A stretch of DNA of 64,000 nt from a virus (lineage: Duplodnaviria; Heunggongvirae; Uroviricota; Caudoviricetes): the IMG/VR virus record IMGVR_UViG_3300047476_000806; one strand, 5' to 3'. Positions 1-64,000 of the stretch are shown one piece after another; the first letter of the stretch is position 1; the number at the start of each line of letters is the position of its first letter. The notes beneath the pieces are model-generated. The model was not told where the DNA came from, made no database searches, and was given only the letters and a program-made list of their open reading frames with translations. The translations under genes were made by a program, and so were the position numbers.

Positions 1-3000
1 TAACAAAACTACCAACATCAACTTCAGAAGAAGATGTTGAAATTTGTTTTTGATACAACTCAGCACCAGCAGAAACGTATGTTCTATCTGTTGTAGTTTC
101 TAAGTTACCGTTTGTTCTTCTAGCTACGTTAACTGTTTGGTTAGTTACTGTTGTAATTGTTTCGAACCATTTTGTATCCACAATCTTAGCAAATGGATTA
201 TCTTTATCGTTAATCCAATTTGGGTCAGTTTCGTAGTTTTGGTCAGAAATAAATTTAAATGCTTCATTAATAAAGTTGAATGCATTTTCAAGACCTTGAG
301 TAGAATTCAAAGTAACTTGAGCAGTAATATCAGTATCAACATCAGCAGAAAACTCTGGAGATAAACTTAATGTTCCGTGGAAGTTAGCATACAATGCGTT
401 TGCAATCGGAACTGCTTTAGTTGCATATGGTTGTGATGCCATTTCTGAAGTTGTGTAATTCAATAGTAAAGATTTTTTACCATTTACACCCGCAGTTTTG
501 AAATCACCAGAACTTGCAGATTCGTTTAAATTAAGTTTAAAGCTTCTCATTAGAGATGCTGGTTTTAATTCAGAATTCTCGATTAAGTTACGGTTATCGA
601 AACCAACATCAGAATAAGTTGCTTGAGTGCTTGTGTCAATAAAGTTATCAGTTAAGATACCATACTTAGAACGTTCTAATCCGTTAGCATCTAAAACTTT
701 AGTATCAGTCGCAGATTTTTCTAGTCCAGTTAATGCAACATAGTATTCCAAACTCTTAATACGATTTTCAAATGCACCAATATCTTTCATCGTGAATCGA
801 CGATTGTTTTTAAAGTCTGCACGAACTTCTTTAACTGATTCTGTGTAAGCAGGAATAGTTAATGTGTAAATCAACATATCTTGTTGGTCTACTGGTGGTG
901 CAATAGGTTTAACTGAAGGTTTACCTTTAATTACAGCAAATTCACGTGAAGGTTTAACTACAAGTTGGTCGATACGAGACAAGTAGTATTCAGCATTTAG
1001 TGTAGCAACACTATCAACATCAACGTTAACTGCACCGCTTAAAGTGTCTGAACCAATTGTTCTAGATGGTCTAAAGTCTAATGCTGAACGAAGTGGAGTT
1101 ACTTTACTATCAGATTTGTTATTGAAGTATGGAACTTCAGCATATGTAAAGTTAGAACCAGATTTCAAATAAGAATCAACAGTAAACAAACCATCAATTT
1201 GTGGTGATGGTGCTGATTGGTGTTTCAAGTATTTGTATTGAACATAGATGTTACCACGAGGTGAACTATATCCACGTTTAAGTTTGATTGTAGCATGGTC
1301 GTAATGTGTTTTTCTTTGACCATTATCAAACTCATAACTTGATGTAACATCATGTGCATCACTTGTTAACATTGCAGTTGTTAAGTTTGATGAAGTTGAT
1401 AATGAATCTGTAATACGAACAATTTGATATACATCAGGAACTTGTAAGCTTACAGTTTTACCTGGTGTTCTTAAATCTAATAATGCCGCAGTCTCATTGA
1501 AGAATGTTGCGCCAATATCAGTAAATACAATACCAACGTTAGATACAGCAACTTGATTCACAGAATTAGAAGCATCTAATGTGTCTGTTCCATCTAATTC
1601 AACAGGAACTTTATCGTGCATCAATGGTAATAATGGATTTAATTGTTTGCCACGAATAGCACCAGTTGTTCCGTTTTCTGCATTATTAACTTTAGTTTTA
1701 ACGATAAAGTCAGCACGAACACCGATAGTGCCCATATCAATACTTAATGTCGTAGGACTTACTGCCGTAACAGTGAAGTAATTATTAGCTAAACTTAATA
1801 TAGTGTTTGCAACAATACCAGAAGTACCGTTTGAAGCTGTGTTATAGTTTGTGAAACAAATAATGTTATTAATAATTGTTGAATCATCTAATACGCCACC
1901 TGCACCTGCAAAGGCGAAAGTATCAGTACCTTCAGTAGAAAGTGTGATGATACCTGAAGCGTCAGATACTTTAGAAGCGTATAATTTACGAGCATAGAAG
2001 TCTAGATTATCAATAGAATCTTCTTTAACCGCATCAAAAGGTAAATCAAAAATCAAACTTTGTCTATTTGGTTCTGAGATATATGCAAAACCTGTTAGAG
2101 TATCTTTAGAATCAGCATCAATATTTGCCGCAAAAGTTTTTGATAAACCATTACGTGAGATTACAGATTCAGCAACTTTAAAGTCTGAAACGATTGCAAA
2201 AGTGTTTGCGCTTGATGGTGTAAATGGTAAACTAGATGATAAGAAAATAGTTTTATTTGAACCATTTGACGAAGCGATTTTAATTGGAGAAATAGAAGCA
2301 CCGCCAGCATCAGTGATGCGGAAGTACATATTAGCATATGCATTATCTCCAGTAGTACTTGAGAAGCTTGCTGGTAATGTAATAGTCTGTGTGTTTGAAG
2401 CACTTGCTATAGTACCAGTAATAGATGAACCATTAACATCAAATACGTTTGTAGATAATGAGAAGGTTTGTCCGTTAGCAGAATCTGTAGAGTCGTTATA
2501 TTTAACAGTACTTACACGAAGAGAACCGATTAAAGTTGAAGTGTACGCTGTATTTGTTGATACGTTTACGTTTGTTACAGGAACACAGTGAATATCAAAC
2601 TTAGGAAAGTCTGTGATTAATAAACTACCACTAATATCTTTAAAAACAACAGAACTTCTTACCGCTGTAGGTAAGTCGTAATCTGCAATATTCGAAGTAT
2701 CTCTACCTCTATCAACAGTGATTGTTGACGGTGCAATTGTTTGGAATTCATAACCACCAACATATGCTTTACCTGGGTCTAATACAGCAGAAAATTTACC
2801 TGTTTGTAAATTATTGTTAGCATCGAAGCTTTCTTCTTGTAATGAAATTACAAATGGGTCAACTGTATAGTTACCTGATTCATCAAAAGTACGACGAGCA
2901 AGTGTTTTTTCAATTTCGCTGTAGATTGGATATTCAATCTCTTTAGTTTTAACACCATTTACAATACGAATGATTTCAAAGAATGAAGATGTATCAGCAG

Positions 3001-3753
3001 AATCTAAAGTGCGTTTTGCTAGTGTTGTTGTAATTTTATAACGATTTGCACCTGGTGCTTGATAGTTATATGCACCTTGCGCTGGGTCTAATAAAGATGA
3101 ATCGTCGATATAATCAACAATAGATTCTTCAAACTCGATACCAATTTTGTATGATGGTTGTGTAAATACTGTAGCTGATTGGTGACCAATTCTATAAAAC
3201 GTTTCTAATACTAAGAATTGAGGACTAACTTTAACAAATTGTCCTTGGAAGTAATATACACCATCTTGGATGTTTGCAACGTAAGAACGACCAACAGCGT
3301 TAGCTGAAACTAATTGAGCAAAGTAGTTTTGTCCGTAAACTTTAAGTTCATCATTCTCAGCAAATAACTCACCACTTAAATATTTTAAAATAAGAACTGG
3401 ATATGCACCTGAAGTATCGACAGCGATAACTTTGGCACGAATCTGTTTTGTTGAATTATATGATATAATAGTTTTATCTAAGAAATCACTAGCATTAATA
3501 TCTATACCATTATATTGTGTGTTCAATGTGATATAGTTTGCTCTATCATCTAAAGAAATTTTACCGCCTACAATAGGACTACCACTTTTGAAAATGTGAT
3601 TACCAAATTTTTCAATTTGATTAGATAAAATTGTTTGTAGTTGTGTTAGTTCACGTGCCTGAACAGAATATCCTGGTTGAAACAGAACTCTTAAAAAGTT
3701 CTTGTCTTCATCAAAGTCATCGTAATATGGCTGATAGTTGAACGTGGTTGTCA
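1..3753 (-). CDS. large virion structural protein, partial (baseplate/fibre-associated, >1250 aa; gp9/gp10 position)
   Basis: ATG at 3753 (MTTTFNYQPYYDDFDEDKNFLRVLFQPGY...) opens a frame that runs to the window edge without a stop. It follows the gp8-like gene in the coupled operon. No other long ORF lies on this strand in 1-3.7 kb. Confidence 0.5.
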
Positions 3754-3764
3754 TTTTTTACCTT

Positions 3765-5093
3765 TTAAAAACTTATTATAAATCGAATTTTATCTATTTG
3801 GTTATCGTCTCGACTGATTTTTTCTTTTTCAGAAACGAATAGTATTTTACCAGAATACTTTTTCATCTTAGGTTCTGTAACACTTGATGCAATACGAGTA
3901 GCACCAGATGTAAATCCTTTAATTGCTTGGTTTACTGCTAGTGTTCCTTTAAGATTATTTACATATAGTTTATTGTTAACTTCATCAAAAGAAACTACTT
4001 CGGCTGAAAATGATGATGAGCCGTATGTTAAACCTTGAAACACAATTTCATCGTTACTGAAATCACCAATACCTGGTGAAGTATTTATAGTCGTATATAA
4101 TGGGTAATATTCGTCTGTACATAATTCACCCGTAGTAGCATCAACGGGATTATGTACTAACAATACTTCACGAAAGTCATTGTCTGTTGGATATATTCCA
4201 TTAGGACCAGGACCTTCAAACTGAATACATGTCATAATATTATTAGCACCCAATTCATAAACTGGGTCAAAACCGTGTCCGTTTTGTGGTGAAATTTTAA
4301 TTACAGCTTCAGCACCTGAACCATTGCCGCCAGAAACATCTGAGAATCTAACATTCGCACGAGTGTAATTTTCACCTCTATTTTGAATAATGATGTCACT
4401 AACTCTACCACTAACAACGTTAGCTTTTAAAATAGCACCAGTTCCATCACCTTCAACGGTAATAATACTTTGAACAGGACCACTCACATAATTGTTACCT
4501 GCATTCGTGATATTAACAACATCAATACTTCCATTGATAGCGGCATCAGCTACGAATTTGTTTGTTAACGCTGGCATCCAATCTTCATTCATAAACCATT
4601 GTTTTTCGAATGATGAAATTGTATATAAGTATTTCCACCTATATGAATCAGCAGTAATAATATAAGGTTCTTCAAGTGAAGTTGTTGATAATACTAGTGA
4701 TGGTTCAGCAGTTGATTGAGCACCATTATTATTAAATAAACATTTAAAAACTTGGTCATTAGAATTCTTTACATAAAAATTTGAGCTAGATTCGTATGTG
4801 TTATATACTGTATTTGCTCTCCAGTCGATTCTAGGAACAACATAGTTAGCATTAACTAAAGAAGCAACACGAGCACCGTAAGCACGTCTCCAATATTCAT
4901 TCAAATCATCAATAGATTCACCAGGAGTTGGAACAATTTCTGTACCTGAATTCCATGGAGTTTGTTTACCAATAACAGCGAATACATATGATTTTCTGTC
5001 GGCTGGTAAATATGAGTTTGCACCAAGATTAAGCAGATTTAAAAACTGCGTGGTCATTAGTGTTCTGAAGTTTTTTGTGATTAGATTATTCAT
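3765..5093 (-). CDS. gp8: baseplate wedge protein, gp8-like
   Basis: The N-terminus (KNFRTLMTTQF...GKQTPWNSG) resembles the T4 gp8 N-terminus (FRT...GRSEPWSS). It sits downstream of the gp7-like gene. Confidence 0.5.
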   Translation of the reverse strand: MNNLITKNFRTLMTTQFLNLLNLGANSYLPADRKSYVFAVIGKQTPWNSGTEIVPTPGESIDDLNEYWRRAYGARVASLVNANYVVPRIDWRANTVYNTYESSSNFYVKNSNDQVFKCLFNNNGAQSTAEPSLVLSTTSLEEPYIITADSYRWKYLYTISSFEKQWFMNEDWMPALTNKFVADAAINGSIDVVNITNAGNNYVSGPVQSIITVEGDGTGAILKANVVSGRVSDIIIQNRGENYTRANVRFSDVSGGNGSGAEAVIKISPQNGHGFDPVYELGANNIMTCIQFEGPGPNGIYPTDNDFREVLLVHNPVDATTGELCTDEYYPLYTTINTSPGIGDFSNDEIVFQGLTYGSSSFSAEVVSFDEVNNKLYVNNLKGTLAVNQAIKGFTSGATRIASSVTEPKMKKYSGKILFVSEKEKISRDDNQIDKIRFIISF

Positions 5094-5105
5094 ATTGTAT
5101 ATTTA

Positions 5106-7865
5106 TTATAGATTTTCTAAAATAGTTATTACAGAATTAGAATTTGTTCTGAAATTTACGTCTACTGTAATGGTATTACTTGAAACATTTGAAACTGTTC
5201 TAACTTCATTGTATATAATTGAAAGATTTATGGTGTTTGCAGTAATATTAAGTGTGTTTGCAATATACAAATTATTAGCACTAATAACATTAGATACAAC
5301 AACAGTATTTCCAGATTCTAGATAAATCGTATCACCTTCAAGAAGGTCATTAATAAAGTTTGTATTTGTTCCGTAAATAACATTACCTGATACATTAATA
5401 GTACCATTGATTTGTCGTGATATGTTTGTTAAAATTACAGTATCACCAACAGTTACTGTATTTGCTAAATCAACAGAAGTGTTAGCAATCATCAAGTTAG
5501 AACCATTTGACACATTAAATGTAGGAGATAATGTAGTAACAATTTGATGACTAACATTACCTTGACCTAATACTGAAACTTCATGAGTCTCAATTCTAGT
5601 AGCAAAAACTTTCATACCTGCCGGATGAATTATATTTGATACTGTATTCTTAAAGAATTTATAATCATAATTAGATTTAATCGCATAAGTGAAGTTGTTA
5701 TATCTAATAGCATCTTGAAGTTTTTTATCCCAATTCAAGAAACCTTCAGTATTCAAGTAAATACCAGGATATCTAATTAGACCATTTTCAAATTTAGCAG
5801 TCGCTCTAGCTAAACCGTTTCCGTAATATGAAATTGAATTTGAAACAACGTTAGCTGAAATTAAACCATCGTCTGTAATTAAAGGAAGACTTTCGTTTAA
5901 AGTACCTGCATAATCAAAAATTCTTAATGAATTATTAGCTTCAAAATATCTATCAACATAAGCGGTAAATGTTGAAACTGTGTTTGATGCACCTTGATAA
6001 ATTTTTGTGTTTGTTGAAAAAACTTGGCCGGATGTGATGTTACTAACAACTAAATCAGCATTTCTTAAAGAAACTGTAGGTGTTTGAACATAGTCATAAC
6101 CATAACTAGATACTTTTAATTTTGAAATAGCACCAATTCTACTTGTCGCTAAATCTAATTCTTCACCGTCACCTGCAATTTCAGTAACTCGAATAACAGC
6201 GTTTGAGCCGTTAGCTGAAACTACTGATACTGAAGGTAACAAAGCTTGAGTATAACCTTCACCTGCAATAATATATTCATTATTAGCTGGCGCAACGAAC
6301 GCCACTTCAATAATTGTATTTGAATTAGAAGCGTCTACTTGAGTAACAATAGCATTAGCACCATAACCTGTTCCTCCAGTGAATACTAGAACATCGTTTG
6401 CTCTATAGTTTTGACCACCAGATTCAATTTTTAATCTACCTAAAGAACCTAATCTGTCAAGTCTTTTTCTCAAGAAAGAATATACTTGAGCATTCACTAG
6501 TTCGTTTTCTAGAGGTGCCTCAAATGTTACTGTGTTTGCAGTTACTGTTTGTACTGTTCGAACGGCTTCGTATCGTGAAGGAATAACAAATTTAAAAGAT
6601 TCACCTGGTGCAAATTTTGATGTTAAATCAACAGAAGAGTTTACAAAATACGATGCTCCGTTAGTTACGTTTACTGTATTTAATAATAAAACTTCGTTTG
6701 AAATCAATTCTTCAGCATATAAACTTAATACATTGGTTTCAGGTTTTCTAATATAACCGACACCTTCACCAGTAACAGTTAAGTGAGATATTGGTTGAAC
6801 GTCGAAAGATTGTAAGGTTGATAAAGATAAAATACTATTACTTTCAACGTTAGCAATCGCAATAACATAAATTGTTTCTAGTGTAGTTCTACTTACGTTC
6901 ATTTGACGTGCGTTTGCTGTGTCAACCAAATCGATATTAGCAACGGCTTCAGTAACATCAGATATACTTTGGAAACCGCCTCTAAAAACAACTAGACTTG
7001 AATTTGGGTCTGTGATAGGATTTCTAAATCCAAAGCCTTCTTTTTTTACCCAAATATCTGTTACAGAACCTTGAGTAACTTCACCTACAGTTGCAATAGC
7101 ACCAATAGGAGTATTTGCGATACCATCAAAACCACCAACAATAGAAACAGGGTCACCTACTTTGTAATATAAACCTCTAGCATCAGGGTTAATATTAATT
7201 TCAGATAAAGAACCAACTAATCGTCCTGTTACTGTAACCGGTAAGTTATTATCATCATAATAAGTTGAATATACAGTCTCACCTGTAGAAAATGTTCGGT
7301 CAACATTTGAAACATAAACTTCAATGTATTGAATACCTAATTGTCTATCAATAGACTTAACAACGTTTTCAACAATAGCTGTAGCTTTTGATGTAACACC
7401 AGTTAATTTTGTTTTTGTAATATTAAATATGTTTGTGTCGGCTGTATCGATACGTAGTGCTAAAGGTAAAGCCCAACGACCATCAGACGCTTTAAAAATA
7501 TCATCTTTAGGTAAATAGATATCAATATTCTCATTAAATAGTGTTCTGAACAAGAATTTGATTGCTGGTACAGTACCTTTAGATTTATAAAATTCTGTGG
7601 CAAACTTTAAGAATTTTCTTTTATCTAGAGCAATATCTACAGGTAAAAAAGGTAATAATTCTTTTTTAAGTTCTTCGATATAAAAATCATCAGCTAAATC
7701 AATATTGTTAGCGTTTTGTAAATCACCGGCTTCTTTTGAAATGTTTGAATTCTGCTCAGTCCATTCATAGTATTTCTCTAAGAATGTGACGAACATAGGA
7801 TATTCACTGCGAATGAAATCCGGGATTTGTGATTTGACTATACTAGAAACTAAGATGTCGGTCAT
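5106..7865 (-). CDS. gp7: baseplate wedge protein, gp7-like (919 aa)
   Basis: Large ORF in the gp7 position between gp6 and gp8. Its start overlaps the gp6 stop (TAATG). Assignment is by synteny. Confidence 0.4.
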   Translation of the reverse strand: MTDILVSSIVKSQIPDFIRSEYPMFVTFLEKYYEWTEQNSNISKEAGDLQNANNIDLADDFYIEELKKELLPFLPVDIALDKRKFLKFATEFYKSKGTVPAIKFLFRTLFNENIDIYLPKDDIFKASDGRWALPLALRIDTADTNIFNITKTKLTGVTSKATAIVENVVKSIDRQLGIQYIEVYVSNVDRTFSTGETVYSTYYDDNNLPVTVTGRLVGSLSEININPDARGLYYKVGDPVSIVGGFDGIANTPIGAIATVGEVTQGSVTDIWVKKEGFGFRNPITDPNSSLVVFRGGFQSISDVTEAVANIDLVDTANARQMNVSRTTLETIYVIAIANVESNSILSLSTLQSFDVQPISHLTVTGEGVGYIRKPETNVLSLYAEELISNEVLLLNTVNVTNGASYFVNSSVDLTSKFAPGESFKFVIPSRYEAVRTVQTVTANTVTFEAPLENELVNAQVYSFLRKRLDRLGSLGRLKIESGGQNYRANDVLVFTGGTGYGANAIVTQVDASNSNTIIEVAFVAPANNEYIIAGEGYTQALLPSVSVVSANGSNAVIRVTEIAGDGEELDLATSRIGAISKLKVSSYGYDYVQTPTVSLRNADLVVSNITSGQVFSTNTKIYQGASNTVSTFTAYVDRYFEANNSLRIFDYAGTLNESLPLITDDGLISANVVSNSISYYGNGLARATAKFENGLIRYPGIYLNTEGFLNWDKKLQDAIRYNNFTYAIKSNYDYKFFKNTVSNIIHPAGMKVFATRIETHEVSVLGQGNVSHQIVTTLSPTFNVSNGSNLMIANTSVDLANTVTVGDTVILTNISRQINGTINVSGNVIYGTNTNFINDLLEGDTIYLESGNTVVVSNVISANNLYIANTLNITANTINLSIIYNEVRTVSNVSSNTITVDVNFRTNSNSVITILENL

Positions 7866-9961
7866 TACATTGATTCTATGTTAGAAGCGTATACTGGAAC
7901 CATTTCAACCACAACCGATGTTGGGTCTTCTTCATCCAATACAAGCATTTTATTTTTTTCTGATTTGATTGTTGTTGCTTTTGGTCTAATATTTATAGAC
8001 AAATAACCAAACAAATCTGATACCGATATAGGATTAAAATCTGTTAAGGTAACTTTACCCATCAAGTAATCAATTGTTCCAGCAACACCATTATTTCTAT
8101 TCTGATTAATTACAACTTTTGTGTTTTGGCTTGTGACTTCATCAGCTTTGTAATAAACAATACGTAATTGGCCATATCTTCCTTGCAATACTGCATTAGC
8201 ACTTGCTGATTGTCCGCCACCTCCAACAATTCGAATTGAAGTTGAAGTGTAACCAATACCAGGATTAGTTACTGTGATAGAATTAATTTTACCATTTACA
8301 ACAGTTGCGAACGCTGAAGCACCAGTACCATCACCAATAATTTCAATAGATGGAGTTCCTGTGTAATTAAAACCAGGATTAGATACTGCTATCGATTCAA
8401 CGCCTGTATATGATGAAGGAATTTCTTCAATTAAACATTCACGCAACACACCATCTTCATCTAGCATTGAGAAAGCAGGTGATGAATAGAAGTTATCGAA
8501 TGTAGTACCTCTTTGTAGTTCTATACCAAAATCTAATTCATAACTGTTTGATGTAATTAAATTTGGTCTAAATCTTTTACTAATAAACACTTCTAAGTCG
8601 TTAGATAAAATAGAATTACTATATCTATCAACAGTTGTTTTTAATCCTGAAGATTTAAATATAGTATTAAACTTGTTTAAGTTAGTTGTACAATAATCTT
8701 CAACAGCAGATTTTACACCAGCTTGAAGAGTTGTTTGATTTGTTGTTGTCTTAGCTGGGTCAAAATAAACTTTACTTGTCAATTTTAAATAGTTATAATC
8801 AACATCAACAATCTCAGGTGTAACAGTTAACACACTGATTGGCTTAATAATTTTATTAATTACATAATCTTTTTCAGTTTGAGTTACTTCAAAACCTAAT
8901 TTAGGTTTAGCTGAGATGAATACTTTACCAAAAATAGGAGGTATGTTTTCTTCACCACCCCAAACATTTACTGCTTCGAATGCTGGATATTTTTGTTGAA
9001 TCAATCTAACATAATCGTTTTTAGTAACAGCACGATTTTGTGAAGTCAAAGATAACGGTGCTGAATATTTAATCTCATCAACAGTTTCTCTAGCGGCTCC
9101 TGACGAAGCTTTAACTACTGAGTCGATTGTTACATTAATATAGCTTCCGATAGCTGTGGCTAATGTGAAGTTGTTTGCACCATTAGGTACTGGTCCGTTT
9201 GTGATTAAGTATGTCAAAGTAACAATAGCACCATCAGGTAGTTTCTTACCTACAACATCATCACCAAAGAAGATTTGATACTTGCCATCTAATGACTCTT
9301 CGATATAATACACTTCATCAGTTTGAGCAACATTGATAACATCGGTTGCTCTATTATAAACAGAAACTTGTGTGTTACTTGCTGAAGGTCGAACAGATAC
9401 TTTTAATGTAGAGATGTCTACATTAGGGTCATTAATCGTAAATGTTTGTCTAGGATTAGATGATTGAGTGTGTGTATAGTTGTAAGATACTAATTCACCT
9501 TCATAAACTGGTACATTAATAAAGTTAAATTTAGTGTTTGATTTTGATACTGAAACTGCATCAAGAACAATAAATCTGTAAGGACGATTATCAATCATAT
9601 TAGATATGAATGTTTGTCCTGCTTCCATTGTTAGAGTGCCTGTATTTGAAGAGTTGGTTTCTACAGATACATTAATAATAGCTTTTGATGCTTTAGTTGA
9701 ACGTGGAGTGTAACCCATCTTTTTAGCATGAGAAACAACAGAATTTCTTAATAATGCAGTGTCTAAGAATGATTCGTTAGCAATCATGTTTAGATAGTAT
9801 GCATTATAGTGAGTGTTATAGGCTAATAAATCTAATAAAACAGCCATACCAGAACCTTCAAAATCATAGTCTTGAAATTCTGATTGTTGTTTTAAGAAAT
9901 TCTTTAAGTTAGATTTAATTGTATCAAAATCTAATGCTGTAACTTGTAAGCGGTCTGCCAT
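7865..9961 (-). CDS. gp6: baseplate wedge protein gp6
   Basis: The N-terminal motif QSEFQDYDFEGSGMAVLLDLLAYNTHYN matches T4 gp6 (QNEFLDYDFEGSRLNVLCDLLAYNT). Size 698 aa versus 660 aa in T4. Confidence 0.75.
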   Translation of the reverse strand: MADRLQVTALDFDTIKSNLKNFLKQQSEFQDYDFEGSGMAVLLDLLAYNTHYNAYYLNMIANESFLDTALLRNSVVSHAKKMGYTPRSTKASKAIINVSVETNSSNTGTLTMEAGQTFISNMIDNRPYRFIVLDAVSVSKSNTKFNFINVPVYEGELVSYNYTHTQSSNPRQTFTINDPNVDISTLKVSVRPSASNTQVSVYNRATDVINVAQTDEVYYIEESLDGKYQIFFGDDVVGKKLPDGAIVTLTYLITNGPVPNGANNFTLATAIGSYINVTIDSVVKASSGAARETVDEIKYSAPLSLTSQNRAVTKNDYVRLIQQKYPAFEAVNVWGGEENIPPIFGKVFISAKPKLGFEVTQTEKDYVINKIIKPISVLTVTPEIVDVDYNYLKLTSKVYFDPAKTTTNQTTLQAGVKSAVEDYCTTNLNKFNTIFKSSGLKTTVDRYSNSILSNDLEVFISKRFRPNLITSNSYELDFGIELQRGTTFDNFYSSPAFSMLDEDGVLRECLIEEIPSSYTGVESIAVSNPGFNYTGTPSIEIIGDGTGASAFATVVNGKINSITVTNPGIGYTSTSIRIVGGGGQSASANAVLQGRYGQLRIVYYKADEVTSQNTKVVINQNRNNGVAGTIDYLMGKVTLTDFNPISVSDLFGYLSINIRPKATTIKSEKNKMLVLDEEDPTSVVVEMVPVYASNIESM

Positions 9962-9962
9962 A

Positions 9963-10367
9963 TTATCTTACTCTGTTTAATGAAAATTGAATTGTTATTG
10001 GTTCTGTTCTTGATAGAATGTAAAATTCCATACTAATTCTATACGCATTATTATCAAAATCAGGTGATGCTGAGATTCTAGATACTTTTGCTCTTGGTTC
10101 ATAAGTTGCGATTACTTGACTAATTTCACGCTCGAGTGCGGCTGAAGTAATCTTGTCCATATTTTCAAACAATAATGAATAGACATTAGAACCAATATCT
10201 GGCTGAAAAGGACGCTCATAATGTTTTGTCATAACCAAATTCTTAATAGAATTGATTACTGCCATAGCATCGGTGTTTTTATTAATATCTTTCTTAACTG
10301 GATGTGGAATAAAGTTTAAATCCAGGTCGATATATGATTTATTTGTATTTAGTGTCGTAGTAGCCAT
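9963..10367 (-). CDS. gp25: baseplate wedge protein gp25 (gpW/lysozyme-like fold)
   Basis: 134 aa. The motif KHYERPFQPDIGSNVYSLLFENMD matches the T4 gp25 motif RKGSRPFDPEFGCDLSDQLFENM. Confidence 0.7.
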   Translation of the reverse strand: MATTTLNTNKSYIDLDLNFIPHPVKKDINKNTDAMAVINSIKNLVMTKHYERPFQPDIGSNVYSLLFENMDKITSAALEREISQVIATYEPRAKVSRISASPDFDNNAYRISMEFYILSRTEPITIQFSLNRVR

Positions 10368-10374
10368 CTATTAT

Positions 10375-11223
10375 TTATGTGTTGATTCTAGATAAAAGTT
10401 TAGGAGTACCAATAAATTCATCAAGTAATTTGTCTGCGGTCTCACCTCTATTACTAAAAACACGCAAGCTTCGCATTTCTTCTAAGACATCGTTAGAATT
10501 TCTAAAGAAATTAATATCATGGTCAGTTCTTTCTTTCAACACAGCATCTATAGTGTTCACAGTCGAATACATGGTTTGTAATGTAGATTCAGATAGATTT
10601 GAAGTTAAAATACTATAGGTGTTTGGGAAAATACCACCAATCGTAATCGTAATACTATTTTTAATAATCTGAGGATATGTTTGTGCAGTTATAACTAAAC
10701 TACTTACGTTAGAGTCAACAAACAAACTAGTAAAACTTCCCATAATTGGTGCATTGTTTTGAATGTTATCAGTCTGATTTGTTAAATACATCACGCCTTG
10801 TCCCGTAGACATTGCAGTAACATAGTACGGAAATAAAGCATCTTCTTCAACCGAACCTAATGGAGTAACACCTGAAATTTTATCTGTGTGTTCAATAAAC
10901 AAATCTGCGGCACCATTAGATGATGCTAAGTTTGCTGATTTCGCATATAATTGATTAATCAATATTGAAGTGGCACTTGATGTACCATTGACATTAAATG
11001 TGTTTGAAGCTATTAAACCTGAAACAACAATAACATTATTTGCGACATTAGATACTGGATTCTTAAAATATCCATTCACATCATCGTTCGCTAAGTCGGT
11101 AACTTGCCAAGGCTCTAAAAGCTGAGGCACTGTGTTTAAATATTCTAAAACTTTATCAGACAATGCTATGACATTATTTGAATCTGTATAGTTAAAACCT
11201 AATCTTTCAAAAACTCCGCTCAT
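10375..11223 (-). CDS. baseplate component, unknown (282 aa)
   Basis: ORF within the coupled baseplate operon between the spike and gp25. No recognisable motif. Confidence 0.4.
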   Translation of the reverse strand: MSGVFERLGFNYTDSNNVIALSDKVLEYLNTVPQLLEPWQVTDLANDDVNGYFKNPVSNVANNVIVVSGLIASNTFNVNGTSSATSILINQLYAKSANLASSNGAADLFIEHTDKISGVTPLGSVEEDALFPYYVTAMSTGQGVMYLTNQTDNIQNNAPIMGSFTSLFVDSNVSSLVITAQTYPQIIKNSITITIGGIFPNTYSILTSNLSESTLQTMYSTVNTIDAVLKERTDHDINFFRNSNDVLEEMRSLRVFSNRGETADKLLDEFIGTPKLLSRINT

Positions 11224-11232
11224 AATTTTCCC

Positions 11233-12069
11233 TTAAATCATTTTCAATATAGGTGGACTTGTCCAGCCTCTTGGTGCTTTGTGAATGTGTGTATTGTAGA
11301 AATTCGTGTTTATTGTATCTGTCATTAAAATTGCAGTCATTAAACCAAAATTACCCATAGGCGCATTTACTGAAATTGCCGCATTTACAGTTGTAACAGC
11401 GTTTACTGAACCTAAAGCATAAACACAGAATGGAACAGCAACAGGAATACCTAAAGATAAACCACCTAATACAGACACGAATCCTAAAGGACCTGCACTA
11501 ACACCAGTTCCTGCATCAACTCTAGTCATCGATGTGATTTTATCTGCGGTTAATTCACCAGCAATAGCCAAATCAGAATTTAAATATACGTGGTCACCAG
11601 TTGAGATTGTGATTGAACCTAGAGCACCAGCATTAGCACCAATCGTCATATCATCTTCAGATAGAATCTTAGATTTACCTTTAACTACTTGAGTTAAATC
11701 GCCTCTAATTTCTTGTTCTAAATTACCATCAATACGTTCATATTTGTTACCTTTGACGTGCATTGTGGCATCACCTTCAATAGTGATATTACAATGTCCT
11801 TTAATTAGTATATTTTTGTCTTTAGCAACAATTTCATAACCTTCACCAACAATCTTAGTAACTTGAGTGCCGTCAGAATGAGTTTCTGTAAATGTTCCTG
11901 AACGGTGTTGAAGTCGAACACGTTCTCTACCAGGAGTATCATCCATTTCGAATGAGTGTCCTGATTCTGTTTGTGTTACGTTATTATATGGATACTGAGG
12001 TGGATTTTCAGCCGTCGCTTGCGACTCTGGTTCGGTCCATCCTCTATCAAAATCTGGTTTAACTGCCAT
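11233..12069 (-). CDS. central spike beta-helix protein (gp5 C-terminal-like) with C-terminal HxH apex
   Basis: Gly/Val-rich repeated beta-helix-like segments and a C-terminal NTHIHK motif, as in the iron-binding HxH spike tips of P2 gpV and phi92 gp138. It immediately follows the gp5 OB-domain gene. Confidence 0.5.
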   Translation of the reverse strand: MAVKPDFDRGWTEPESQATAENPPQYPYNNVTQTESGHSFEMDDTPGRERVRLQHRSGTFTETHSDGTQVTKIVGEGYEIVAKDKNILIKGHCNITIEGDATMHVKGNKYERIDGNLEQEIRGDLTQVVKGKSKILSEDDMTIGANAGALGSITISTGDHVYLNSDLAIAGELTADKITSMTRVDAGTGVSAGPLGFVSVLGGLSLGIPVAVPFCVYALGSVNAVTTVNAAISVNAPMGNFGLMTAILMTDTINTNFYNTHIHKAPRGWTSPPILKMI

Positions 12070-12077
12070 TTAAATCC

Positions 12078-13172
12078 CTATGGTTGACTCAATAATTCAT
12101 TAGAATATGTTGGATTAGCTTCAGAAACATCTTTTGCTGAAGGAACTGTTTCAGATATATATGCCGACAAAATAACGCCAGCCTCGTCGGCTTCTTTTTT
12201 AGATGCTGGTGAAGTTAGCACAGAAACAACTTGAGCAGGAACATTCAATAATTCAGTTGCGCTCGATACTGTTTGTTTTGATGTTTCTACTATTTGTTCG
12301 GCTACATCAAATAATTCGGTTATATCTGAACTATTTCCCATACCATCTAATCCAGGTACAGAAATTAAATCTTTAATCGCTGAGACAATAGCACCAGTAA
12401 AGTTAGCCAAACAATCTGCTAATAGTTGTAATAATTTTTGTGGTAAGCTAAGAATATAATCAATCATAGCTTTAACTCTTCTTGCGTAATCAAGTAAAAC
12501 TTCTTTGAAATCTAAAATCTCTTCTAAAATTCCTTGATAATATTTTAATTCTCTTAAAAAGAATTTAGCTAGAGAAACTATTTTTGACACTTCGCCACTA
12601 GGGTCTAATCCTAAAGAAGCGATAAAGGCACGAATAGCTTTTCTAATAGCATCCATTAAATTACTAAATGCCAATCTAACAATCGCAACATCTTTTTTTA
12701 ATTCGGATGTGATATCACATACGTGGGATTGACTGTTATTTGATTCGTCAATAGCGGTGTCTTCAATCTTCTCACGAGCCATAGGAGGCAAAGTAGGTTC
12801 ACCTACTACATCAGCTTTAAGACCTTCAGGCATTTTTGGTGCTTGAGCATTCTTAGCGATTGCGTTGATACTCTCTTCAGACATCACGCCAGGATAAACA
12901 CCCATAATCACAGGTTGTTGTCCGTTATTACCGTCTAAGAAATAACCAGTTACCCATTCACCTTCACGCATTGAAGAGAATGTTCTTGAACCAGTTGTTG
13001 GTTGTATAATTTGCGCCCAAGGCAAGCTGTCGTTTGGTACTATGTTTTCATCAAAATCATGCCAGCCAATAATTCTAACTCTAGCACGACCAAGCTTAGA
13101 TGGGTCTTGTCTATCTTCAACGACACCTATCCACCATACAAATCCATTTAATCCTGCAAAATCGTTTGACAT
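12078..13172 (-). CDS. gp5: baseplate hub protein, gp5 N-terminal OB-fold domain-like, no lysozyme domain
   Basis: N-terminus FVWWIGVVEDRQDP...GRARVRIIGWHD resembles the T4 gp5 OB domain (NWFVGVVEDVMD...GRVRVR.HG.H). The remainder is alpha-helical with no T4-lysozyme motifs. Confidence 0.6.
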   Translation of the reverse strand: MSNDFAGLNGFVWWIGVVEDRQDPSKLGRARVRIIGWHDFDENIVPNDSLPWAQIIQPTTGSRTFSSMREGEWVTGYFLDGNNGQQPVIMGVYPGVMSEESINAIAKNAQAPKMPEGLKADVVGEPTLPPMAREKIEDTAIDESNNSQSHVCDITSELKKDVAIVRLAFSNLMDAIRKAIRAFIASLGLDPSGEVSKIVSLAKFFLRELKYYQGILEEILDFKEVLLDYARRVKAMIDYILSLPQKLLQLLADCLANFTGAIVSAIKDLISVPGLDGMGNSSDITELFDVAEQIVETSKQTVSSATELLNVPAQVVSVLTSPASKKEADEAGVILSAYISETVPSAKDVSEANPTYSNELLSQP

Positions 13173-14506
13173 TATGTTACCTGCTTAGTTGAACTTTGAT
13201 AGACACCATCTTTGTTAGTTGAAGACGTTACTGCTTCAAAAACAACTTCGTGTTTATCAAATTTAATAATATGTCTAGTAGCTACAATCAAATATTTACC
13301 GTAAAGTGACTTATCTAATTGGTCAATCAAACTATCAGTCGGGTCTCTTTCGGCTCTCTTAGGAATATTTAACATAATATTTAAACCTGAAGTAATGTTA
13401 AAGTTACCAGGAAGAACTACTTGAACTCGTTGAGAGTATAAGTTTTCAAACAATGCTTGTCTCTGTAATAAGTATCTGTATGTGTCATCATCATTGTTAA
13501 GTGAAGCTGGGTCTGTCTTTTTAAAATGGTCAACATAAGACCTATTTGATGTAAAGAAGTAAACAGATTTCTTAGAATTATATGCTTCAGTATTCAGTGT
13601 ACCATCTTTTCCAACTACTTGAGTTAATTTCTTAGTCTTATTACCATGAGTCATAACATCATAGTGGTCTGCATATGTCAGATTCAACTCACCAACATTT
13701 CTAGTCATAGGGTCAAATCCCACAAACTTACCAGCATAAACTCCAGCTTTTGTGTTTTGAATGAAGTCAAACTGAGATATCACTTTAATATCTCTAGCAC
13801 CCCAAATCTCGTCGGTGATATTATCAATAATGTTTTTAGGATTAAAGTTAACTGTACCAACAACAGCTTGAGACATCAAAGTTGATAGTGTTGCAAAGTT
13901 AAAACCTAATTTGTTCTCAAAGAAAATAAAGTTAGGTGAGCCATAATTGTCAACTGAGCGTCTAGCACACCATTCAATAGCATCAATAGGTTTTAAATTA
14001 GGAATGATTAGCTTCTTAATTCCTGAAGACTCTTCAATTAAACCTAGATTTTGATATGATATTCTTAAATTATTTTGAAGAATTGACTTGACAATTTTAG
14101 AATATGGTTCATTATAAGCTTGATTCAGTGTTTGTTGTTCAGACAAAATGTATTCATCAGATATGAAGTGAAGAACATAAGTTTCACTTGACATATTTGT
14201 GATTTGTCTATTAGATTGTTTGTAGATTCTAAATGACTTATTGATTTGAGCAATATCACTGTCTTCAGATTTAGTTATCTTAATCTTTAAGACTTCAGAA
14301 CCATCAAACATTAGTTTTTCTGATAGACCGACAGCATCACGAATCAATATTGTTCCTGATAAACATGGATTCAACAAGTTATCAAAAATATTAATCTCTT
14401 CAAATAATCCAGACACATCGATTTCACTAAGGCCAACAGACTTAGTGATGATTTTCAGTTCTTTAATTACAAACTGGGTGGATTGAACTATGCTAACATC
14501 AGCCAT
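13172..14506 (-). CDS. baseplate central hub component (gp27-like by position), 444 aa
   Basis: Lies in the operon between gp53 and gp5, with start/stop overlaps. No strong motif. Assignment is positional only. Confidence 0.35.
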   Translation of the reverse strand: MADVSIVQSTQFVIKELKIITKSVGLSEIDVSGLFEEINIFDNLLNPCLSGTILIRDAVGLSEKLMFDGSEVLKIKITKSEDSDIAQINKSFRIYKQSNRQITNMSSETYVLHFISDEYILSEQQTLNQAYNEPYSKIVKSILQNNLRISYQNLGLIEESSGIKKLIIPNLKPIDAIEWCARRSVDNYGSPNFIFFENKLGFNFATLSTLMSQAVVGTVNFNPKNIIDNITDEIWGARDIKVISQFDFIQNTKAGVYAGKFVGFDPMTRNVGELNLTYADHYDVMTHGNKTKKLTQVVGKDGTLNTEAYNSKKSVYFFTSNRSYVDHFKKTDPASLNNDDDTYRYLLQRQALFENLYSQRVQVVLPGNFNITSGLNIMLNIPKRAERDPTDSLIDQLDKSLYGKYLIVATRHIIKFDKHEVVFEAVTSSTNKDGVYQSSTKQVT

Positions 14507-15153
14507 TATGAAACAACTCTTCTAAGTTCGTTCTCAACTTCAGCAATGAATTCACTACGTAATATTTTAATTGTTCGTTTCTCTTCGTTTTTATCAACTT
14601 CATATTCATAATGAGTTTTAAAATACTTAACAGTTTCGATTCTAATACGATTACCATCTTGTAATGTATACGAATTTGTTGATGATGTGGCAGTATTCGC
14701 ATATGTGTTTGCGTCAATCGCAATATCTTCAACTAAAATTACTTTGTTAGTCTTATCATTGATTGTTGTTTTTTTATTATAATATGAATAAACATTCGTC
14801 GATGCCCAATCCATACCAGTTTGACCCATTTGTGAGTTTGCTCTAGGTTCATATTTCTTATCAATATAAAGATATAACGAATTGGTATCCATTAACCAAT
14901 CAAATTGAGGATGCTGAATATCATTATAGTTTAGAATAACCCAATGCTTTTCAGACGAACCATAAATTTTATCTGCAATAATCTCAGGTGTTTCACCATC
15001 TTTAATTCTGTAGTCGTAATAGACAGAACTATTTTGCTTAAATGCAGGGTCAAAATTAAAACGAGTCATAAGATTAGTAACAACTTCAACACTTGTTGAA
15101 TTGTTCGCTAATGTATATGCTGTCGTTGGAAAGAAGTTAAAATATTTTGCCAT
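14506..15153 (-). CDS. gp53: baseplate wedge protein gp53
   Basis: TPEIIADKIYGSSEKHWVILNYNDIQHPQFDWLMDTNSLY aligns with T4 gp53 RPEELANAIYGNPQLYWVLLMCNDNYDPYYGWITSQEAAY. Confidence 0.7.
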   Translation of the reverse strand: MAKYFNFFPTTAYTLANNSTSVEVVTNLMTRFNFDPAFKQNSSVYYDYRIKDGETPEIIADKIYGSSEKHWVILNYNDIQHPQFDWLMDTNSLYLYIDKKYEPRANSQMGQTGMDWASTNVYSYYNKKTTINDKTNKVILVEDIAIDANTYANTATSSTNSYTLQDGNRIRIETVKYFKTHYEYEVDKNEEKRTIKILRSEFIAEVENELRRVVS

Positions 15154-15161
15154 AGTTATCT

Positions 15162-16391
15162 CTATCTAGTAACCTGACTAGTTTGACCGCCAGGTAAATA
15201 AGCGTAATCAAATTTAGTAAGAATTTGAGTTTCTTTAAATGTTAATGATAATCTGATACCAACAGGCATACCTGTACCGCCTAATTTAGCGTCTAGTGTA
15301 TCTGAAGCTTCGTATGCGGCAAACTGTCCGTTAGGTGCATAATCGGTATCTATTCCTGCTAACACACAAGTTGATATTTTTGGAATGTTTGGATTAATAT
15401 CACCGTTATAATAAAAAGATATATCAAATTCAGAAGGAGGAACTAAAAATAAACCGCCTGTACTTCCAACACTGCCTTGACCTAACACTTCAGGTGCTTG
15501 ATGAAATCTTAATCTGTTAATAATCTTTTGAATTTCTAAAGCTTCTTTTTGACTTCTTGGATATAACATGAACTCAAATCTGAATGTTCTAAACTCAGGA
15601 CTTGAATATAATAATTCTAATTGAGGATTATTGACAGCACCAAACTGACCTGCAAAAACAGCATCGCCTGGTCCACCTAACAATGCGCCTGCGGCTCTAG
15701 ATGCTATGAATGGTGATGCATTTTTTAATGTACTTAATACACTATCCTTTACACCTTTACCACCTTTAAGACCTTCAATCAGTGAATAACCTGCTTCACC
15801 ACCAACAGCAATTAGAGGTAAAGCACCTTGATTCATACTAACATCAGAATAGCCTTGATTATAACTAAACTGTAATGTATCTGGCATGTATAGTGCGATA
15901 GTGTCTGTGGTGCGACGAACTGTTCTTAAAAAACTAGGCTTATTTAATTGTGTTGTTGCTTCTCTATACTTAGCTTCATATGTGTTCGAACTATTTAAAT
16001 GTAAAGGAGTAATCTTATTAGTTTCGCTACGTAAAGCATTCACGGCTTCGATACCATAATTGATAGCATCTTCAGTTAAACCTAAAGCTTTACCTACAAC
16101 ATTATTTGTTGCATTAACAACACTAACGGAACCTTTATTTTCTGTCTGAAGTAAGTTTAGATTTTGTTCTACTGTCATGGCTCCCATATCACCATCAGCA
16201 GATTTATATTGTGTTTTTGTTTGTTGACCAATATTAATAATCATATAGTGACCTTTGTCGTAATTACCAAGGTCAATAGGATATCTAAATATGTTGTTAT
16301 GATAACGGAAATCGACACCTAAATTTTGATTGGTGCTCTCGTTTCTGACTTCTTCTTTAAAGTCGATATCAGTTAGATTAAATAATGACAT
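15162..16391 (-). CDS. baseplate/tail structural protein, unknown (409 aa), first gene of the late operon
   Basis: Large ORF directly downstream of a TATAAATA late-promoter motif. Gly-rich. Structural by context. Confidence 0.4.
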   Translation of the reverse strand: MSLFNLTDIDFKEEVRNESTNQNLGVDFRYHNNIFRYPIDLGNYDKGHYMIINIGQQTKTQYKSADGDMGAMTVEQNLNLLQTENKGSVSVVNATNNVVGKALGLTEDAINYGIEAVNALRSETNKITPLHLNSSNTYEAKYREATTQLNKPSFLRTVRRTTDTIALYMPDTLQFSYNQGYSDVSMNQGALPLIAVGGEAGYSLIEGLKGGKGVKDSVLSTLKNASPFIASRAAGALLGGPGDAVFAGQFGAVNNPQLELLYSSPEFRTFRFEFMLYPRSQKEALEIQKIINRLRFHQAPEVLGQGSVGSTGGLFLVPPSEFDISFYYNGDINPNIPKISTCVLAGIDTDYAPNGQFAAYEASDTLDAKLGGTGMPVGIRLSLTFKETQILTKFDYAYLPGGQTSQVTR

Positions 16392-16413
16392 TTTATTCCT
16401 TTAGTTAGCTATA

Positions 16414-16421
16414 TATTTATA
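16414..16421 (-). promoter_or_regulatory. T4-type late promoter motif TATAAATA for the baseplate operon
   Basis: Plus strand tatttata is the reverse complement of TATAAATA. It lies in the 30-bp divergent intergenic region upstream of the 16391 start. Confidence 0.5.
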
Positions 16422-16870
16422 TGAGTTTCGGACATAAAACATACAAGGGCATTTTCAGTCCCAGTAAACCTGAAAAATATAGAGGTGATGCAACAAACAT
16501 CATATATCGTTCTTCTTGGGAATTAAGAGTGATGAAATGGTTTGATTCACATCCTGAAGTTGTATGGTGGTGCTCAGAAGAGTTAGTCATTCCTTATCTT
16601 AGTCCAGTTGATAATAAGAGACATCGATACTTTCCAGACTTTATTGCTAAGATGAAACGTAAAGATGGAACAGTTATGACTTATGTAATCGAAGTTAAAC
16701 CTGACGCTCAAACTAAGATGCCAACACAAAAGCGTAAAACAAAACGTTTTATTGCTGAAGCCGCTACATATGCTATCAATCAAGAAAAATGGAAAGCCGC
16801 AGATAGATTCTGCCAAGAACATGGCTGGCAGTTTTTAGTCTTAACTGAAAAGCATTTAGGTTTGTATTAG
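16421..16870 (+). CDS. gp4: head completion protein gp4-like (PD-(D/E)XK-type)
   Basis: SSWELRVMKWFDSHPEVVWWCSEELVIPYLSPVDNKRHRYFPDFIAK...VIEVKPDAQ is the gp4-family pattern. It is divergent from the gp53 operon, as in T4. Confidence 0.5.
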   Translation: MSFGHKTYKGIFSPSKPEKYRGDATNIIYRSSWELRVMKWFDSHPEVVWWCSEELVIPYLSPVDNKRHRYFPDFIAKMKRKDGTVMTYVIEVKPDAQTKMPTQKRKTKRFIAEAATYAINQEKWKAADRFCQEHGWQFLVLTEKHLGLY

Positions 16871-16873
16871 TGG

Positions 16874-16881
16874 TATAAATA
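16874..16881 (+). promoter_or_regulatory. TATAAATA late-promoter motif abutting the ATG at 16886
   Basis: ggTATAAATAgttaATGG. The motif lies 5 nt before the start codon. Confidence 0.35.
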
Positions 16882-16885
16882 GTTA

Positions 16886-17464
16886 ATGGCATATTTAATT
16901 GATAGACTAAAACAACAACTAGGTGAAACTGGAAAACAATCTGGTTCTCGTCGTGCTCGTCAATGGATTAGACAAAAAGTAAAAGACTTGGCTAATGCTA
17001 GACGAACTATTATGTTAGATAATAAAAGAAAAGTTACATTACCATGGATTGGTAAAATGTATTTTTACTTTTACGACCCTAAAACTAAAGATTCTCTTCC
17101 GTACTATGATAAGTTTCCTTTAGTTATTCCTATTGAGCACTATAAAGATGGCTTTCTAGGTCTAAACTTACACTATATTCATCCTAAACAACGTTTATTG
17201 TTATTGGATAGTCTAAGCGAATATGCAACAAATAGCAGATATGATGCATCAACAAAATTAAGATTAAGTTATAGTTTATTAGCGAATGCTTCTAAGCATT
17301 ACCAATTTGCACCATGTTTAAAAAGATATTTGTATAGTCATGTACAAAGTCAGTTTTTAGAAATACAAGCCGACGAGTGGGATATTGCTGTACTATTACC
17401 AGCAGAAAACTTTGCAAAAGCTGAAAAATCTCAAGTTTTTGCTGACTCAAGGAAGAAATTTTAA
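16886..17464 (+). CDS. virion morphogenesis protein, unknown (192 aa; tail completion or DNA end protector position)
   Basis: ORF between the gp4-like and tube-family genes. Contains YFYFYDPKTKDSLPYYDKFPLVIPIEHY. Function unassigned. Confidence 0.4.
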   Translation: MAYLIDRLKQQLGETGKQSGSRRARQWIRQKVKDLANARRTIMLDNKRKVTLPWIGKMYFYFYDPKTKDSLPYYDKFPLVIPIEHYKDGFLGLNLHYIHPKQRLLLLDSLSEYATNSRYDASTKLRLSYSLLANASKHYQFAPCLKRYLYSHVQSQFLEIQADEWDIAVLLPAENFAKAEKSQVFADSRKKF

Positions 17465-18222
17465 TGTCATTCAGTCCTAATTTATTTTTGTCAAACGTCA
17501 AAGCTAAGGCTGGTTTAGCCAGACCTAATAGATTTGAAGTTATATTACCTATTCCTACGTATGTTGGTAACTTCGTATCGACTAGTACACTTGAACAGAT
17601 TGTTAACTTACCGAATACTATATTCACAACAATCACTGAAGCATTAAATAAAGGTATAGAAGATAGTCCACAATCGATTTCTTCTAGTCCTTCTATCTCT
17701 AGATACTTAGCATTACAATGTGAATCAGCAGAATTGCCTGGTCGTTCTATTCTAACAACCGATGTTAAAATTTATGGACCTACATTTAAAGTTCCATATC
17801 AAACACAATATGATGAAATTACATTGACATTCTTGTGTACAAACGAATTCTATGAACGCAAGTTGTTTGATAGATGGTTAGAATGCATTATGCCTTCAGA
17901 TACAAATAACTTAAGATTCCCTAAAGATGATGAAACTCGATATATGACTAACATTAAAGTTATTCAGTATGATGATTTCATTAAACAGATTTATGCAGTT
18001 GAATTAGTCGATGCGTTTCCTGTTGGAATTGCACCACAACAAGTTAGTTGGTCTGACGATGGATTCCATAGAATCTCAATTAGATTTGCGTATCAGAAAT
18101 ATAAAGTAGTATACAAAGGACAATATAATATCAGTCAAGCAGTTGCGGCTGTATTCGGTTCTTTTGGTGAGCGAGTATTACAATCTTACGGAGATAGATT
18201 GGCTCAAGATTTATTTGTTTAA
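17464..18222 (+). CDS. tail tube family protein (gp19/gp54-like)
   Basis: N-terminal ARPNRFEVILP matches the ARPNLFQVEI motif of T4 gp19. At 252 aa it is longer than gp19, so it may be a tube-initiator paralog. Confidence 0.5.
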   Translation: MSFSPNLFLSNVKAKAGLARPNRFEVILPIPTYVGNFVSTSTLEQIVNLPNTIFTTITEALNKGIEDSPQSISSSPSISRYLALQCESAELPGRSILTTDVKIYGPTFKVPYQTQYDEITLTFLCTNEFYERKLFDRWLECIMPSDTNNLRFPKDDETRYMTNIKVIQYDDFIKQIYAVELVDAFPVGIAPQQVSWSDDGFHRISIRFAYQKYKVVYKGQYNISQAVAAVFGSFGERVLQSYGDRLAQDLFV

Positions 18223-18239
18223 TTATTATTGGAGATAAT

Positions 18240-18980
18240 ATGGCTTTACCCAAAATTGATGTGCCTGAGTATGAATGTATTTTACCTTCTAACAAGAAAA
18301 AAGTCAAGTTCAGACCTTTTCTAGTTAAAGAACAGAAATTACTATTAATGGCTACCGAAGCTACTGAAGTAAAAGATTCTGTTGATGCGATGAAAAAAGT
18401 CGTAAAGAATTGTGTGCTAGGTGACATAAACGTAGACGCTTTGCCTGTATTTGATTTAGAGTTTTTATTCTTGAATCTAAGAGCAAGGTCAGTTGGCGAA
18501 GTTGTTAAAGTTAAATATAAATGTAACAACATCATTCAACCTTCTGGTATCGATGAAGAAGAAAAACGATGTGACAACATTGTAGATGTTGATATTAATG
18601 TATTGGAAATTAATCCTGATTTTGGACCAAATCACAGTAATAAGATTGAGTTGTCTGATAAGTTAGGTATCATGTTCAATTATCCTACATTTGAGATGGT
18701 TGAAAACATGACAGGTAAATCTGAGAATGAAGTTATTTTTGATTTAATCATTAAGAGTATTGATTATATCTATGATGAAGACCAAATTTACTATGCAAAA
18801 GATTCATCACAAGAAGAATTGATTGAGTTTATTGATGGACTTCAACAAGAACACTTAGAAAAGATTAAAGACTTCTTTGATACTTTACCTAAGATTAAAA
18901 AAGATATTCATTTTGAATGTAAGAAATGTGGACATCACGAAGACATTGTGATTGAGGGTATACAAAATTTTTTCGTATAA
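18240..18980 (+). CDS. tail assembly chaperone-like protein (precedes the tape measure; C-terminal CxxC pair)
   Basis: Position immediately upstream of the tape measure. C-terminal FECKKCGHHED. GGAG RBS. Confidence 0.35.
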   Translation: MALPKIDVPEYECILPSNKKKVKFRPFLVKEQKLLLMATEATEVKDSVDAMKKVVKNCVLGDINVDALPVFDLEFLFLNLRARSVGEVVKVKYKCNNIIQPSGIDEEEKRCDNIVDVDINVLEINPDFGPNHSNKIELSDKLGIMFNYPTFEMVENMTGKSENEVIFDLIIKSIDYIYDEDQIYYAKDSSQEELIEFIDGLQQEHLEKIKDFFDTLPKIKKDIHFECKKCGHHEDIVIEGIQNFFV

Positions 18981-19167
18981 GCCTTTCCCATGATTCGTTG
19001 AATAATTATTATAAGACTAATTTTGCATTGATACATCATCACAAATATAGTCTGACTGAATTAGATGATATGATTCCTTGGGAAAGGGAAATTTATATGA
19101 CATTGTTGATGCAACACTTAGAACAAGAAAAACAACGGTTAGAACAACAAAAAATTAGGAAATAAAA

Positions 19168-21207
19168 ATGGCGGCAAAAAGAGGTAGATTCGAAGAGATT
19201 TACAGACAGAAGACTCAAGGTGGTGAAAGTACATTTTCAGCACTGAAGTCTACTGCGGCTGAACGTCGAAAAGAATTGACTGATTTACGTCGTATGTTTC
19301 CTACGTCTGGTATCTTGGGTGCCATGCTTGAGTCTGCTTTCGGTAAAGCTTACAAGTATAAAGGTAAAGGTACACCTGGTGTTGCAGGTAAAGATACCTC
19401 GTCTATCGATAACAAAACACTGAATGTTATTAGATTAAACACAGCAATCACCGCTAAAAACTCTATGGTATTGCCTGGTATGGCACGTGACATGAACGTG
19501 ATGCGCCAAAACATCGTTAAGATGGCTAAACAATCAACAGGAAGTGCCGCAACAAAAGCGGATGCATTCTTTCTTAAATCTAAAGAGCGTGAAAATGCTT
19601 ATGAATCCGAAATTGCAGGTAAATCACCTAGTAGAGCAGACGGAAAACAATCAGCTAAAGATAAAGAAAAAAGTGGATTCTTTAGTGGCTTATTAGGTAG
19701 TATTTTAAGCATGAGTATTAAAGATATATTAGCAGGATTATTAAAAGGTGGATTGATTGGAGGACTCTTAGTTGGTATTGGTAAATACTTTACAGACCCT
19801 GAATTTAGAAAGTCTGTCAATGACATGCTGAATAATCTTGGTGAAGCTGTATTTGGTGCTGAATATTGGGAAAAGTTAAAGAAAGACATTCAAGAAAATC
19901 TTGTTGATGGTGCTTTAATTGTTGGTGGTTCTTACTTAGCATTCAAAGTAGCTTCAAATCTATTATCTACAGCAGTTACTGCATTAGCCACAAACATATC
20001 AACCACATTAGCTAGTTTCTTAAGACATCCAGCAGTTTTAGCTTTTGCGGCAGTTGGTGCCGCTGGTGCGATTGCAGTAAAATCTCAAATGAAAGCAGAA
20101 GTTGGTGCGGCTAAGAAAAATCTAAAGTATGCTGAAGAAGGTGATTTAGAAAAATTGAAATTAGGTGTAGCGGAATCATTCTTAGATGAAAATTATGATA
20201 AGAATTTAGGATATAATCCAGGCACAACTAAAGAAGATAAAAATTTAGATAAAATGGAACGTGCTGAAGTTAGAAAGCTTTTACAGAAAGCTGTTGCAGG
20301 TGGTTCTAAGAAAGCACAAAACGCATTGAATAGATTAGACGCTTCATATGGCGTTGGTCCTACAATGAATAAAGAACAACAAGAAGTGCAGACTAAGATA
20401 GATGCACTTATTGCTGAACGAGAAAACTTAAAGAAAACAAAACCAGCCGATAGTGAATCTCAAAAACTAAGAATTTCTGAAGAAATTTCTAAGCTTCAAA
20501 AACAAAAAAGAGAACTACGAGGTGTATCACCTACTGTTGAATCTTCAGTTGATAGTTCTAGTGCGTCACCTACACAATTAACTTCAGACGTTAAATTTAG
20601 TGATTTAACTCCTGAACAACAATTAATTGTTATTAGAGAGCAAAGAAGACAAGAAGGATTCTATCCAGGTTCAGCATCGTATGATTTGAATAATCCTGGC
20701 AATATGGTTTATTCAGAACAGACAGCTAAGTTTGGTGCTATTAAAGACCCATCAGGTATGAGAGGTACTGGTGATGTTAAAGGTAAACTAGCACAATTTC
20801 CTTCACTTGAAGCAGGTGAACAGGCTCAAAGAGATTTACTTGCGAACGGAGTTAATTACAGAAACCTATCTTTAGATGAAGCATTAAAACGATGGACTGG
20901 TTCACAAAAGAATCCACAAGAATCAGCAAACTATAGAAGTAATATTTTTGCTAAGTTACAGATTGACCATACAGAAGCAGTGAATGAAAACACTGTTGCA
21001 GTTAACAATTTGAATAAAAAAATGGATGAAGAAAAAAATGCTACTATGACTGAGATGTTAGCCGCATTAATTCAAGGCATGAGTGGTTCAGGTACTACAG
21101 TTAATAATGTGAATAATACTTCAGTTGCTAGTGCAGGTAGTGTTGCTTCACCATATAATGAAGATATGCTTGCGCTGTTTAAACAAAGAGCATCAGTAGG
21201 ACTATAG
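19168..21207 (+). CDS. tail tape measure / length-determining hub protein (gp29-like), 679 aa
   Basis: Long, coiled-coil-rich protein with central Gly/Leu hydrophobic segments. It is followed by a bidirectional terminator. Confidence 0.55.
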   Translation: MAAKRGRFEEIYRQKTQGGESTFSALKSTAAERRKELTDLRRMFPTSGILGAMLESAFGKAYKYKGKGTPGVAGKDTSSIDNKTLNVIRLNTAITAKNSMVLPGMARDMNVMRQNIVKMAKQSTGSAATKADAFFLKSKERENAYESEIAGKSPSRADGKQSAKDKEKSGFFSGLLGSILSMSIKDILAGLLKGGLIGGLLVGIGKYFTDPEFRKSVNDMLNNLGEAVFGAEYWEKLKKDIQENLVDGALIVGGSYLAFKVASNLLSTAVTALATNISTTLASFLRHPAVLAFAAVGAAGAIAVKSQMKAEVGAAKKNLKYAEEGDLEKLKLGVAESFLDENYDKNLGYNPGTTKEDKNLDKMERAEVRKLLQKAVAGGSKKAQNALNRLDASYGVGPTMNKEQQEVQTKIDALIAERENLKKTKPADSESQKLRISEEISKLQKQKRELRGVSPTVESSVDSSSASPTQLTSDVKFSDLTPEQQLIVIREQRRQEGFYPGSASYDLNNPGNMVYSEQTAKFGAIKDPSGMRGTGDVKGKLAQFPSLEAGEQAQRDLLANGVNYRNLSLDEALKRWTGSQKNPQESANYRSNIFAKLQIDHTEAVNENTVAVNNLNKKMDEEKNATMTEMLAALIQGMSGSGTTVNNVNNTSVASAGSVASPYNEDMLALFKQRASVGL

Positions 21208-21211
21208 ACGT

Positions 21212-21240
21212 AAAAAAAGGGAGACGAATCTCCCTTTTTC
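21212..21240. terminator. bidirectional rho-independent terminator between the tape measure (+) and gp32 (-)
   Basis: aaaaaaaGGGAGAcgaaTCTCCCtttttc: a GC stem flanked by an A-run and a T-run on both strands. Confidence 0.6.
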
Positions 21241-21250
21241 TTTATGCTAA

Positions 21251-22174
21251 TTAAGCATCAGCTAGATTCTTGAAGTAATCTAAATCATCATTAACAGAAT
21301 CATTTGTGTTGATTTCTGGAATGTTTGATGCAGATACTTGAGAAGCTTTCTCTTCAAATTGATGAGTGAAATCATCTTCTTGTTCAGCACGAGACATAGG
21401 TGTTGATGGAACATTACCAACAAATCCTAAAGTCTTATCTAAACGTGCTTTCAATTCATCATATTGCTTGAATTGGTCTTTAGCGATAATCTCATTCAAT
21501 GAGAATTCTTTCTTCCACAACGCTTCAAGTTTACCGTCATCACCATCATACAAAGCTGATTTATCAGCAAAGTCTGATTTATCGTAATTAGGATAACCTT
21601 CAACCATACGACGACGTAGTTTGAAGTCTGCGCCTTCCCATAAATCAAATGGGTTCACAGGTGTCTCATCACCAAATTCAGGATTCATAGCTTCCGTAAG
21701 TTTCTCGAAGATTTTCTTACCGTATTTGAATAGTTTGATTTGACCTTCATTCTGCGGATTAGCAGGGTCTGAAATAATCAAAACGTTAGACACATAATGC
21801 AATCTACGTTTTTGTTTACGTGCGATGTCTTTGTTTGCATCGATGCCTGAGTTCCACAATGTTGAATTGTGTTCACATGCGGGACACTTGCCTTCGATTG
21901 TTGTTAAGCAGTTTTCAATGTACCAACCGCCTGGTCCTTGAAAGCCGTGAGAGAATGTTCTTACCCATGGAAGAGCATCATCGCCATCTACAGCAGGTGC
22001 TGGAAGAAAACGAATTGTTGCCATACCATTACCTGATTTGTCAACACTTAGTTGCCAATATCTATCATCATCGTCACGTGACTTTGATTCTGTAGGTTGG
22101 TTTGAAGATTCAATTGCTTTGGTTAGTTTATCGAAATCAGAACGATTGCGTTTTAGACTTGAAAAATCTGACAT
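21251..22174 (-). CDS. gp32: single-stranded DNA-binding protein gp32
   Basis: WQLSVDKSGNGMATIRFLP, CPACE and NEGQIKLFKYGKKIFEK match T4 gp32 (WKLKLDNAGNGQAVIRFLP, CPVC, NEGKVFKYRFGKKIW). The real start is the internal ATG at 22174 with a GAGG RBS. The ORF-track start at 22270 is an upstream extension. Confidence 0.85.
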   Translation of the reverse strand: MSDFSSLKRNRSDFDKLTKAIESSNQPTESKSRDDDDRYWQLSVDKSGNGMATIRFLPAPAVDGDDALPWVRTFSHGFQGPGGWYIENCLTTIEGKCPACEHNSTLWNSGIDANKDIARKQKRRLHYVSNVLIISDPANPQNEGQIKLFKYGKKIFEKLTEAMNPEFGDETPVNPFDLWEGADFKLRRRMVEGYPNYDKSDFADKSALYDGDDGKLEALWKKEFSLNEIIAKDQFKQYDELKARLDKTLGFVGNVPSTPMSRAEQEDDFTHQFEEKASQVSASNIPEINTNDSVNDDLDYFKNLADA

Positions 22175-22285
22175 ATATTTACCTCGTATAAAAATAGTAT
22201 TAAAAATGTATATAAAACTTATCCACAATATACATAACGACATTCTAACCATCGGCTCCATAGAGTGCAAGCCGAAAGTTAAAAT

Positions 22286-22549
22286 TTATTTAAGTTGATT
22301 GATTAGTTCAGTTAGACGGCTTAGACCGCTTTCTGATAAATTATAATCATGCAACTTCTCTACAGGGTCTTCAACAATCTCGATATTGTTTTGTTCCAAG
22401 ATTGCTCGTAGTTCTTGACCTCGTGCAGAATTATAACTAGTTACTGCAACAAATCCTAGTTTAGGACTCGCTTCAACATTCTCGTTATAATATTTAATGT
22501 AATGGCCTAAGGCCTCATTAAACTGACTCTTAGTAATAGTTTCTTTCAT
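22286..22549 (-). CDS. hypothetical protein (87 aa)
   Basis: ORF upstream of gp32. No motif. Confidence 0.35.
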   Translation of the reverse strand: MKETITKSQFNEALGHYIKYYNENVEASPKLGFVAVTSYNSARGQELRAILEQNNIEIVEDPVEKLHDYNLSESGLSRLTELINQLK

Positions 22550-22559
22550 AATATACTCC

Positions 22560-23087
22560 TTACTTCACTGTTGTAAACGAATGACCGCCTTTTTTCATTT
22601 GAGTTCTTCCTGTCTCATGTGAAAGTGGTTTATCATACTTAACTTTACCTTGATACTCTTTTTCGCCTGATTTAGCAGACGCTTTCAGGTGATGCCAATG
22701 TCCTTCTTTTTCTTTATTAACAGATAGAACAGACTCTTGTTTATGTGTGTTACCAATCTTCTTCAATGCTTTAACCATATGTTCATGATGTTCTGGTTTA
22801 TCACCGGCCGCATGAACTAGATACGAACCTTCTTTAGCAACTTCATCTTTACCGCCATATTGATACTGACCTTTATGTGGACCAGACCAACCACCTATAT
22901 GACCTGCTTTTCTTGCGGCTTCTAGATGACCTTTAATATCAGCGTGTGCTTTATCGTGAGATGCTTTATCTTGCGTGTGAGCACCTTCAGGTGATACTGC
23001 ACCGATACTAACACCTTTAGATAGATGTTTATTAACTCGTTGTTGAAGTTCGTTACCTTCAGTTAAGAATTGATTGAATGTTAACAT
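22560..23087 (-). CDS. His-rich hypothetical protein (175 aa)
   Basis: Many His clusters (HAADGDKPEHHEHM, GHWHH). Possible metal binding. Confidence 0.4.
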   Translation of the reverse strand: MLTFNQFLTEGNELQQRVNKHLSKGVSIGAVSPEGAHTQDKASHDKAHADIKGHLEAARKAGHIGGWSGPHKGQYQYGGKDEVAKEGSYLVHAAGDKPEHHEHMVKALKKIGNTHKQESVLSVNKEKEGHWHHLKASAKSGEKEYQGKVKYDKPLSHETGRTQMKKGGHSFTTVK

Positions 23088-23127
23088 ATAAATTCCTTGA
23101 TGTAAATCTTATTTTGTATTTATATGA

Positions 23128-23613
23128 TTAATTGTTTAACAATTCTTTCAATCTAGCTATAGTTACGTTCACATCTTTGTGGTAGATACCTTCACCACCT
23201 GCTTCAATGAACTGTTTAATGTTATCTTCTGTATCATCAATCAACACAGCACCGGCTTCAGCATACAATTTTTTCTTGCTACGACCAGACACAATGTTAG
23301 GATGATATGGAATGCCGTGCTCACACAGCCAAATAATTTTGTCTTGTTCAACAATATTGTGGTATTTCTCACCACCGCTTGAAGACAGAATCTCAATCTC
23401 TACATCAAGACCTTGTAGAAACTCAAGCAATTCTAAAGCACCTTCATGATAATCTAAACAATTGAAATGATGTCCTTCAACGAACTCAGTCCAATGTTCT
23501 GAGAATTGTTTATGTGCTCGAACTAATGCAGGGTCAGTACCGAAGATTTCTCGATAACGACGTTCAAAATCAGACAGTACTCCGTCCATATCTAAATAAA
23601 TTTTATTAATCAT
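23128..23613 (-). CDS. HAD-superfamily 5'-nucleotidase / deoxyribonucleotidase-like
   Basis: IYLDMDGVLSDF is the DxDGV HAD motif I. The real start is ATG at 23613 (MINKIY...). The ORF-track start overlaps the promoter. Confidence 0.6.
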   Translation of the reverse strand: MINKIYLDMDGVLSDFERRYREIFGTDPALVRAHKQFSEHWTEFVEGHHFNCLDYHEGALELLEFLQGLDVEIEILSSSGGEKYHNIVEQDKIIWLCEHGIPYHPNIVSGRSKKKLYAEAGAVLIDDTEDNIKQFIEAGGEGIYHKDVNVTIARLKELLNN

Positions 23614-23640
23614 ATACACACTTTCTCTCAATTACAAATC

Positions 23641-23668
23641 ATTATATCAGACTTATTTCTTATGTCAA
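23641..23668 (-). promoter_or_regulatory. sigma70-type early promoter (TTGACA-N16-TATAAT)
   Basis: Reverse complement is cTTGACAtaagaaataagtctgaTATAATgat. It lies upstream of the HAD gene. Confidence 0.6.
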
Positions 23669-24244
23669 GCACTTTTTAAGTATAAGTCTGAACTTCGTTT
23701 CATCAAATCTTAAGAATCCTGAATAGTTTTCTATCTTACTTTGGAAGTTAGGCCAAACAATCGTATCAGATATCTTTTGTTTCCATGCAGGAACAAAGTC
23801 AATAAACTTGTTTAGTATGAAAAATGTTTGTATTGATATCTCATTCCTCATCACTTTCTTCAATAGAATAGGATGTTCACCTGATGTTTTAAACAACTCA
23901 TTAGGCTTTTCTACTGAGTTAAACAATTCAGTACATTCATTCTCGAAGATATAACTTAGACTTTGATTGACTTTTTGATAGTTAAGATAACGTTCATTAG
24001 CTTCTTCATCCATCAACTTACCAATCCAAATGTTTGGCTCATGTAAGAAGTTAGACACCAGAAACTCAATGTAATCATCTTTATTGAATTTTCTAGATAT
24101 TTTGTGAAAGTAATACTTGTCTTTACGATTATCGAACGAATCGATTGTGACTTTCAATTTACCGCCATACTTAAAGTAATCATATGAACTGGTAAAATGA
24201 AGCTTTAAGCTTGAGTAAAGACAGAAAGCTTCATAACCGGTCAA
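23660..24244 (-). CDS. hypothetical protein (194 aa)
   Basis: ORF. No motif. Confidence 0.4.
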   Translation of the reverse strand: MTGYEAFCLYSSLKLHFTSSYDYFKYGGKLKVTIDSFDNRKDKYYFHKISRKFNKDDYIEFLVSNFLHEPNIWIGKLMDEEANERYLNYQKVNQSLSYIFENECTELFNSVEKPNELFKTSGEHPILLKKVMRNEISIQTFFILNKFIDFVPAWKQKISDTIVWPNFQSKIENYSGFLRFDETKFRLILKKCLT

Positions 24245-24474
24245 AATGGTAACCTCACAACTTTTTCTTTTAACATGTTATTGCGTTGAGCATCATAGTG
24301 TAGTTTACTCTTCAAAGCTGGTGAGATGAGTGATGCGGCAACCTCAATCTCGAGTCCAGTCTTATTACAGTATTCAACGATTGCTTCGATGTGATTATAA
24401 TCTGTTTGATTAACAATCGCTTCGATTTCTCTAGAGAATACTGCCATTTCTTCTTTTGATGCTTTTATAGCCAT
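24241..24474 (-). CDS. hypothetical protein (77 aa)
   Basis: ORF with start/stop overlap to neighbours. Confidence 0.35.
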   Translation of the reverse strand: MAIKASKEEMAVFSREIEAIVNQTDYNHIEAIVEYCNKTGLEIEVAASLISPALKSKLHYDAQRNNMLKEKVVRLPF

Positions 24475-24475
24475 G

Positions 24476-24748
24476 TTATTTTACCACTGATTCATAAAGA
24501 GTTTCAAATTGTTCATGTACCGCAACTTCTTCATCATAGTTTTGTTTATGATAAACTTTTGCCATCTTAGAAACTAATTTCTTAGGAATCTTTAGTTGGT
24601 CGCTAATATCAGCAGATGCTTCTTTCATAAAGCTACGTTCACCTTCGATACGTGCCATAGAAGCAGATAATTCTTTTAATACACCTAAAAGCTTATCTCT
24701 ATCAGCAGGATTAGATAAAATGTTTACTTCTAATTGTTCAATACTCAT
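24476..24748 (-). CDS. hypothetical protein (90 aa)
   Basis: ORF. Confidence 0.35.
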   Translation of the reverse strand: MSIEQLEVNILSNPADRDKLLGVLKELSASMARIEGERSFMKEASADISDQLKIPKKLVSKMAKVYHKQNYDEEVAVHEQFETLYESVVK

Positions 24749-24764
24749 AATTACTCCATATTAA

Positions 24765-25190
24765 TTAAATACACCAATCAGACTTCTTCTCACCGAAATA
24801 AGCACGTGCGTGTCCGTTTTGTATTAGCATTTGTGATAATGGTTTACCATCAATCAACACATCACCTAATACACGACCACCATACTTATCCCATTCAACT
24901 AATTTTACTTGAATAGTTTTAGCTTTCGCAACTGATTCTTTAGTAAAAGCAGAAGCCTTTTGGGCCATTACATCTTCTTTATCACACTTGTTTCTAGGTT
25001 TCTTCTCAGGCGTATCTACGCCTAATACTCGAACAGATAAAACAGGTTTTAAAGGTGCTGGCAAGAAAGGTACTTGAAACTTGATAGTATCTCCATCAAG
25101 TACTTTCTCGACTTTCCAAGTATATACATTATCTTGCGCTTGTGCAAGTGTTGATAGTAATAATAAACTTAATAGTACTAGTTTTTTCAT
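24765..25190 (-). CDS. secreted thermonuclease (staphylococcal nuclease, SNase-like) with signal peptide
   Basis: Signal peptide MKKLVLLSLLLLSTLAQA. SNase motifs DGDTIKF and VRVLGVDTPE. Confidence 0.65.
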   Translation of the reverse strand: MKKLVLLSLLLLSTLAQAQDNVYTWKVEKVLDGDTIKFQVPFLPAPLKPVLSVRVLGVDTPEKKPRNKCDKEDVMAQKASAFTKESVAKAKTIQVKLVEWDKYGGRVLGDVLIDGKPLSQMLIQNGHARAYFGEKKSDWCI

Positions 25191-25675
25191 GCGTTATAAT
25201 CTTTCTTTTTAGGTTTGTAGAAAACATGATTACCAATTCTCATAGTTTTCTTTAAGTTAGTCCAACCAGGTTGAACTGTAGAAGCATGAAAGTATAATGC
25301 ACCTTTAGTGACATCAGGCATATCTTCATGCTCTAGATATATATGCGTTGCTATTTGTAATGCATTCTTATATGTATCAGTCTGTTTAAATTTACTAATA
25401 CGCTTCGCAGGATTACACACCCACGAAAACTGACAGAATCCTTTTACTTTTTGTTTGACAACACCACATACAGAATCAGGAAACATACCTGACTTAGTTC
25501 GATTCATCGTGACCATGCCTACAGCCAATTGTCCTTTGACAGGTTCAGCACCAGATTCAAAGAATATGTTTTCTGCTAGACAAGATATTTGTTTTTGTTC
25601 GTATGAACTTAAATCATCAAAAGCAAAAGCATTAGATGATAATAGTAAAAATAGAGATAAAATTAATGACCTCAT
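25187..25675 (-). CDS. SleB/Hydrolase_2-family cell-wall hydrolase with signal peptide
   Basis: Signal peptide MRSLILSLFLLLSSNAFA. CLAENIFFESGAEPVKGQLAVGMVTMNR is the SleB-family hallmark. AAAGGAAA RBS. Confidence 0.65.
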   Translation of the reverse strand: MRSLILSLFLLLSSNAFAFDDLSSYEQKQISCLAENIFFESGAEPVKGQLAVGMVTMNRTKSGMFPDSVCGVVKQKVKGFCQFSWVCNPAKRISKFKQTDTYKNALQIATHIYLEHEDMPDVTKGALYFHASTVQPGWTNLKKTMRIGNHVFYKPKKKDYNA

Positions 25676-25836
25676 AGGTTTTTCCTTTCTTTGGGTTGAG
25701 ACGATATGCAGTCTCTGACTTACAGTTAGTTGGAACTTATTTTGGTATAACTGAAATTGATTGAATGAATAGAATCAATAGACTCTCATAATTATGGCGT
25801 ACTCATAATACGCACTGTGTAATATTAACATAGATG

Positions 25837-25844
25837 TATTTATA
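25837..25844 (-). promoter_or_regulatory. late promoter motif TATAAATA (with adjacent TTGACA) upstream of the SleB-like gene
   Basis: Reverse complement is TTGACATATAAATACATC. Confidence 0.45.
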
Positions 25845-25970
25845 TGTCAAATGAGGTTTTACTGGTTATCCTCTTCCAGCTTAACGGTCCAAGGCTAAGA
25901 CAAGTACTTATCGACATGTCATCACTGAATCTACAAACCAGGTGAGAGAGGTTGATAAGTCGGTGTATGG

Positions 25971-25978
25971 TATTTATA
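25971..25978 (-). promoter_or_regulatory. late promoter motif TATAAATA just downstream of the pqqA-like terminator
   Basis: Reverse complement is TGTATAAATACC. Confidence 0.45.
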
Positions 25979-25982
25979 CAAC

Positions 25983-26007
25983 AAAAAAGCCAGTCTTTTG
26001 GACTGGC
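25983..26007 (-). terminator. rho-independent terminator after the pqqA-like gene
   Basis: On the minus strand: GCCAGTCcaaaaGACTGGC followed by TTTTTTG. Confidence 0.6.
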
Positions 26008-26028
26008 TTCGATACTACAAACTTCTAA

Positions 26029-26100
26029 TTACTTGTTCATTACGTACATAGTAACTTCGAAGCCGAAACGCATTTCAGTTGCAGATGGTTTTGTCCACAT
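26029..26100 (-). CDS. pqqA: PqqA-like 23-aa peptide (pyrroloquinoline quinone precursor peptide homolog)
   Basis: Translation is MWTKPSATEMRFGFEVTMYVMNK. This is close to bacterial PqqA (for example [23 protein letters not shown]), with the cross-linked Glu and Tyr conserved at E-x3-Y. AAGGA RBS 7 nt upstream. A terminator lies immediately downstream. Confidence 0.7.
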   Translation of the reverse strand: MWTKPSATEMRFGFEVTMYVMNK

Positions 26101-26420
26101 GGTAATATCCTTTTTAAAAAGTTAGTAAACAGTACCTAATTACCTATTAAGTACTGTATATAATTATATATTAAACTTATCAAAATTTGACATAGAGAAA
26201 ATCATTAAACAAAGGTACTGATTAAACGCAATCTGATTGAGACTCTAAAAGCTTATATAATGCTTCTTTAGCTGTCATTGTCTCACCACTGGCGAGAGTT
26301 TTATCTTCTACGTGTAAAACTTCTTCACTTAAGTTTTGTGATTGTTCTTGCATAATAGTACCTTATTTTGTTAGGTGTTAATCAGTTGAATTTTGTTCGT
26401 CTGATTGTTCTATATTTATG

Positions 26421-26693
26421 TTATTTGTCAGCTAAAGCTTTTCGGTATATTTCATTTTGAGTTTTTGTTGAAGACAGTTCTTTTTCTAACTGATTAATTT
26501 TATGAGACATCTCATTATATTGAGTAAGACCCTTAACATTCAGCAAATCTAGAAATATTTCTGCGCTTTCATCCATATTACCTTCATGAGTCAAAACACC
26601 TTTGTCCCATTTTAGTTTTGCAACAATACCATCTTCATTAGCAAAAGTCATCTCATATGCAGGCAGAATACTGTGTAATTTAAAACCACTCAT
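26421..26693 (-). CDS. hypothetical protein (90 aa)
   Basis: ORF. Confidence 0.35.
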   Translation of the reverse strand: MSGFKLHSILPAYEMTFANEDGIVAKLKWDKGVLTHEGNMDESAEIFLDLLNVKGLTQYNEMSHKINQLEKELSSTKTQNEIYRKALADK

Positions 26694-26958
26694 CTTTAAA
26701 ACTTTCTTTATTGTTTATTATTTCATTTTTACATTTTATGATATAAATCGCCTGTTTGATTTTATCGATGTCTTCTCTTTGTTCATATGTTCCTATGTAA
26801 AATCCATTCACTCGAGACATACCCATTAATGTATAAACATCACGCACGAATTTAAAATTCATGATAGTAAGATGAGGAAACTCTTTAAGTTTCTTAGTAA
26901 CAAAGTCTTGGTACTCTCGAAAAGTACCAGACACAACAAAATACATCTTATCTTCCAT
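26680..26958 (-). CDS. hypothetical protein (92 aa)
   Basis: ORF. Confidence 0.35.
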   Translation of the reverse strand: MEDKMYFVVSGTFREYQDFVTKKLKEFPHLTIMNFKFVRDVYTLMGMSRVNGFYIGTYEQREDIDKIKQAIYIIKCKNEIINNKESFKDEWF

Positions 26959-27262
26959 AAACTTTATTTAAATTTGTAATTTCTTCATTCAATAACAAAA
27001 CAGAATGCTCACCACGTTGTTCAGAAACTCGCCATGCTTTACCACATTCAGTACATTGATATGTTGAAGTTGTAATGTTACCGTCAGGATTTAAATTGTT
27101 TCCATCTTTATCATAGACAGGCGCAAAATACATTGCTGTCGTTGAAGAAGGACCAGTTTGTCTAAACTTACAATCTCTATCACATCCTTGTGACAATTCT
27201 TTGAATATGTTTTTTGGTTGAGGATTGATTATCATTTTATTTTTTCCCGAAAGAAGCACCAA
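26948..27262 (-). CDS. hypothetical zinc-ribbon protein (104 aa)
   Basis: CDRDC...CTEC Cys pairs. Confidence 0.35.
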   Translation of the reverse strand: MVLLSGKNKMIINPQPKNIFKELSQGCDRDCKFRQTGPSSTTAMYFAPVYDKDGNNLNPDGNITTSTYQCTECGKAWRVSEQRGEHSVLLLNEEITNLNKVYGR

Positions 27263-27372
27263 ACACCAGTGTCAATACAAACCACCAAGGTGACCAGTCA
27301 AATACTTGTACAAGATAGGCTGTTCCAGCAACTAGAATAAGATTATACACACACGCTGTAATAAAAGTCATA

Positions 27373-28089
27373 CTAATCTCCATTCCAATTTTTATACCAG
27401 CGATTAAATGCACTAATCATTGATTCATCTTTTCGCCATTCACAAGACCAACCCATGCGACCGCCTTTCCATGAACCTGCACGTTCACCTAATTCAATAT
27501 CAGAATTACAGTCAACAGTACGTTGAATCTTTCTAAACAAAGGAAGCCAAGTAAACCACTTCATTCTCCATTCACGTTCTTCACCAGCTAATCTAATCTT
27601 AGCAACTTGTTTCTTACCTGTTTTAGTATAGTGAATGACATCAACAAACTTAGCACATTCTACTTGAGTTCCTGATACTCTAGTTTTCTTCTTAGTTTTC
27701 TCAAATACATCAAACCATGTAATATATCTATTCTTTTGTCCTAGTCTATATTTTGGATAGTTGTTTCTATGATATAAACTACCGTTAGGTAAAAGCAAGT
27801 CATGTCTAACAATTGTATATTGCCAAGGCATGTCAAAAGTAATCCATCTATCACCTTTACCTAAGTAAATCCAAAACATATCACTATGAAATGAAAAGCC
27901 ATACCTTGGAGAAGACTCTCCAAATTGTCGATAAATCTTAACTTTGATGAATTTAATAGGAATATTTACGTACAATCTATACAGCGCAAATGTTAGTTTT
28001 AAGTATTTGTCATCAAATTGTTCAGTAGGCCAATCTAAAGTGATTGAAAAGAATTTAAAATCGGACCAGGCAGTATATATTTTATTCAT
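27373..28089 (-). CDS. hypothetical protein (238 aa)
   Basis: ORF rich in Trp and Tyr. No motif. Confidence 0.4.
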   Translation of the reverse strand: MNKIYTAWSDFKFFSITLDWPTEQFDDKYLKLTFALYRLYVNIPIKFIKVKIYRQFGESSPRYGFSFHSDMFWIYLGKGDRWITFDMPWQYTIVRHDLLLPNGSLYHRNNYPKYRLGQKNRYITWFDVFEKTKKKTRVSGTQVECAKFVDVIHYTKTGKKQVAKIRLAGEEREWRMKWFTWLPLFRKIQRTVDCNSDIELGERAGSWKGGRMGWSCEWRKDESMISAFNRWYKNWNGD

Positions 28090-28267
28090 TGAAAGATTCA
28101 GTTCCTATTGATTGATACACTTCATGAAGTAACATGAAAGCTTGTGCCACTAAGTCATTATATTTCTTATTCTCAAGAATATATGGATGACCTAATAAAT
28201 AATTATCGATACTATCCATGATTACATGAGTTCTGTCAAGTGCTTCGTGTCTATGAAATTTATCCAT
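28082..28267 (-). CDS. hypothetical protein (61 aa)
   Basis: ORF. Confidence 0.3.
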   Translation of the reverse strand: MDKFHRHEALDRTHVIMDSIDNYLLGHPYILENKKYNDLVAQAFMLLHEVYQSIGTESFNE

Positions 28268-28502
28268 TTAATAATGCCCTATTCAATCTAGTATTATGTT
28301 TTTCTTCTACGGCTATCTTTGCTGAAGATAGTTTTATATACTCACCAATAAGTAAATCTTTTTGTTCTTCATCTTTTACATAAGCAGAACAAATAGAACT
28401 ACTGAATGATTCATATACTCTACCAACAATCTTTTCAGAATCAGCATCATAGCAATAATGCATCTGACCACTATTTTTAGTTACCCATTTAAGACTCATC
28501 AA
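28260..28502 (-). CDS. hypothetical protein (80 aa)
   Basis: ORF. Confidence 0.3.
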   Translation of the reverse strand: MMSLKWVTKNSGQMHYCYDADSEKIVGRVYESFSSSICSAYVKDEEQKDLLIGEYIKLSSAKIAVEEKHNTRLNRALLNG

Positions 28503-28714
28503 ATACTCCCATACTGTGCTAAGATTTTATTATCATAATATGCTCGAACACAAACAATAGTTTTCAGTACACCTAGTTGACGTAACTTTTGTAAAGGCAT
28601 ATACAATTCATGCATTAAATCAGAATAGTTTTCTTCGGTTGTACTTGTGAATACTTCAAGATAACCTTTAGTTGCAGATTCATAACCTATACTAACATCA
28701 TTATAGTTAATCAT
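28499..28714 (-). CDS. hypothetical protein (71 aa)
   Basis: ORF. Confidence 0.3.
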   Translation of the reverse strand: MINYNDVSIGYESATKGYLEVFTSTTEENYSDLMHELYMPLQKLRQLGVLKTIVCVRAYYDNKILAQYGSI

Positions 28715-29130
28715 TTAGTGGCCTCAGATAGTTCTTTATATCCAGCCCAACTAGGATGAATCTTGTCTGCTTGCAATCGTTTAGTTGCAACAACAACATC
28801 ATTATGCTTTTCAGCAATCTCAGCAACGATTTGTTGAAGGTCTTCTAACTCAACTCCGCTCTTAGGACTATTACCCATAGGAAGAATCCAGTAAACACGT
28901 TCAGCTTTGACTCGTGCTCTCATAGTTTCCAATTCTTTACGTGTTTTCACATACTGATGGTCGTTAGTACCTAAACTGATAATAACACTCTTAGCTTTCA
29001 AGTCAGCATCTTTGTACTTCTTATTCCATTGCCAACTATTCAAACCACCTGTAGCATATTGAGAACATTCTGTACGTACCATATGAGTACCTACAGCGAT
29101 ACTATCACCTAATATTAAACAATCAATCAT
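28711..29130 (-). CDS. SGNH/GDSL-family hydrolase-like protein
   Basis: N-terminal LILGDSIAVG is the GDS(L) block I. C-terminal DKIHPS is the DxxH block. Confidence 0.5.
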   Translation of the reverse strand: MIDCLILGDSIAVGTHMVRTECSQYATGGLNSWQWNKKYKDADLKAKSVIISLGTNDHQYVKTRKELETMRARVKAERVYWILPMGNSPKSGVELEDLQQIVAEIAEKHNDVVVATKRLQADKIHPSWAGYKELSEATK

Positions 29131-29133
29131 ACA

Positions 29134-29346
29134 TCAAACTCCAAACAAAACATCACCAGCATCTGGTGGAAATGTAGAACCCCATGACGCAATAAAATTA
29201 ACATCATTCATTTCATCAAGACCTTCTACTGCCGCAATATAGTATTTGATACCTTCATAGTCTGTTTCAACTCGAACAATACCTACATTAGTTCTTCCAC
29301 AAAACCATTTATAATCAAGTACTCTCTTCATAATAAAAAACCTCAT
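29134..29346 (-). CDS. hypothetical protein (70 aa)
   Basis: ORF. Confidence 0.3.
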   Translation of the reverse strand: MRFFIMKRVLDYKWFCGRTNVGIVRVETDYEGIKYYIAAVEGLDEMNDVNFIASWGSTFPPDAGDVLFGV

Positions 29347-29608
29347 CTATTAAGATGAGGTCAGTCTATATCAAAACACAATTCTTGTCAACTAGTACCA
29401 CTTGGCTTCGTCTACACCTTGTTCAACATCTTTAATCATAACAAACTGAGCAAGCATCAAGAAAGCCCACCAAAACGTAATCTGCATCAATCCGTGTACG
29501 ATTCCTTCACTTAAAGTCACTTGAAATGTCTCAAGTAAACCTATCGTCCAAAAAGTAACACGATACCAATTACGTTCATTTAACCACTCTTTTACAGTAT
29601 ACCACATT

Positions 29609-30406
29609 TTAAATCTCCAGTATTTTATCAACAATAAAACCATCTTTATTCTCATCACCATAGCCGTATGGATTCGAGACTAATCTTGTACCATCAATCA
29701 TAAAATCAAAAGATGTGTGAGTATGTCCAAATAACCACATATCTATACCAGGCATATAATGTTCCATATCTTGAATAAAGTATGGATTCAATGCAGACTT
29801 TTCAAATTGAGGTGCTAGTGCCTTATATGTAGGCACGAAATGACTAACAACAACTCGCTTTTTATGGTCATTCTTTTTCCAATAACCTAACTCTTTACAG
29901 AATTTTTGATGTGCTTCACGATGGTCTTCAGTATTCCATCTAGGATTAAAATTTAAATATTGTTCTTCAGATACTAGATTCTCTAATCTAATTTCTTTAT
30001 GTATAACTGAAAAATCAGGTATGTATCTAACACACAAACTATCAATATCAGCACCTTCAAGATTTGTGTACATGATACCACCGAAGAATGAGACATCATC
30101 AATCGTTACACTACTATCATTTAAATAATAGAAGTTGGCATGAGTCTCATCAATACTCTTTAGATTCTCATGTACTGCTTGAAAAGAAGCACCGTATGCT
30201 TCATGGTTACCAGCAACCATAACCACTTTAGCATCACTTGCAAGAATTCTATGAATAAGAGAAAGATGTCTGCCTTGCGTGTGTATATCACCAGCAAGAA
30301 CAACAACATCTTCACCTAGATTTTCATATTCAAAAGGATTAGCACATATCGGTGCCTTGTTGTAAGGCATCTCAAGGTGCATATCTGATAGTAATCTAAT
30401 TTTCAT
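29609..30406 (-). CDS. calcineurin-like metallophosphoesterase
   Basis: Motifs LSDMHLE, GDIHTQG and GNHE. Confidence 0.65.
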   Translation of the reverse strand: MKIRLLSDMHLEMPYNKAPICANPFEYENLGEDVVVLAGDIHTQGRHLSLIHRILASDAKVVMVAGNHEAYGASFQAVHENLKSIDETHANFYYLNDSSVTIDDVSFFGGIMYTNLEGADIDSLCVRYIPDFSVIHKEIRLENLVSEEQYLNFNPRWNTEDHREAHQKFCKELGYWKKNDHKKRVVVSHFVPTYKALAPQFEKSALNPYFIQDMEHYMPGIDMWLFGHTHTSFDFMIDGTRLVSNPYGYGDENKDGFIVDKILEI

Positions 30407-31434
30407 TAATCATCATTCTTCAATAAGAATTTATTAGAAATTGCTTTGAATGAATTCTTACCATCAACTGATTTGAATACAACACCTTCAGCTTCAGTTT
30501 GTTTGTTCAAGTAAGATTTAAACTCAGCATTTGTTAATACATAATCGATAGTCCAGTTATTCTCTTTGAAGTTAATCGAATGAGATATAATAGGAGTATG
30601 ATTAATACCTAATTCCATAGATAAACATAATCGTTCTTTAGGATTGTAGTATTCTTGTTTATCGATATCATATATATCAAACAAATAGAAGTCAAGTTCA
30701 GAAAGATTGTATTTGTTACCTTGTACTCCTGGTCCTACAAGTTCACCTTGTAACGCAAGATTCTTACCTGTTGATTTAATCTTATCAATGAAACTTTCAC
30801 GTAACGCAACTTTCCAGAATGAATTCTCTTCAGTCTCTTTTAGATTTAGATTACGTGAACAGACACCAGATTCTTCACCGTTAACATATACAGTCATAGA
30901 TGAACCATCAAGTTTCTCAGTCATTTCCCATTCAACACCTTCTTCTTGCCACTGAGTATACTCACGTTTCAAGTTTTGAATACGTTCTTGGTCAGTCTTA
31001 CGGATGAATGAAGGAAAACTACCACGACTAATACCAGCTAATTGTGCTGGCATCTCACGTTCCCATTTCTGAATCAGCAGATTATCAGTCAAGTCTAAGT
31101 CTTCTTCAACTTGAGAACCTGCACCATCATAAACTGATTGAGGAATAGGCATCAAAAGACCTTGACTTAATTGTCCTCGTAAACGAATAGTCTTTAGTCT
31201 TTGTCCTTCGACACCATTATAAACTTTAGGAAACTGACCAGGCTTAGTTAAGAATGGAGCAAGTTCATTAGGAATCCATGAGTCAATCTCAAAGTATACT
31301 GCTAGGTCACCAGCTTTATACTCATTCTTTTTGACTACAACTTTCCATCCACCAACTGTTGCTACTTCAATAGCATCAGCACCAAGGATTGCACTAATCT
31401 CATCAATTTTAACTACTCTGGCTAATTTTCTCAT
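30406..31434 (-). CDS. ATP-dependent RNA ligase (Rnl family) with N-terminal OB-like domain
   Basis: Nucleotidyltransferase motif I KxDG (MTEKLDGSS). 342 aa. Translationally coupled to the phosphoesterase gene. Confidence 0.5.
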   Translation of the reverse strand: MRKLARVVKIDEISAILGADAIEVATVGGWKVVVKKNEYKAGDLAVYFEIDSWIPNELAPFLTKPGQFPKVYNGVEGQRLKTIRLRGQLSQGLLMPIPQSVYDGAGSQVEEDLDLTDNLLIQKWEREMPAQLAGISRGSFPSFIRKTDQERIQNLKREYTQWQEEGVEWEMTEKLDGSSMTVYVNGEESGVCSRNLNLKETEENSFWKVALRESFIDKIKSTGKNLALQGELVGPGVQGNKYNLSELDFYLFDIYDIDKQEYYNPKERLCLSMELGINHTPIISHSINFKENNWTIDYVLTNAEFKSYLNKQTEAEGVVFKSVDGKNSFKAISNKFLLKNDD

Positions 31435-31603
31435 TTTAAGATTCTAAAACTCACTATTAATTGAACAATAACAACTAAAGGTAATAGTCCACAAGCTAAA
31501 GCAAATAAAGCACCTTGTGTTGTTTTTGTTCTATTTAGAACAAAGTCCATAATTTTCATTGCAGAAAACAAATATGCAAAGAAAGCTAAGAAAATTACAA
31601 TAA

Positions 31604-31975
31604 TCATTTGTTTACCTTTTTAGGTTGTGCTTTCACATATTCGACAAACTTTTCTGCTAATCGATTATGTTCTTTTTGTGAACAATAGAATATCCATTGT
31701 CCTACTGAAACATTACCGCTATCATCTTTACCTCTTTGATAACCAATCACAGTATGTGGTGTACGGTTATCAATAATACGTTCAATTGAGAAAGCATTTA
31801 AAGCTTTAAAATCAAATTCAAAAGTAGAACCGTCTAAGTCTTTTTTGAATTCATATTCTTTAATATCTTTTAGTTTAGTGATTTCTTTTTTTAAGTCTCG
31901 CACTTGCGCTTCTAAATCACCAATAAGTTCAACATCTTCTTTACTTCTAAACATAATCTTACTCCTTTTTACCAT
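31604..31975 (-). CDS. hypothetical protein (123 aa)
   Basis: ORF. Confidence 0.35.
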   Translation of the reverse strand: MVKRSKIMFRSKEDVELIGDLEAQVRDLKKEITKLKDIKEYEFKKDLDGSTFEFDFKALNAFSIERIIDNRTPHTVIGYQRGKDDSGNVSVGQWIFYCSQKEHNRLAEKFVEYVKAQPKKVNK

Positions 31976-32534
31976 ATAATAACATCATCGCATCATAAAC
32001 ACAATCATCAATAGGATTATGTTTAGTAATATCTAGTGCCGAATTAAAACCTTCATAATCAACATCACAATAACCATTATCAGAACCTGTCAAAAAGTCA
32101 ACTGCGGTTCTTACATCTCGCCATTTACTATAATGAAAGATAGGTTCAAGACCTAGTTTCTCTTCAATAGAATCAAGTACTAGCTGGTCAAGATTACCTC
32201 GTGCCCATACTGTACATGTTTTATGGTTAGGAAAACGCTGTGCATATTGACGCATTCTTTCATAACCTTCTTCAATCTTAATATCATGTTCAGAAGGTTT
32301 AAATGAAGCAATTTTAACGTTCAGACATTGTTTAGCCCACCACTCAAGTGAAGACTTTGTGACTGTTCGTTTTAGTCTAGTCATTTGGTCTTCAGCATCA
32401 AGCTTCACAAAGAATGCATTATCTCGCAACTCTTTATGTGAAGGTTTCTTATCAGGGTCAAAGTAAATCAACGACATCGACAAAATCACTGCCGTTGATT
32501 CTTTACCTAGCGTTTCTACGTCGAAGATAAACAT
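31959..32534 (-). CDS. dexA: exonuclease A (DexA), DEDDh 3'-5' exonuclease
   Basis: FIFDVETLG, EWWAKQ and HNPIDDCVYDAMML match T4 DexA (FIIDFETMG, EWW, HDSIHDCAKDILMM). Confidence 0.7.
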   Translation of the reverse strand: MFIFDVETLGKESTAVILSMSLIYFDPDKKPSHKELRDNAFFVKLDAEDQMTRLKRTVTKSSLEWWAKQCLNVKIASFKPSEHDIKIEEGYERMRQYAQRFPNHKTCTVWARGNLDQLVLDSIEEKLGLEPIFHYSKWRDVRTAVDFLTGSDNGYCDVDYEGFNSALDITKHNPIDDCVYDAMMLLYGKKE

Positions 32535-33343
32535 TATTTAACGTTAATCAAAGGTGCTACGTTCATACCTGCTGGAACAACAACTGTGTGAGTACCGTTA
32601 TTATCAGCAAACTTTTGTAAAGCAATGTTAGCTTCATGCTGTAGATATTCACGTGTTAATGAACCGTTGATAATCTGGTTAGCTTTTGAAACACCTTCTG
32701 CTTTAGTAATTTCAATCTGTGCTTGTTTCTTAGCAATCTCTTCTTGAACACTCATTTGCTCTAGTTGCTTTTGTGCCGCTACAGCTTTTTGAATTTGTTG
32801 TTCGATACTAGGGTCAGTTACAATGCTACGAGCAACAACACGAGTAATCGTGAATGTATCAGGGTCATTTGCATTTAGTTCTTTCTGCACGTTTTCTTTG
32901 ATTGTTGTCTCAAGTTCATCACGTTTTGTGTGAATCACTAAAGAGTCGTAGCGGCTGATTGTGTCATACACTACGCTTCGTGCAATGTTTTCGACCATCA
33001 CACTACCTGGATAATAGATACCACTGTTATATCCACTTTGATTACTATACTTAACTTTTAAAGAAGGAATCTTTTGACCGTTTGTTTTATAGTAAATCGC
33101 AACATCCATATCTTTAAGACTTAGATTGTCTTTAGCTTTAGGTGTCAAGTTAGATAGTTCTAAGTTAGTTTCTTTAGTTGTATATTCATCAACATTAGAA
33201 AAGAAGCTTGTATAGAAACCTGTATCAACTGGCTCCATATTCACAGTACCGAATGTTGTTCGAACACCTACGTTACCTTGGTCAACAATACCGCATCCAA
33301 CCAAAGCCATTGTTAAAGCACTTACTAGCATCACTTTTTTCAT
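32534..33343 (-). CDS. SPFH/band-7 (prohibitin/HflC-like) domain lipoprotein
   Basis: The real start is MKKVMLVSALTMALVGCG (lipobox LVGC) with an AAGGA RBS. The body is an SPFH domain followed by a coiled coil. Confidence 0.55.
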   Translation of the reverse strand: MKKVMLVSALTMALVGCGIVDQGNVGVRTTFGTVNMEPVDTGFYTSFFSNVDEYTTKETNLELSNLTPKAKDNLSLKDMDVAIYYKTNGQKIPSLKVKYSNQSGYNSGIYYPGSVMVENIARSVVYDTISRYDSLVIHTKRDELETTIKENVQKELNANDPDTFTITRVVARSIVTDPSIEQQIQKAVAAQKQLEQMSVQEEIAKKQAQIEITKAEGVSKANQIINGSLTREYLQHEANIALQKFADNNGTHTVVVPAGMNVAPLINVK

Positions 33344-33519
33344 TATAAATTTCCTTCTAAAAACATTAAAAAAGATAGCACAATCGCAACGACTGCACCA
33401 ATTACAAACACTCGTCTTCCCCATTTCTTAGTTTCTGTTTTCGATGTTACTGAAAGCAAATAACCAAAACTTACGAAAAAGAATGTAAAAGTTAACCACA
33501 AAATAAAAAATTTAGCCAT
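33343..33519 (-). CDS. small membrane protein (58 aa) coupled to the SPFH gene
   Basis: Translation is MAKFFILWLTFTFFFVSFGYLL...VFVIGAVVAIVLSFLMF, giving two predicted TM segments. Its stop overlaps the SPFH ATG (TAATG). Confidence 0.4.
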   Translation of the reverse strand: MAKFFILWLTFTFFFVSFGYLLSVTSKTETKKWGRRVFVIGAVVAIVLSFLMFLEGNL

Positions 33520-33660
33520 TATACGTTATTCACCAATCTATGTTTTTTCCTGTTGCAAACACTGCAAAACGTATATTGTCGTTCTGCATACCCATATGGT
33601 TTATCACACATTTCCCATCGATTATAGAAATGCACAAAAGGAATTAAGTGTAAAATCTTT

Positions 33661-33864
33661 TTAATCATCTTCACCTCTCATAACAACAATTTTCAATACT
33701 GCTTCGACTGCGGTTTCTTGAGAAATATATTCACCAATAAACTCACCAAAAAAGTAAGCATTAAAGGTACCATCATGTTCTCGTACACCACCTAACACTC
33801 GACCATCAGTTTTTCGATAGCATTTATAAGTGTTACCAGTTAGCATCCATGTAATATTATCCAT
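33661..33864 (-). CDS. hypothetical protein (67 aa)
   Basis: ORF. Confidence 0.3.
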   Translation of the reverse strand: MDNITWMLTGNTYKCYRKTDGRVLGGVREHDGTFNAYFFGEFIGEYISQETAVEAVLKIVVMRGEDD

Positions 33865-33868
33865 AATG

Positions 33869-34150
33869 TCACCTAGTATATAAGTTATTCATAATTGAGT
33901 CAACTAATTTCTCAGCTTCTTTCATCAAATCTTCATCAGCATGTCGTTTAGATACTTCAGAATAAATTTCACCGTCAGTCATTTCATTGATGGGACACCA
34001 TCTAGGTATCACTTCAATATCTTTGATGATGTTGTCATAGCCTTCTGGACTTTCAGGATGAGAACAATAATCAAAGTTCTCACCATGTCCATAGTGATTA
34101 CGTCTGCACAGACAATCTCGACAATCTGTAACGTCTATAGTTAACTTCAT
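33869..34150 (-). CDS. hypothetical Cys-rich protein (93 aa)
   Basis: CRDCLC...C...C pattern. Confidence 0.35.
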   Translation of the reverse strand: MKLTIDVTDCRDCLCRRNHYGHGENFDYCSHPESPEGYDNIIKDIEVIPRWCPINEMTDGEIYSEVSKRHADEDLMKEAEKLVDSIMNNLYTR

Positions 34151-34578
34151 AGAATATTAAAACTACTTTGAATACCGAATTCTTGTTTTTTTCTATCATC
34201 TTTATGATAGTTGTAAGGTCGACTGTCAATCAATTTAATAACTCGTGCATGAGGTTTAATTGCTTGTTCGTGTTTATATCTTTCATCAAACTCTTTCTGA
34301 ATCTGCTCTCTAGTTCGAGCAACAAAAGGGTAATCTATGTTAGCCAAAAAAATATGTACTTTATCTTTTTTATGTAATTTACATTTACCTACAGTAATTT
34401 TTACATGCATATTCTCAACAAGATAATTTATGTAATGAGTAAACTGATTCTTAGTCAATCCCATCATATCAGCACATTCTTTACGTGACATGTTTTTCTT
34501 AACAAGTGCTTCATAGATATCTTGTTTAATTTGGTCACCTTCAACCATTTTTGTAATAAAGTCTTTTTTGTTATTCAT
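34147..34578 (-). CDS. hypothetical protein, possible HTH DNA-binding (143 aa)
   Basis: ECADMMGLTKNQFTHYINYL is helix-turn-helix-like. Confidence 0.35.
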   Translation of the reverse strand: MNNKKDFITKMVEGDQIKQDIYEALVKKNMSRKECADMMGLTKNQFTHYINYLVENMHVKITVGKCKLHKKDKVHIFLANIDYPFVARTREQIQKEFDERYKHEQAIKPHARVIKLIDSRPYNYHKDDRKKQEFGIQSSFNIL

Positions 34579-34707
34579 AATAATCCAGAGAATCGTAAGG
34601 TTTAATTTCTTGTTTTAATTTAATGCGGCAAATTCTAATACGTTCTAATCTTTTTTTCAACCGTTTTTTATTAATCAACGATAAGATAAACACTATTAGT
34701 TTCCTTT

Positions 34708-34974
34708 TCATTTAGTATAAAATTTTACTGTTTCTTGAAGTTCAGGAAAGTCTTGAAGAATAACATTAATTTTAGAAGTTAAATTAAGTAGTTCGTTTGA
34801 AGCTTCTTCTTTTATCTTTGTTTGAGATATTTTTTTCAAACTTCTTTCATACATTCGATTAAAAACTTCAGCATCTTCTTTTGATATATCACCTAAATCC
34901 ATAGAACCTAAGATGTATATGATAAAGTCTAATTGGTCTTCAATACGTTTTAACTTGAATTCTTCGTTAGTCAT
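34708..34974 (-). CDS. hypothetical protein (88 aa)
   Basis: ORF. Confidence 0.3.
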   Translation of the reverse strand: MTNEEFKLKRIEDQLDFIIYILGSMDLGDISKEDAEVFNRMYERSLKKISQTKIKEEASNELLNLTSKINVILQDFPELQETVKFYTK

Positions 34975-34976
34975 AA

Positions 34977-35195
34977 TTAACGCTCACATATAACAGTACA
35001 TTTAGATTTGGTACCATCATACCAACATAATTGTTTCTTAGCATCTTTTAGTGTTGTATATGTATCTTGAACATATGCATCCCAAGAATTACAACCAACA
35101 CCAACCCACATCCAACGAAACAACCAGTGCTTTTGTTGAATCTGATACCTAACATCACCATTAGGTTTTATAATTTCTACAATTCTAGCTTTCAT
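34977..35195 (-). CDS. hypothetical protein (72 aa)
   Basis: ORF. Confidence 0.3.
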   Translation of the reverse strand: MKARIVEIIKPNGDVRYQIQQKHWLFRWMWVGVGCNSWDAYVQDTYTTLKDAKKQLCWYDGTKSKCTVICER

Positions 35196-35608
35196 TATTC
35201 AATCTCAACTTTCACGCAAGTTTTATTCTTAAATTTCTGATAAGCAAGCGACATGAAGGTTGGTTCTTTTTTAACATATTCAGATTTACGTTCATCTCGA
35301 TAATCAAGATATTTTACTAAAGCCCAAGCTAATCCTAAAACTACTGGTATTGATGTTGATATAATCACTATAGTAATAGCGCCTTCACTCATTTTTACAT
35401 CATGAAAATACCACATATATAATTCATAATAACCACCACCTATTAATAAACAGGCAATCAAAATCCCTAATACACACAATAGTATTTTACATATACCAAG
35501 AACGACAGACCAAAAGTAACTACAAAAATTGGTCTTCATTCCTTTGTACATGTAAAGTCCGCTGAATTTGGCAAGCTTATAGTGCCAAGAGTTTTGTTTG
35601 ATTATCAT
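35195..35608 (-). CDS. hypothetical membrane protein (137 aa)
   Basis: Several hydrophobic helices. Confidence 0.35.
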   Translation of the reverse strand: MIIKQNSWHYKLAKFSGLYMYKGMKTNFCSYFWSVVLGICKILLCVLGILIACLLIGGGYYELYMWYFHDVKMSEGAITIVIISTSIPVVLGLAWALVKYLDYRDERKSEYVKKEPTFMSLAYQKFKNKTCVKVEIE

Positions 35609-35609
35609 A

Positions 35610-35909
35610 TTAAAATACTACCCTTTTACCTGTGAATACATCGACAACTTCTTCGTCACCGAATGCGGCACGCATCTCAAACTTCTCTTCGTCTGAGTAA
35701 CCGTATTTTTGACGACGAGCAACATATTGTTCTAAGAATTTCGCATCTTCGATTTTACGAGCAGACATTGAGCGTAAAACTTGTTCTTGGCAGATTAAGT
35801 CTGCTAACAAAAATTCTGTAAGAATATCGTTTGGAGGAACGTTATCGCTTGACTTCCAGCGAATCACGTCGTTGTTATCTACATAAAAATCGTTTGCATG
35901 TTTTGACAT
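35610..35909 (-). CDS. hypothetical protein (99 aa)
   Basis: ORF directly downstream of a consensus early promoter. Confidence 0.4.
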   Translation of the reverse strand: MSKHANDFYVDNNDVIRWKSSDNVPPNDILTEFLLADLICQEQVLRSMSARKIEDAKFLEQYVARRQKYGYSDEEKFEMRAAFGDEEVVDVFTGKRVVF

Positions 35910-35941
35910 ATCAACCTCACATAATTAATGAACTCAATACG

Positions 35942-35969
35942 ATTATACAGAAGTTGGTCTGTATGTCAA
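35942..35969 (-). promoter_or_regulatory. sigma70-type early promoter (TTGACA-N16-TATAAT)
   Basis: Reverse complement is gTTGACAtacagaccaacttctgTATAATc. Confidence 0.6.
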
Positions 35970-35976
35970 CAACAAT

Positions 35977-36192
35977 TTACAATATTTCTCTAGTTTTCTT
36001 TTTAACACATAGCACTTGACTGGTTGGAATCCAAAAAACGTTGTCTGATAATTTAGTATATTCGAAGTCTTCGTTTACCCAAAAACCTTTTCCAATGTCT
36101 AAATCATAAATCGTTTGGATTTCAGTTTCTTTAATAAAGCGTAGTTCTTTGTCTTCGAAACGATAGACACAAACATAATAGGTCTCTCTCAT
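35977..36192 (-). CDS. hypothetical protein (71 aa)
   Basis: ORF. Confidence 0.3.
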   Translation of the reverse strand: MRETYYVCVYRFEDKELRFIKETEIQTIYDLDIGKGFWVNEDFEYTKLSDNVFWIPTSQVLCVKKKTREIL

Positions 36193-36425
36193 TTCTTATC
36201 CTTTTGAATCCAGTCGATATACTCATCGATTTTTTTAGAGATTAAAATATCCAACATTCTTCCTAAGAAATCAAAGAACACAAAGAAAGTAACGATGGGC
36301 CAGATAATTATACCGATAATAAATTCATCAGCATTAATACTTCTTTTTGATGCATACTTTGTGAATAGAGAAATAACTGTAAATCCAATCACAAAGTAAG
36401 CTAATAAAAATAAGAACTCAATCAT
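36189..36425 (-). CDS. hypothetical membrane protein (78 aa)
   Basis: Two hydrophobic helices. Confidence 0.3.
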   Translation of the reverse strand: MIEFLFLLAYFVIGFTVISLFTKYASKRSINADEFIIGIIIWPIVTFFVFFDFLGRMLDILISKKIDEYIDWIQKDKK

Positions 36426-36456
36426 TTTTCAAACTCCATCGTTACTTTGTTAATTA

Positions 36457-36684
36457 TTAAACAGCGGCCCATTTACGTTCGAGTAAAGGAACCACAACCA
36501 TTTCAGCACCAGCTTTTTTAAGTTCAGTTGCTGTATATTCATTAGAATTGGTTAGTCCGTATCCAGGACTCACAAACTTATTTTTTTGTGCGTAATGTGG
36601 TAGATATGTAATATCGTTTAATTGATAGGTAACTGAATTAACTAATTCTGCTTTTTCTTTTGTACTCATATATTTCTCCGTCAT
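36457..36684 (-). CDS. hypothetical protein (75 aa)
   Basis: ORF. Confidence 0.3.
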   Translation of the reverse strand: MTEKYMSTKEKAELVNSVTYQLNDITYLPHYAQKNKFVSPGYGLTNSNEYTATELKKAGAEMVVVPLLERKWAAV

Positions 36685-36714
36685 AATAAAATTTAAATAA
36701 AACTACTCAACTTA

Positions 36715-37125
36715 CTACTTAACTAATTCGTATGGCTTATCCCACTGACCTACGTTGATGTGGTAATAATAAGCAGTATCGAAGTAGTCAATCATTGCAT
36801 CGCTGTTGTTATAGTAGCCTGCACTTTTTAGTGCATCTACAGCTTTAAGCAAGAATTCTTTAGCAACACCGGTGAAGTTATCTTCAATCCAGTACACGTT
36901 AACTTGCATATAATTTTTATGTCGACCTTCAACACGTTCACCATATGAACGATTTGCGGCAACATGATTTGCATTAGCGATAAAGTCGATGTTACCGGCT
37001 TTGATGTTTAGGTTGATAGAACTGTAATTATGTACTGACAAACTACCTTTGAGTCCGTACTGTTTTAAAAGTGGTTTAATTAAAGCGGCAATCTGTGCTT
37101 TCTTTTCTTGATTCATGTAAGCCAT
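36715..37125 (-). CDS. hypothetical protein (136 aa)
   Basis: ORF downstream of a repeated early promoter. Confidence 0.35.
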   Translation of the reverse strand: MAYMNQEKKAQIAALIKPLLKQYGLKGSLSVHNYSSINLNIKAGNIDFIANANHVAANRSYGERVEGRHKNYMQVNVYWIEDNFTGVAKEFLLKAVDALKSAGYYNNSDAMIDYFDTAYYYHINVGQWDKPYELVK

Positions 37126-37169
37126 CTGAGGCTCCTTTCATAACGAATTAATCAATCACTACATAATTA

Positions 37170-37197
37170 AGTATACAGCAAAATTACTTTTTGTCAA
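37170..37197 (-). promoter_or_regulatory. sigma70-type early promoter (TTGACA-N16-TATACT), repeated family
   Basis: Reverse complement is TTGACAaaaagtaattttgctgTATACTtaattatgtagtgattgattaat. It shares flanks with the other copies. Confidence 0.5.
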
Positions 37198-37205
37198 CAA
37201 CTATT

Positions 37206-37544
37206 TTAGTCTGGACGTGAACCTGCATAAGCACGGAACCCGTATTTCTGTAACACTTCAGCATATGCACGAGCACCTGCTTCTAACACACTCATACTTT
37301 GACCGTAGTACTCACCTGCTTTCCACAGGTTCAGACATTTCTTTCTCCAACTATTGTTGAAGCCTACTACTTTTAATAATTTTGCTTCTTTAGAATTAGT
37401 ACGTTCGACATAGACATCAACCCATGCGAAACCGCAGTAAGCGTCTTCACCGTATTGATTTAGATAATTATTTTCAGCTTGAACAGCCGCTTGTTTTGCT
37501 TCGTTGTGGATAGCTACGATATTCATAATATATTTCCTTCTCAA
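37206..37544 (-). CDS. hypothetical protein (112 aa)
   Basis: ORF. Confidence 0.35.
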   Translation of the reverse strand: MRRKYIMNIVAIHNEAKQAAVQAENNYLNQYGEDAYCGFAWVDVYVERTNSKEAKLLKVVGFNNSWRKKCLNLWKAGEYYGQSMSVLEAGARAYAEVLQKYGFRAYAGSRPD

Positions 37545-37565
37545 TAATTAATCAGTACATTAGTT

Positions 37566-37593
37566 AGTATACATGAATTACATTCTGTGTCAA
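37566..37593 (-). promoter_or_regulatory. sigma70-type early promoter, repeated family
   Basis: Reverse complement is TTGACAcagaatgtaattcatgTATACTaactaatgtactgattaat. Confidence 0.5.
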
Positions 37594-37596
37594 CAA

Positions 37597-37932
37597 CTAT
37601 TTTGCTTCTTTAATCATTCCGATAATTTCATCTAAGAAGTCATCGTCATCAGCATCAAAGCTACGTGAGATACCTAACTTTTCGTTGTATGCATCATTAA
37701 TCTTGTCAAAGAAGGCAAGCAAGTCTTCATTCTCACGTTCAAGGCGATATACATCAGACTCTAGTTCATCAATTTGGTCTTTTAAATCTTCGACATCATT
37801 ATCAACTACTTCAGTATTCGCTTCAGCTTGTTTTAGTAAGTCATACAGAACGTTTTCTGCATCAGTTTTAGGTTCGATATACTTTAATGCATCATACGCA
37901 TTATTGATAATTGAAATGTTTAATCCGCTCAT
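37597..37932 (-). CDS. hypothetical acidic coiled-coil protein (111 aa)
   Basis: ORF rich in D, E and L. Confidence 0.35.
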   Translation of the reverse strand: MSGLNISIINNAYDALKYIEPKTDAENVLYDLLKQAEANTEVVDNDVEDLKDQIDELESDVYRLERENEDLLAFFDKINDAYNEKLGISRSFDADDDDFLDEIIGMIKEAK

Positions 37933-38117
37933 TGGTTCACCTCTTCATAATCAAGTTTAATTAAAATAGAATCTAGTTCTGGTTGAACATCCTCATACTG
38001 AGGCATCTTTACTTTTTGCAACACTAACTCTTTTAAAATCATAATTTCAAAAGGAGAGAAATTCATTTTAAACCTCCGCAGGAGCAAAGAATTGTTGCGC
38101 TTGTCTAATAAACACAC
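37929..38117 (-). CDS. hypothetical protein (62 aa)
   Basis: ORF. Confidence 0.25.
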   Translation of the reverse strand: MCLLDKRNNSLLLRRFKMNFSPFEIMILKELVLQKVKMPQYEDVQPELDSILIKLDYEEVNQ

Positions 38118-38265
38118 GGAACGCTAGATTCTCATTTTCGTCATAGTAGTTATTAACACCGTCTTCATTACAACCGTTACGATAGTCAATCACAGCTTCT
38201 AACAACTGAAGATTTTCATTTCTAGCAATCTCAGCAACAACGTTACAGGCTTCAGCAATATTCAT
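38068..38265 (-). CDS. hypothetical protein (65 aa)
   Basis: The real start is ATG at 38265 (MNIAEACN...) with an AAGGAG RBS. The ORF-track start is an upstream TTG. Confidence 0.35.
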   Translation of the reverse strand: MNIAEACNVVAEIARNENLQLLEAVIDYRNGCNEDGVNNYYDENENLAFRVFIRQAQQFFAPAEV

Positions 38266-38303
38266 CTCAAAACTCCTTCTCAATTAATCTCGTCTACATG
38301 TTT

Positions 38304-38331
38304 AGTATACATGAACTAGATTATATGTCAA
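38304..38331 (-). promoter_or_regulatory. sigma70-type early promoter, repeated family
   Basis: Reverse complement is gcTTGACAtataatctagttcatgTATACTaaacatgtagacgagattaattgagaaggag. Confidence 0.55.
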
Positions 38332-38591
38332 GCATAATATGAGTAATAATTGCGAATTTTTGAAGATTTATTTGTATGATTTTCGACAAACTTAAACTCG
38401 ATACCTCGGTCTTTCAGTTCTTTAATTAGTACTGAACAATCACAATCTTCTTCTAAGAATGCATTGTCACCGTTTCGATATGAGAATGGAGAAATCTTAT
38501 CTGAGATACCTAACTTTTTTAAGACATCTACTTTGATTTTAACCCAACCGTGTCCTGGGTCTGTGAAGTAATTTAATGTAATCTTTTTCAT
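38328..38591 (-). CDS. hypothetical protein (87 aa)
   Basis: ORF. Confidence 0.3.
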   Translation of the reverse strand: MKKITLNYFTDPGHGWVKIKVDVLKKLGISDKISPFSYRNGDNAFLEEDCDCSVLIKELKDRGIEFKFVENHTNKSSKIRNYYSYYA

Positions 38592-38600
38592 GTCTACTCC

Positions 38601-38819
38601 TTATTGTAAGTTAACTTGAATATTGTTAGGACCGTATTGTTCACCTAAACTTGATACATTTAGATTAAACATTTTAGCTAGAGCAATTGATAATGCTATT
38701 CTATGATTTGCATTACCGATAGTATTGAATGCATTTTTAATAGTAGTATTAATAACAACGTCGTTAATAATAACTCGAATTTTCTGATTGTTTTTAAAAC
38801 CTTCAACTATTGCTGGCAT
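38601..38819 (-). CDS. hypothetical protein (72 aa)
   Basis: ORF downstream of a promoter copy. Confidence 0.3.
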   Translation of the reverse strand: MPAIVEGFKNNQKIRVIINDVVINTTIKNAFNTIGNANHRIALSIALAKMFNLNVSSLGEQYGPNNIQVNLQ

Positions 38820-38855
38820 ATCAATTCCTTCTCATAATTAATCACTACAAGATTC

Positions 38856-38883
38856 AGTATACATGAACTAGATTATATGTCAA
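38856..38883 (-). promoter_or_regulatory. sigma70-type early promoter, repeated family (near-identical to the 38304 copy)
   Basis: Reverse complement is gtgcTTGACAtataatctagttcatgTATACTgaatcttgtagtgattaat. Confidence 0.55.
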
Positions 38884-38886
38884 GCA

Positions 38887-39051
38887 CTAATTTAATTCTA
38901 TTTCATCAAGATAAGTTGGGTCTTGGAATATTCGTTTGAAATGGTCTTGAACGTTCTCAGGTAAATCTATCAAATCAACTTGGATATCACTACCGTCGGC
39001 TTCGTAACCGTAGTCCCACATTCTTGCGTGTTGTTTTTGTTTTGTTGTCAT
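38887..39051 (-). CDS. hypothetical small protein (54 aa), below the ORF-track cutoff
   Basis: Translation is MTTKQKQHARMWDYGYEADGSDIQVDLIDLPENVQ... Its ATG is 2 nt after the upstream gene's stop. Confidence 0.3.
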   Translation of the reverse strand: MTTKQKQHARMWDYGYEADGSDIQVDLIDLPENVQDHFKRIFQDPTYLDEIELN

Positions 39052-39053
39052 AA

Positions 39054-39353
39054 TTACATAGCTCTTTCATTCCATTTTTGTGCTATTTTATAATTTTCTT
39101 GTGATATAATTTCACGACATATTGCTCTTAACCTCATCACTTCACAATATAAATCGGTCACTAAACGATTAATCTCAAGATTATCATCTTTTAATTCATC
39201 ATGGATTATTTTATAATAAATTCCCTCTAGGTTCGCATTTGTTATTTTTGCTAAAGCAGAAGAGGGATATTTTTCCGCTCTCTTTAACTTATAGAGTGCT
39301 GATTCTCTATCTCGTTGAGTTGCATAATCAATATCTGAAACTTCTTCAATCAT
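39054..39353 (-). CDS. hypothetical protein (99 aa)
   Basis: ORF. Confidence 0.3.
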   Translation of the reverse strand: MIEEVSDIDYATQRDRESALYKLKRAEKYPSSALAKITNANLEGIYYKIIHDELKDDNLEINRLVTDLYCEVMRLRAICREIISQENYKIAQKWNERAM

Positions 39354-39364
39354 AATATATCTCC

Positions 39365-39793
39365 TTATGCGGCTTTATTAAACACCGCTTCACCGTTTGA
39401 AAAATGTCCGACTTTATTCAAGCGAACTCCGAATGCATCATTTACAATCTGATTTAGTTTTGCTTCGATTTTGTTTGCGAATGCAACACCGAAGGCATAG
39501 TGTTCGTCTTCTTTAGGCACTACCCACACTGATACTAGACCGCAGTATTCTGATAGACCTATGTACACGAGTTGGTTTTCTAAGATGGCATGGTCTTCTC
39601 GACCTAACCACTCATCACATAAACTTAGTGAAGGGAATGCTTCGATTGAAGCGTCTTTTAGATAATCTACGGCGAAATCAAAATTATCTTGAGTTGCGTA
39701 TTCACAAAAGTTACCGTCATCGTCATAGATATTATCTGCATGACTATAGATAACTACTTCAGAACCGTTTGCGTAGCTTACTGAGCGTCCCAT
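39365..39793 (-). CDS. hypothetical protein (142 aa)
   Basis: ORF. Confidence 0.35.
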   Translation of the reverse strand: MGRSVSYANGSEVVIYSHADNIYDDDGNFCEYATQDNFDFAVDYLKDASIEAFPSLSLCDEWLGREDHAILENQLVYIGLSEYCGLVSVWVVPKEDEHYAFGVAFANKIEAKLNQIVNDAFGVRLNKVGHFSNGEAVFNKAA

Positions 39794-39903
39794 TATAGAA
39801 CCTCCTCAATACCTAATACTACGTTGTTTTGAGCGAAATATGCATTAGCATATTCGATTGCGGCATTCAAAGAATTGAAAACTACTTCATTACAAATAAA
39901 CAT
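39793..39903 (-). CDS. hypothetical small protein (36 aa)
   Basis: Translation is MFICNEVVFNSLNAAIEYANAYFAQNNVVLGIEEVL. Its stop overlaps the next ATG (TAATG). Confidence 0.25.
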   Translation of the reverse strand: MFICNEVVFNSLNAAIEYANAYFAQNNVVLGIEEVL

Positions 39904-39938
39904 CTCATTCCTTTCAATAATTAATCACTACAGGATTA

Positions 39939-39966
39939 AGTATACACGAAAGGAACTTAATGTCAA
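39939..39966 (-). promoter_or_regulatory. sigma70-type early promoter, repeated family
   Basis: Reverse complement is TTGACAttaagttcctttcgtgTATACTtaatcctgtagtgattaat. Confidence 0.5.
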
Positions 39967-39974
39967 CAACTATT

Positions 39975-40811
39975 TTATGTCCAAAGAGAATCTCTTACTT
40001 TAATTAAACGAATCATCATTTCTTCGTCTTCTTTTGCATAATCGTCTTCCATCTTATGCATTTCTTTGAGCATCTTAGATACTTCTTTTTGCTCTTCTTT
40101 TGTTTTCTTACCAGAGAATACCCAATTATCAGGTTCGGCTTCACGTTTACGTTCACAGTACGCAGTCCATCCACATACATCATAAACATCAGGTCGTTTC
40201 TTGTAGACTTCTTTCCACCAACGATATAGTGCTAAGATTTCTTTAGCATTAATCGCTTGTGCTGTCGATTCACCATAATGTTTTTGTCCTGGTTCGATAC
40301 CCATATGTTCATCGTATTTTAAACTTGATGCCCATTCAAGGTGCGCTACACCAGCTTCAGCATTTCTCCATTGCATGAACCAACGAGTATACCATTGTTT
40401 TCTCCACCAAGGAAGATTGTATTGTTCTCTAGACTCATCAGAAAAACATACATGCATCCATGCAGATTCGATTTCTACGAAGTCAACTAATTCATTAAAC
40501 ATGCAAGGTAAGAATCGACTACCAACATCACACCATTGTCCTGGTTTAATATCATCTTTATGTGCAGTCAAACTATTTGAACGAATCATATATCGATTGT
40601 TTAGATAATAACGAATATCATTTATACGCTCAGGAATGTATTTAACGATATCTTCTGTTTTACCTAATACGTTCTCGGCAAGCCAATATCTGATTTTACT
40701 CTTCTTAGCTTGCTTTGTCCATTCATTCCATTCTTCAGACGATTTAGCACCGCCTGTTGGAGTACCTCTAATCCAATCTGCAACTTTACCACAAGTCCAA
40801 TAATTTCTCAT
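39975..40811 (-). CDS. hypothetical Trp-rich protein (278 aa)
   Basis: The real start is ATG at 40811 (MRNYWTCGKV...) with an AGGAAA RBS. The ORF-track start is a TTG further upstream. Confidence 0.4.
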   Translation of the reverse strand: MRNYWTCGKVADWIRGTPTGGAKSSEEWNEWTKQAKKSKIRYWLAENVLGKTEDIVKYIPERINDIRYYLNNRYMIRSNSLTAHKDDIKPGQWCDVGSRFLPCMFNELVDFVEIESAWMHVCFSDESREQYNLPWWRKQWYTRWFMQWRNAEAGVAHLEWASSLKYDEHMGIEPGQKHYGESTAQAINAKEILALYRWWKEVYKKRPDVYDVCGWTAYCERKREAEPDNWVFSGKKTKEEQKEVSKMLKEMHKMEDDYAKEDEEMMIRLIKVRDSLWT

Positions 40812-40960
40812 GTTTTTCCTATAATGCCATCCAAATAAGAAGTATTGCGCCAAAAATTTGAACGATTTGTAATTCTAGTAAAATCATGTTTATCTCCTTT
40901 GTTGTATTTAACAAAGGTCACATGATTGAAACAAATATTTAATATTACTGTAACATTAAT

Positions 40961-41710
40961 CTATTCGTTGATATCTTCATACTTCATCTTAGCTAGAATA
41001 TAATCTTTAACTAAACTTGAACGAACGATGTCATCGGCTGTAAATTCAATTCTAGTGAATGCACCCATATGTTGAGCGATATCAAAGAATTTAAGAATAC
41101 CACTCATGTCATTCTTTTTCTTATTCAAATCAGTTTGTCTGTAGTCACCACACCAAATAATCTTTGAACGATAACCAACACGAGTCATTACAGTGTCAAT
41201 CTCTTCAAAGGTTAAGTTTTGCATTTCATCCACAATAATGATTGCATCATCAAAAGACATACCACGAATAAATGATGTACTGATAAACTGTACATGATGT
41301 TGTTCTTCTAATCTAGACCATGCATCTTTACGACCAAATAATGTTTCGCATATTTGAACATATGGTTGTTGATAGATTTCCATCTTTTCATTTACATCAC
41401 CAGGTAAGTGTCCGATTTCACGAGATTGAACTGCCGAACGAACAACAATAATCTTATCGAAAGGATTACCTTTATCAAGTACTTCTTCTAATGCTTTGTA
41501 CATAGCACAGAATGTTTTACCTGTACCTGCTACACCATGAAGTGCAATAAAGTAGTCACCAATCTTGTATGCATCAAAGAATTTCTTTTGATTATCTGTT
41601 AGTGGTTGAAATGTTTTCAAGTCGTCTATTCTAATTCTTAATGAATTATTAACAACTTTAAGTGGTACTTTTTCATCCATTTGGATTTGTGTATTAGCTT
41701 TTCTAGCCAT
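40961..41710 (-). CDS. phoH: PhoH-like ATPase
   Basis: Walker A LHGVAGTGKTF and the PhoH signature IIWCGDYRQTDL. Confidence 0.7.
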   Translation of the reverse strand: MARKANTQIQMDEKVPLKVVNNSLRIRIDDLKTFQPLTDNQKKFFDAYKIGDYFIALHGVAGTGKTFCAMYKALEEVLDKGNPFDKIIVVRSAVQSREIGHLPGDVNEKMEIYQQPYVQICETLFGRKDAWSRLEEQHHVQFISTSFIRGMSFDDAIIIVDEMQNLTFEEIDTVMTRVGYRSKIIWCGDYRQTDLNKKKNDMSGILKFFDIAQHMGAFTRIEFTADDIVRSSLVKDYILAKMKYEDINE

Positions 41711-42368
41711 TTAAGAGTTCCATGAGAGGGTTAATGTAATTATTTTTATATCTCACAAAGATTTGCGGCTTCTTAGATTCTTCAACCGCAATCGCAATAA
41801 CAATCTTGTCAATTGGTTCACCGACCAATTCTTCATACATCAAGGCATATGCTGTACCTTGCATGAAGTAATTCTGAATATTCTCTTCTAACTTTTGTTT
41901 TGTTGATGTCTTATAATCGATAACAGCAATCTCATCATCCCAATCTGCAATCAAGTCAGTACGACCTGCTACTTTTAGTTTGTCTGAATATAATGCTTGC
42001 TCAATAGAATATACTGTTCCTACATGTGCATCGATTTCTGGTCTTAATTGATTGAATAACTCTTTGATGTTTGGCATCATCATTTTAATTTTCATATCGC
42101 TTAGTTTGTTTGCGATATAATCTTCAAAGGCCAAATGAACGGCTGAACCTCTACGAGAGGCTCGACCCGCAACTTTATTAGCTTCTTCTTCACCAACAGC
42201 ATTACGCCATTCTTGAAGAGAATCTTTGTTGTATTTTGATAAAGCAGTAGTAATAGATTTATACACATTACCGTTTGGTGTTGTGTATGTTCTACCGCTT
42301 TCAGTTGTTACCGCTTCTAATTCAAAATCAAGTTGCGGTATCTTTACATGATTAAATGTTCTTACCAT
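41703..42368 (-). CDS. PD-(D/E)XK-family nuclease-like protein
   Basis: GRTDLI...AVIDYKTS resembles the D...(D/E)xK core. Translationally coupled to phoH. Confidence 0.4.
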   Translation of the reverse strand: MVRTFNHVKIPQLDFELEAVTTESGRTYTTPNGNVYKSITTALSKYNKDSLQEWRNAVGEEEANKVAGRASRRGSAVHLAFEDYIANKLSDMKIKMMMPNIKELFNQLRPEIDAHVGTVYSIEQALYSDKLKVAGRTDLIADWDDEIAVIDYKTSTKQKLEENIQNYFMQGTAYALMYEELVGEPIDKIVIAIAVEESKKPQIFVRYKNNYINPLMELLNG

Positions 42369-42610
42369 TCTCTAGGGGTACTATACTTTCTAGAAGGTGA
42401 CGCACCAGGATTTCTACGTTGAATACTATCAACCACATATTTCTGAAAGTCTGAAGGTGGTTTCTGACCGGGGTCAACAATAGGTGCAACAGTATCATGA
42501 TGTCTAATAATATTAGTATTATCTTTCATGTATTGTTCATACTCGGCAATTTTCATTACCTTTTCAAAGATTTCATTTGTATCTGTATTTTTAAGTACGT
42601 ATGTTGGCAT
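42362..42610 (-). CDS. hypothetical protein (82 aa)
   Basis: ORF. Confidence 0.3.
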   Translation of the reverse strand: MPTYVLKNTDTNEIFEKVMKIAEYEQYMKDNTNIIRHHDTVAPIVDPGQKPPSDFQKYVVDSIQRRNPGASPSRKYSTPREW

Positions 42611-42622
42611 AATGTTCCTTTA

Positions 42623-43189
42623 TCATATATTTTTATTTATAAAGAAAGGAACATCACGTTTCTTCCATGAAAACATTCTAGTCTTTTCACCGTTGTAATA
42701 ATTGTGATAAGACTGTACAGAATCACCAGACACTTTGTACTGGTCAGGCATTGCAGGTGTAGGTTCAGTGAATTCATCGATTGAGATGTTATCTGGACAA
42801 TTACCTAATACTGATAATAATCCAGACGATTCACACTTATGAACTTTACCGTAACGATATGTGTATTCTTTACACAATTCAATCATTAGTCTATACAACC
42901 ACTGATAATTAAATAAACTTTTTCGACACCATATCGCAGAAGGATGATTGATGTGTGTTGCTGAGTATAATGTTTTATCTTGTAATGCGTTAGATAAAAC
43001 TAATACTTTTTTCTTCTTAACTTGACCTGTAGTTTTATTAGTGAAATCTACAAGATGCTCAGTGCCGTCAAGAACACGATGAGCAGTAGACAATAGTTGA
43101 GCAGTCTCAAGAATCATTTTGACACAGTGCTTGTCTACATGATACTGAGCGGCTAATTTGGGGTCATTATCTAAGTAAAATATATTCAT
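42623..43189 (-). CDS. hypothetical protein (188 aa), weak DenV-like N-terminus
   Basis: MNIFYLDNDPKLAAQYHVDKH shows only faint resemblance to the T4 endonuclease V N-terminus. This is not a confident assignment. Confidence 0.35.
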   Translation of the reverse strand: MNIFYLDNDPKLAAQYHVDKHCVKMILETAQLLSTAHRVLDGTEHLVDFTNKTTGQVKKKKVLVLSNALQDKTLYSATHINHPSAIWCRKSLFNYQWLYRLMIELCKEYTYRYGKVHKCESSGLLSVLGNCPDNISIDEFTEPTPAMPDQYKVSGDSVQSYHNYYNGEKTRMFSWKKRDVPFFINKNI

Positions 43190-43380
43190 CTTTTATTTAA
43201 CAATCTACATTGCTGTTTAACTTGTTGAGGAAAGTCAGGACTAATCTCAGCTAGTCTACAGTCATATTGAATAGAAATCAAGTGATTATTATTCTTTGTA
43301 TCTAAAAGTCCATATATGCATATGATGCTTATTAGTAACATAATAATAAAGAATATAAGGTCTGGTACATTCATTCGCAT
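43186..43380 (-). CDS. hypothetical membrane protein (64 aa)
   Basis: One TM helix (LIFFIIMLLISIICIYGLL). Confidence 0.3.
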   Translation of the reverse strand: MRMNVPDLIFFIIMLLISIICIYGLLDTKNNNHLISIQYDCRLAEISPDFPQQVKQQCRLLNKR

Positions 43381-43381
43381 A

Positions 43382-43480
43382 TTATTCCCAACCGAATAGG
43401 TTAGCTAATAACTCACCGACAAGTAGAAGACCTACGAAAAGAATCAAACCGGCAACAGCATAAATGGCGTTCAACATCAT
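43382..43480 (-). CDS. small hydrophobic membrane peptide (32 aa)
   Basis: Translation is MMLNAIYAVAGLILFVGLLLVGELLANLFGWE. GAGGT RBS. Directly downstream of a promoter copy. Confidence 0.35.
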   Translation of the reverse strand: MMLNAIYAVAGLILFVGLLLVGELLANLFGWE

Positions 43481-43513
43481 GATTAATACCTCATAGTTAA
43501 TTAGTACACTATT

Positions 43514-43541
43514 AGTATACATGAATTAATTAATATGTCAA
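43514..43541 (-). promoter_or_regulatory. sigma70-type early promoter, repeated family
   Basis: Reverse complement is TTGACAtattaattaattcatgTATACTaatagtgtactaattaactatgaggt. Confidence 0.55.
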
Positions 43542-43915
43542 TAGTTTCTTATGATATCTATTAAATTCATTAATTCTTGCTCAGACATAACAATAACTTT
43601 AGCTTTAACTCTAGTTAAGGGTAATGGTTCATTAATTTTTATCTGAGTATATGTTGCTTTTTGTTTGATAGCTAAAGCGATTCTATTAGCTAAATCAGAT
43701 TTAACATGCTCCTTAAAGCCTTCTTCATTAATTTGAACAGCATGATTAAGGTCAGCAATTTCTACATGTGCCTGAAACAAACAACCAGAATCTTCAATAA
43801 TTCTCTTCTTTTGAAATTCAGATAAGTTTCTAGATGTAGAAGAGACTACAGCATATGAATCCATGTAGTCTTGATATTTTCCTGCTGTAGGAGGGTTCAT
43901 TATAGAAGAAATCAT
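43538..43915 (-). CDS. hypothetical protein (125 aa)
   Basis: ORF. Confidence 0.35.
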   Translation of the reverse strand: MISSIMNPPTAGKYQDYMDSYAVVSSTSRNLSEFQKKRIIEDSGCLFQAHVEIADLNHAVQINEEGFKEHVKSDLANRIALAIKQKATYTQIKINEPLPLTRVKAKVIVMSEQELMNLIDIIRNY

Positions 43916-44115
43916 TTTATTCCTAATAGATTCTTAACAATTTTCTCTTGAATCATGAATGGAATACTTACATAAGGATATTCGATAGCAAAAGGACATC
44001 CTTCTGCACCCCAACCACCCTTTACTAGAAACTTTTTATATATTGCTAAGTCTTTTTTGTCAGCAACATTAAAGTTACGTTTTGACTTTTGTTTAAGAAT
44101 AAATGTATGTGTCAT
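43912..44115 (-). CDS. hypothetical protein (67 aa)
   Basis: The real start is ATG at 44115 (MTHTFILKQ...) with a GAGGAG RBS. Confidence 0.3.
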   Translation of the reverse strand: MTHTFILKQKSKRNFNVADKKDLAIYKKFLVKGGWGAEGCPFAIEYPYVSIPFMIQEKIVKNLLGIK

Positions 44116-44299
44116 AATATAATACTCCTCAATATTTAATAAAAGAAATACTCTGGTGTGAAGATTCATTCGTAACAACGCAGTATTACATGGGGTATAC
44201 TACGGATTCTCTGAATGTTAACTACTAAGTAGCATCTTCACTCTTTCCCGCATCCAGACACACGAGTAGAAAGGAGAGAATCAACGAAATCAATCTAAT

Positions 44300-44326
44300 A
44301 TTATAATCTTTTATTTTGTTTGTCAA
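44300..44326 (-). promoter_or_regulatory. sigma70-type early promoter (TTGACA-N15-TATAAT)
   Basis: Reverse complement is gTTGACAaacaaaataaaagatTATAAT. Confidence 0.5.
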
Positions 44327-44331
44327 CCACT

Positions 44332-45090
44332 TTATACAATAACTATAGATACGCCATCACTGTTTGAGATAACTTCTTGTTTTTTATGCCAAGGAAAGTC
44401 GTCATTATAAACATTCTTCATGATTTTATTACCTTTTTCGAAGAAAGATTTCTGAACAGAACCCTCATTACCACCTAATCTATAGTTAACAGTATGTTGA
44501 TTTGTACAAGTAAAGTTTGGAAAGTATTGTTTGATAGCACCGAAGAATTTTCTATCGGCACCCCATTGACCATACCAAGCATGTCCTATTTGAATTGCTA
44601 CATCTTTTCTTACAGCAAAACATGAAGTGTCTATATGATAAACATTCTCATCAAAGAACGTAGGCCATTTACCAAGTGATTCACAGTTATCTAAACAAAC
44701 GAATTCACCATCTTCATCATATATGTTTCTAAGAGAAAACACCCATTGATTTGTAGAATTCTCTAGCGTGTCAACAATAGTTTGAACATGTGTTGGTTCA
44801 ATCCAGTTATCTTCGTCAAGATATACAATCACATCAGCATTTACTAAGAACGAACAAGCGGCATATACTCGATGACCATACCAACCTTTACCAACATTCT
44901 CTTCTAGAGCAATTAGTTTTGTTTTTGTATATTCATCTTTATCAGTAACTTCTTGAATGCTATCAAAGTATTGCATACCATCAGCAAAGATATAATGAAC
45001 AATATCAGTATATGTTTGATTGTTTACGCTCGCAACACATTTTTCTAGATGTTTGCTACCAATAGAAGGAGTGACTACCGCTACTTTCAT
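44332..45090 (-). CDS. family-2 glycosyltransferase (GT-A fold)
   Basis: MKVAVVTPSIG at the N-terminus. The DxD-type motif is VIVYLDEDNW. Confidence 0.55.
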   Translation of the reverse strand: MKVAVVTPSIGSKHLEKCVASVNNQTYTDIVHYIFADGMQYFDSIQEVTDKDEYTKTKLIALEENVGKGWYGHRVYAACSFLVNADVIVYLDEDNWIEPTHVQTIVDTLENSTNQWVFSLRNIYDEDGEFVCLDNCESLGKWPTFFDENVYHIDTSCFAVRKDVAIQIGHAWYGQWGADRKFFGAIKQYFPNFTCTNQHTVNYRLGGNEGSVQKSFFEKGNKIMKNVYNDDFPWHKKQEVISNSDGVSIVIV

Positions 45091-45851
45091 TCTTTTCTCT
45101 CAATATCACTTTCAACGCATTCTTCACCGTATTGAATTTCAATAATTCTACATGGTTCATCAAAAGGATTAATTAGTTGATGCCATTGTTCTTTTGCTAC
45201 AAAATGAGAATCGTGTTTATCTAATCTCACTGTTGGTAACTTATATTCACCACTAAGTTGCCCTGATACTAATGATTCACCTTCACTGACTAACCAATAC
45301 TCTGAACGTTTATTATGCTTTTGCATCGATAATTTCTGACCAGGATTAATAGTCAACTCTTTAACTTTAACGCCAGGTGCTTCATGAAGTACTCGATAGT
45401 AACCCCATGGCCTGATAGTTTTTGGTGCTTTCCATTCTTCAAGAATCCATGATGATGAATTCATCTTGTTATCACCACCGATACCAAACTTGAATATTAG
45501 ATTATCATCTTTAACATCCATTTCAGGAATATTAGCTGAAGTTCTATCGCCACCATTTGCAAAGATGATTTGATTTGTTGGAAATAGTTTTCTGACTTGT
45601 GTAATAGCATCTTTTGCTGAACCATCAGAATCATCAAACTCAACAACACCCATGACATTTTTTAAACTAGAGACAATCTTTTTTCGCTCAGTATAAGGCA
45701 TAAAAAAAGCACCCTTCTTGCGAATAAGCCATGCATCGGAGTTTACTCCAACCATAACTCTTCCCAATTCGGATGCTTCTTTAATATATTCAAGATGTCC
45801 GGAATGGATTGGGTCAAATCCACCCGTTACAATAACAATTGAATCACTCAT
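45087..45851 (-). CDS. sugar-phosphate cytidylyl/nucleotidyltransferase fused to a cupin-type isomerase domain
   Basis: N-terminal VIVTGGFDPIHSGH is the (H/T)xGH nucleotidyltransferase motif. The C-terminal cupin resembles PMI type II (RPWGYYRVL...INPGQKLSMQKH). Confidence 0.5.
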   Translation of the reverse strand: MSDSIVIVTGGFDPIHSGHLEYIKEASELGRVMVGVNSDAWLIRKKGAFFMPYTERKKIVSSLKNVMGVVEFDDSDGSAKDAITQVRKLFPTNQIIFANGGDRTSANIPEMDVKDDNLIFKFGIGGDNKMNSSSWILEEWKAPKTIRPWGYYRVLHEAPGVKVKELTINPGQKLSMQKHNKRSEYWLVSEGESLVSGQLSGEYKLPTVRLDKHDSHFVAKEQWHQLINPFDEPCRIIEIQYGEECVESDIERKE

Positions 45852-45853
45852 TA

Positions 45854-46303
45854 TTAATCTTCCAAGTCACCGATATAAATCTCTGGAAATGCCTCGTGTA
45901 CTAATTTAGGTGTTAAACCTTTAACTTTAATCTTCTTAGTCAGCAATTCAACTAATAGTTTAGCTTCATCTTTATGTAAAGACTCAAGTACTACTAATAA
46001 CAATTCTGATTTCTTTTTGTCTGATAGATTTTCAGGACGTTTAGGATGACCTACAACGAATCGATATAATCTTTGCATCTCAGCATCTAGATATGTCATC
46101 GATAAACCAGGTGGGTCAAACGAAGGACGATAATCAGGAATAATAACGTCGAATTGAATATTTGGATTAAATGCTCCACTTAAAAATTCAACGAATGGTT
46201 TGTTTGCGACTTTTTGTAAGTACGCAATTTTCTCCGCACGTGACGGAAGTGATTCAAACTTATCAAAAATTTCACTATATAATAACTCAGAACTCATTTG
46301 CAA
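45854..46303 (-). CDS. hypothetical protein (149 aa)
   Basis: ORF. Confidence 0.35.
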   Translation of the reverse strand: MQMSSELLYSEIFDKFESLPSRAEKIAYLQKVANKPFVEFLSGAFNPNIQFDVIIPDYRPSFDPPGLSMTYLDAEMQRLYRFVVGHPKRPENLSDKKKSELLLVVLESLHKDEAKLLVELLTKKIKVKGLTPKLVHEAFPEIYIGDLED

Positions 46304-47135
46304 CCTCTATTAAGTTTTTAAGACGATTTGCAACTAAGTAATTTATAAATTGCATTTTAGTCTTTGGTTTAGTATTCTCATAACTATGTATAACACTTGT
46401 TCGAATATCTTCAGGTATTTTACTTAAATCAATCAAACTTTCATTACGTCTGTAGTTTTTAAGTATCTCTTCATTCTCACAAAACACTTCAGGACTCTGA
46501 TTCAACCAGACAGCAAGCTTTTCTTCGTAAATGGATTTCTGTCTAACTCCGTTTACATATGAATCATCGGCTGATAATATGTTTGGAATACCATCACCTT
46601 TATCACCACGAATAATTAATTCTTTAAGATGATTAAGTGGATTACTATCTTTAATTTCTTTTTTCAGAATAGGTGAATATTGCTCAACATTCTTCATCGC
46701 TTGAAGTTGAACAAAGTCTTTATCCGAAGAAAGAATCATAATCTTTTCATAGGGTGATTGTCTCACACATAAAGTAGCAATAATATCATCAGCTTCTACA
46801 GTATCAATTTCTAATACTTTATAATGAGAATACTTGATAAGTTCTTCTTTGATTACTTCTAAACACTTGAAAATTTCTTCCCAATTCAATCCAGAAGCCT
46901 GTCTAGTTTTCTTACGTGAAGCTTTGTAGTGTGGAAATAAAGTTTTGCGCCAATACTTTCTATTGTCACATGCAATAATAACCTCTGGTCCGTGAGTAGC
47001 TTTATACTTCTTAACATATGTTCTAAGTGTATTAAGTACTAAATGACGAGCCAAATCAATACTGATATCTTTATCACTTTCAGCTAACTCTTTTAAACTA
47101 GAGATAACTACTTGATTGAAATCAAATATAATCAT
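46287..47135 (-). CDS. rnh: RNase H / 5'-3' flap exonuclease (T4 rnh)
   Basis: DLARHLVLNTLRTYVKK, ILSSDKDFVQL and the C-terminal LIEVANEF match T4 RNase H (LSMVRHLILNSIKFNVKK, IISSDGDFTQL, INEF). Confidence 0.8.
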   Translation of the reverse strand: MIIFDFNQVVISSLKELAESDKDISIDLARHLVLNTLRTYVKKYKATHGPEVIIACDNRKYWRKTLFPHYKASRKKTRQASGLNWEEIFKCLEVIKEELIKYSHYKVLEIDTVEADDIIATLCVRQSPYEKIMILSSDKDFVQLQAMKNVEQYSPILKKEIKDSNPLNHLKELIIRGDKGDGIPNILSADDSYVNGVRQKSIYEEKLAVWLNQSPEVFCENEEILKNYRRNESLIDLSKIPEDIRTSVIHSYENTKPKTKMQFINYLVANRLKNLIEVANEF

Positions 47136-47386
47136 TATTCTTCCAATACAGCTACAATAAATTCTTCTTTAACGAACCAGTATTTACCTGCTCGTGCTGA
47201 TTTTGACCAATCAACAATCAATCTATCACCGACAGATACATGTTCTACATCAGGTCCAATAGAGATAACTCGACCTTCAGTCTGAGCATCTTTATCCACT
47301 GAAGTCAACACGATACCGCTTGATGTTGTTGACTCTTTAGCAATTTGTTCTACTAATACGTTATTCTTTAATGGTCTAATATTCAT
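47135..47386 (-). CDS. groES: co-chaperonin GroES homolog (Hsp10), gp31 function
   Basis: MNIRPLKNNVLVEQIAKESTTSSGIVLTSVDKDAQTEGRVISIGPDVEHVSVGDRLI is collinear with bacterial GroES (MNIRPLHDRVIVKR...SAGGIVLTGSAA...GEVLAVG). GAGGA RBS. Confidence 0.65.
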   Translation of the reverse strand: MNIRPLKNNVLVEQIAKESTTSSGIVLTSVDKDAQTEGRVISIGPDVEHVSVGDRLIVDWSKSARAGKYWFVKEEFIVAVLEE

Positions 47387-47396
47387 TATTTCATCC

Positions 47397-48485
47397 TCAT
47401 AAAATTCTCAACAGTATCGTATCAGTATTAATACGACCGGTCAATGTTGCTTCTTTAGTTGTTAAATCGGTAAGTACGTTTCTAAGATAAACTTTGCCTT
47501 CTTTGATGACTTTTGGAACAACTTCATCAGGCTTTCTTAGAGTCTTAGTAATAGATTTTGCTTCTGAAAAGTTTAGTATCGTACTTCCTTTTACTGATAA
47601 TCCACTTGCATCTTCGGCAACATATACACCTAACTTTTTAGTTTTAGTGTTATATACCCATAACTGCTGAGAACCAATAATTTTCTTAGGGTCTTCAGAC
47701 TTCAATCCTGCAGGAGGATATTCTTTTTGATAAAACATTTTAGCCACTAATTGCTCAGGTGACTTTTGTTTTCTCTTTCTTGGCTTCCTAGACTTAGTAG
47801 CAGTCTCTAAGAATTTCATAATATCAACAATAATGTTGTCGCAAAATGAGACTACTTTCTTTAATTGTGATTTAGTATAACATGACCAAGCTTCAATCAA
47901 TTGTTCATCTTCAGTGTTTAATGCTTCATCAAACTGTGCTCTACGTTTCTTGAATGTTTCTAGCAATCTATTTGCATGAATACCTTTGACCTTATCTTGC
48001 ATAATTGCATAAGGTGAAGGTGTTATCTTGAAGTCGCTGGAGATATATGTATCAATTGCACCTTCTAGTTCACCTGCAATTTCTGATACTTTTTCATTAA
48101 TTCTATCTTGAATAGACACCACATTAGTAGGCTCATCAATTTGAATTTGTTTTCTTTCAGGTACATAAGACTTTAGAACATTAAGTCTCTCATCAAACCA
48201 TACTTGATTCTTTGCGTTTAGAATTAAACCTCTGTCTAACATTCGACATATGAAACCAAACGTGGTTGATTGATTGTTGATTGCTTCGGCTGAAGCTTTA
48301 ATATGATGCTTCTTAGCATAGTCGACGATTGCTTTATAAGCAAACTTACTATCTCTATTCTGAGTATACCATGTTAATGCTTGTGCTAATTCAATTTTTG
48401 AAACTTCAGTTAATTGTGTGAATCTAGGTTCACCGCCATTCGACTTTATCTCGAGTTCTTCAAGCGTCTGACGTTTTGTTGCCAT
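47397..48485 (-). CDS. hypothetical protein (362 aa)
   Basis: ORF. No motif. Confidence 0.4.
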   Translation of the reverse strand: MATKRQTLEELEIKSNGGEPRFTQLTEVSKIELAQALTWYTQNRDSKFAYKAIVDYAKKHHIKASAEAINNQSTTFGFICRMLDRGLILNAKNQVWFDERLNVLKSYVPERKQIQIDEPTNVVSIQDRINEKVSEIAGELEGAIDTYISSDFKITPSPYAIMQDKVKGIHANRLLETFKKRRAQFDEALNTEDEQLIEAWSCYTKSQLKKVVSFCDNIIVDIMKFLETATKSRKPRKRKQKSPEQLVAKMFYQKEYPPAGLKSEDPKKIIGSQQLWVYNTKTKKLGVYVAEDASGLSVKGSTILNFSEAKSITKTLRKPDEVVPKVIKEGKVYLRNVLTDLTTKEATLTGRINTDTILLRIL

Positions 48486-48759
48486 TTAATAATTCCTCAA
48501 AAGAGTATCTTGCATAATTTAGTAGCATGATACCGTTATCTGTTTCACCGTGTAATTTACTTATATGGACAGCTTCTGCCATTGCAGGCTCTTCATGCTT
48601 GAATATAAAACAATCTCCAAACATTTGCAAGAGTATTTCTCTATTCATCTCGAAGTTATTTGTTAAATCATCATATCGACCAAACAAGTTGGTATATTGA
48701 TTTGAGTAAGCAACTCGAAGTCCATCTTTAGTTATTAGTATATATATTCCTGTTTCCAT
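48460..48759 (-). CDS. hypothetical protein (99 aa)
   Basis: ORF. Contains a GIY tripeptide but no convincing GIY-YIG motif. Confidence 0.3.
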   Translation of the reverse strand: METGIYILITKDGLRVAYSNQYTNLFGRYDDLTNNFEMNREILLQMFGDCFIFKHEEPAMAEAVHISKLHGETDNGIMLLNYARYSFEELLNGNKTSDA

Positions 48760-48799
48760 TTGATTTTTCTTAATTTATTCGTATTCGAGAAAATATTAA

Positions 48800-48807
48800 C
48801 ATAAATA
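48800..48807 (+). promoter_or_regulatory. late-promoter-like motif CATAAATA upstream of the plus-strand island
   Basis: acATAAATAag. One mismatch to TATAAATA. About 35 nt before the 48842 ATG. Confidence 0.3.
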
Positions 48808-48841
48808 AGTATATTAGTCAACTATAGATTGAGATATTAAT

Positions 48842-49120
48842 ATGGAACAATTCTTTAAATTAGTCGCAGACGTTGGATTTCCTATAGCGGCCGCATGTGG
48901 TGCTGGATACTTTGTATTCTTAACACTTAAGTTTATTCTTGAAGGTGTTACAGGTGGTGTTAAAAGTATGGCAGGAATTATTATTGCACTTGATAAACGA
49001 GTAGCAACTATGAACCACGACGTACTACGTATCGATACTAAAGTAAGTCATGCATTAGGTATTCCACCTGATTTAGATAGAATATCACGAGCAGAACAAT
49101 CTGACGCTAGACGAGACTAA
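48842..49120 (+). CDS. membrane-anchored small protein, paralog 1 (N-terminal TM)
   Basis: VGFPIAAACGAGYFVFLTL. Paralogous to the next ORF (GFPIVAAGGLGYFVYYV). Confidence 0.45.
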   Translation: MEQFFKLVADVGFPIAAACGAGYFVFLTLKFILEGVTGGVKSMAGIIIALDKRVATMNHDVLRIDTKVSHALGIPPDLDRISRAEQSDARRD

Positions 49121-49121
49121 T

Positions 49122-49379
49122 ATGGATATAGTAGAATTAATTAATAAATACGGGTTCCCAATTGTTGCCGCTGGTGGTCTAGGTTACTTTGTTTACTACG
49201 TTTGGAAATGGGTAACTGAAGAAATTGAACCAGTTATTGGAGATTCTAAAAAAGTTTTGGTTGATTTGATTGACCGTATCAGAATGCTTGATAATGATTT
49301 AATCAGATTAACACAGAAAGTTAATACATTCTTAGCCATTGAAGATGCTAAGAAAAGGGATAGGAATAATAAGCAATAG
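49122..49379 (+). CDS. membrane-anchored small protein, paralog 2
   Basis: Tandem paralog with an N-terminal TM helix and a C-terminal helical region. Confidence 0.45.
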   Translation: MDIVELINKYGFPIVAAGGLGYFVYYVWKWVTEEIEPVIGDSKKVLVDLIDRIRMLDNDLIRLTQKVNTFLAIEDAKKRDRNNKQ

Positions 49380-49511
49380 AATCTTATCAAGGGGTAACAC
49401 CGAGATTCTACAAGTTGTCAAGTAGTTTGTCAAGAGAAATTTAAAAATATTGTAAATAATTAGTAACATCATGGTTTAGTTGATTGATTTGAATTACGGA
49501 ACTGAGCCAAA

Positions 49512-49952
49512 ATGAAAATATTAATATTTGCTATATGTCTATTACTATGTGGTAGTGCATATGCTACCGAATTAGTGCACGAGTTTTTTTCACCAGCCTT
49601 TTCAGGTAATGGTTATTCAACTCATATATTAACCATTGAGCAAATTGAGTCTCAGCGTAAACAAAAAATTAAAGATGAACAGAAAGCGGCTGAGACTAAA
49701 GCTGAATTAGCCGCTAAACAAACAAATCTTGCTAAGTTTTTAGTGAATGTTGAGTCTAGAATATATGCTCAATTATCTAAGCAACTTGCAGATGAAATGT
49801 TTGCCGAAGGTGGTGCTGATTCCGGTGAAATGAATTTTCAAGGAACTAACATATCATGGTACAAAACAGGAAGTGATGTAACCTTAACTATTCTTGAAGA
49901 TAACGGTAATAGAACCGAAGTTACTGTGCCGATAGCAGGATTCTCATTTTAA
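49512..49952 (+). CDS. csgF: CsgF-like curli assembly component with signal peptide
   Basis: Signal peptide MKILIFAICLLLCGSAYA. N-terminal EFFSPAFSGNGYS compares to E. coli CsgF FQFRNPNFGGNPN. The C-terminal TLTILEDNGNRTEVTVPIAGFSF compares to [21 protein letters not shown]...F. Confidence 0.55.
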   Translation: MKILIFAICLLLCGSAYATELVHEFFSPAFSGNGYSTHILTIEQIESQRKQKIKDEQKAAETKAELAAKQTNLAKFLVNVESRIYAQLSKQLADEMFAEGGADSGEMNFQGTNISWYKTGSDVTLTILEDNGNRTEVTVPIAGFSF

Positions 49953-50731
49953 TGATTCGTTTATTGATACTAATATTCGTTTTGTCAGGATGTGCTAACG
50001 TTCATATGAATGCGGCAAAAGAAGAACCTGTCAAGATAGAAGCTAGAAAAAAGATTGTTGATGCTTTACCTGAATTGGATGGACCACCGATTCCTATCGC
50101 AGTGTATTCGTTCGCAGATAAGACAGGTCAAAAGAAGTCATCAGATAATCTGGCATTGTTTAGTACCGCAGTAACGCAAGGTGCAGAAGTGTTTCTAATC
50201 AAAGCGTTACAAGATAGTAAGAATTGGTTTAAAGTAGTAGAAAGGGTGGGACTTGATAATCTTATTAAAGAAAGACAGTTGATAAGAAATCAAAGAGAAG
50301 TATATGAAGGTAAAGAAGCAAAGCCATTAAAACCAATGATGGTTGCTGGTGTAATGATAGAAGGAGGTATCATTGGATATGATACTAACATCAGGTCAGG
50401 TGGTAATGGTGCTAGATTATTAGGTATTGGTGTTTCACAGCAATATAGAGTAGATGAAATTGTAATCTCTATTAGATTGGTGAATGTCAATTCGGGTGAA
50501 GTAATGTTAACTAACGCAGTATCCAAAACGATTTACAGTACTCAACATAACTTAGGTATCATGAAGTTTGTTGATTCAGGTACTAAGTCGATTGAGTTTG
50601 AAAATGGAGTTGCACTTAATGAACCTACTACATTCGCAGTAAGAGTTGCGATTGAACAAGCGGTTTATGAATTGATAATAGATGGAGAAAAGAAAGGTTA
50701 TTGGAAATTTAAAAAGGAAAAACAGCAATGA
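49952..50731 (+). CDS. csgG: CsgG-like curli secretion channel lipoprotein
   Basis: Lipobox LSGC. LFSTAVTQGAEVFLIKALQDSKNWF, EGGIIGYDTNIRSGGNGARLLGIG and RLVNVNSGEV match E. coli CsgG (NFSTAVPQSATAMLVTALKDSRWF, EGSIIGYESNVKSGGVGARYFGIG, RVVNVSTGEI). Confidence 0.75.
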   Translation: MIRLLILIFVLSGCANVHMNAAKEEPVKIEARKKIVDALPELDGPPIPIAVYSFADKTGQKKSSDNLALFSTAVTQGAEVFLIKALQDSKNWFKVVERVGLDNLIKERQLIRNQREVYEGKEAKPLKPMMVAGVMIEGGIIGYDTNIRSGGNGARLLGIGVSQQYRVDEIVISIRLVNVNSGEVMLTNAVSKTIYSTQHNLGIMKFVDSGTKSIEFENGVALNEPTTFAVRVAIEQAVYELIIDGEKKGYWKFKKEKQQ

Positions 50732-51315
50732 AAAAAATAGCATTAATCTTTATGATGATAATGCTTAGTAATGTATATGCCGCAGAAATTTATATTGAAC
50801 AGTCAGGAAGTAGTTCTACTGTCAATATAAATCAAGAAGGTATAGGTAATATTGTAGGTGATTCACTGAATCCGCTTTATATTGGCGGTGGTTCGAATAA
50901 CGTTGATATCGACCAAATCGGTGATAATAACAACCTTCAAGGTGTTGTAAATGGTGCAGGAACAGCAACCACAGTAACAACTAATGGTTCAGGTAATATT
51001 CAAATTATTAATTGTGGTACAACAACATCAGCAGGATGTTCATCATCAGTAATCAAACAAGTAGTTACTGGAAGTGATAACACTATAACTCAAGATTTAG
51101 GTACTGGTGCTAATCATAACAGTGAGATTACGATTACTGGAAGTGATAACGCAGTGACTCATACTAGCACAAATGCTGGTGCAAGTACTGTAGATATTTC
51201 AGTGAGTGGTAATCAAAATACTGTGGGAGTAACACAAAGTGGACTTACAGCGAAAACTGTATCAGTTAGTTCTACTGGTAATAGCAATAATATTACTATC
51301 AACCAGTCAGAATAG
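50728..51315 (+). CDS. secreted curlin-repeat (CsgA/CsgB-like) protein
   Basis: Signal peptide MKKIALIFMMIMLSNVYA. Repeated S/T/N/Q/G-rich units are of the form (S/G)xNxxx(I/V)xQxGxxN, for example DIDQIGDNNNLQG, ITQDLGTGANHNSEI and VGVTQSGLTAKT. AAGGAAAAAC RBS. Confidence 0.5.
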   Translation: MKKIALIFMMIMLSNVYAAEIYIEQSGSSSTVNINQEGIGNIVGDSLNPLYIGGGSNNVDIDQIGDNNNLQGVVNGAGTATTVTTNGSGNIQIINCGTTTSAGCSSSVIKQVVTGSDNTITQDLGTGANHNSEITITGSDNAVTHTSTNAGASTVDISVSGNQNTVGVTQSGLTAKTVSVSSTGNSNNITINQSE

Positions 51316-52336
51316 TTATTCAGCAATCGGTAAAGTTTCAGAACAAACAGGTCCTACCGAGATTGTCCGACAAAGCAAATCAATAGAGAGTAAATTAAAC
51401 TCTTCTATTGAGATGCTTGACACTGTGGTAACCGCAAAGTCTAAAGTGTTACTAACGTTCGAAGATGATACAACAGTTAAGATTACTGAACAATCTAAAT
51501 TAATTATCGATGATTTTGTTTATGATAATAAAAAAGGTGCTGGTAAATTAGCATTAAAAGTTGCTTTGGGTACGGCAAGATATGCTTCAGGACAGATAGC
51601 TAAGAGTAACCCACAATCAGTTAACATACAGACACCAACAGCAACAATTGCAGTTCGTGGTACTGATTTTAGTATGACTGTAGATGAATTAGGTAGAAGT
51701 TTGGTGATGCTTTTACCTTCTTGTGATAAGAAAGCGTGTGTAACAGGTGCTATTGAAGTGAGTACCGATGCAGGTTCTGTTTTTATGAATCAAGCATATC
51801 AAACAACTGTAGTTGCTACACGAGACCAAGCACCAACTAAGCCTGTGATTGTTAATATAGACCAGGCAAATATTAATAACTTGTTGATTGTTGCACCTCC
51901 AAAACAAGTAGAAGAACAAAAGATACAGCAAGATAATAAAACTGTATTAGATTATAACTTTTTAGATAGAGATTTATTAGAGTATAACAAACTAGATGAA
52001 GATGAATTAAAAAGGTTTAGTTTACTTGATATGAATTTTTTATCTTTTGATTTGTTACCAAATATTTTGGATGAATCGAATAGGTCATTAGCGGCAAGTC
52101 AAGAAGCAATGCTAGAAGAAAAAACTTTGCTTCCTGGATATAATGAAGCATCAGGATTGAAATATGGTATAGATGAAAATGGTAAGTTGATTTTAACAAA
52201 GATTGCTAATCATACTGCACAAGTGACAGTTGATAAAGAGCATGATGTGATTGTTAGTATTACGCAGGATAGTTCACCACTGATACAAAAAGTGAATGGT
52301 GGTGGAACAACAACAATTAACATTAATCAGAAATAG
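51239..52336 (+). CDS. FecR-domain periplasmic protein
   Basis: TPTATIAVRGTDFSM is the FecR signature. The N-terminal 25 codons (KLYQLVLLVIAIILLSTSQNSYSA) form a Sec signal peptide encoded in an alternative frame over the last 77 nt of the curlin-like gene. Confidence 0.45.
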   Translation: MDLQRKLYQLVLLVIAIILLSTSQNSYSAIGKVSEQTGPTEIVRQSKSIESKLNSSIEMLDTVVTAKSKVLLTFEDDTTVKITEQSKLIIDDFVYDNKKGAGKLALKVALGTARYASGQIAKSNPQSVNIQTPTATIAVRGTDFSMTVDELGRSLVMLLPSCDKKACVTGAIEVSTDAGSVFMNQAYQTTVVATRDQAPTKPVIVNIDQANINNLLIVAPPKQVEEQKIQQDNKTVLDYNFLDRDLLEYNKLDEDELKRFSLLDMNFLSFDLLPNILDESNRSLAASQEAMLEEKTLLPGYNEASGLKYGIDENGKLILTKIANHTAQVTVDKEHDVIVSITQDSSPLIQKVNGGGTTTININQK

Positions 52337-52344
52337 GAGTAAAA

Positions 52345-54339
52345 ATGCTAAAGCAATCTTTATTAACAGTGGCATTAATCGGTGTGTTTGGTACAGTTCA
52401 ATCAGCACCTTTAGTATTAGAAGGCGATTACATCAAAATTGGTGTAAACGAAGTAGGTACATTAGGTTCTAATGGTAATACATCACCTGGTGTTCTATAT
52501 GATAACACCGGCACAGGAACATTCAACACAGCATATGACTACTTAACTCCTGGTTCACCATTCGAAGGATGGACTGTTCAATATAATGGAACAGAATCAG
52601 TGATGAATAACAATGCTCAATGGTCATCACCACAAATGACAGGTACACTAACAAGTTACAATGGTGTTGCTTACAATGGTACAACATTCGACAATCGAGC
52701 AGTTTGGGAAGGTACTTCAGTAAACTTTGATTTGTTACATGATGTTCGCTTCAATGATAATCAAAAGTTTGTGGATATTACATCAATATTGACAGCTAAA
52801 GTTGCAATGACTGATTTATACTTCGCAAGATATACAGACCCTGACGCACGTGCGGCCGCTGGTGACAGTTCTGCTACAACAAACACATTAGGATTCTCAC
52901 CTATTCCAGTAACTCAAGTTGTATTTTCTGAAGCTTTAGTATCTAGATATGCACTTGGTTTATACTCAGCGGCACCTAACGTAGGCGCAGGTGTTAGTTC
53001 AGGTTGGTCAACAGACGCAACAACATATTACACCGGTGCAAATGATGGTAATGGTGACTATACGATAGGTTTAGGCTTCCACGTACCAACAGTAGCAATT
53101 GGTGACATCGTTACCTTTAATTATGCATACATCTTTGGACCTAGCACATTATCTGCTGGTTCTACTGCTGTTACTTCAGGTGCTGGTGGTGGCGTTCCTG
53201 GTGAAGTTCCTGGTTGTGTGTCTGATTGTACATTACCACCTGACCCTAGTTCAACTCCTACATTAGTATCAACAGACGTTGAGTTATCTAGTGTATCTGT
53301 AGTTCATAGAGGTGATACTGATACTGCAATCGAATACGACTATGCAACATCAAAAGGTTCTAAAGTATTAGCTGTAAATCAAACTACAACTACAACTTTA
53401 ACAACTCCAGTAACAACTACAGTAGCTTCTACTTCAACTACAGTTGAAACATATAGTGATTCATCAGTAGTTCGTACAGTTGGTGCAACTACAACGACAT
53501 CAAGTACAGTTAATGACGTAACAGAATCAGAATATGATACTGCATTCTCAACAAGAATTGACCAATTTGATAGATTGTCAGCATCAAATGAAATGTACAA
53601 TAGACAGTTAAATAGTAATATCATGGATAGATTTGTAGCAGGTCAAACTGGTGCTTATTTAAACATCGATAGTCAAACTAGCAATACACAAGATACCTAT
53701 AAACAAAAAGCAAATCGTTTTGGTGTTGGAGTAGACAAGTCTATTACTGATAATTTGAATGTAGGTTTTCAATACAATAACATTTCATCAAGATTATCTG
53801 GAACTAATGCAGGTGGACGTTTAGATAAAAATCATGTTGGTGCATATGCTGTATACACTAAAAACAATTGGGTGTTTGTAAACGATATTGGTTTCTCATA
53901 TAACGATTACAAAACAAATCACAGTTTACCTGAATTGAATGCAACAAATAGTTCAAGTGCTAATGGATATGACTTATGGGTTAGCGGTAGAGCATATACT
54001 CCATCACTAAAAGGATTCAGACCATATGCTGGTATTAGAATTGAAAACAACAACTTAGATTCAGCTAAAGATAAAGGTACTGAATTGACTGCTGTTAGTT
54101 ATAGTAAAATTAATTCAACAAATACAACAGGTGAATATGGTATCAGATACGATTATCAATACAAAAAAGTTAACTTGTTAGCTGAAGTTGGTTCTAATTC
54201 TGATAATATCAAACTATACAAAGCAGGTATTAACTTTATTCCAAATGAAAAAGTTATTGGTGGTGTATCATTTACGCAACAAGAATATGATAATATCAAG
54301 AATGATGTGATTTCAGCTAATATAAAAGTTAATTTCTAA
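52345..54339 (+). CDS. autotransporter-like outer-membrane protein (signal peptide, passenger, Thr-rich linker, C-terminal beta-barrel)
   Basis: Signal peptide MLKQSLLTVALIGVFGTVQSAP. T-rich linker TTTTTLTTPVTTTVASTSTTVE. The C-terminal ~270 aa have alternating hydrophobics and end ...NIKVNF, with an OMP-type terminal Phe. AGGAG RBS. Confidence 0.5.
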   Translation: MLKQSLLTVALIGVFGTVQSAPLVLEGDYIKIGVNEVGTLGSNGNTSPGVLYDNTGTGTFNTAYDYLTPGSPFEGWTVQYNGTESVMNNNAQWSSPQMTGTLTSYNGVAYNGTTFDNRAVWEGTSVNFDLLHDVRFNDNQKFVDITSILTAKVAMTDLYFARYTDPDARAAAGDSSATTNTLGFSPIPVTQVVFSEALVSRYALGLYSAAPNVGAGVSSGWSTDATTYYTGANDGNGDYTIGLGFHVPTVAIGDIVTFNYAYIFGPSTLSAGSTAVTSGAGGGVPGEVPGCVSDCTLPPDPSSTPTLVSTDVELSSVSVVHRGDTDTAIEYDYATSKGSKVLAVNQTTTTTLTTPVTTTVASTSTTVETYSDSSVVRTVGATTTTSSTVNDVTESEYDTAFSTRIDQFDRLSASNEMYNRQLNSNIMDRFVAGQTGAYLNIDSQTSNTQDTYKQKANRFGVGVDKSITDNLNVGFQYNNISSRLSGTNAGGRLDKNHVGAYAVYTKNNWVFVNDIGFSYNDYKTNHSLPELNATNSSSANGYDLWVSGRAYTPSLKGFRPYAGIRIENNNLDSAKDKGTELTAVSYSKINSTNTTGEYGIRYDYQYKKVNLLAEVGSNSDNIKLYKAGINFIPNEKVIGGVSFTQQEYDNIKNDVISANIKVNF

Positions 54340-54363
54340 TTTTTAACGACTAAATAAGTAATC

Positions 54364-56382
54364 ATGAAAAAATTACTTAATCCATGGTTAGCGTTAATAA
54401 CGTTAACTTTATTAGTAGTAATCAGATTGGCAGACTTCAGTTTTATCGAGTCTGTCAGATTGCGATATTTTGACACATTAATTACAAGTGAATCTGTAAA
54501 GGTTTCTGAACAAATTCACGTTGTAAATATAGATGATAAGTCCATAGAAAAGTATGGACAATTTCCGTTTCCTAGAGGTGATTATGCGAGCATTATTGAT
54601 TCTTTGTATGACCGTGGCGCTGGGCTGGTTGTTTTTAACTTGTTTCTACCTGATAGTGATAGGTTTGGACAAGATGGTAGACTTACTTCTACCCTTAACA
54701 AACACCCTGTAGTATTCCCACAAGCTGGTTCTACTGATAAACAAAAAGCTATACCATTTAGACCTGGTGTTTCTGAGATTGGAACACCAGCTTCTAATTT
54801 TGCAGTATCTTATCCAAGTATTTTAACTAACATAAAACAAATTAATGAAAATGCCGCTGGCATTGGAGTAGTGAATGTATTACCTGAAATTGATGGTGTT
54901 GTCCGTCGTGTACCTATGGTCGTCTCAAGCAATGGCGTATTGTTTCCCTCAATCACACTTGAAACTTTGCGAGTTGCTTCCGGAGACCCAAGTTTCCAAG
55001 TCAAGTCAACAGATTACGGTATCGAGGCCGTCAGAATACCTAGCTTCAGAAAAGTTGAAACTGACTCTTTCGGACGAGTTTGGATTGACTGGTCCACTAA
55101 GCCTACCGAACACAGTCTTGTTGATTTACCCAAGTCCTTTGATGGGACAATCGTCATTGTTGGACTCAGTGCTAAAGGACTCAACAATCCTGTCGCAACA
55201 GCAAGAGGAGAGGTCTATCCGCATTATTTACAGGCAAGCGTTCTAGATACACTTGTATCAGGTAAAAATATTAGTAGACCTGACTGGTCAAATGGTGTAG
55301 AATTATTATTGACAGTTATTCTGTCTGTGATATCTATATTATTAACTAGGTGGAAATATGGCTTTATTGCTTTTCTTGCTATCATTGCTGGTGTTGTGGG
55401 TGCTTCTAAAGGTGCTTTTGTTTACTATTCGTATCTTCTTGATTGTATTTTTCCTGTGTTTTGCTTGGGTATTGTTTATTTACATGTGTATACAGTTAAG
55501 TTCGTAAGCGAATTAAATCAAAAACTTCAAATCAAAAAACAATTTGGCACATATCTGTCGCCAGCACTTGTTGAAAAACTTCAAAAGAATCCTGAATTAT
55601 TAAGACTTGGTGGTGAGTCTCGTGAACTATCTATTATGTTCACCGATGTTAGAGGCTTCACTACAATCTCAGAACACTATGGTAAAGATGTTCAAGGATT
55701 AACTCAAATTATGAATCGCTACATGACAGCGATGACCGCAAAGATTATTGAGAACAACGGAACACTGGATAAATACATTGGTGATGCTCAGATGGCTTTC
55801 TGGAATGCACCACTTGATGAGCCTAACCACGCTAAATTGGCATTGAAAACGGCTCTAGAAATGATGGAGAGTTTAGATGCGTTTAATAAAGAGATTCAAA
55901 AAGAGGGTATTCCGGCGTTTGGTATGGGACTCGGGATTAATACTGGCACTGTTGTCGTTGGTAATATGGGTTCTAGCCAACGCTTTGATTACACCTGCTT
56001 AGGTGATGCTGTTAACTTAGCGTCACGTTTAGAAGGACAATCGAAACCTTATGGTGTTAAAATCATATTAGGTTCGTTAACTGCTGAACAAGTTAAAGAT
56101 GAATATCCAGTTGTTGAGTTAGATTGTATTGCTGTTAAAGGTAAAACAGAAGGTGTTAAGATTTATACTCCTTGTGTTTATCAAGAAGAGCATTATAAGT
56201 TACACAAAAAATATCTAAAATCATACTATGATGGTATTTGGGATTCAGCAATTTTCTTTGCTAAAGATTTAGAGATTAATGGTCCTACAGAATTACGTCA
56301 ATATTATCATAACATGATAGAGAGAATGCTTGAAGGTAAACCTGAAGATTGGGATGGTACGTATAGAGCAACTAGCAAGTAA
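54364..56382 (+). CDS. CHASE2 sensor-domain class III adenylate/guanylate cyclase
   Basis: N-terminal TM plus the CHASE2 pattern (IHVVNIDDKSIEKYGQFPFPRGDYASIIDSL...GAGLVVFNLFLPD), then several TM helices, then the cyclase core (SIMFTDVRGFTTISE, GDAVNLASRLE). Confidence 0.75.
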   Translation: MKKLLNPWLALITLTLLVVIRLADFSFIESVRLRYFDTLITSESVKVSEQIHVVNIDDKSIEKYGQFPFPRGDYASIIDSLYDRGAGLVVFNLFLPDSDRFGQDGRLTSTLNKHPVVFPQAGSTDKQKAIPFRPGVSEIGTPASNFAVSYPSILTNIKQINENAAGIGVVNVLPEIDGVVRRVPMVVSSNGVLFPSITLETLRVASGDPSFQVKSTDYGIEAVRIPSFRKVETDSFGRVWIDWSTKPTEHSLVDLPKSFDGTIVIVGLSAKGLNNPVATARGEVYPHYLQASVLDTLVSGKNISRPDWSNGVELLLTVILSVISILLTRWKYGFIAFLAIIAGVVGASKGAFVYYSYLLDCIFPVFCLGIVYLHVYTVKFVSELNQKLQIKKQFGTYLSPALVEKLQKNPELLRLGGESRELSIMFTDVRGFTTISEHYGKDVQGLTQIMNRYMTAMTAKIIENNGTLDKYIGDAQMAFWNAPLDEPNHAKLALKTALEMMESLDAFNKEIQKEGIPAFGMGLGINTGTVVVGNMGSSQRFDYTCLGDAVNLASRLEGQSKPYGVKIILGSLTAEQVKDEYPVVELDCIAVKGKTEGVKIYTPCVYQEEHYKLHKKYLKSYYDGIWDSAIFFAKDLEINGPTELRQYYHNMIERMLEGKPEDWDGTYRATSK

Positions 56383-56430
56383 TTTGCATATCACGCAAAT
56401 TTAAATATGATTTTTTGCGTCAAGTGCAAA

Positions 56431-56682
56431 TTACTTGTCATATCTTGAGTTATATATATTATGGTGGTCATCATAATTTTTTCTATATTCAAACTCTTTA
56501 TCAGTCAAACAAAATTTACCTTGTTTTATTTCAGATAGATATTTTTTTAATCTTTTTTGTCTGTCATCAATTATAAATTTAGCCATACCTTGTTCTTGAA
56601 ACATATTTATTTGATTAATTGAATTTTTAATATCAAATAGTATTTCTTCTTTATATCGAAGAGGTTTCTTTTTATATTCCAT
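56431..56682 (-). CDS. hypothetical protein (83 aa)
   Basis: ORF. Confidence 0.3.
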   Translation of the reverse strand: MEYKKKPLRYKEEILFDIKNSINQINMFQEQGMAKFIIDDRQKRLKKYLSEIKQGKFCLTDKEFEYRKNYDDHHNIYNSRYDK

Positions 56683-56696
56683 TATAATATCTCACT

Positions 56697-56891
56697 CTAT
56701 AAAAACTCGTATTTAAAACACTTGACACATAATGCACCAAATGCAGGACCACTTATAGCACTGATAGTCTCTTTACAATTAGAACAATGAATGAAAGCTT
56801 GAGTATATATCATACCAGATTTAGGTTCAAGTATTTCTGTACCGTCAGTATAATATCCTATTACTTTATCTTTTTCAGTATTGACAGACAT
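56697..56891 (-). CDS. hypothetical zinc-ribbon protein (64 aa)
   Basis: CSNC...CVKC. Confidence 0.3.
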   Translation of the reverse strand: MSVNTEKDKVIGYYTDGTEILEPKSGMIYTQAFIHCSNCKETISAISGPAFGALCVKCFKYEFL

Positions 56892-56905
56892 ATTAATCTT
56901 TCAAT

Positions 56906-56984
56906 TGGTGGGCCCCGTGGGATTCGAACCCACTGTCTATCGGTTATGAGCCGATTGCTTATACCAGATTTAAGCTTGAGGCCC
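56906..56984 (-). tRNA. tRNA-Ile2(k2CAU) or tRNA-Met, anticodon CAT
   Basis: Hand-folded cloverleaf. Acceptor GGGCCTC/GGGGCCC with C4-G69 and C5-G68. Anticodon loop CTCATAA. T-loop TTCGAAT. CCA encoded. Confidence 0.7.
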
Positions 56985-56989
56985 GAATA

Positions 56990-57063
56990 TGGAGCGTCCT
57001 GCGGGAATCGAACCCGCCTCTTCAGCTTGGAAGGCTGTAATAATACCACTATACCAAGAACGC
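56990..57063 (-). tRNA. tRNA-Gly(TCC)
   Basis: Cloverleaf. Anticodon loop CTTCCAA. T arm GCGGG/TTCGATT/CCCGC. CCA encoded. Confidence 0.7.
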
Positions 57064-57340
57064 ATAACGGATGAAAAAGCAAGTAAAAGACGGGACAATG
57101 TACATTAGAAGGGCTATGCCACTAAACTCTAAGACAATCAACAAACCACAATAATCAAAACCTGCATATTAGTTAGAAACAAAACACAAAGTCGTCGTTT
57201 ATAATACTAACACACGCAGAACGATTTCAGGTCGTTTTGGATTTGGCGTCCATACTGGAGAGAAATTAATCTCATCTTAGTCAATTCTCATCTCTTTTTC
57301 ATGCCGAGTAGATTTTTTGAAGAAAACCTACCAGAAAAAC

Positions 57341-57907
57341 TTAAAGAATACCTGCTTTAGTTAGTGTTTCCACTACGTTATCAGGTAACTCAATCTCAGT
57401 CTTAATATTCAATTCAAGAATCTTATCTTGAATTTTTTGCTTCTCTTTTTTGAATGTAGAAACATTCTTTTTAGCAATAGAAATATTACCTTCAGTACAT
57501 ACGGTAGTAGTTACTTCATCGGCTCTACCATATACACTTCTAGTAGTATCTGTATTGTTTTTAATCTTATCAAGCTTACCTTCGACAATATTAATAGCTG
57601 TCGCTGGTGCTGAAGTTGCTATGTTTTGATGTAGATGAATAGTCTTTTCAATCAATGCAACATCACTTAACAAATCATTAATTTGATTTGCGTTTGCTTT
57701 ACCAACTAGTTTTCTAATCGTATACAAACTAACATACAAATCATTATTTACCTCAAAAGCTGTTAAATAATCTTTGTTTGCTTTATCAAACTTTTCAGAT
57801 ACATTTTCAAACTCATTGAATGTAACCATATTGTTTAGCTGATTATTCTTAATAGTATCAAGAATAGTTTGTTGTAATGCATTTGCTTTTCTAAGCGTAA
57901 TTTTCAT
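57341..57907 (-). CDS. hypothetical protein (188 aa)
   Basis: ORF inside the tRNA island. Confidence 0.4.
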   Translation of the reverse strand: MKITLRKANALQQTILDTIKNNQLNNMVTFNEFENVSEKFDKANKDYLTAFEVNNDLYVSLYTIRKLVGKANANQINDLLSDVALIEKTIHLHQNIATSAPATAINIVEGKLDKIKNNTDTTRSVYGRADEVTTTVCTEGNISIAKKNVSTFKKEKQKIQDKILELNIKTEIELPDNVVETLTKAGIL

Positions 57908-57915
57908 AATAACTC

Positions 57916-58101
57916 CTAATGTGCTAAAATCTTAAAGCACTTAAATTTAATAACTTTTGTTGTACCTGAAGCCATCTTCTTAGCTTCTTCACCTGCGGCA
58001 ACACATTCTTGTTGTGAAAAGAAACCTGGTACATTAGTTAATGCCATCGAATCAGTATCACTCATCATACCTGCATGTGCAAACAATAATAAAACCCACA
58101 T
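57916..58101 (-). CDS. hypothetical small protein with N-terminal hydrophobic segment (61 aa)
   Basis: MWVLLLFAHAGMMS. Confidence 0.3.
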   Translation of the reverse strand: MWVLLLFAHAGMMSDTDSMALTNVPGFFSQQECVAAGEEAKKMASGTTKVIKFKCFKILAH

Positions 58102-58123
58102 AATAAATCTCCAATAATAAGAA

Positions 58124-58199
58124 TGGTGTCCCCGGAGAGAATCGAACTCCCGTATAATGCTTTAGAAGAGCACTGCGTCATCCACTACGCTACGAGGAC
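58124..58199 (-). tRNA. tRNA-Arg(TCT)
   Basis: Canonical 76-nt cloverleaf. Anticodon loop CTTCTAA. A73. CCA encoded. Confidence 0.8.
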
Positions 58200-58234
58200 A
58201 TTTGAAAGCATATTACTATACTTTACTTTAAATG

Positions 58235-58795
58235 TCAAATATATCTACTATGTTTAGGTAGTTTAGACTTTAAGTATTCCATTTGGTCAGCAACTACGTT
58301 TCTATTCTGTAGAATAAAGTGTTCCCATCTACAAGGTCTGTAAGGTAAAAACAACAATAACATATTAGCTTCTTCAGGTGTTCTATCTGCTTTCTTAGAG
58401 TTACAGTGCTTACATGAAGACACTGAGTTTTCCCAAGCATTAGAACCACCACGACTTCTTGGATGTACGTGGTCTCTAGTCAAATCTTTTGATTCAAAGA
58501 ATAGTCCACAGTAAGCACATAAGTTATGGTCTCGTCTGAATAACAAAAAGTTACCGTGAGCATTCACAGTTTCTTTAGTATGCAATCTTCGAGTTTCACC
58601 TCTTACTGAGATGATAGACTTGATACTGATTTGAGATTGTAAACCATTCTTTTGATAGCCGCCATGAAACACTTGAAACTCAGTACCTAAGTCCCAAACA
58701 ACTTTATCTGAGGCGTAGTAATGCACCGCTTCTTCGGGCATCAGCCACTTGAAGGGATTACCTGCAATATCTAGTCCTAGTATACGTGCTTCCAT
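58235..58795 (-). CDS. HNH endonuclease
   Basis: CAYCG...LTRDHVHPRSRGGSNAWENSVSSCKHCNSKK is an HNH motif with Zn-binding cysteines. Confidence 0.65.
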   Translation of the reverse strand: MEARILGLDIAGNPFKWLMPEEAVHYYASDKVVWDLGTEFQVFHGGYQKNGLQSQISIKSIISVRGETRRLHTKETVNAHGNFLLFRRDHNLCAYCGLFFESKDLTRDHVHPRSRGGSNAWENSVSSCKHCNSKKADRTPEEANMLLLFLPYRPCRWEHFILQNRNVVADQMEYLKSKLPKHSRYI

Positions 58796-58845
58796 GATAG
58801 TCTCAAAAAAATAATTTAGATGTTATATGTATATATCTTTAAAAT

Positions 58846-58922
58846 TGGTGCGGAAGGAGGGAGTCGAACCCTCAAAACTCGGATTTTAAGTCCGATACGT
58901 ATGCCAATTCCGTCACATCCGC
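58846..58922 (-). tRNA. tRNA with anticodon TAA (Leu UUR decoding) but class-I architecture (5-nt variable region)
   Basis: Perfect 5-bp anticodon stem TCGGA/TCCGA with loop CTTAAAA. T arm GAGGG/TTCGACT/CCCTC. 3-bp D stem. A73. One T-T mismatch at 6:67. CCA encoded. 77 nt. Confidence 0.55.
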
Positions 58923-59001
58923 TTATTAAATTTAGAACGTTGCTGTTTCTGAACCCTAGTAGTAACAATAAAGTTAAAAAATTACAGCAACGCTCTAAAA
59001 C

Positions 59002-59078
59002 TGGTAGAAGTAGTGAGATTCGAACTCACGATAGGTTGCGTATGAAGCAACTGCATTAAGCCACTATGCTACACTTCT
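59002..59078 (-). tRNA. tRNA-Met(CAT) (elongator-type)
   Basis: Cloverleaf. Anticodon stem GTTGC/GCAAC, loop TTCATAC. T-loop TTCGAAT. CCA encoded. Confidence 0.7.
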
Positions 59079-59269
59079 GTTAAAACTTTTTGCTTCATAA
59101 ATTGGCAGTATGCTTTATAATCTTCATGCATTGCCTTTTGTATTAACTCATCAGTGCTTTTATAAAAAATATGTCCAACTAGTTTTAATCTAATAGACTC
59201 ATATAAACAGTCCATCTTCAATTCTTCAGATGGAGGATATTCTTTATAAAACTCTTCATAAGTTAACAT
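59069..59269 (-). CDS. hypothetical protein (66 aa)
   Basis: The real start is ATG at 59269 with an AAGGA RBS. The ORF-track start at 59290 runs into tRNA-His. Confidence 0.3.
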   Translation of the reverse strand: MLTYEEFYKEYPPSEELKMDCLYESIRLKLVGHIFYKSTDELIQKAMHEDYKAYCQFMKQKVLTEV

Positions 59270-59279
59270 AATAATCCTT

Positions 59280-59355
59280 TGGGGTGTCATACGAGATTTG
59301 AACTCGTGCTATAACATTCACAGTGTTAGGTGCTAACCACTACACTAATGACACC
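59280..59355 (-). tRNA. tRNA-His(GTG)
   Basis: Anticodon loop CTGTGAA. Discriminator C73. Encoded extra 5' G(-1). T-loop TTCAAAT. Confidence 0.8.
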
Positions 59356-59361
59356 ATTAAA

Positions 59362-59435
59362 TGGCTCCGGTGGAGGGAGTCGAACCCCCGCCAAGAGGTT
59401 TGGAGTCTCTTGTGCTACCGTAACACTTCACCGGA
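59362..59435 (-). tRNA. tRNA-Trp(CCA)
   Basis: Anticodon loop CTCCAAA, identical to E. coli tRNA-Trp. G73. Perfect acceptor TCCGGTG/CACCGGA. Confidence 0.75.
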
Positions 59436-59442
59436 ATAAAAC

Positions 59443-59519
59443 TGGAGGATAGAGTGAGATTCGAACTCACGAACCACTGCTTTGCAGGCAGGTACCTTAG
59501 ACCACTCGGTCATCTATCC
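59443..59519 (-). tRNA. tRNA-Cys(GCA)
   Basis: Anticodon loop CTGCAAA. Discriminator U73. T arm GTGAG/TTCGAAT/CTCAC. Confidence 0.75.
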
Positions 59520-59741
59520 TTAACAACAACCTGCATCTGGAAAAATAAATACTTTTTCTTCAGCAGAATCATCAGTATTATATTCAATAAATGTGTTAAT
59601 TTCTTCTTGTGCAAATGTAACACCTTCATTCTCTGCTAAAAACGTAGCATCAGCTAGATTATCAGCAACTACAACTAACCCGCCATCTGAATGGTAATTG
59701 TCAGTTAGATTAGCAATCCTTGTCCAAATAAAAACTTTCAT
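59520..59741 (-). CDS. hypothetical acidic protein (73 aa)
   Basis: ORF whose stop abuts the tRNA-Cys 5' end. Confidence 0.35.
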   Translation of the reverse strand: MKVFIWTRIANLTDNYHSDGGLVVVADNLADATFLAENEGVTFAQEEINTFIEYNTDDSAEEKVFIFPDAGCC

Positions 59742-59744
59742 AAT

Positions 59745-60161
59745 CTACTCCAATGGAAATAATTCTTTAAATTTTGCAGTCATTACATCAATTAAAACTG
59801 GATGACGATAATCGTAGTCATCTTCAATTTCTAAATTAATTACTTGTTTAAAATCAAAATCAAATGTCCAATTATCCATATCATTAAACATTTTGTTTTG
59901 CATTGTATTGATATGTAATTGTTGAATACTATCCATCACTAGAATAACATCAGCCCAAATAATCAAAGCTTCAGTCACAGGAATAATCGCATATTCTGCA
60001 CTAGTTCCTGCACATCTAGTATTGAAGTTCCATGGTTCTGAACTAAGAATATGTGCCGCTGTAGGACTTCTTAGACATCCTGCTGAACATACAGTCAATA
60101 CTTTCTTATGCTTTCCTTGATAAGCATTGAATATCACCCCAAGTTGGTTTCTTTTTAGCAT
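59745..60161 (-). CDS. low-molecular-weight protein tyrosine phosphatase / ArsC-fold protein
   Basis: P-loop VLTVCSAGCLRSPTAAHIL has the form C-x5-R-S. The start is uncertain, as the ORF overlaps the upstream ORF. Confidence 0.45.
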   Translation of the reverse strand: MLKRNQLGVIFNAYQGKHKKVLTVCSAGCLRSPTAAHILSSEPWNFNTRCAGTSAEYAIIPVTEALIIWADVILVMDSIQQLHINTMQNKMFNDMDNWTFDFDFKQVINLEIEDDYDYRHPVLIDVMTAKFKELFPLE

Positions 60162-60330
60162 TCTTACTTTCCTTAATAAAAATCTTTAGTGTTCTACCTT
60201 CATCTTGAAGACTAAACTCTAATGATTCTACATTCCAATTAGTATAACTACGACCTTTACCATCAATCACTTCAACTCTAGTGACATCATAATAAGGCTC
60301 TTCAAATCTATTAATATGCGGATTGGTCAT
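60106..60330 (-). CDS. hypothetical protein (74 aa)
   Basis: ORF. Confidence 0.3.
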   Translation of the reverse strand: MTNPHINRFEEPYYDVTRVEVIDGKGRSYTNWNVESLEFSLQDEGRTLKIFIKESKNAKKKPTWGDIQCLSRKA

Positions 60331-60883
60331 GGAATGTAAATCCTTTATTCTTAAATTTTTGTAATCGCCACTCTTTAATAAATTTGATATCAGTATTATA
60401 GATTAGCTTCTTATTCATACATGCGTCATACTGTTCTCGTGAGATAAACAACTTATCTTGCATCAACAAATAGTAAGGTTTGCAATGAACAAAGTCAAAA
60501 TGATTTCGAACATCATTAGGATGTCCTGCAAACGTGAAGATGAATGAGTCATCAGTCTTCATGGTAATCGCATTAGCGGTAATCATTTTACCATTATTAT
60601 CTGCGTGTTCCATGTAATTGATATTGACTTCTTTAATCTCATCATCATAATTCTTTTCTATGTGTTCTTTAAATGTTACGGCAGAATCTTGGTCATAGAA
60701 ATAAAAGTCCCAATCTTTAGGTATTTCGCCCCTTAATAGAGAACCGATTGCACCACCTGAAAGATACACGGCATCATTTTCATACAGCATTTTCCACCAA
60801 TCAAAATTCTTCAATGCTTCCATATGGAATTTAATGGTGTCTTTTACATCTTTAATTTTATTCTTTTCGTTTTCAGTAAACAT
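60311..60883 (-). CDS. Pol-beta-superfamily nucleotidyltransferase-like protein (190 aa)
   Basis: YLSGGAIGSLLRGEIPKDWDFYF matches the hG[GS]-x9-DxD nucleotidyltransferase motif. Confidence 0.4.
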   Translation of the reverse strand: MFTENEKNKIKDVKDTIKFHMEALKNFDWWKMLYENDAVYLSGGAIGSLLRGEIPKDWDFYFYDQDSAVTFKEHIEKNYDDEIKEVNINYMEHADNNGKMITANAITMKTDDSFIFTFAGHPNDVRNHFDFVHCKPYYLLMQDKLFISREQYDACMNKKLIYNTDIKFIKEWRLQKFKNKGFTFHDQSAY

Positions 60884-60945
60884 ACAATCACCTAATCATA
60901 ATATAAAATAATCATACATCAAAATTAATTTAATGTAAAGCATTA

Positions 60946-61021
60946 TTTGGTAGGACCCCTCGGAATCGAACCGAGTCCTCAGCGTCTTCAGCGCCACGTA
61001 CTGACCACATATACGTGAGTC
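60946..61021 (-). tRNA. tRNA-Phe(GAA)
   Basis: Cloverleaf. Anticodon loop CTGAAGA, with U33 and anticodon GAA. T arm CTCGG/TTCGATT/CCGAG. A73. Position 37 is G, which is atypical. Confidence 0.6.
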
Positions 61022-61023
61022 CT

Positions 61024-61099
61024 ATTGGTACTCGAAGAGAGAATCGAACTCTCATTTGACGATTATCGGTCGTCTGTTCTAAACCGTTGAACTATTCGA
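61024..61099 (-). tRNA. tRNA-Ile(GAT)
   Basis: Perfect D and anticodon stems. Anticodon loop CCGATAA (C33). T arm GAGAG/TTCGATT/CTCTC. Confidence 0.65.
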
Positions 61100-61102
61100 G
61101 CA

Positions 61103-61603
61103 TTAATAAACAACATTATAGCAACAATTAAGTACTACTCTCTCAATATTGCTATTCTTAACTTGTTCTACTTTATGATAATACCAAGGCATCATATTAA
61201 CAAAAATACATGTTCCATATTTTGGATATACTGTGAACACTTCTTCTTGAGCATTCTTGAAACTGATAGAACCACCAGTTTCTTCGTTCATATCATTAAA
61301 GTATACTAAAGCAAACAGATTCCAACCTTCTCTTAAATCGTTGTGCCAATCACAACTAGTTGGTTCTGTACCTTTCCATAATTCTGTTTTTCCAACATCT
61401 ACAGATTGAAACGACTTGTTTAATATTGTAACAAGCTTTTCATTAATAGATTTTATAGCGTTATCTAAATTGTCATCATCTTTAGGTTCATATACATTGT
61501 TTAAATGTTCGTCTTTCCATATGATTAATTTTAAATCAACATCCGATAACAACTCAGAAATGTCGATTTGATGATAACCTTTTTCTATTAAATCATTTAT
61601 CAT
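61103..61603 (-). CDS. 2OG-Fe(II) oxygenase-superfamily-like protein (166 aa)
   Basis: HxD (CDWHND) and a distal His (YYHKV) are spaced as in the double-stranded beta-helix oxygenases. Weak assignment. Confidence 0.35.
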   Translation of the reverse strand: MINDLIEKGYHQIDISELLSDVDLKLIIWKDEHLNNVYEPKDDDNLDNAIKSINEKLVTILNKSFQSVDVGKTELWKGTEPTSCDWHNDLREGWNLFALVYFNDMNEETGGSISFKNAQEEVFTVYPKYGTCIFVNMMPWYYHKVEQVKNSNIERVVLNCCYNVVY

Positions 61604-61616
61604 AATCTTCCTTTAT

Positions 61617-61692
61617 TGGACCCCTCTGCAAGAATCGAACTTGCATCATAACGTTCGTAGCGTTGTATTCTAATCCATTGAACTAAAAGGGG
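61617..61692 (-). tRNA. tRNA-Arg(ACG)
   Basis: Anticodon loop CTACGAA. T arm GCAAG/TTCGATT/CTTGC. CCA encoded. Confidence 0.7.
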
Positions 61693-61698
61693 TAAAAC

Positions 61699-61773
61699 TG
61701 GCGACTCGTGGGGGAATCGAACCCCCGTATCCTACTAGACAGGCAGGCATAATAACCATTATATCAACGAGTC
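61699..61773 (-). tRNA. tRNA-Asp(GTC)
   Basis: Anticodon loop CTGTCTA. G73. T arm GGGGG/TTCGATT/CCCCC. Perfect acceptor. Confidence 0.7.
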
Positions 61774-61823
61774 AAAAAACTTTCAAGCAATTGTTTTCAG
61801 CAATCGATGAAAGCCGTGTTACA

Positions 61824-61898
61824 TGGTGCCCCGTGACGGATTCGAACCGCCATAACCTGATTACAAAACAGGCATAATAGCCTTTATATGAACAGGGC
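61824..61898 (-). tRNA. tRNA-Thr(TGT)
   Basis: Anticodon loop TTTGTAA. T-loop TTCGAAT. CCA encoded. Confidence 0.7.
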
Positions 61899-61903
61899 AA
61901 AAC

Positions 61904-61979
61904 TGGTACTCAGTGAAGGAATCGAACCTTCCTAAGCTATCTTGTAAGGATAGTCTCTAGCCAATCGAGTCAACTGAGT
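61904..61979 (-). tRNA. tRNA-Val(TAC)
   Basis: Perfect anticodon stem CTATC/GATAG. Loop CTTACAA. U8. T arm GAAGG/TTCGATT/CCTTC. Confidence 0.7.
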
Positions 61980-61984
61980 ATAAT

Positions 61985-62059
61985 TGGTGGAATAGGCGAG
62001 ACTCGAACTCGCAACAGTCTGCTTGCAAAGCAGGTGAACTCCCATTGTTCTACTACCCC
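61985..62059 (-). tRNA. tRNA-Ala(TGC)
   Basis: Anticodon loop TTTGCAA. The acceptor stem carries the G3-U70 Ala identity pair. T-loop TTCGAGT. Confidence 0.75.
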
Positions 62060-62065
62060 AAAACT

Positions 62066-62140
62066 TGGTCTCTCAGGTAGGACTCGAACCTACATCGTCT
62101 ACGCCCCAAACGTAGTGACCAACCTCTGGCCCACTGAGAG
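62066..62140 (-). tRNA. tRNA-Pro(TGG)
   Basis: Perfect anticodon stem CTACG/CGTAG. Loop TTTGGGG with G37. Perfect acceptor CTCTCAG/CTGAGAG. Confidence 0.75.
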
Positions 62141-62147
62141 TTAAAAC

Positions 62148-62224
62148 TGGCTGTGTACCTAGGATTCGAACCTAGCGCATCTTGATTAACAGTCAAGCCT
62201 TCTCACCTAGAGAAGTCGTACACA
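62148..62224 (-). tRNA. tRNA-Asn(GTT)
   Basis: Perfect D stem CTTC/GAAG. Anticodon stem CTTGA/TCAAG. Loop CTGTTAA. G73. Confidence 0.75.
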
Positions 62225-62232
62225 ATAAAACT

Positions 62233-62309
62233 TGGTACCCTTAGAAGGATTCGAACCTTCAAATTTCTGTTTCTAAGACAGACTCCTTTACCAATTTGGA
62301 CATAAGGGC
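62233..62309 (-). tRNA. tRNA with anticodon TAG (Leu CUN decoding) but class-I architecture (5-nt variable region)
   Basis: Perfect anticodon stem TCTGT/ACAGA with loop CTTAGAA. T arm GAAGG/TTCGAAT/CCTTC. 3-bp D stem. A73. 77 nt. CCA encoded. Confidence 0.55.
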
Positions 62310-62317
62310 ATTAAACT

Positions 62318-62407
62318 TGGCGGAAGTTTAGGGAATCGAACCCTCGACGATTACTCGTTCCTACTGTTTAGCAAACAGTGCTAGTTTCCCTGACTAGATA
62401 AACTTCC
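62318..62407 (-). tRNA. tRNA-Ser(GCT), class II
   Basis: 90 nt. Anticodon stem ACTGT/ACAGT. Loop TTGCTAA. 17-nt variable arm. G73. Perfect acceptor GGAAGTT/AACTTCC. Confidence 0.75.
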
Positions 62408-62477
62408 ATATTGAGCGGTTTGCCGTACTCTCCTAACCTCGAATACATTATGTTACGGCTTTCTCTCAAACTAAAAC
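62408..62477 (-). pseudogene. tRNA-sized degenerate slot (possible tRNA remnant or small structured RNA)
   Basis: 70 nt between regularly spaced tRNAs. It has acceptor-like ends TTGAGAG/CGCTCAA (6 of 7 bp) and an internal GCCGTA...TACGGC stem. It lacks a canonical T-loop. Confidence 0.25.
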
Positions 62478-62568
62478 TGGCGGAGGGATGGCGGAATCGA
62501 ACCCCTGGCAATCTCTTGCTCGCTCTGCTTTCAAAACAGACGCACTATCCCCGAGTGCATAACCCTCC
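62478..62568 (-). tRNA. tRNA-Ser(TGA), class II (T stem imperfect)
   Basis: 91 nt. Anticodon stem TCTGT/GCAGA. Loop TTTGAAA. Long variable arm. G73. The T stem has a G-G mismatch and there is one acceptor mismatch. Confidence 0.55.
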
Positions 62569-62656
62569 ATTACTGATTTGTAGTCTAGGGAATCGAACCC
62601 TAATAAAATCTAGAATACGGTGTCAATCGACACTTATTAGTCCAACCCTACAAAAC
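62569..62656 (-). pseudogene. degenerate tRNA-like element (pseudo-tRNA)
   Basis: It has a canonical T arm TAGGG/TTCGATT/CCCTA and a GTGTC-GATT-GACAC hairpin. No 7-nt anticodon loop or paired acceptor stem could be built. No CCA. Confidence 0.3.
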
Positions 62657-62733
62657 TGGCAGCCGTGGTGAGATTCGAACTCACTATGTACTAGCTTCAA
62701 AGACTAGTGCACTTCCTGTCGTGCGTCACGGCA
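62657..62733 (-). tRNA. tRNA-Gln(TTG)
   Basis: Anticodon loop CTTTGAA. G73. Unpaired U1-U72, a Gln identity-like feature. Perfect D stem GCAC/GTGC. Confidence 0.7.
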
Positions 62734-62741
62734 ATAAATCT

Positions 62742-62816
62742 TGGTGGGAGCACAGGGACTCGAACCCTGAATGATTGATTAAAAGTCAACTGTGATAACC
62801 ATTTCACCATACTCCC
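62742..62816 (-). tRNA. tRNA-Lys(TTT)
   Basis: Anticodon loop CTTTTAA. T arm CAGGG/TTCGAGT/CCCTG. CCA encoded. Confidence 0.75.
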
Positions 62817-62858
62817 AAAACTTGGCTCGTTTTTATAGAGGTGAACACTCCTCATGTT

Positions 62859-62944
62859 TGGTGAGTGTTGTAGGATTCGAACCTACTAAGCACGAGGCAA
62901 CTGGGTTACAGCCAGCCGAGACACTCCAACGTCCCCGAACACTC
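62859..62944 (-). tRNA. tRNA-Tyr(GTA), class II
   Basis: 86 nt. Anticodon loop CTGTAAC. 13-nt variable arm. Perfect acceptor GAGTGTT/AACACTC. A73. Confidence 0.75.
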
Positions 62945-63016
62945 ATTAAACCATACAGAAGCATACTGAACGACCCCAGCAACTACGTTGAAGGCGCCGA
63001 ACAATACGCTTTTGTA
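62945..63016 (-). pseudogene. tRNA-sized element with a perfect 7-bp terminal stem (tRNA remnant or small RNA)
   Basis: 72 nt bounded by CCATACA...TGTATGG, which are perfectly complementary. It has an internal GGCGCC palindrome and no canonical T-loop. Confidence 0.25.
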
Positions 63017-63092
63017 TGGTACACGGTACGGGAATCGAACCCGTCCTACTGACGTGAAAGGCCAGTGTTCTAAACCGATAAACTAACCGTGT
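63017..63092 (-). tRNA. tRNA-Glu(TTC)
   Basis: Anticodon loop CTTTCAC. T arm ACGGG/TTCGATT/CCCGT. Perfect acceptor ACACGGT/ACCGTGT. CCA encoded. Confidence 0.75.
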
Positions 63093-63141
63093 ATATAACA
63101 TCTAAATTGTTAATGAACGATAAAACTAAACTACTAAAAAC

Positions 63142-63175
63142 AAAAAACCCGACTTTTTTAGGGTCGGGTTCTATA
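63142..63175. terminator. rho-independent terminator, strongest on the minus strand, at the upstream edge of the tRNA island
   Basis: aaaaaCCCGACtttttaGGGTCGGGtt. The minus-strand reading ends in TTTTTGTTTTT. Confidence 0.55.
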
Positions 63176-63477
63176 AATTTATTATGATACTCTAAACTTA
63201 CAAACCCGACCCTCGTTTCTCAATCGCATAATCCCATGAGCGTGAGCCAGCATTCATCGGCTGTGCATTAAACACTGCTAATAAATTGCTCGTACTGAGA
63301 TGTAAGTTTGTTTTGTTCATACGTTTATTTATACAACTTTTTTCTAAAAAATTAAAAAATTTAAAAAATACTTTTAAAATGTGTCATCCAGAAGTTTAGC
63401 ATAATATGAATACAAGTAATCATTTCTACTATTCTCATGAACCACCATATTCTATCTCGTTCAGGATGTTTCATAAT

Positions 63478-63551
63478 TGGTTGCGGTCGAACGAATTGCA
63501 CGTTGTCTCTAGCTTATGAGGCTAGCGAGTTTCTGTTACTCTACCACCGCA
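63478..63551 (-). pseudogene. degenerate tRNA-like gene with a CAT anticodon arm
   Basis: Perfect anticodon arm CTAGC/CTCATAA/GCTAG. Acceptor TGCGGTG/GACCGCA (6 of 7 bp) plus ACCA. The T-loop is TGCAATT (U55 replaced by G). The D-loop lacks the GG dinucleotide. Confidence 0.35.
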
Positions 63552-63568
63552 ATATTCTTAATCAATCT

Positions 63569-63597
63569 TATTTATAAAAAATTATATTCTATTTATA
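63569..63597 (-). promoter_or_regulatory. two tandem TATAAATA late-promoter motifs upstream of the degenerate CAT tRNA-like gene
   Basis: Plus-strand tatttata at 63569-63576 and 63590-63597, which read TATAAATA on the minus strand. Confidence 0.4.
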
Positions 63598-63610
63598 ACA
63601 GTTTGTCAAC

Positions 63611-63868
63611 TTATTTATCTAAATTCTTATAAGTCACTTCACCATTTTCATCTTCATAAGAGACTCCAGCCCAAAAGAAAGGTTTCTCTTTGAATACTTT
63701 AGCTTGTTCTTCACTGTATTCATTGATATCAATCTTCAATAGACCTAGATATTCTTCCCAATTGTAGTCTGCTTTATCAGCAATCTCAAAAGCTTTCTCT
63801 TTAGATTCAGCTTCAATTACATGTACATGTCTAAATGTACTGAGTGTTTCAACAATATATCTTGGCAT
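63611..63868 (-). CDS. hypothetical protein (85 aa)
   Basis: ORF. Confidence 0.35.
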   Translation of the reverse strand: MPRYIVETLSTFRHVHVIEAESKEKAFEIADKADYNWEEYLGLLKIDINEYSEEQAKVFKEKPFFWAGVSYEDENGEVTYKNLDK

Positions 63869-64000
63869 ATTATTCCTTTAATTGACTCAATTCAACTTCA
63901 AAATCTACTAGAGAATCCCATCTAAAACTACGCCAGCCTTCATTATCTAAGTCATAAACAGCTTGCACATCTTCAGATTTTGCTCTCCATGGATTATCAT

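Follow-up and report, generated by a model that had tools for sequence, protein, structure and literature searches.

A coupled gene pair in a marine T4-type phage

The window analysed here, a 64-kb stretch of DNA from a T4-type, pelagimyophage-like marine phage, bears two overlapping genes on its minus strand; both ORFs are present at the coordinates that the initial annotation had given. The first gene (45087..45851, minus strand) codes for a 254-aa fusion of an HxGH-class nucleotidyltransferase with a type-II phosphomannose isomerase (PMI) cupin, and its ATG lies only 2 nt past the end of the upstream gene. The second (44332..45090, minus strand) codes for a soluble, 252-aa GT2-family glycosyltransferase of the GT-A fold, whose DxD motif is D92-E-D94. 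The translational coupling proposed earlier is confirmed by direct reading of the sequence (gaATGAaag), which places the stop codon of the fusion and the start codon of the GT2 gene in an ATGA overlap (45087..45090, minus strand). Both genes are real rather than chance ORFs. Their base composition is like that of the remaining window, they are under strong purifying selection, and across 34 fusion sequences, 64–85% identical to the window protein, 89 of the 254 positions are invariant, all the catalytic motifs included.

The genes around the pair code for small proteins without a family match, and the pair sits in an early/replication-type region, adjoined by RNase H, gp32 and gp59. Directly 3΄ of the GT2 stop there is a sigma-70-like promoter match (TTGACA-17-TAATAT; 44298..44326, minus strand), called from the consensus alone, which possibly marks the start of the next transcription unit; in promoter and terminator scans, the count of such sites in the region was not above chance.

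Domains of the fusion protein

All Pfam scores reported here for the two proteins exceed the gathering cut-offs, which upholds the earlier domain calls (a nucleotidyltransferase plus a PMI cupin, followed by a GT-A, DxD-type GT2 enzyme), and both strings that had been quoted, VTGGFDPIHSGH and RPWGYYRVL...NPGQKLSMQKH, are found in the fusion. Its AlphaFold model has a pLDDT of 90.6. The N-terminal domain (residues ~1–140; 45432..45851, minus strand) matches CTP_transf_like (PF01467) over residues 8–79 (E 2e-9), and its motifs TGGFDPxHxGH, NSD, RKKG, NGGDR, IPE and NSSS are invariant. Its sequence matches in the PDB are the cytidylyltransferase domain of Fom1 (5x3d), ECT (3elb), HldC (5x9q) and TagD (1coz). 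The top match in both NCBIfam and PHROG is rfaE domain II/HldC, and the nucleotidyltransferase domain of E. coli HldE matches all 76 phage fusions, at no more than 58 bits.

The C-terminal domain (residues 144–253; 45093..45422, minus strand) matches MannoseP_isomer (PF01050, E 1.6e-22) and also Cupin_2 (PF07883). Of its active-site residues S175 is near-invariant and Q177, H179, R182, E184, H224 and N228 are invariant; these are catalytic or metal-binding positions of type I/II PMIs (PMC9602691). With target-normalised scores, the structures that best match the cupin are two phosphomannose isomerases of Thermococcus (7zvy and 7zvm; TMt 0.87–0.88, rmsd 1.6–1.7 Å), and it shares 34% identity with the C-terminus of E. 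coli ManC. NTP_transferase (PF00483) has no match in the fusion.

The initial annotation had named RfaE domain II, TagD and GMP/PMI as families with which to compare the fusion. All three match, and all three fall under their equivalog cut-offs: rfaE_dom_II (TIGR02199) scores 49.6 bits against 181.5, TagD (TIGR01518) 32.8 against 165.4, and GMP_PMI (TIGR01479) 70.4 against 372.95, the last covering the fusion with profile positions 357–461 of 467 only. The name 'cytidylyltransferase' is not established, since the N-terminal domain does best against an adenylyltransferase family (HldC/RfaE domain II) and the genetic context points to GDP-mannose. To our knowledge, HldC is the sole sugar-1-phosphate enzyme of the HxGH class, with ADP-heptose as its product, and we know of no enzyme of this class that makes a GDP-sugar.

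The GT2 glycosyltransferase

The downstream protein belongs to the GT2 family by its match to Glycos_transf_2 (PF00535; E 1.4e-7, 32 bits against a gathering cut-off of 23.3), its GT-A fold and its DxD motif. This motif lies in YLDEDNW, and D92-E93-D94-N95 are invariant across 32 homologs, in which the block GKGWYGHRVY...YLDEDN has few, conservative substitutions. The top Foldseek matches of the model (pLDDT 82) in the PDB are SpsA (E 1.7e-12), chondroitin/heparosan synthases, RmlT, TarP and WrtF, all generic GT-A hits with a TM of ~0.6; a profile search of the PDB gave SpsA as best match, at E 2e-4 only. Neither protein of the pair has a membrane segment, and the GT2 lacks a hydrophobic segment (maximum 1.17 on the Kyte-Doolittle scale over 19 residues).

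From homology, neither the donor nor the acceptor of the GT2 can be inferred. In most relatives an SDR follows the GT2 gene, and its identity to Gmd, Fcl, HldD or RmlB is only 21–32%, so that it gives no hint of the donor. Kinship with the bacterial GT2s linked to the fusion, which are dolichol-phosphate mannose (DPM) synthase-like and WrtF-like, was also considered; the hhalign probabilities were 7% and 36%, and hence no specific relationship is indicated. Membership of a seroconverting Gtr system, in which GtrA, GtrB and GtrC comprise a flippase, a membrane-anchored bactoprenol glucosyltransferase and a serotype-specific membrane transferase, was rejected on the lack of a hydrophobic segment and on the neighbours, which are small proteins without a family match.

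Gene neighbourhoods in phages and bacteria

The fusion belongs to a widespread family, with 583 relatives found on viral contigs. A Megablast search with the region gave no match among 50,697 phage records, and tblastn against the same collection gave only half-length matches, which means that none of these cultured phages carries the fusion. In phages the fusion heads sugar islands of high variability. The GT2 of the window type comes next after it in 13 of 76 fusion loci; conversely, the fusion stands alongside the GT2 in 22 of 80 GT2 loci, and the other 58 show that the GT2 is independent of the fusion. The pairing is facultative in both directions, and the link between the two genes that had been proposed thus holds in the window but not as a fixed pair. 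In seven phage loci the fusion comes first, a true Gmd (297–307 bits against that of E. coli) second and a GT2 of the window type third; further islands hold SDRs resembling Fcl, methyltransferases, a carbamoyltransferase and GT8 enzymes. One expanded island family (c0) received no assignment from Pfam, NCBIfam or PDB profile searches. Genes for Gmd, an SDR, a mutase, a kinase and a phosphatase are all lacking from the window itself, so the local pathway has gaps that the host must fill.

The islands in which many transferases accompany O-methyl-, carbamoyl- and pyruvyltransferases suggest a complex glycan. None of the phage islands was found to contain a flippase, a polymerase or an initiating phosphoglycosyl transferase. 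This, together with the soluble, cytoplasmic nature of the enzymes and a hypervariability that suits a surface-exposed trait, would agree with the GT2 and other island transferases decorating phage structural proteins or host proteins with the sugar supplied by the fusion. Virus-encoded glycosylation of capsids is established in chloroviruses and some mycobacteriophages. The pair, however, lies in an early-type gene region and not among structural genes, and neither an acceptor motif nor linkage to structural genes was seen. We consider modification of virion or other proteins improbable.

In cellular genomes there are at least 582 relatives; the cellular homologs are full length, at 40–56% identity. 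Across 37 SAR11 species genomes the fusion keeps a syntenic, non-island position as a core gene. In other bacteria it neighbours Gmd (GDP-mannose 4,6-dehydratase), the DPM-synthase-like GT2 and Fcl (GDP-fucose synthase). In six cellular loci the order is fusion, GT2, true Gmd; the GT2 most resembles dolichol-phosphate mannose synthase (5mlz, E 6e-19) and the Gmd scores 476 bits with NCBIfam gmd (cut-off 415) and 333–359 bits to E. coli Gmd. In a further cellular locus the halves of the fusion are unfused neighbours, and next in line come a WrtF-like fucosyltransferase (E 2e-20), Gmd (509 bits) and Fcl (287 bits). GDP-mannose dehydratases are also present in SAR11 hypervariable regions (bioRxiv 10.64898/2026.04.03.716430). 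Across 83 phage and 80 cellular loci there is no canonical ManC N-terminal domain, ManB or RmlA-type nucleotidyltransferase, and the fusion is the sole sugar-activating enzyme. These neighbourhoods firmly put the fusion in nucleotide-sugar pathways, and they back the general idea of the initial annotation, an activated sugar made by the fusion and then moved by a glycosyltransferase. The host could not be read from similarity of the fusion, as SAR86, SAR11 and various MAGs all gave 49–56%.

One phage locus (L079) has a different content. There the genes next after the fusion encode an HldA-type kinase (rfaE_dom_I, E 1e-47), a small cupin, a HAD protein resembling RB69 p051/GmhB (1e-11) and HldD (E 4e-58), and GmhA is absent. 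Such a locus would fit if the cupin were a non-SIS sedoheptulose-7-phosphate isomerase (a GmhA analogue), the N-terminal domain an HldC-type heptose-1-phosphate adenylyltransferase, and the GT2 a transferase, of heptosyl or other type, for the LPS core or another glycan. Conversion of sedoheptulose-7-P to glycero-manno-heptose-7-P is the same chemistry as that of fructose-6-P to mannose-6-P, and the best family of the N-terminal domain, the match of every fusion to HldE, and the core position of the SAR11 copy, like that of the heptose genes of E. coli, point the same way. Against it, the score of the N-terminal domain is far under the HldC cut-off, the cupin is of the PMI family by both sequence and structure, and the recurrent neighbours (Gmd, Fcl, the DPM-synthase-like GT2, the WrtF-like fucosyltransferase) use GDP-mannose. 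The kinase and phosphatase of the ADP-heptose pathway occur in only 1 of the 83 phage loci, and a WaaC/WaaF-type heptosyltransferase in none of the phage or cellular loci. We regard ADP-heptose as an unlikely product.

Search for a DNA-modification system

The initial annotation had likened the pair to the sugar pathway for DNA hypermodification in phage RB69. On such a reading the GT2 would put the activated sugar on a hydroxylated base (hmC, 5hoC or hmU) and allow evasion of restriction. The modified base of RB69 and DLP3 is 5-hydroxycytosine, not hmC. Their pathway runs through an arabinose-5-P isomerase of the SIS type, a nucleotidyltransferase-kinase resembling MurU, a phosphatase of the HAD class and transferases of the GT-B fold, and the genes share a cluster with that of a 5-hydroxy-dCMP synthase homologous to ThyA (PMC13326640). 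We searched the 64-kb window and ~10 kb around the fusion in 83 phage loci, by phmmer and tblastn, for RB69 p003, p028 and p045–p055; none was found except the HAD protein of L079, and the positive controls UvsX and gp43 were detected in the same search. The analogy fails, gene by gene, for every component tested: a ThyA/gp42 homolog, a dCTPase, an API, a MurU-like nucleotidyltransferase-kinase and a GT-B transferase are absent from the window and the 83 fusion loci. Of the T4-type glucosyl-hmC system, neither the gp42 dCMP hydroxymethylase that had been suggested as a search target nor the gp56 dCTPase was found within the 64-kb window. Pfam scans of 20 further, larger ORFs of the window revealed no base-modifying enzyme, be it a hydroxymethylase of the ThyA type, a DNA methyltransferase or a TET/JBP protein.

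What the window shares with the RB69/DLP3 systems (AfhE/AfhF, API, GT-B arabinosyltransferases) is only an abstract logic of isomerase, NDP-sugar activation and transfer in a T4-like phage; the fold of every component differs, and the window lacks the base hydroxylase, a ThyA homolog, that is linked to them there. In RB69, DLP3 and RL38J1 the ThyA homolog shares a cluster with the sugar genes and with transferases that are all GT-B-like (PMC13326640), whereas the transferase of the window is GT-A, and gene 42 alleles are unreported in cyanophage T4-likes (PMC2993671). The fusion is moreover a SAR11 core gene that also occurs in bacterial polysaccharide loci, and the tailoring enzymes of other islands suggest a complex glycan. 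A role in DNA modification would find agreement in the constancy and solubility of the GT2 within the phage lineage, its early/replication-type surroundings and the hypervariability of the fusion-headed islands, as expected of a defence-evasion trait, and the view of the genome spans 64 kb only; on the tRNA side, another contig with the same gene (72.5 kb) ends about 3 kb past it, short of the replication module in which a gp42-like gene would lie. Taken together, we judge it highly improbable, and the locus can be struck from the candidate DNA-hypermodification systems. Glycosylation of the host envelope, which had been named as the other option, is the published reading of such pelagimyophage genes (PMC7029224).

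Discussion

We propose, with a probability of roughly 0.55, that the fusion is a bifunctional manno-sugar nucleotide synthase, GDP-mannose being its likeliest product, and that the GT2 transfers the sugar to an acceptor other than DNA. The data show the domain identities, the intact catalytic residues and the gene neighbourhoods; the substrates, the nucleotide, the acceptor and the use of the fusion's product by the GT2 are inferred from these. The cupin half would isomerise a ketose phosphate, in the likeliest case fructose-6-P, to the corresponding manno-aldose phosphate (mannose-6-P), and the HxGH half would join the matching sugar-1-phosphate to an NTP to give the activated sugar. The fusion would thus perform the first and last steps of the pathway, and the middle step, that of phosphomannomutase, would come from the host. 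GDP-mannose appears likelier than ADP-heptose as the product. The GT2, as a soluble GT-A enzyme, could move either the sugar made by the fusion or a host-made sugar to an acceptor on the cytoplasmic face, probably a precursor of a host envelope glycan or a protein.

The fusion may be a functional analogue of ManC/AlgA, built on a shared PMI cupin and an unrelated class of nucleotidyltransferase. The type-II PMI/GMP enzymes ManC/CpsB, AlgA, WbpW and PslB (TIGR01479) have a homologous C-terminal cupin with the same catalytic Ser/Gln/His/Arg/Glu/His, hold steps 1 and 3 in one polypeptide, and keep the same genomic company (Gmd, Fcl, mannosyl and fucosyl transferases). They differ in their length, ~470–480 aa against 254 aa, and in their N-terminal domain, a GT-A-like NTP_transferase of ~280 aa, whereas that of the fusion is a ~140-aa, Rossmann-type HxGH domain of the cytidylyl/adenylyltransferase kind, for which the use of GTP is putative.

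HldC/RfaE domain II is the best-matching characterised family for that domain; they share the HxGH, VNSD and GGD motifs, and the substrate of HldC is a manno-configured sugar-1-phosphate, like the one we propose for the fusion. RfaE domain II, however, is joined to the HldA kinase and not to a PMI cupin, and the usual neighbours of the fusion are GDP-mannose enzymes, unlike the heptose enzymes of HldC: HldA, GmhA, GmhB and HldD are all absent from the window, and linkage of such genes to the fusion was seen in 1 of 83 phage loci (L079). The place of rfaE domain II as top family, and the heptose enzymes supplied at L079, do count against GDP-mannose, as does the HxGH class itself, in which no maker of a GDP-sugar is known to us; the gaps in the pathway of the window and the many loci with the GT2 but no fusion weigh against the proposed module.

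More broadly, we suggest, at a little under even odds for the whole, that the HxGH domain acts as a sugar-1-phosphate guanylyltransferase not recognised before, so that HxGH domain and PMI cupin together replace ManC non-orthologously, or else that the cupin is a non-SIS sedoheptulose-7-P isomerase replacing GmhA; in both cases SAR11, SAR86 and many other marine bacteria would obtain activated manno-sugars mainly through the fusion, and their phages would have captured it as the gene through which hypervariable glycan islands are entered. If this is true, SAR11 and SAR86, which rank among the ocean's most abundant bacteria, together with hundreds of their phages, produce GDP-mannose or ADP-heptose through a fusion architecture that is annotated merely as 'cytidyltransferase-like protein'. 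A gap in the metabolic reconstructions of both groups would be closed, and the entry point would be explained for surface-glycan islands that govern phage-host recognition. A conserved anchor gene followed by fast-changing transferases and tailoring enzymes also offers a handle on how marine phages remodel glycans during infection.

Two-gene sugar modules are already known in pelagimyophage-type T4-like phages, and the window pair may represent the minimal form of their variable 'LPS-related' auxiliary gene clusters. In marine T4-like phages these clusters are scattered sets of 2–3 sugar genes, the same setting as that of the window pair (PMC7029224, PMC9602691), and in pelagimyophages they include 'rfaE', UDP-Glc dehydrogenase and GT8 genes (PMC7029224). 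Stand-alone type-II PMIs are known and abundant phage AMGs, and that of cyanophage S-SCSM1 (ORF118) lies inside a GDP-mannose/GDP-fucose cluster (PMC9602691). The C-terminal half of the fusion matches the S-SCSM1 MPI and the N-terminal half matches 'rfaE/TagD-like' genes of cyanophages; among cultured phages each half is a gene of its own and the two occur in different phages, whereas in the window phage they are fused.

The fusion and its glycosyltransferase partner

ORF calling placed the 254-aa fusion of an HxGH nucleotidyltransferase and a phosphomannose isomerase (PMI)-type cupin at 45087..45851 and the 252-aa family-2 glycosyltransferase (GT2) at 44332..45090, both on the minus strand and overlapping by 4 bases (ATGA), while the gene upstream stops 2 bases ahead of the fusion ATG. 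Pfam assigns fusion residues 8–79 to PF01467 (cytidylyl/adenylyltransferase-like) and residues 144–253 to PF01050 (type-II mannose-6-phosphate isomerase C-terminal domain, E 1.6e-22), with Cupin_2 also matched, and the downstream protein to PF00535 (family-2 glycosyltransferase). Both ORFs, their domains and the strings quoted in the initial annotation were thus recovered, and its general reading of sugar activation followed by transfer is right. The translational coupling that it described is real in the window but not obligatory, since elsewhere the GT2 occurs without the fusion and the fusion with other transferases. Because a near-consensus match to a sigma-70-type promoter (TTGACA-17-TAATAT; 44298-44326, minus strand) starts 6 bases past the GT2 stop codon, the sequence suggests that the pair closes one transcription unit and that the next opens there.

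The GT2 is soluble. Its GT-A model reaches moderate to good confidence (pLDDT 82), and structural and profile searches gave only generic matches for it (SpsA, chondroitin/heparosan synthases, RmlT, TarP, WrtF). No specific kinship was found with the GT2s that stand beside the fusion in bacteria. In nearly all of 80 further loci, picked by GT2 match and not by fusion match, the order is RNaseH, a DUF6433 gene, [fusion], [small ORF], GT2, [SDR] and a ClpP-like gene, with brackets marking optional genes. The GT2 stands alone in 16, with the SDR in 42, with the fusion as in the window in 8, and with both in 14. These counts show that the GT2 is the constant gene of the lineage and the fusion an optional extra, which in other loci pairs with many other transferases.

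A widespread family shared by phages and bacteria

The fusion is a large, conserved and uncharacterised family, annotated publicly only as 'cytidyltransferase-like' or 'adenylyltransferase/cytidyltransferase family protein'. No cultured phage carries it (50,697 phage records searched); its halves match genes that lie apart in cyanophages and in single-cell contigs of marine viruses. Metagenomes hold more than 120 clusters with at least 64% identity, and IMG/VR contigs 583 relatives. Across 34 aligned fusion sequences, 89 of the 254 positions are invariant, including TGGFDPxHxGH, NSD, RKKG, NGGDR, IPE and NSSS in the N-half and Q177, H179, R182, E184, H224 and N228 in the cupin, which are the positions used for catalysis and metal binding in type I/II PMIs (PMC9602691). 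The AlphaFold model is confident (pLDDT 90.6), and by target-normalised score the cupin is nearest to solved structures of Thermococcus phosphomannose isomerases (TMt 0.87–0.88, rmsd 1.6–1.7 Å).

The family is not phage-specific: a genome scan found at least 582 relatives in species-representative genomes, with full-length copies (40–56% identity) on chromosomal contigs of up to 836 kb from SAR11, SAR86, SAR116, Marinimicrobia, Dadabacteria, Thermodesulfobacteriota and others. Within SAR11, 37 species keep it in one conserved core neighbourhood, polA-fusion-MFS transporter-pckA. Six cellular loci continue after the fusion with a GT2 whose nearest match is dolichol-phosphate mannose synthase (5mlz, E 6e-19); the gene after that encodes a true GDP-mannose 4,6-dehydratase (Gmd). 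An Elusimicrobium MAG (L157, 8001-11868) carries a natural split form, with a stop codon after ...NRWEGK and the nucleotidyltransferase and PMI cupin encoded by two neighbouring genes. In the same operon follow a fucosyltransferase resembling WrtF, Gmd (509 bits to its E. coli counterpart) and the GDP-fucose synthase Fcl (287 bits). Neither a canonical ManC N-domain nor a phosphomannomutase is present in these cellular loci. Since its neighbours there are Gmd, Fcl and mannosyl- or fucosyl-type transferases and the ManC N-domain is lacking, the fusion takes the position usually held by manC. GDP-mannose dehydratases have been reported in SAR11 hypervariable regions (bioRxiv 10.64898/2026.04.03.716430), and SAR11 therefore requires a source of GDP-mannose.

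Proposed function

The best-supported reading makes the fusion a functional counterpart of ManC/AlgA. It would perform the PMI and nucleotidyl-transfer steps, with the intermediate mutase step coming from the host, and would supply GDP-mannose to the GT2 and, elsewhere among phages, to tailoring enzymes of the Gmd/Fcl type. The weakest point of this model is the nucleotide used. To our knowledge, HldC, the maker of ADP-heptose, is the sole sugar-1-phosphate enzyme of the HxGH class, and it is also the best-scoring family for the N-domain; ADP-heptose is therefore a serious rival product, to which the SAR11 core location also points, although the N-domain score lies far below the HldC family cut-off. 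Also in its favour is phage locus L079, where the fusion is directly followed (11033-13278) by genes for a heptose-7-P kinase of the HldA type, a small cupin resembling WbuC, a HAD phosphatase like GmhB and RB69 p051, and the HldD epimerase, by sequence a near-complete ADP-heptose pathway from which GmhA alone is missing.

In phages, the fusion is an anchor gene heading very variable sugar islands. Among 76 phage loci, the next gene encodes a GT8-like transferase in 19, a member of the paralogous c0 family in 9, an SDR in 7 and other proteins in the rest, and the window-type GT2 occurs in only 13. The islands further encode FkbM, TylF and class-I methyltransferases, a NodU-like carbamoyltransferase, and pyruvyl-transferase-like and UDP-Glc-dehydrogenase-like proteins; no other sugar-1-phosphate nucleotidyltransferase was found in any of them. 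Relevant to the GDP-mannose model, two phage loci carry Fcl-like SDRs, and seven loci of another phage type have a fusion-Gmd-GT2 module (window-type GT2; Gmd 297–307 bits to E. coli Gmd). In L008-L013, L017 and L018 this module, with a Gmd of 415 aa, lies directly upstream of a large-terminase-like gene. Because this context is unlike that of the window lineage, the module seems to pass from one phage lineage to another. The c0 proteins (104 members, about 250–330 aa, repeated in tandem up to 4–5 times in an island after the fusion, e.g. L001 9354-16549) share the motifs DxGYFGN and NSxAAVESxIxGIPVF, are without match in Pfam, NCBIfam or PDB, and may be a new transferase family.

The published guess for the acceptor is a glycan of the host envelope (PMC7029224), and the GT2 could possibly glycosylate a host or virion protein instead. 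DNA hypermodification, for which the initial annotation had made the module a candidate, is very improbable from the 64 kb of genome and the 83 fusion loci covered. In RB69/DLP3, a ThyA homolog produces 5-hydroxy-dCMP, UDP-arabinose is made by three enzymes (SIS isomerase, MurU-like NT-kinase, HAD phosphatase), and GT-B enzymes put the sugar on DNA (PMC13326640); the pathway genes are clustered, adjoining uvsX. Apart from the HAD phosphatase of L079, no counterpart of these proteins occurs in the 64-kb window or in 83 fusion loci, with the positive controls UvsX and gp43 both found, and a Pfam scan of the other sizeable ORFs within these 64 kb revealed no base-modifying enzyme. Gene 42 is not reported in cyanophage T4-likes (PMC2993671).

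As a phage feature, the pair belongs to the known class of LPS-related/sugar AMG clusters. The new element is that the fusion is recognised as a widespread, unstudied architecture, which probably replaces ManC, or GmhA and HldC, in abundant marine bacteria as well as in their phages.

Genomic context of the window

The window phage is a T4-like myovirus with baseplate genes (gp5, gp6, gp7, gp8, gp27, gp48-like), RNase H, gp32, gp59, RNA ligase, PhoH and GroES; among cultured phages it is closest to Methylophilales phage Melnitz and to the Pelagibacter phages Mosig and HTVC008M (gp6, ~40–44% identity). Pelagimyophages carry LPS-related auxiliary genes ('rfaE', UDP-glucose dehydrogenase, GT8) in clusters of two or three, and the curli and scattered sugar genes of the window fit their published description (PMC7029224). 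The curli-like cluster (49512-56382, plus strand) comprises CsgF (49512-49952), CsgG (49952-50731), a curlin-repeat protein (50728-51315), a FecR-like protein (51239-52336), a 664-aa protein without assigned function and a 672-aa CHASE2 and nucleotide cyclase protein (54364-56382); its curli genes, to which the CHASE2-cyclase is linked, agree with the pelagimyophage 'curli operon'. Twenty-four tRNA genes, which between them cover most amino acids, form an array (56906-63092, minus strand) broken up by genes for an HNH endonuclease (58235-58795), a Gad2-like anti-Gabija protein (PF26128, 60311-60883) and a 2OG-Fe(II) oxygenase (61103-61603). Finally, a minus-strand group of candidate counter-defence and nucleotide genes (22560-28089) includes a SAM-lyase-like protein (22560-23087), an NT5C 5'-nucleotidase (23128-23631), an SNase (24765-25190) and a candidate Acb3-like CBASS inhibitor (27373-28089).

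Follow-up and report, generated by a model that had tools for sequence, protein, structure and literature searches.

An island of curli-type secretion and envelope-signalling genes in an uncultured T4-like phage

Introduction

What is a run of bacterial-type envelope genes doing in the genome of a T4-like phage? The question arises from a 64-kb stretch of viral DNA (IMG/VR record IMGVR_UViG_3300047476_000806; referred to below as the window), in which eight consecutive plus-strand genes (48842-56382) are flanked by minus-strand phage genes and a tRNA block. The original prediction, made from the sequence alone, described the run as a secretion-plus-signalling cassette in a combination not recognised as any phage system on record. 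The novelty claim was wrong. Same-order islands are annotated in Pelagibacter phage HTVC008M (gp011-gp019) and Methylophilales phage Melnitz (gp97-104), and the cassette has been discussed by Zaragoza-Solas (2020; PMC7029224), Buchholz (2022; PMC9004378) and Wittmers (2022; PMC9599517). The prediction had itself named such annotated and characterised islands as what would overturn it; those known so far have been annotated and analysed, but not characterised experimentally.

Few auxiliary gene sets in phages of the most abundant ocean bacteria are as large or as widespread as the curli module. HTVC008M infects SAR11, Melnitz infects OM43, and both are culturable. Wittmers et al. gave the full set as 'HK'-CsgF-CsgG-CsgA/B-FecR-[second CsgA/B]-AC, detected the module at all 65 stations examined, found its genes expressed in metatranscriptomes, and noted that podophage versions often lack the cyclase (PMC9599517). 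The reading that we favour, and consider moderately probable, is that the present island is a variant viral type VIII (curli) module for late surface remodelling by an amyloid fibre and an adhesin, coupled to cAMP signalling.

Results and Discussion

The ORF listing bore out the predicted strand switch, with the eight plus-strand genes interrupting about 35 kb of minus-strand genes. Every ORF of at least 90 aa lies on the minus strand over 21251-48759 and beyond 57341, short ORFs overlapping opposite-strand genes excepted. Two shorter minus-strand ORFs (56431-56891) follow the island, and the tRNA island expected behind it consists of 24 minus-strand genes at 56906-63092. The operon-like overlaps of starts and stops are likewise present: base 49952 is common to the csgF stop and the csgG start (TAATG), and an ATGA at 50728-50731 contains both the csgG stop and the start of the curlin gene. 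All eight genes had been assigned correctly. Targeting to the envelope, predicted for all eight products, is backed by an N-terminal hydrophobic segment in seven; small membrane protein 2 remained under the hydropathy threshold. The idea of a coherent bacterial-type envelope cassette uniting secretion and signalling is supported, and the island joins two bacterial modules, an alphaproteobacterial-style curli machine and an envelope-to-cytoplasm sensor pair.

Comparison with related genomes, proposed in the original prediction, revealed the cassette in 59 further viral contigs from IMG/VR, with CsgG identities of 52-90%. In these 59 loci, the order CsgF-CsgG-curlin-FecR-...-cyclase was fixed wherever the contig was long enough. 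The island also shares with the module of HTVC008M, Melnitz and HTVC023P-type podophages the succession of small protein gene(s), CsgF, CsgG, curlin, FecR, slot gene and adenylate cyclase, at 38-54% amino-acid identity gene by gene. In contrast to the pelagiphage module, the island has the reverse orientation to that of the replication genes upstream, and the 24 tRNA genes follow closely behind it. Going by the baseplate protein, the closest cultured phages are carriers of the HTVC008M/Melnitz-type module, at only 40-44% identity, and the window had no nucleotide-level match to deposited phages. The carrier of the cassette is an uncultured T4-like phage distantly related to pelagimyophages and Melnitz. 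Horizontal acquisition as a recent event, which had also been suggested, found no support: the G+C content of the island (0.34-0.39) is the same as that of the remaining window, and the cassette is common to distant phages. Taken together, the G+C match and the sharing with phages of such divergent baseplate proteins indicate that the cassette is old within this phage group.

The curli machine is represented by three genes. The CsgF homolog (49512-49952, plus strand, 146 aa, with signal peptide) matched Pfam CsgF over profile positions 5-132 of 132 (E 2.6e-17, 63.6 bits against a cut-off of 25.8) and phrog_35372 (E 1.1e-47). CsgF serves as surface cap and adaptor of the curli channel. The CsgG homolog (49952-50731, plus strand, 259 aa) was recognised by Pfam CsgG (E 3.7e-52) and NCBIfam CsgG (E 1.3e-51), and it aligned with E. 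coli CsgG structures over residues 3-256 (E 4.6e-47). It carries the lipobox LSGC, whose G13-C14 pair is invariant across 10 phage homologs. Judged by its sequence, it is the lipoprotein outer-membrane secretion channel of a curli system; its constriction-loop residues differ from those of E. coli CsgG. The curlin-repeat protein (50728-51315, plus strand, 195 aa) has an N-terminal hydrophobic signal, read as a signal peptide, and scored 25.7 bits with Pfam Curlin_rpt (cut-off 20.7), three repeat stretches appearing at a relaxed threshold. Its match to NCBIfam CsgA (E 8.4e-5) is far under the equivalog cut-off. Thus, its curlin character lies at the level of the repeats and not in orthology to E. 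coli CsgA, and the protein is presumed to be a secreted fibre subunit.

With bacterial curli systems, both E. coli (csgBAC-csgDEFG) and alphaproteobacterial, the island has in common a lipobox CsgG, a full-length CsgF and a secreted curlin-repeat protein. It differs from them in lacking CsgE, CsgC, CsgD and CsgH; Pfam and NCBIfam searches of the eight island proteins gave no match to CsgE, CsgC or CsgD, which are also missing from the alphaproteobacterial type and from published phage modules (PMC9599517). The gene order is csgF-csgG-curlin in the island, whereas it is curlin-csgH-x-csgF-csgG in Nitratireductor soli (locus L068). Moreover, FecR and CHASE2-cyclase genes join the curli genes in the island and are missing from the three genuine bacterial chromosomal loci retrieved. 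An HMM of the C-terminus of this first curlin found no second curlin in the window, and it recognised the second curlins of the marine phages HTVC008M and Melnitz (E 1e-13 to 3e-4). E. coli curli require the nucleator CsgB besides the major subunit. A single, weakly matching curlin gene without a separate CsgB-type nucleator counts against fibre formation, as does the absence of CsgE, CsgC and CsgD.

The gene between those for FecR and the cyclase varies among relatives and encodes a surface protein whenever it is identifiable. In pelagiphages, this slot holds a second curlin, which in HTVC008M (gp018) combines PA14 with Curlin_rpt. New here is its occupation by a type Va autotransporter with a carbohydrate-binding-type passenger (52345-54339, plus strand, 664 aa), which leaves the island with one curlin gene only. 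The protein consists of a signal peptide, a beta-supersandwich passenger at about residues 23-265 with a galactose-mutarotase-like or glycosidase N-domain fold, a Thr-rich beta stalk (307-404), a plug helix (407-421) and a 12-strand barrel (436-663) ending in a final Phe. It shares with NalP, EstA, AIDA-I and Hbp the signal peptide, the passenger, the alpha-helical plug and a C-terminal barrel of 12 strands with an aromatic end. Unlike in these classical representatives, the passenger is a roughly 240-residue beta-supersandwich instead of a beta-helix or esterase, and the protein is phage-encoded. The Pfam autotransporter model gave no significant match on this sequence itself.

The island opens with two small membrane proteins of 92 aa (48842-49120) and 85 aa (49122-49379), both on the plus strand. 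They are paralogs (32% identity, E 2e-14) and match phrog_18771 (E 4.9e-35 and 6.3e-33, respectively). Small protein 1 has a single N-terminal hydrophobic segment (residues 11-33) followed by a helical tail. Its gene is the one labelled 'HK' by Wittmers (2022; PMC9599517). We rejected the identity as histidine kinase, as neither HisKA nor HATPase was found in Pfam at E<=10 or in NCBIfam at E<=0.01; for proteins of 85-92 aa that have a single hydrophobic segment, this label seems to read too much into the sequence. Identity as holins was rejected as well: the matches to holin phrog_4898 are marginal (E 0.005 for protein 1 and 2.6e-4 for its paralog) and cover the N-terminal 28-58 residues only, and Pfam found no lysin gene in the island.

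Two promoter-like motifs are present on the plus strand where predicted. The T4-late-promoter-like CATAAATA (48800..48807) precedes the first small gene by 34-35 nt, and the conserved TGTAAATA (49451..49458) lies upstream of csgF. The ATAAATA core of CATAAATA also precedes baseplate and tail genes of the window, at distances of 5-30 nt. In 22 of 35 distinct relatives, a TAAATA core stands no more than 80 nt ahead of the first small gene (shuffles: mean 5.6, maximum 12), and in 32 of 47 one stands within the same distance ahead of csgF (mean 5.6, maximum 13). The motif is short and AT-rich, and the sequences compared share ancestry and are not independent. The core was absent upstream of csgG in the relatives (0/52) and occurred once upstream of the curlin gene (1/45). 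This enrichment lends the motifs comparative support, and CATAAATA may act as a late promoter.

Late expression would also suit the proposal of Buchholz (2022; PMC9004378), based for Melnitz on structure models and synteny, that CsgG-CsgF form a gated secretin- or pinholin-like pore which triggers or times lysis. The small membrane proteins would be its holin-like partners and the cyclase its timing signal; the missing CsgE gate and the weak holin matches fit this proposal. We nevertheless regard it as unlikely. Of the 59 viral loci, 52 have a curlin-repeat gene after csgG, and the other seven end within about 1 kb downstream of csgG. Hence, a curlin-repeat gene with signal peptide is kept directly after csgG in every cassette that reaches far enough, which indicates a cognate cargo for the channel. 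Similarity to holins is marginal, and in some relatives the small-gene pair lies away from the cassette, downstream on the opposite strand. Furthermore, CsgG is located in the outer membrane and cannot cause holin-like depolarisation of the inner membrane, and a lysis timer leaves the surface-adhesin slot unexplained.

The signalling part of the island begins with the FecR-domain protein (51239-52336, plus strand, 365 aa, GTG start, signal peptide). Its FecR domain (residues 61-150; Pfam E 1.3e-10) shows 31% identity to that of S. meliloti NsrA (pairwise E 1e-9). The C-terminal half has an unassigned fold, and the AlphaFold2 model was unusable (pLDDT 48). Some recorded automatic calls of this gene (307 aa) begin at Met59 and drop the signal peptide. 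The cyclase (54364-56382, plus strand, 672 aa) matched Pfam CHASE2 (E 3.9e-37) and Guanylate_cyc (E 1.5e-20). It comprises a TM helix, a periplasmic CHASE2 domain, a TM cluster (308-381) and a cytoplasmic cyclase domain (420-596). Residues D428, K470, D474, T544, N551 and R555 align with the catalytic residues of Spirulina CyaC. Among 158 family members, the two aspartates, the lysine and the arginine never vary; position 544 admits T, D or S, and position 551 admits N or S. As far as specificity can be read from these residues, the protein is a receptor-type class III adenylate cyclase. A Pycsar defence cyclase was considered and rejected: the base-specifying residues are of the adenylate-cyclase type, and Pfam and a PycC-model search found no cNMP-binding effector gene in the island.

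The cyclase gene is present in all 44 viral and genome-collection loci that extend at least 4 kb beyond the FecR start. Here the FecR gene lies one slot gene upstream of it; in several relatives the two are directly adjacent (gaps of 78-193 nt). The same neighbourhood occurs in bacteria, where a FecR-domain gene stands directly upstream of or beside a CHASE2 cyclase gene on S. meliloti pSymB, Paracoccus pAMI5 and an Ensifer plasmid; such clustering is also reported for Campylobacterota (PMC9239204). In the plant-signal pathway of S. meliloti, to which CyaK and CyaD1/D2 belong, experiments support a route by which NsrA and CHASE2 cyclases lead from the outer membrane to cAMP (PMC13001267, PMC7529298). 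The phage cyclase is 33% identical to S. meliloti CyaK over 85% of its length (E 2e-60), and in Sinorhizobium, as in the phage, the gene of a FecR-domain envelope protein precedes that of a CHASE2 adenylate cyclase, there immediately. The phage genes are most readily understood as an envelope-sensor pair of bacterial type, comparable to NsrA-CyaK, and not as an iron regulator; no FecI- or FecA-type partner was found near the FecR gene.

The pair differs from its bacterial counterpart in three respects. NsrA combines FecR, TPR repeats and an outer-membrane barrel in one fused protein of 1190 aa, whereas in the 365-aa phage protein Pfam detected neither TPR nor barrel, which counts against the reading favoured here. 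A separate barrel protein, the autotransporter, is encoded between the phage FecR and cyclase genes; it is missing in many relatives. Finally, there is no Clr/CRP-type receptor gene near the phage pair, and a single CRP query, which is a weak test, detected no CRP-like ORF in either the window or the viral loci; this, too, speaks against that reading.

If the island serves late surface remodelling, expression from the T4-type late promoters before the first small gene and csgF would fall late in infection. The Sec-exported curlin-repeat subunit would pass through CsgG in the outer membrane, capped and guided by CsgF, and polymerise on the cell surface. The infected cell would acquire a coat of amyloid fibres and, in the autotransporter, a glycan-binding adhesin. 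The periplasmic FecR protein and the inner-membrane CHASE2 cyclase may answer a cue from the envelope or surface by making cAMP. What the phage would most likely gain is an altered surface that promotes adhesion to neighbouring cells or particles, and/or masks receptors, which would guard against superinfection and keep progeny from being lost on debris. Against this reading, Buchholz et al. saw no clumping in Melnitz-infected cultures (PMC9004378).

A more specific reading, which we consider rather unlikely, would have the FecR protein and the cyclase wired to the curli fibre or the slot adhesin as a phage contact-sensing circuit whose cAMP tunes late infection. It would sense neighbouring host cells, particles or superinfecting phage, and cAMP would, for example, delay or trigger lysis depending on how dense new hosts are nearby. 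Room for such a circuit is left by the absolute FecR-cyclase linkage in the 44 loci, the surface-protein slot, the late motifs and the NsrA-CyaK precedent.

According to Zaragoza-Solas (2020; PMC7029224) and Wittmers (2022; PMC9599517), an ungated CsgG would admit larger nutrients or cofactors to the periplasm of streamlined hosts during infection, with FecR tied to iron-siderophore sensing. The lack of CsgE agrees with an uptake pore, as do the small genomes and few transporters of the cultured relatives' hosts. Still, this explanation seems very unlikely to us, since it does not account for the conserved CsgF, curlin, adhesin-slot and cyclase genes. The FecR gene lacks FecI/FecA-type neighbours, and its bacterial relatives pair with CHASE2 cyclases rather than iron-uptake genes. 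With late expression, hardly any time would remain to profit from added nutrients.

Highly improbable, in our view, is a cyclase that disturbs host defence (Pycsar- or CBASS-type) or reprograms metabolism with merely linked curli genes: it is always there given sufficient contig, its catalytic residues are strictly conserved and it matches Pycsar PycC models (E 1.3e-25), but these matches reflect general class III homology, the base pair (Lys470 with Thr/Asp/Ser 544) is adenine-type as in CyaC, the enzyme is built as a membrane receptor, its CHASE2 domain lying in the periplasm, and has retained its ancestral FecR partner, and many podophage cassettes lack it (PMC9599517), so that the curli part can stand alone.

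Returning to late surface remodelling, the window extends the range of the module to a more distant, uncultured T4-like lineage. It presents the module as a fixed core with an exchangeable surface-protein slot, and its 'FecR' and 'AC' genes as a ready-made bacterial sensor pair. Together, these three points narrow the hypotheses towards surface adhesion and cAMP signalling late in infection. Stickiness of infected cells, if true, would have consequences for bacterioplankton, namely for aggregation, for particle export and for gene exchange.

At its 3' end, the island runs into a long hairpin of 15 bp plus 7 bp (56375..56438), which overlaps the cyclase stop codon between convergent genes. Its RNA folds with -26.3 kcal/mol (z-score -7.2), and none of 200 shuffles folded equally well. 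The hairpin is likely the 3' boundary of the cassette and may act as its terminator.

Gene content and surroundings of the island

Eight consecutive open reading frames (ORFs) on the plus strand were found at 48842-56382, as the original prediction had stated, and Pfam searches upheld its assignments of CsgF, CsgG, curlin, FecR, and CHASE2 plus class III cyclase. CsgF was recovered with an E-value of 2.6e-17 and CsgG with 3.7e-52, and the curlin protein matched Curlin_rpt with 25.7 bits against a cut-off of 20.7. The CsgG protein also aligned over nearly its full length with E. coli CsgG structures (E 4.6e-47); its lipobox cysteine is kept, and the constriction-loop residues differ from those of E. 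coli CsgG. With an HMM of the curlin C-terminus, only one curlin gene was detected in the 64-kb window. The two small proteins encoded at the start of the island (85-92 aa, with a single hydrophobic segment each) are paralogs (32% identity, E 2e-14), and both belong to a PHROG of unknown function. The label 'histidine kinase' was rejected for them, as a kinase domain was absent at every threshold tried, and so was a holin reading, for which the match was marginal.

The minus-strand character of the surroundings was confirmed. With overlapping spurious ORFs set aside, all ORFs of at least 90 aa at 21251-48759 and from 57341 to the end lie on the minus strand, and two further, shorter minus-strand ORFs are located at 56431-56891. 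The sign of the GC skew switches across the island, in keeping with the strand switch of the genes. The operon-like overlaps are also present: csgF and csgG have base 49952 in common, and a four-base overlap joins csgG to the curlin gene. As predicted, a tRNA island follows the cassette, with 24 minus-strand tRNA genes at 56906-63092; an Rfam scan of 48000-57500 returned nothing beyond tRNAs. An HNH endonuclease ORF (58235-58795, PHROG E 3.3e-26) sits among the tRNA genes, and a G+C peak of 0.46 at 62001-63000 is explained by the tRNA cluster. The remainder of the window is that of a T4-like myovirus, with genes for baseplate wedge, hub, tail tube cap, and an RNase H-type exonuclease. Another, smaller plus-strand block lies inside the structural region at 16421-21207 and includes a 679-aa ORF (19168-21207) for which no PHROG match was obtained at E≤1e-5.

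Relatives and earlier descriptions

A nucleotide search of deposited phages with the island and 25 kb of structural genes gave no match, and relatives were recovered by protein-level searches only. The baseplate wedge protein shares 44%, 42%, and 40% identity with that of Melnitz, Mosig, and HTVC008M, respectively. Together, the lack of nucleotide matches and these identities indicate that the window derives from an uncultured, distant relative of the Melnitz/Mosig/HTVC008M group.

The protein-level searches revealed matching genes in matching order in the Pelagibacter phage HTVC008M (gp011-gp019) and in four Melnitz isolates (gp97-104), with annotations as curli components, curlin-associated proteins, a FecR-domain protein, and an adenylate/guanylate cyclase. 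The claim that the combination is undescribed was therefore not borne out, as these islands are already annotated and published accounts exist. Wittmers et al. (2022) listed a set of one or two small upstream genes labelled 'HK', CsgF, CsgG, CsgA/B, FecR, often a second CsgA/B, and adenylate cyclase. They found the module in podophages and myophages, at 65 of the 65 ocean stations examined and expressed in metatranscriptomes, and inferred that it originated in Alphaproteobacteria and was later passed between phage families; their paper (PMC9599517) mentions neither an autotransporter nor CHASE2. Our IMG/VR scan with CsgG yielded 59 loci with 52-90% identity, in which the order CsgF, CsgG, curlin, FecR, cyclase is constant wherever the contig is long enough. 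The cyclase gene is present in all 44 viral and genome-collection loci that extend at least 4 kb beyond the FecR start. The pair of small genes mostly lies directly upstream of the cassette, and in some relatives downstream on the opposite strand. The module itself is thus widespread and published; what is new here is an autotransporter between the FecR and cyclase genes, together with a single curlin, in an uncultured lineage. The value of the finding lies in sharper hypotheses, not in discovery.

Transcription signals

The consensus of T4-type late promoters is TATAAATA. Two similar motifs flagged in the original prediction, CATAAATA at 48800 and TGTAAATA at 49451, are present in the window. 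The ATAAATA core is rarer than chance in the window (21 sites observed vs 37.8 expected) and occurs 5-30 nt ahead of several genes for baseplate and tail, where T4-type late promoters would be expected; the first small gene is preceded by one copy at a distance of 35 nt. Among distinct sequences from relatives, a TAAATA core precedes the first small gene by at most 80 nt in 22 of 35 and csgF in 32 of 47, compared with 0 of 52 for csgG and 1 of 45 for the curlin gene. The mean over shuffles was 5.6 and the highest count 12-13, and the sequences are related, so that the counts overstate independence. The clear contrast between the genes supports two conserved promoter-like sites, ahead of the first small gene and of csgF, in agreement with both flagged motifs.

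At the other end of the island, where two genes converge, the cyclase stop codon falls within a near-perfect hairpin at 56375-56438 that has a 15-bp outer and a 7-bp inner stem. The hairpin has a fold energy of -26.3 kcal/mol (z -7.2) and probably serves as a bidirectional terminator or stabilises RNA. Another hairpin, in the interval that separates small gene 2 from csgF, was not significant (z -1.2).

The CHASE2 cyclase and the FecR-domain protein

The cyclase gave Pfam E-values of 3.9e-37 for CHASE2 and 1.5e-20 for the class III cyclase domain, and is no soluble enzyme but a receptor whose CHASE2 domain is periplasmic. Aligned to Spirulina CyaC, it has in place the metal-binding D428 and D474, the adenine-specifying K470 and T544, and the transition-state residues N551 and R555. 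No variation was seen in the D, K, D, and R residues of 158 family members; Thr, Asp, or Ser occupies position 544, and Asn or Ser position 551. This conservation of the catalytic residues indicates that the enzyme is under selection; judged by its sequence, it looks like an adenylate cyclase. The specificity residues and the absent effector speak against a Pycsar reading, which was rejected. No CRP-like receptor was detected in the window or the viral loci with one CRP query, which is a weak test.

Parallels to this arrangement come from bacteria. The cyclase is 33% identical to Sinorhizobium meliloti CyaK over 85% of its length (E 2e-60). On pSymB of S. meliloti, the gene for a 1190-aa protein with a FecR domain, TPR repeats, and a barrel lies directly upstream of cyaK and overlaps it. 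This protein is not named in the record, and we took it to be NsrA on account of its position, size, and barrel. NsrA lies in the outer membrane and lets CHASE2 cyclases perceive a plant signal (PMC13001267, PMC7529298). On Paracoccus pAMI5, TPR, FecR, and CHASE2-cyclase genes stand in series next to the gene for a cyclic-nucleotide-binding patatin, and on an Ensifer plasmid the cyclase gene is adjoined by FecR and TPR genes. Clustering of FecR and CHASE2-cyclase genes has also been reported in Campylobacterota (PMC9239204). The phage FecR domain (Pfam E 1.3e-10) shares 31% identity with that of NsrA. Because of these neighbours and the likeness to CyaK and NsrA, the 'FecR' of the cassette is best interpreted as the partner of the CHASE2 cyclase in the envelope, and a role in iron regulation is disfavoured. 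The cassette would then be a fusion of two modules, one for curli and one for a sensor cyclase.

Structure prediction of the FecR-domain protein reached a pLDDT of only 48, with a shallow alignment of homologs that are all at least 63% identical. Some automatic calls on record for the FecR gene (51239-52336) begin at Met59, giving 307 aa without a signal peptide; this start is also used in a recorded copy identical to that of the window. Full-length homologs comprise 355-367 aa and require a non-ATG start, which in the window is GTG at 51239 and produces a 77-nt overlap with the end of the curlin gene. The C-terminus of all FecR-domain homologs (52150-52336 in the window; also in L001, HTVC008M (L002), and more than 40 loci) reads approximately ..INI.Q.G....G....I.I.Q, like the last curlin repeat. 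The FecR and curlin C-termini do pair in a profile-profile alignment (hhalign, P 0.011); an HMM of the curlin C-terminus found nothing significant in the FecR family (E 0.5-10), and Pfam Curlin_rpt matched 0 of 35 members. The resemblance is a weak lead that the protein might dock on the fibre.

The variable slot

The stretch between the FecR and cyclase genes is a variable slot across relatives. Marine phages have a second curlin-repeat protein there, and members of the window's lineage have autotransporters of 680-1160 aa, unrelated genes, or an empty slot. The 'hypothetical protein' gp018 in the slot of HTVC008M (L002 7639-8964) contains a PA14 domain (E 2.7e-6) fused with curlin repeats (E 5.2e-8), an architecture in which a lectin-like domain would be held by an amyloid anchor. 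The autotransporter belongs to a large family, for which 1547 homologs were found at E≤1e-5, and viral structure collections already hold phage-encoded autotransporters. In several related phages (L008, L015, L018, L020, L023, L060), an autotransporter-like gene, 38-45% identical to that of the window, lies between csgF and csgG and not after FecR (about 7500-10000 in L018), indicating that the surface-protein gene moves within the cassette.

Possible role of the cassette

The cassette has all the parts for curli export together with a gene for a cognate cargo, and a conserved receptor adenylate cyclase with an intact catalytic centre and its ancestral FecR partner. Where identifiable, the slot encodes surface-displayed proteins with carbohydrate-binding-type domains (PA14-curlin or supersandwich autotransporter). 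We favour a role in adhesion or surface coating, either sticking to neighbours or particles or masking receptors, because two unrelated display routes put a glycan-binding-type domain in one slot. The cassette would be expressed late in infection, and the curlin would be exported and then polymerise on the infected cell. The adhesin would be displayed, and an envelope or surface cue would lead to cAMP synthesis. The main weaknesses of this model are the single curlin in the window, the cAMP receptor that was not found, and the infected Melnitz cultures, which did not clump (Buchholz et al., 2022; PMC9004378).

A bare pore is less likely than adhesion or coating. Lysis timing, as put forward by Buchholz et al. 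(2022), appears improbable to us, since a pore of this kind leaves conserved genes of the cassette without an explanation. Zaragoza-Solas et al. (2020), who called the function of the pelagimyophage 'curli operon' a mystery, proposed an uptake pore or 'sibling capture' (PMC7029224); the uptake pore meets the same objection, and we give it even less credit. Nucleotide warfare by the cyclase is just as doubtful as uptake, again with conserved genes unaccounted for. No functional study later than these papers and that of Wittmers et al. was found in the literature.

Curli genes in bacterial genomes

One genome per species was scanned with a CsgG profile, which gave 13 loci. Among these, the complete cassette was restricted to eight MAG contigs, 2.3-50 kb in length and mostly below 20 kb, from bins assigned to Polynucleobacter, Rhodobacteraceae (two contigs), Flavobacteriaceae, Legionellales, Cellvibrio, and Pelagibacter (two); a Pirellulales MAG contig ends just past the curlin gene. 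These MAG loci (L062-L067, L069, L070, L074), whose bins belong to unrelated taxa, probably represent misbinned phage contigs and could distort surveys of bacterial curli genes. Three long chromosomal contigs with CsgG had no detectable FecR or cyclase gene, in a sample of 13 loci that is too small to exclude a bacterial donor of the fusion. The chromosome of Nitratireductor soli (L068 5806-10777) carries an operon for curlin, CsgH, an unknown protein, CsgF, and CsgG. At this one locus, the operon is adjoined by a divergent gene for a Crp-family regulator with a cyclic-nucleotide-binding domain, and it is possible that cyclic nucleotides are naturally linked to curli in Alphaproteobacteria.

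Follow-up and report, generated by a model that had tools for sequence, protein, structure and literature searches.

The terminal gene of an envelope cassette in a viral sequence of 64,000 nucleotides (IMG/VR record IMGVR_UViG_3300047476_000806; the whole stretch of DNA analysed is called the window below) encodes a protein with a CHASE2 sensor and a class III nucleotidyl cyclase domain. This raises the question of what a phage would do with a receptor cyclase and how such an enzyme would be switched on. A sequence-only reading of the locus had implied that the gene was new. The gene is already described and is part of a curli-secretion cluster in SAR11-type phages. In HTVC008M (2013; AGE60353) and Melnitz (QZI94833) the homologous genes carry the annotation adenylate/guanylate cyclase, the GenBank annotation of both also contains the cassette, and the phage cyclase homologues form phrog_35576. 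The pelagiphage curli/T8SS region was discussed as "T8SS + FecR + adenylate cyclase" ('AC') by Wittmers et al. 2022 (PMC9599517). The literature found on the phage cassette mentions neither the CHASE2 domain nor the combination of FecR and a CHASE2 cyclase as a bacterial signalling pair, and searches on SAR11 cAMP signalling and on phage adenylate cyclases returned nothing specific. The gene itself is therefore not new; what is added here is a testable idea of how the cyclase is switched on.

Architecture of the cyclase

The cyclase ORF runs from ATG to stop and encodes 672 aa (Table 1). The strings VVNIDDKSIEKYGQFPFPRGDYASIIDSL, GAGLVVFNLFLPD, FTDVRGFTTISE and GDAVNLASRLE, quoted in the sequence-only reading, were all found in its translation. 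Pfam matched the N-terminal half to CHASE2 (PF05226; E 3.9e-37, 128.6 bits, cut-off 26.3) and the C-terminal half to Guanylate_cyc (PF00211; E 1.5e-20, 74 bits, cut-off 21.9), and no NCBIfam model matched the protein. Taken with hydropathy, the Pfam matches give the layout of a CHASE2 receptor: TM1, a periplasmic CHASE2 domain, three TM helices and a cytoplasmic cyclase. The Pfam matches, and the T4-type genes of the window, agree with the earlier description of a phage protein composed of CHASE2, a membrane block and a class III cyclase. An AlphaFold2 model built from a 28-sequence family alignment placed helices at residues 309-327, 333-355 and 362-394 with low confidence; with a mean pLDDT of 56 and a pTM of 0.37, the model is too poor for structural claims or fold searches.

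Table 1. Positions of the cassette genes and of the cyclase domains in the window
Feature	Position	Strand	Basis
Two small paralogous-looking ORFs	48842-49120 (92 aa), 49122-49379 (85 aa)	+	each with N-terminal hydrophobic segment
CsgF-like curli assembly protein, 146 aa, signal peptide	49512..49952	+	Pfam CsgF E 2.6e-17; phrog_35372
CsgG-like outer-membrane curli channel lipoprotein, 259 aa, lipobox LSGC	49952..50731	+	Pfam CsgG E 3.7e-52
Curlin-repeat protein, 195 aa, signal peptide	50728..51315	+	Pfam Curlin_rpt E 1.1e-5 (whole protein)
Exported FecR-domain protein, 365 aa, signal peptide, FecR aa 61-150	51239..52336	+	Pfam FecR E 1.3e-10
Type Va autotransporter-like outer-membrane protein, 664 aa	52345..54339	+	PF03797 of homologues
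CHASE2-sensor class IIIb adenylate cyclase (predicted)	54364..56382	+	domains, hydropathy, catalytic residues
Cyclase TM1	~aa 7-29		hydropathy
Cyclase CHASE2 domain	aa 14-324; nt 54403-55335		Pfam
Cyclase three-helix TM block	~aa 308-381; nt 55285-55506		hydropathy
Cyclase catalytic domain	aa 420-596; nt 55621-56151		Pfam
Cyclase helical C-terminal extension	aa 603-672; nt 56170-56379		

Catalytic residues and predicted product

All six canonical catalytic residues of the cyclase are present (D428, K470, D474, T544, N551 and R555), and all six are invariant across 120 protein homologues and 80 viral relatives. D428, D474, N551 and R555 align with the corresponding residues of CyaC and CyaB. 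The catalytic machinery is thus intact, as the sequence-only reading had supposed, and is not that of a pseudo-cyclase, which would have refuted that reading. The best solved relatives in a PDB comparison were class IIIb adenylate cyclases, namely the IlaC fusion (6fht, E 7.6e-33), followed by Spirulina CyaC (1wc1, E 1.8e-27) and Pseudomonas aeruginosa CyaB (3r5g, E 3.6e-27). About 185 residues of CyaC and CyaB align with the phage cyclase and the six functional residues are conserved, including the Lys/Thr pair. Unlike the phage cyclase, CyaC and CyaB have other sensor modules, with neither CHASE2 nor a FecR partner.

K470 and T544 stand at the positions established as specifying adenine in class III cyclases generally (Lys with Thr, Ser or Asp, versus the Glu/Cys type of guanylate cyclases). 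The sequence-only reading had left the product as cAMP or cGMP. The K470/T544 pair predicts cAMP rather than cGMP, and the phage cyclase should make cAMP. No part of the protein is more constrained than the catalytic domain, which has a mean identity of 86% and a dN/dS of about 0.04 (estimates of about 0.04-0.05). The dN/dS of CHASE2 is 0.09-0.16, which indicates that the sensor domain is maintained too. The Melnitz cyclase has D and S at two catalytic positions; the Ser replaces the transition-state Asn, so some lineages may do without full activity.

The envelope cassette

The cyclase is the last gene of a cassette that begins with two small TM proteins and continues with CsgF, CsgG, a curlin-repeat protein and a FecR-domain protein. 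The two small ORFs at its head had no significant match in Pfam; they are kept upstream of CsgF in three related loci (L086, L087 and L089). The curlin-repeat gene has syntenic counterparts in HTVC008M and Melnitz, and its product is a CsgA/B-like candidate fibre subunit. The FecR protein is covered over its full length by phrog_37870. N-terminal hydrophobic signal-like segments were found in all five upstream cassette proteins, so these proteins should be exported to the envelope.

Between the FecR gene and the cyclase gene lies the gene of a 664-aa protein made up of a signal peptide, a passenger, a Thr-rich linker and a C-terminal beta-domain ending in ...NIKVNF. The window protein itself had no Pfam match, and PF03797 is carried by its homologues of 83-94% identity. 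The gene is absent from L087, the closest relative, in which the cyclase begins 18 bp after FecR, and it is placed elsewhere in 11 viral loci. The autotransporter is a lineage-specific insertion. The cyclase gene is followed by tRNAs and small ORFs that lack annotation. The T4 late-promoter motif TATAAATA was not enriched and did not occur near the cassette, and sigma-70-like sites were at background level, so that promoter motifs give no indication of when the cassette is expressed.

HTVC008M and Melnitz are, like the window phage, T4-like myoviruses in which the cyclase ends the series CsgF-CsgG-curlin-FecR-(variable)-cyclase; this order is identical to that of the window genes at 49512-56382. 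Their cyclases contain CHASE2 and Guanylate_cyc and are homologous to that of the window over the full length, but they are only about 38% identical to it. The variable slot holds the autotransporter in the window versus a curlin-repeat protein in HTVC008M and Melnitz, and the HTVC008M cyclase lacks the C-terminal extension of the window cyclase. A baseplate protein of the window is only 40-44% identical to those of the nearest cultured phages, Melnitz (OM43), Mosig and HTVC008M (both SAR11), which places the window phage in a lineage distant from HTVC008M and Melnitz.

Linkage of the cyclase to FecR and curli genes

Linkage was counted in the 56 viral loci whose sequence extends 5 kb or more upstream of the cyclase. 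CsgF, CsgG and FecR lie upstream of the cyclase on the same strand in 52 of these. In 22 loci the stop codon of FecR touches or overlaps the start of the cyclase, as in translational coupling, and other genes lie between FecR and the cyclase in 20 of the 52, including the window. Four loci have no upstream FecR on the same strand: in one (L081) the cassette is downstream on the opposite strand, and in three there is no cassette in the sequence covered. This conserved synteny agrees with the earlier suggestion that the cyclase serves the neighbouring envelope island as a signalling arm.

No cNMP receptor was matched in the window and 85 related loci by phmmer with CRP and two cNMP-binding queries, a search of limited sensitivity, and cNMP_binding was not among the 25 of 34 Pfam families listed for the window. 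At similarly limited sensitivity, no obvious cAMP phosphodiesterase or MBL phosphodiesterase was seen in the window or the 85 related loci. One candidate for a cAMP phosphodiesterase is the Metallophos protein encoded at 29609-30406; it adjoins RNA ligase, so that a role in RNA repair fits it better, and it has no solved relatives.

FecR-CHASE2 pairs in bacteria

A FecR-domain protein is adjacent to the cyclase in all four full-length alphaproteobacterial homologues inspected (Sinorhizobium meliloti cyaK, Paracoccus, Ensifer and Shinella), and the annotation of their flanks, over 5-8 kb, contains no Csg gene. CyaK is 33% identical to the phage cyclase over aa 31-602. It has the same catalytic residues, but with Ser at the Thr position. 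In S. meliloti a FecR-domain gene lies immediately upstream and overlaps the cyaK start. The N-terminal FecR region of its product shares 31% identity with the FecR protein of the phage (E 1e-9). From its position and from citing papers, this S. meliloti protein is probably NsrA. According to published accounts, NsrA is an outer-membrane FecR-domain protein needed to activate CyaK, CyaD1 and CyaD2, and is required for signalling by the CHASE2 cyclases to the CRP-family regulator Clr (PMC7529298, PMC13001267). CyaD1 without CHASE2 makes cAMP constitutively (PMC5498481). Clusters of a CHASE2 cyclase with FecR occur in Campylobacterota (PMC9239204), and clusters of a CHASE2 kinase with LysM/FecR in Burkholderia (PMC5192318).

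The S. meliloti and phage systems also differ. NsrA has 1190 aa with FecR, TPR repeats and a beta-barrel, whereas the phage FecR protein has neither TPR nor barrel; it aligns only to the first ~190 residues (aa 66-190) of the 1190-aa protein. The analogy with NsrA therefore covers the FecR domain only. We considered the 664-aa autotransporter as the missing barrel half of NsrA, but it has no similarity to NsrA, and its gene is absent from L087, so we rejected it as a core component of the sensor. S. meliloti has Clr, whereas the searches of the phage window found no receptor of this kind. The S. meliloti signal, a plant or ribosomal protein (uL2), is unlikely to apply to the phage.

A model for control of the cyclase

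By analogy with the bacterial pairs, we postulate that the CHASE2 cyclase is gated by the exported FecR protein, its proposed periplasmic partner or co-sensor, so that cAMP would follow the state of the envelope or of the curli apparatus; we consider this the probable explanation of the locus. The cyclase would be an inner-membrane receptor that dimerises through its cytoplasmic class IIIb domain and makes cAMP from ATP. D428 and D474 would hold two metal ions, K470 and T544 would select adenine, and N551 and R555 would stabilise the transition state. The periplasmic CHASE2 domain may control this activity via the three-helix membrane block. Its input would most likely come from the FecR protein encoded just upstream, mirroring the action of NsrA on CyaK, CyaD1 and CyaD2. 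In the phage, the FecR-cyclase pair appears to have been joined to a curli secretion set (CsgF, CsgG and curlin, with the autotransporter in this window). The cyclase would then translate the condition of an envelope or cell surface remodelled by the phage into cAMP inside the infected cell, and the downstream cAMP receptor would presumably be a host protein.

Alternative explanations

The cyclase may instead raise cAMP merely to switch on a CRP-type regulon of the host (transport, catabolism), independently of curli and FecR. Its linkage to these genes would then reflect only the common inheritance of one horizontally acquired block, and gene blocks in the hypervariable regions of pelagimyophages do travel together (PMC7029224, PMC9599517). 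The intact and strongly conserved catalytic domain also counts for this explanation, as do the extra genes that separate FecR and cyclase in 20 of 52 loci. However, the CHASE2 domain is under purifying selection, and the constitutive activity of CyaD1 without CHASE2 indicates that this domain gates the output. Furthermore, the FecR-cyclase adjacency predates the phage cassette and is found again in bacteria that lack Csg genes, and the two genes are translationally coupled in 22 loci. We therefore regard generic host reprogramming as unlikely.

A more elaborate form of the gating model is that the whole cassette is an outside-in receptor system. Surface structures made by the phage, namely curli fibres and, here, the autotransporter, would report an envelope or external event together with the periplasmic FecR protein; this event might be contact with a neighbouring cell, a second phage attacking the cell or the end of fibre export. 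A pulse of cAMP would then set lysis timing or cell physiology. We offer this as a speculative and rather improbable extension of FecR gating.

A role in defence, either as a Pycsar-like cCMP/cUMP cyclase or as a phage enzyme interfering with cyclic-nucleotide immunity of the host, would be consistent with the class III catalytic fold that the phage cyclase has in common with PycC. The sequence-only reading had held the protein to be neither a CBASS CD-NTase nor a known anti-defence fold. The first part stands, since PADLOC returned only PycC models and Pfam only CHASE2 and Guanylate_cyc; the second was too strong, given the family-level homology to PycC (best model PDLC00734, E 1.3e-25). Anti-defence genes in the same phage, Acb3 at 27373-28089 and a Gad2-annotated ORF, also speak for such a role. 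However, the PycC matches span only the shared class III fold and catalytic core, and the K470/T544 signature, common to CyaC and CyaB, specifies adenine. Unlike PycC, the phage cyclase has a receptor architecture and no adjoining cNMP-activated effector by neighbour annotation and phmmer search. It sits in the envelope cassette and not among the anti-defence genes, and the cellular proteins most closely related to it are receptor adenylate cyclases, CyaK among them. A defence role is thus very unlikely.

We give still less credence to a catalytically dead scaffold that serves only as membrane anchor or sensor for the curli apparatus: the Ser at the transition-state Asn in Melnitz and the missing C-terminal extension in HTVC008M would be in line with it, but the six residues are intact in the window and in 80 viral relatives, and the catalytic domain is the most constrained part of the protein.

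Phage origin of the window

The window is a T4-like myovirus from the environment. It encodes T4-type baseplate proteins, a gp32-like SSB, gp59, RNase H, RNA ligase and 24 tRNA genes. The identical cyclase protein occurs on JGI contigs of 72-92 kb and relatives occur on viral contigs of 150-165 kb. Megablast of positions 50000-60000 against the phage collection gave no match, and no host marker was found for the window phage. Three cyclase relatives (48-55% identity) come from contigs that had been assigned to Bacteroidetes MAGs, as would be expected if the window were a bacterial or chimeric contig with a cyclase gene of the host, but this is almost certainly not so: the cassette is flanked on both sides by T4-type structural and replication genes and the 24-tRNA block, at least 596 IMG/VR viral contigs hold cyclase relatives, the cultured phages HTVC008M and Melnitz carry the cassette, and on L089, the only MAG contig whose flanks could be tested, the complete cassette lies between phage PHROG families. 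L089 looks like a mis-binned phage, and we rejected the Bacteroidetes matches as a cellular source.

Implications

This group of phages is reportedly abundant in ocean waters (PMC9599517), and what its curli genes are for is recognised as a puzzle (PMC7029224, PMC9599517). Should FecR and the cyclase prove to be a CHASE2 receptor pair like NsrA and CyaK, the published reading of FecR as an iron regulator would yield to a testable signalling model, and the cyclase, being amenable to tests in E. coli, would offer the most tractable way into the cluster. Since no CHASE2 ligand or structure was found in the literature searched, a compact sensor-partner pair borne by a phage could also serve as a minimal system for the study of CHASE2. 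If the outside-in reading is true, a lytic marine phage would make a signal-dependent decision through a transmembrane receptor of its own.

Domain layout and catalytic residues of the cyclase

The sequence-only reading described a phage protein with a CHASE2 sensor and a class III cyclase core, and both the ORF and its domains were borne out. The plus-strand ORF encodes 672 aa and contains every motif quoted for it. Pfam matched CHASE2 (PF05226) at aa 14-324 (E = 3.9e-37; 128.6 bits vs. a cut-off of 26.3) and the class III cyclase domain (PF00211) at aa 420-596 (E = 1.5e-20; 74 bits vs. 21.9). By hydropathy, there is one N-terminal TM segment (approximately aa 7-29) and three consecutive ones (approximately aa 308-381). 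With four membrane passes, the ~280 residues between the first segment and the TM block, which lie within the CHASE2 match, are predicted to be extracytoplasmic and the cyclase domain cytoplasmic. This predicted topology follows the canonical plan of CHASE2 receptors.

Among proteins of solved structure, the best relatives are class IIIb adenylate cyclases (6fht, Spirulina CyaC 1wc1, and P. aeruginosa CyaB 3r5g; E values of 1e-27 to 1e-33). In the alignment, the metal-binding aspartates are D428 and D474, the substrate pair is K470 and T544, and the transition-state residues are N551 and R555; all six are the same as in CyaC and CyaB. They are invariant in the best 120 (69-100% identical) of more than 7,900 protein homologues scored and in 80 viral loci (60-77% identity). 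The position of T544 is Ser in alphaproteobacterial relatives and in the cultured phage HTVC008M. Mean identity to the window protein is highest in the cyclase domain (86%), followed by CHASE2 (65%) and the TM block (45%). The dN/dS values against three relatives, rough with synonymous sites near saturation, were ~0.04-0.05, 0.09-0.16, and 0.19-0.29, respectively. The intact and conserved catalytic residues, together with the low dN/dS of the cyclase domain, therefore argue against the pseudo-cyclase that the sequence-only reading had named as its refutation. The window enzyme seems active and specific for adenine. We predict cAMP as its product because the Lys/Thr pair has an established role in substrate choice by class III cyclases. 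In the cultured phage Melnitz, the cyclase (locus L002, 6917-8968) has Asp instead of the substrate Thr and Ser instead of the transition-state Asn (…SYDVLGDSVSTAARIE…); with these substitutions its activity may be altered or reduced.

The curli cassette

The cyclase is the final gene of a plus-strand cassette set in an otherwise minus-strand region. All five larger products upstream of it have N-terminal hydrophobic signal-like segments. The two small ORFs at the cassette head also start with hydrophobic segments and are kept there in three comparison loci (L086, L087, and L089), and Pfam gave no family for them. They may be counterparts of the short "histidine kinase" genes found upstream of CsgF in podoviruses by Wittmers et al. 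(PMC9599517). Among the 56 viral loci that extend 5 kb or more upstream, 52 have CsgF, CsgG, and FecR genes upstream of the cyclase on the same strand; in 22 of these 52, the FecR stop codon overlaps or directly adjoins the start of the cyclase gene. The JGI call for the window FecR protein starts at 51413 and gives 307 aa, by which the signal peptide is lost. The longer form from the GTG at 51239, overlapping the curlin gene by 77 bp, is supported by the PHROG profile and by the 368-369 aa proteins of HTVC008M and Melnitz.

The 664-aa protein itself had no Pfam match. Many of its more than 1,500 scored homologues, including those at 83-94% identity, carry the autotransporter beta-domain PF03797. 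It resembles a type Va autotransporter, with a signal peptide, passenger, Thr-rich linker, and beta-domain ending in Phe. Its gene is missing from the closest relative, L087, where the cyclase directly follows FecR, and is at different positions in 11 other loci; some relatives have it between CsgF and CsgG, others have it downstream of the cyclase, and others lack it. This marks it as an accessory gene inserted between FecR and the cyclase. In HTVC008M and Melnitz, this slot holds a curlin-repeat protein.

Coordinates of the cassette and of other features in the window
Feature	Position	Strand	Remark
S-adenosylmethionine lyase-like ORF	22560-23087	-	borderline, 27.6 bits vs. cut-off 28
238-aa protein	27373-28089	-	Acb3 match
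Metallophos phosphoesterase	29609-30406	-	directly downstream of RNA ligase
RNA ligase	30406-31434	-	
SPFH/Band_7 membrane protein	32534-33424	-	
PhoH-like ATPase	40961-41710	-	
Two small hydrophobic ORFs	48842-49120, 49122-49379	+	
CsgF	49512-49952	+	
CsgG	49952-50731	+	with lipobox
Curlin-repeat protein	50728-51315	+	
FecR-domain protein	51239-52336	+	
664-aa protein	52345-54339	+	
CHASE2 cyclase	54364-56382	+	
tRNA block	56906-63092	-	24 genes, interrupted by small ORFs
HNH endonuclease	58235-58795		inside tRNA block
190-aa ORF	60311-60883	-	in tRNA region
2OG-Fe(II) oxygenase-like ORF	61103-61603		inside tRNA block

Phage genome and relatives

Phage origin was confirmed by T4-type structural and replication genes. 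The window encodes baseplate wedge and hub proteins, a tail-tube cap, gp32-like SSB, RNA ligase, gp59, RNase H, a late-transcription coactivator, and DsbA. Melnitz, which infects OM43, is nearest among cultured phages, together with Mosig and HTVC008M, which infect SAR11. With a gp6-like baseplate protein only 40-44% identical to theirs, the window phage is an uncultured phage that is related only distantly to the pelagimyophage group. The exact cyclase protein is present on JGI contigs of 72-92 kb, and relatives of it occur on at least 596 IMG/VR viral contigs.

The 238-aa protein matches the CBASS inhibitor family Acb3 of Pfam (E = 7.9e-26; 91.8 bits vs. a cut-off of 27), which gives the phage an anti-CBASS gene. 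The 190-aa ORF is PF26128 (Gad2) in the precomputed annotation of an identical contig, whereas our Pfam scan gave no match to it at E ≤ 0.05.

FecR-CHASE2 pairs in bacteria

Among cellular proteins, the cyclase is closest to receptor cyclases of rhizobia, one of which is S. meliloti CyaK (33% identity over aa 31-602). The gene overlapping the cyaK start encodes a 1190-aa protein with FecR at aa 66-160, TPR repeats, and a weak C-terminal match to an OMP beta-barrel; by its position, this protein is NsrA. The phage FecR protein aligns with its FecR region (31% identity, E = 1e-9). A FecR-domain gene adjoins the cyclase in Paracoccus, Ensifer, and Shinella as well, and no Csg genes are annotated in the flanks examined of these four loci. 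The literature speaks for this pairing as well. According to two reports (PMC7529298, PMC13001267), signalling through the CHASE2 cyclases to the CRP-family regulator Clr requires NsrA. CyaD1 without CHASE2 makes cAMP constitutively (PMC5498481). FecR clusters with CHASE2-cyclases and CHASE2-kinases have been reported in Campylobacterota (PMC9239204) and Burkholderia (PMC5192318), respectively.

On alphaproteobacterial plasmids (L004, L005, L093, and L094), several gene types lie near bacterial pairs. A patatin-fused cNMP-binding protein is encoded near the Paracoccus pair and a small cNMP-binding protein near that of Ensifer. An MBL-fold hydrolase is likewise found near bacterial pairs, and NHLP bacteriocin export genes near those of Ensifer and Shinella. 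A distant Sphingobium CHASE2 protein adjoins a CHAT protease and a Crp/Fnr regulator.

Discussion

Read parsimoniously, the phage cassette would join two modules, a curli secretion set and a FecR/CHASE2-cyclase sensing pair, with FecR serving the cyclase as periplasmic partner instead of being an iron regulator. CHASE2 would be acted on by the exported FecR protein and perhaps also by the status of secretion or of the surface. The signal would then cross the three-helix block to a dimeric catalytic domain that makes cAMP, which would act on a receptor, presumably a host protein. A low-sensitivity search of the window and 85 loci found neither a cNMP-binding protein nor an MBL phosphodiesterase, and both are absent from the 25 Pfam families listed for 67 other window ORFs. 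The Metallophos protein, for which no solved relatives were found, lies beside the RNA ligase, which fits RNA repair better than a cNMP phosphodiesterase role and suggests an RNA-repair pair. Promoter motifs gave no information on cassette timing.

Generic host reprogramming by cAMP, independent of the cassette, is possible but disfavoured by the maintained sensor domain and the ancient FecR linkage. The only suggestion of a Pycsar-like role comes from family-level PycC matches. The protein's adenine-type residues and receptor architecture speak against such a role, and so does the lack of an effector. The conserved catalytic residues contradict a dead scaffold. Phage genes flanking the cassette on either side contradict a bacterial origin of the contig, as does the phage-like L089, the sole "Bacteroidetes MAG" contig with testable flanks. 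L089, L090, and L091 are GTDB MAG contigs binned as Bacteroidetes or Chitinophagales with cyclase copies 48-55% identical to that of the window. The whole cassette of L089 is flanked by phage PHROG families and radical-SAM genes; the contig is thus probably phage DNA that was mis-binned into a species-representative genome.

The phage cyclase has been seen before. HTVC008M and Melnitz have the same cassette, with copies ~38% identical to the window protein and annotated as adenylate/guanylate cyclase. The family is phrog_35576, and JGI names metagenomic copies "adenylate cyclase". Zaragoza-Solas et al. 2020 (PMC7029224), who described the curli cluster, did not mention the cyclase, and the Melnitz paper does not discuss it. 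Wittmers et al. 2022 stated explicitly that FecR and adenylate cyclase accompany T8SS genes in myo- and podovirus pelagiphages, with trees pointing to an alphaproteobacterial origin and expression in metatranscriptomes; FecR was treated as an iron-related regulator, and neither CHASE2 nor membrane topology was mentioned (PMC9599517). Our literature search found no paper linking CHASE2 with a phage cyclase. Both the phage gene family, of which the window cyclase is a divergent member, and its cassette had been described earlier; the remaining interest of the cyclase lies in the unexplained biology of this cassette and in a testable FecR-CHASE2 model.
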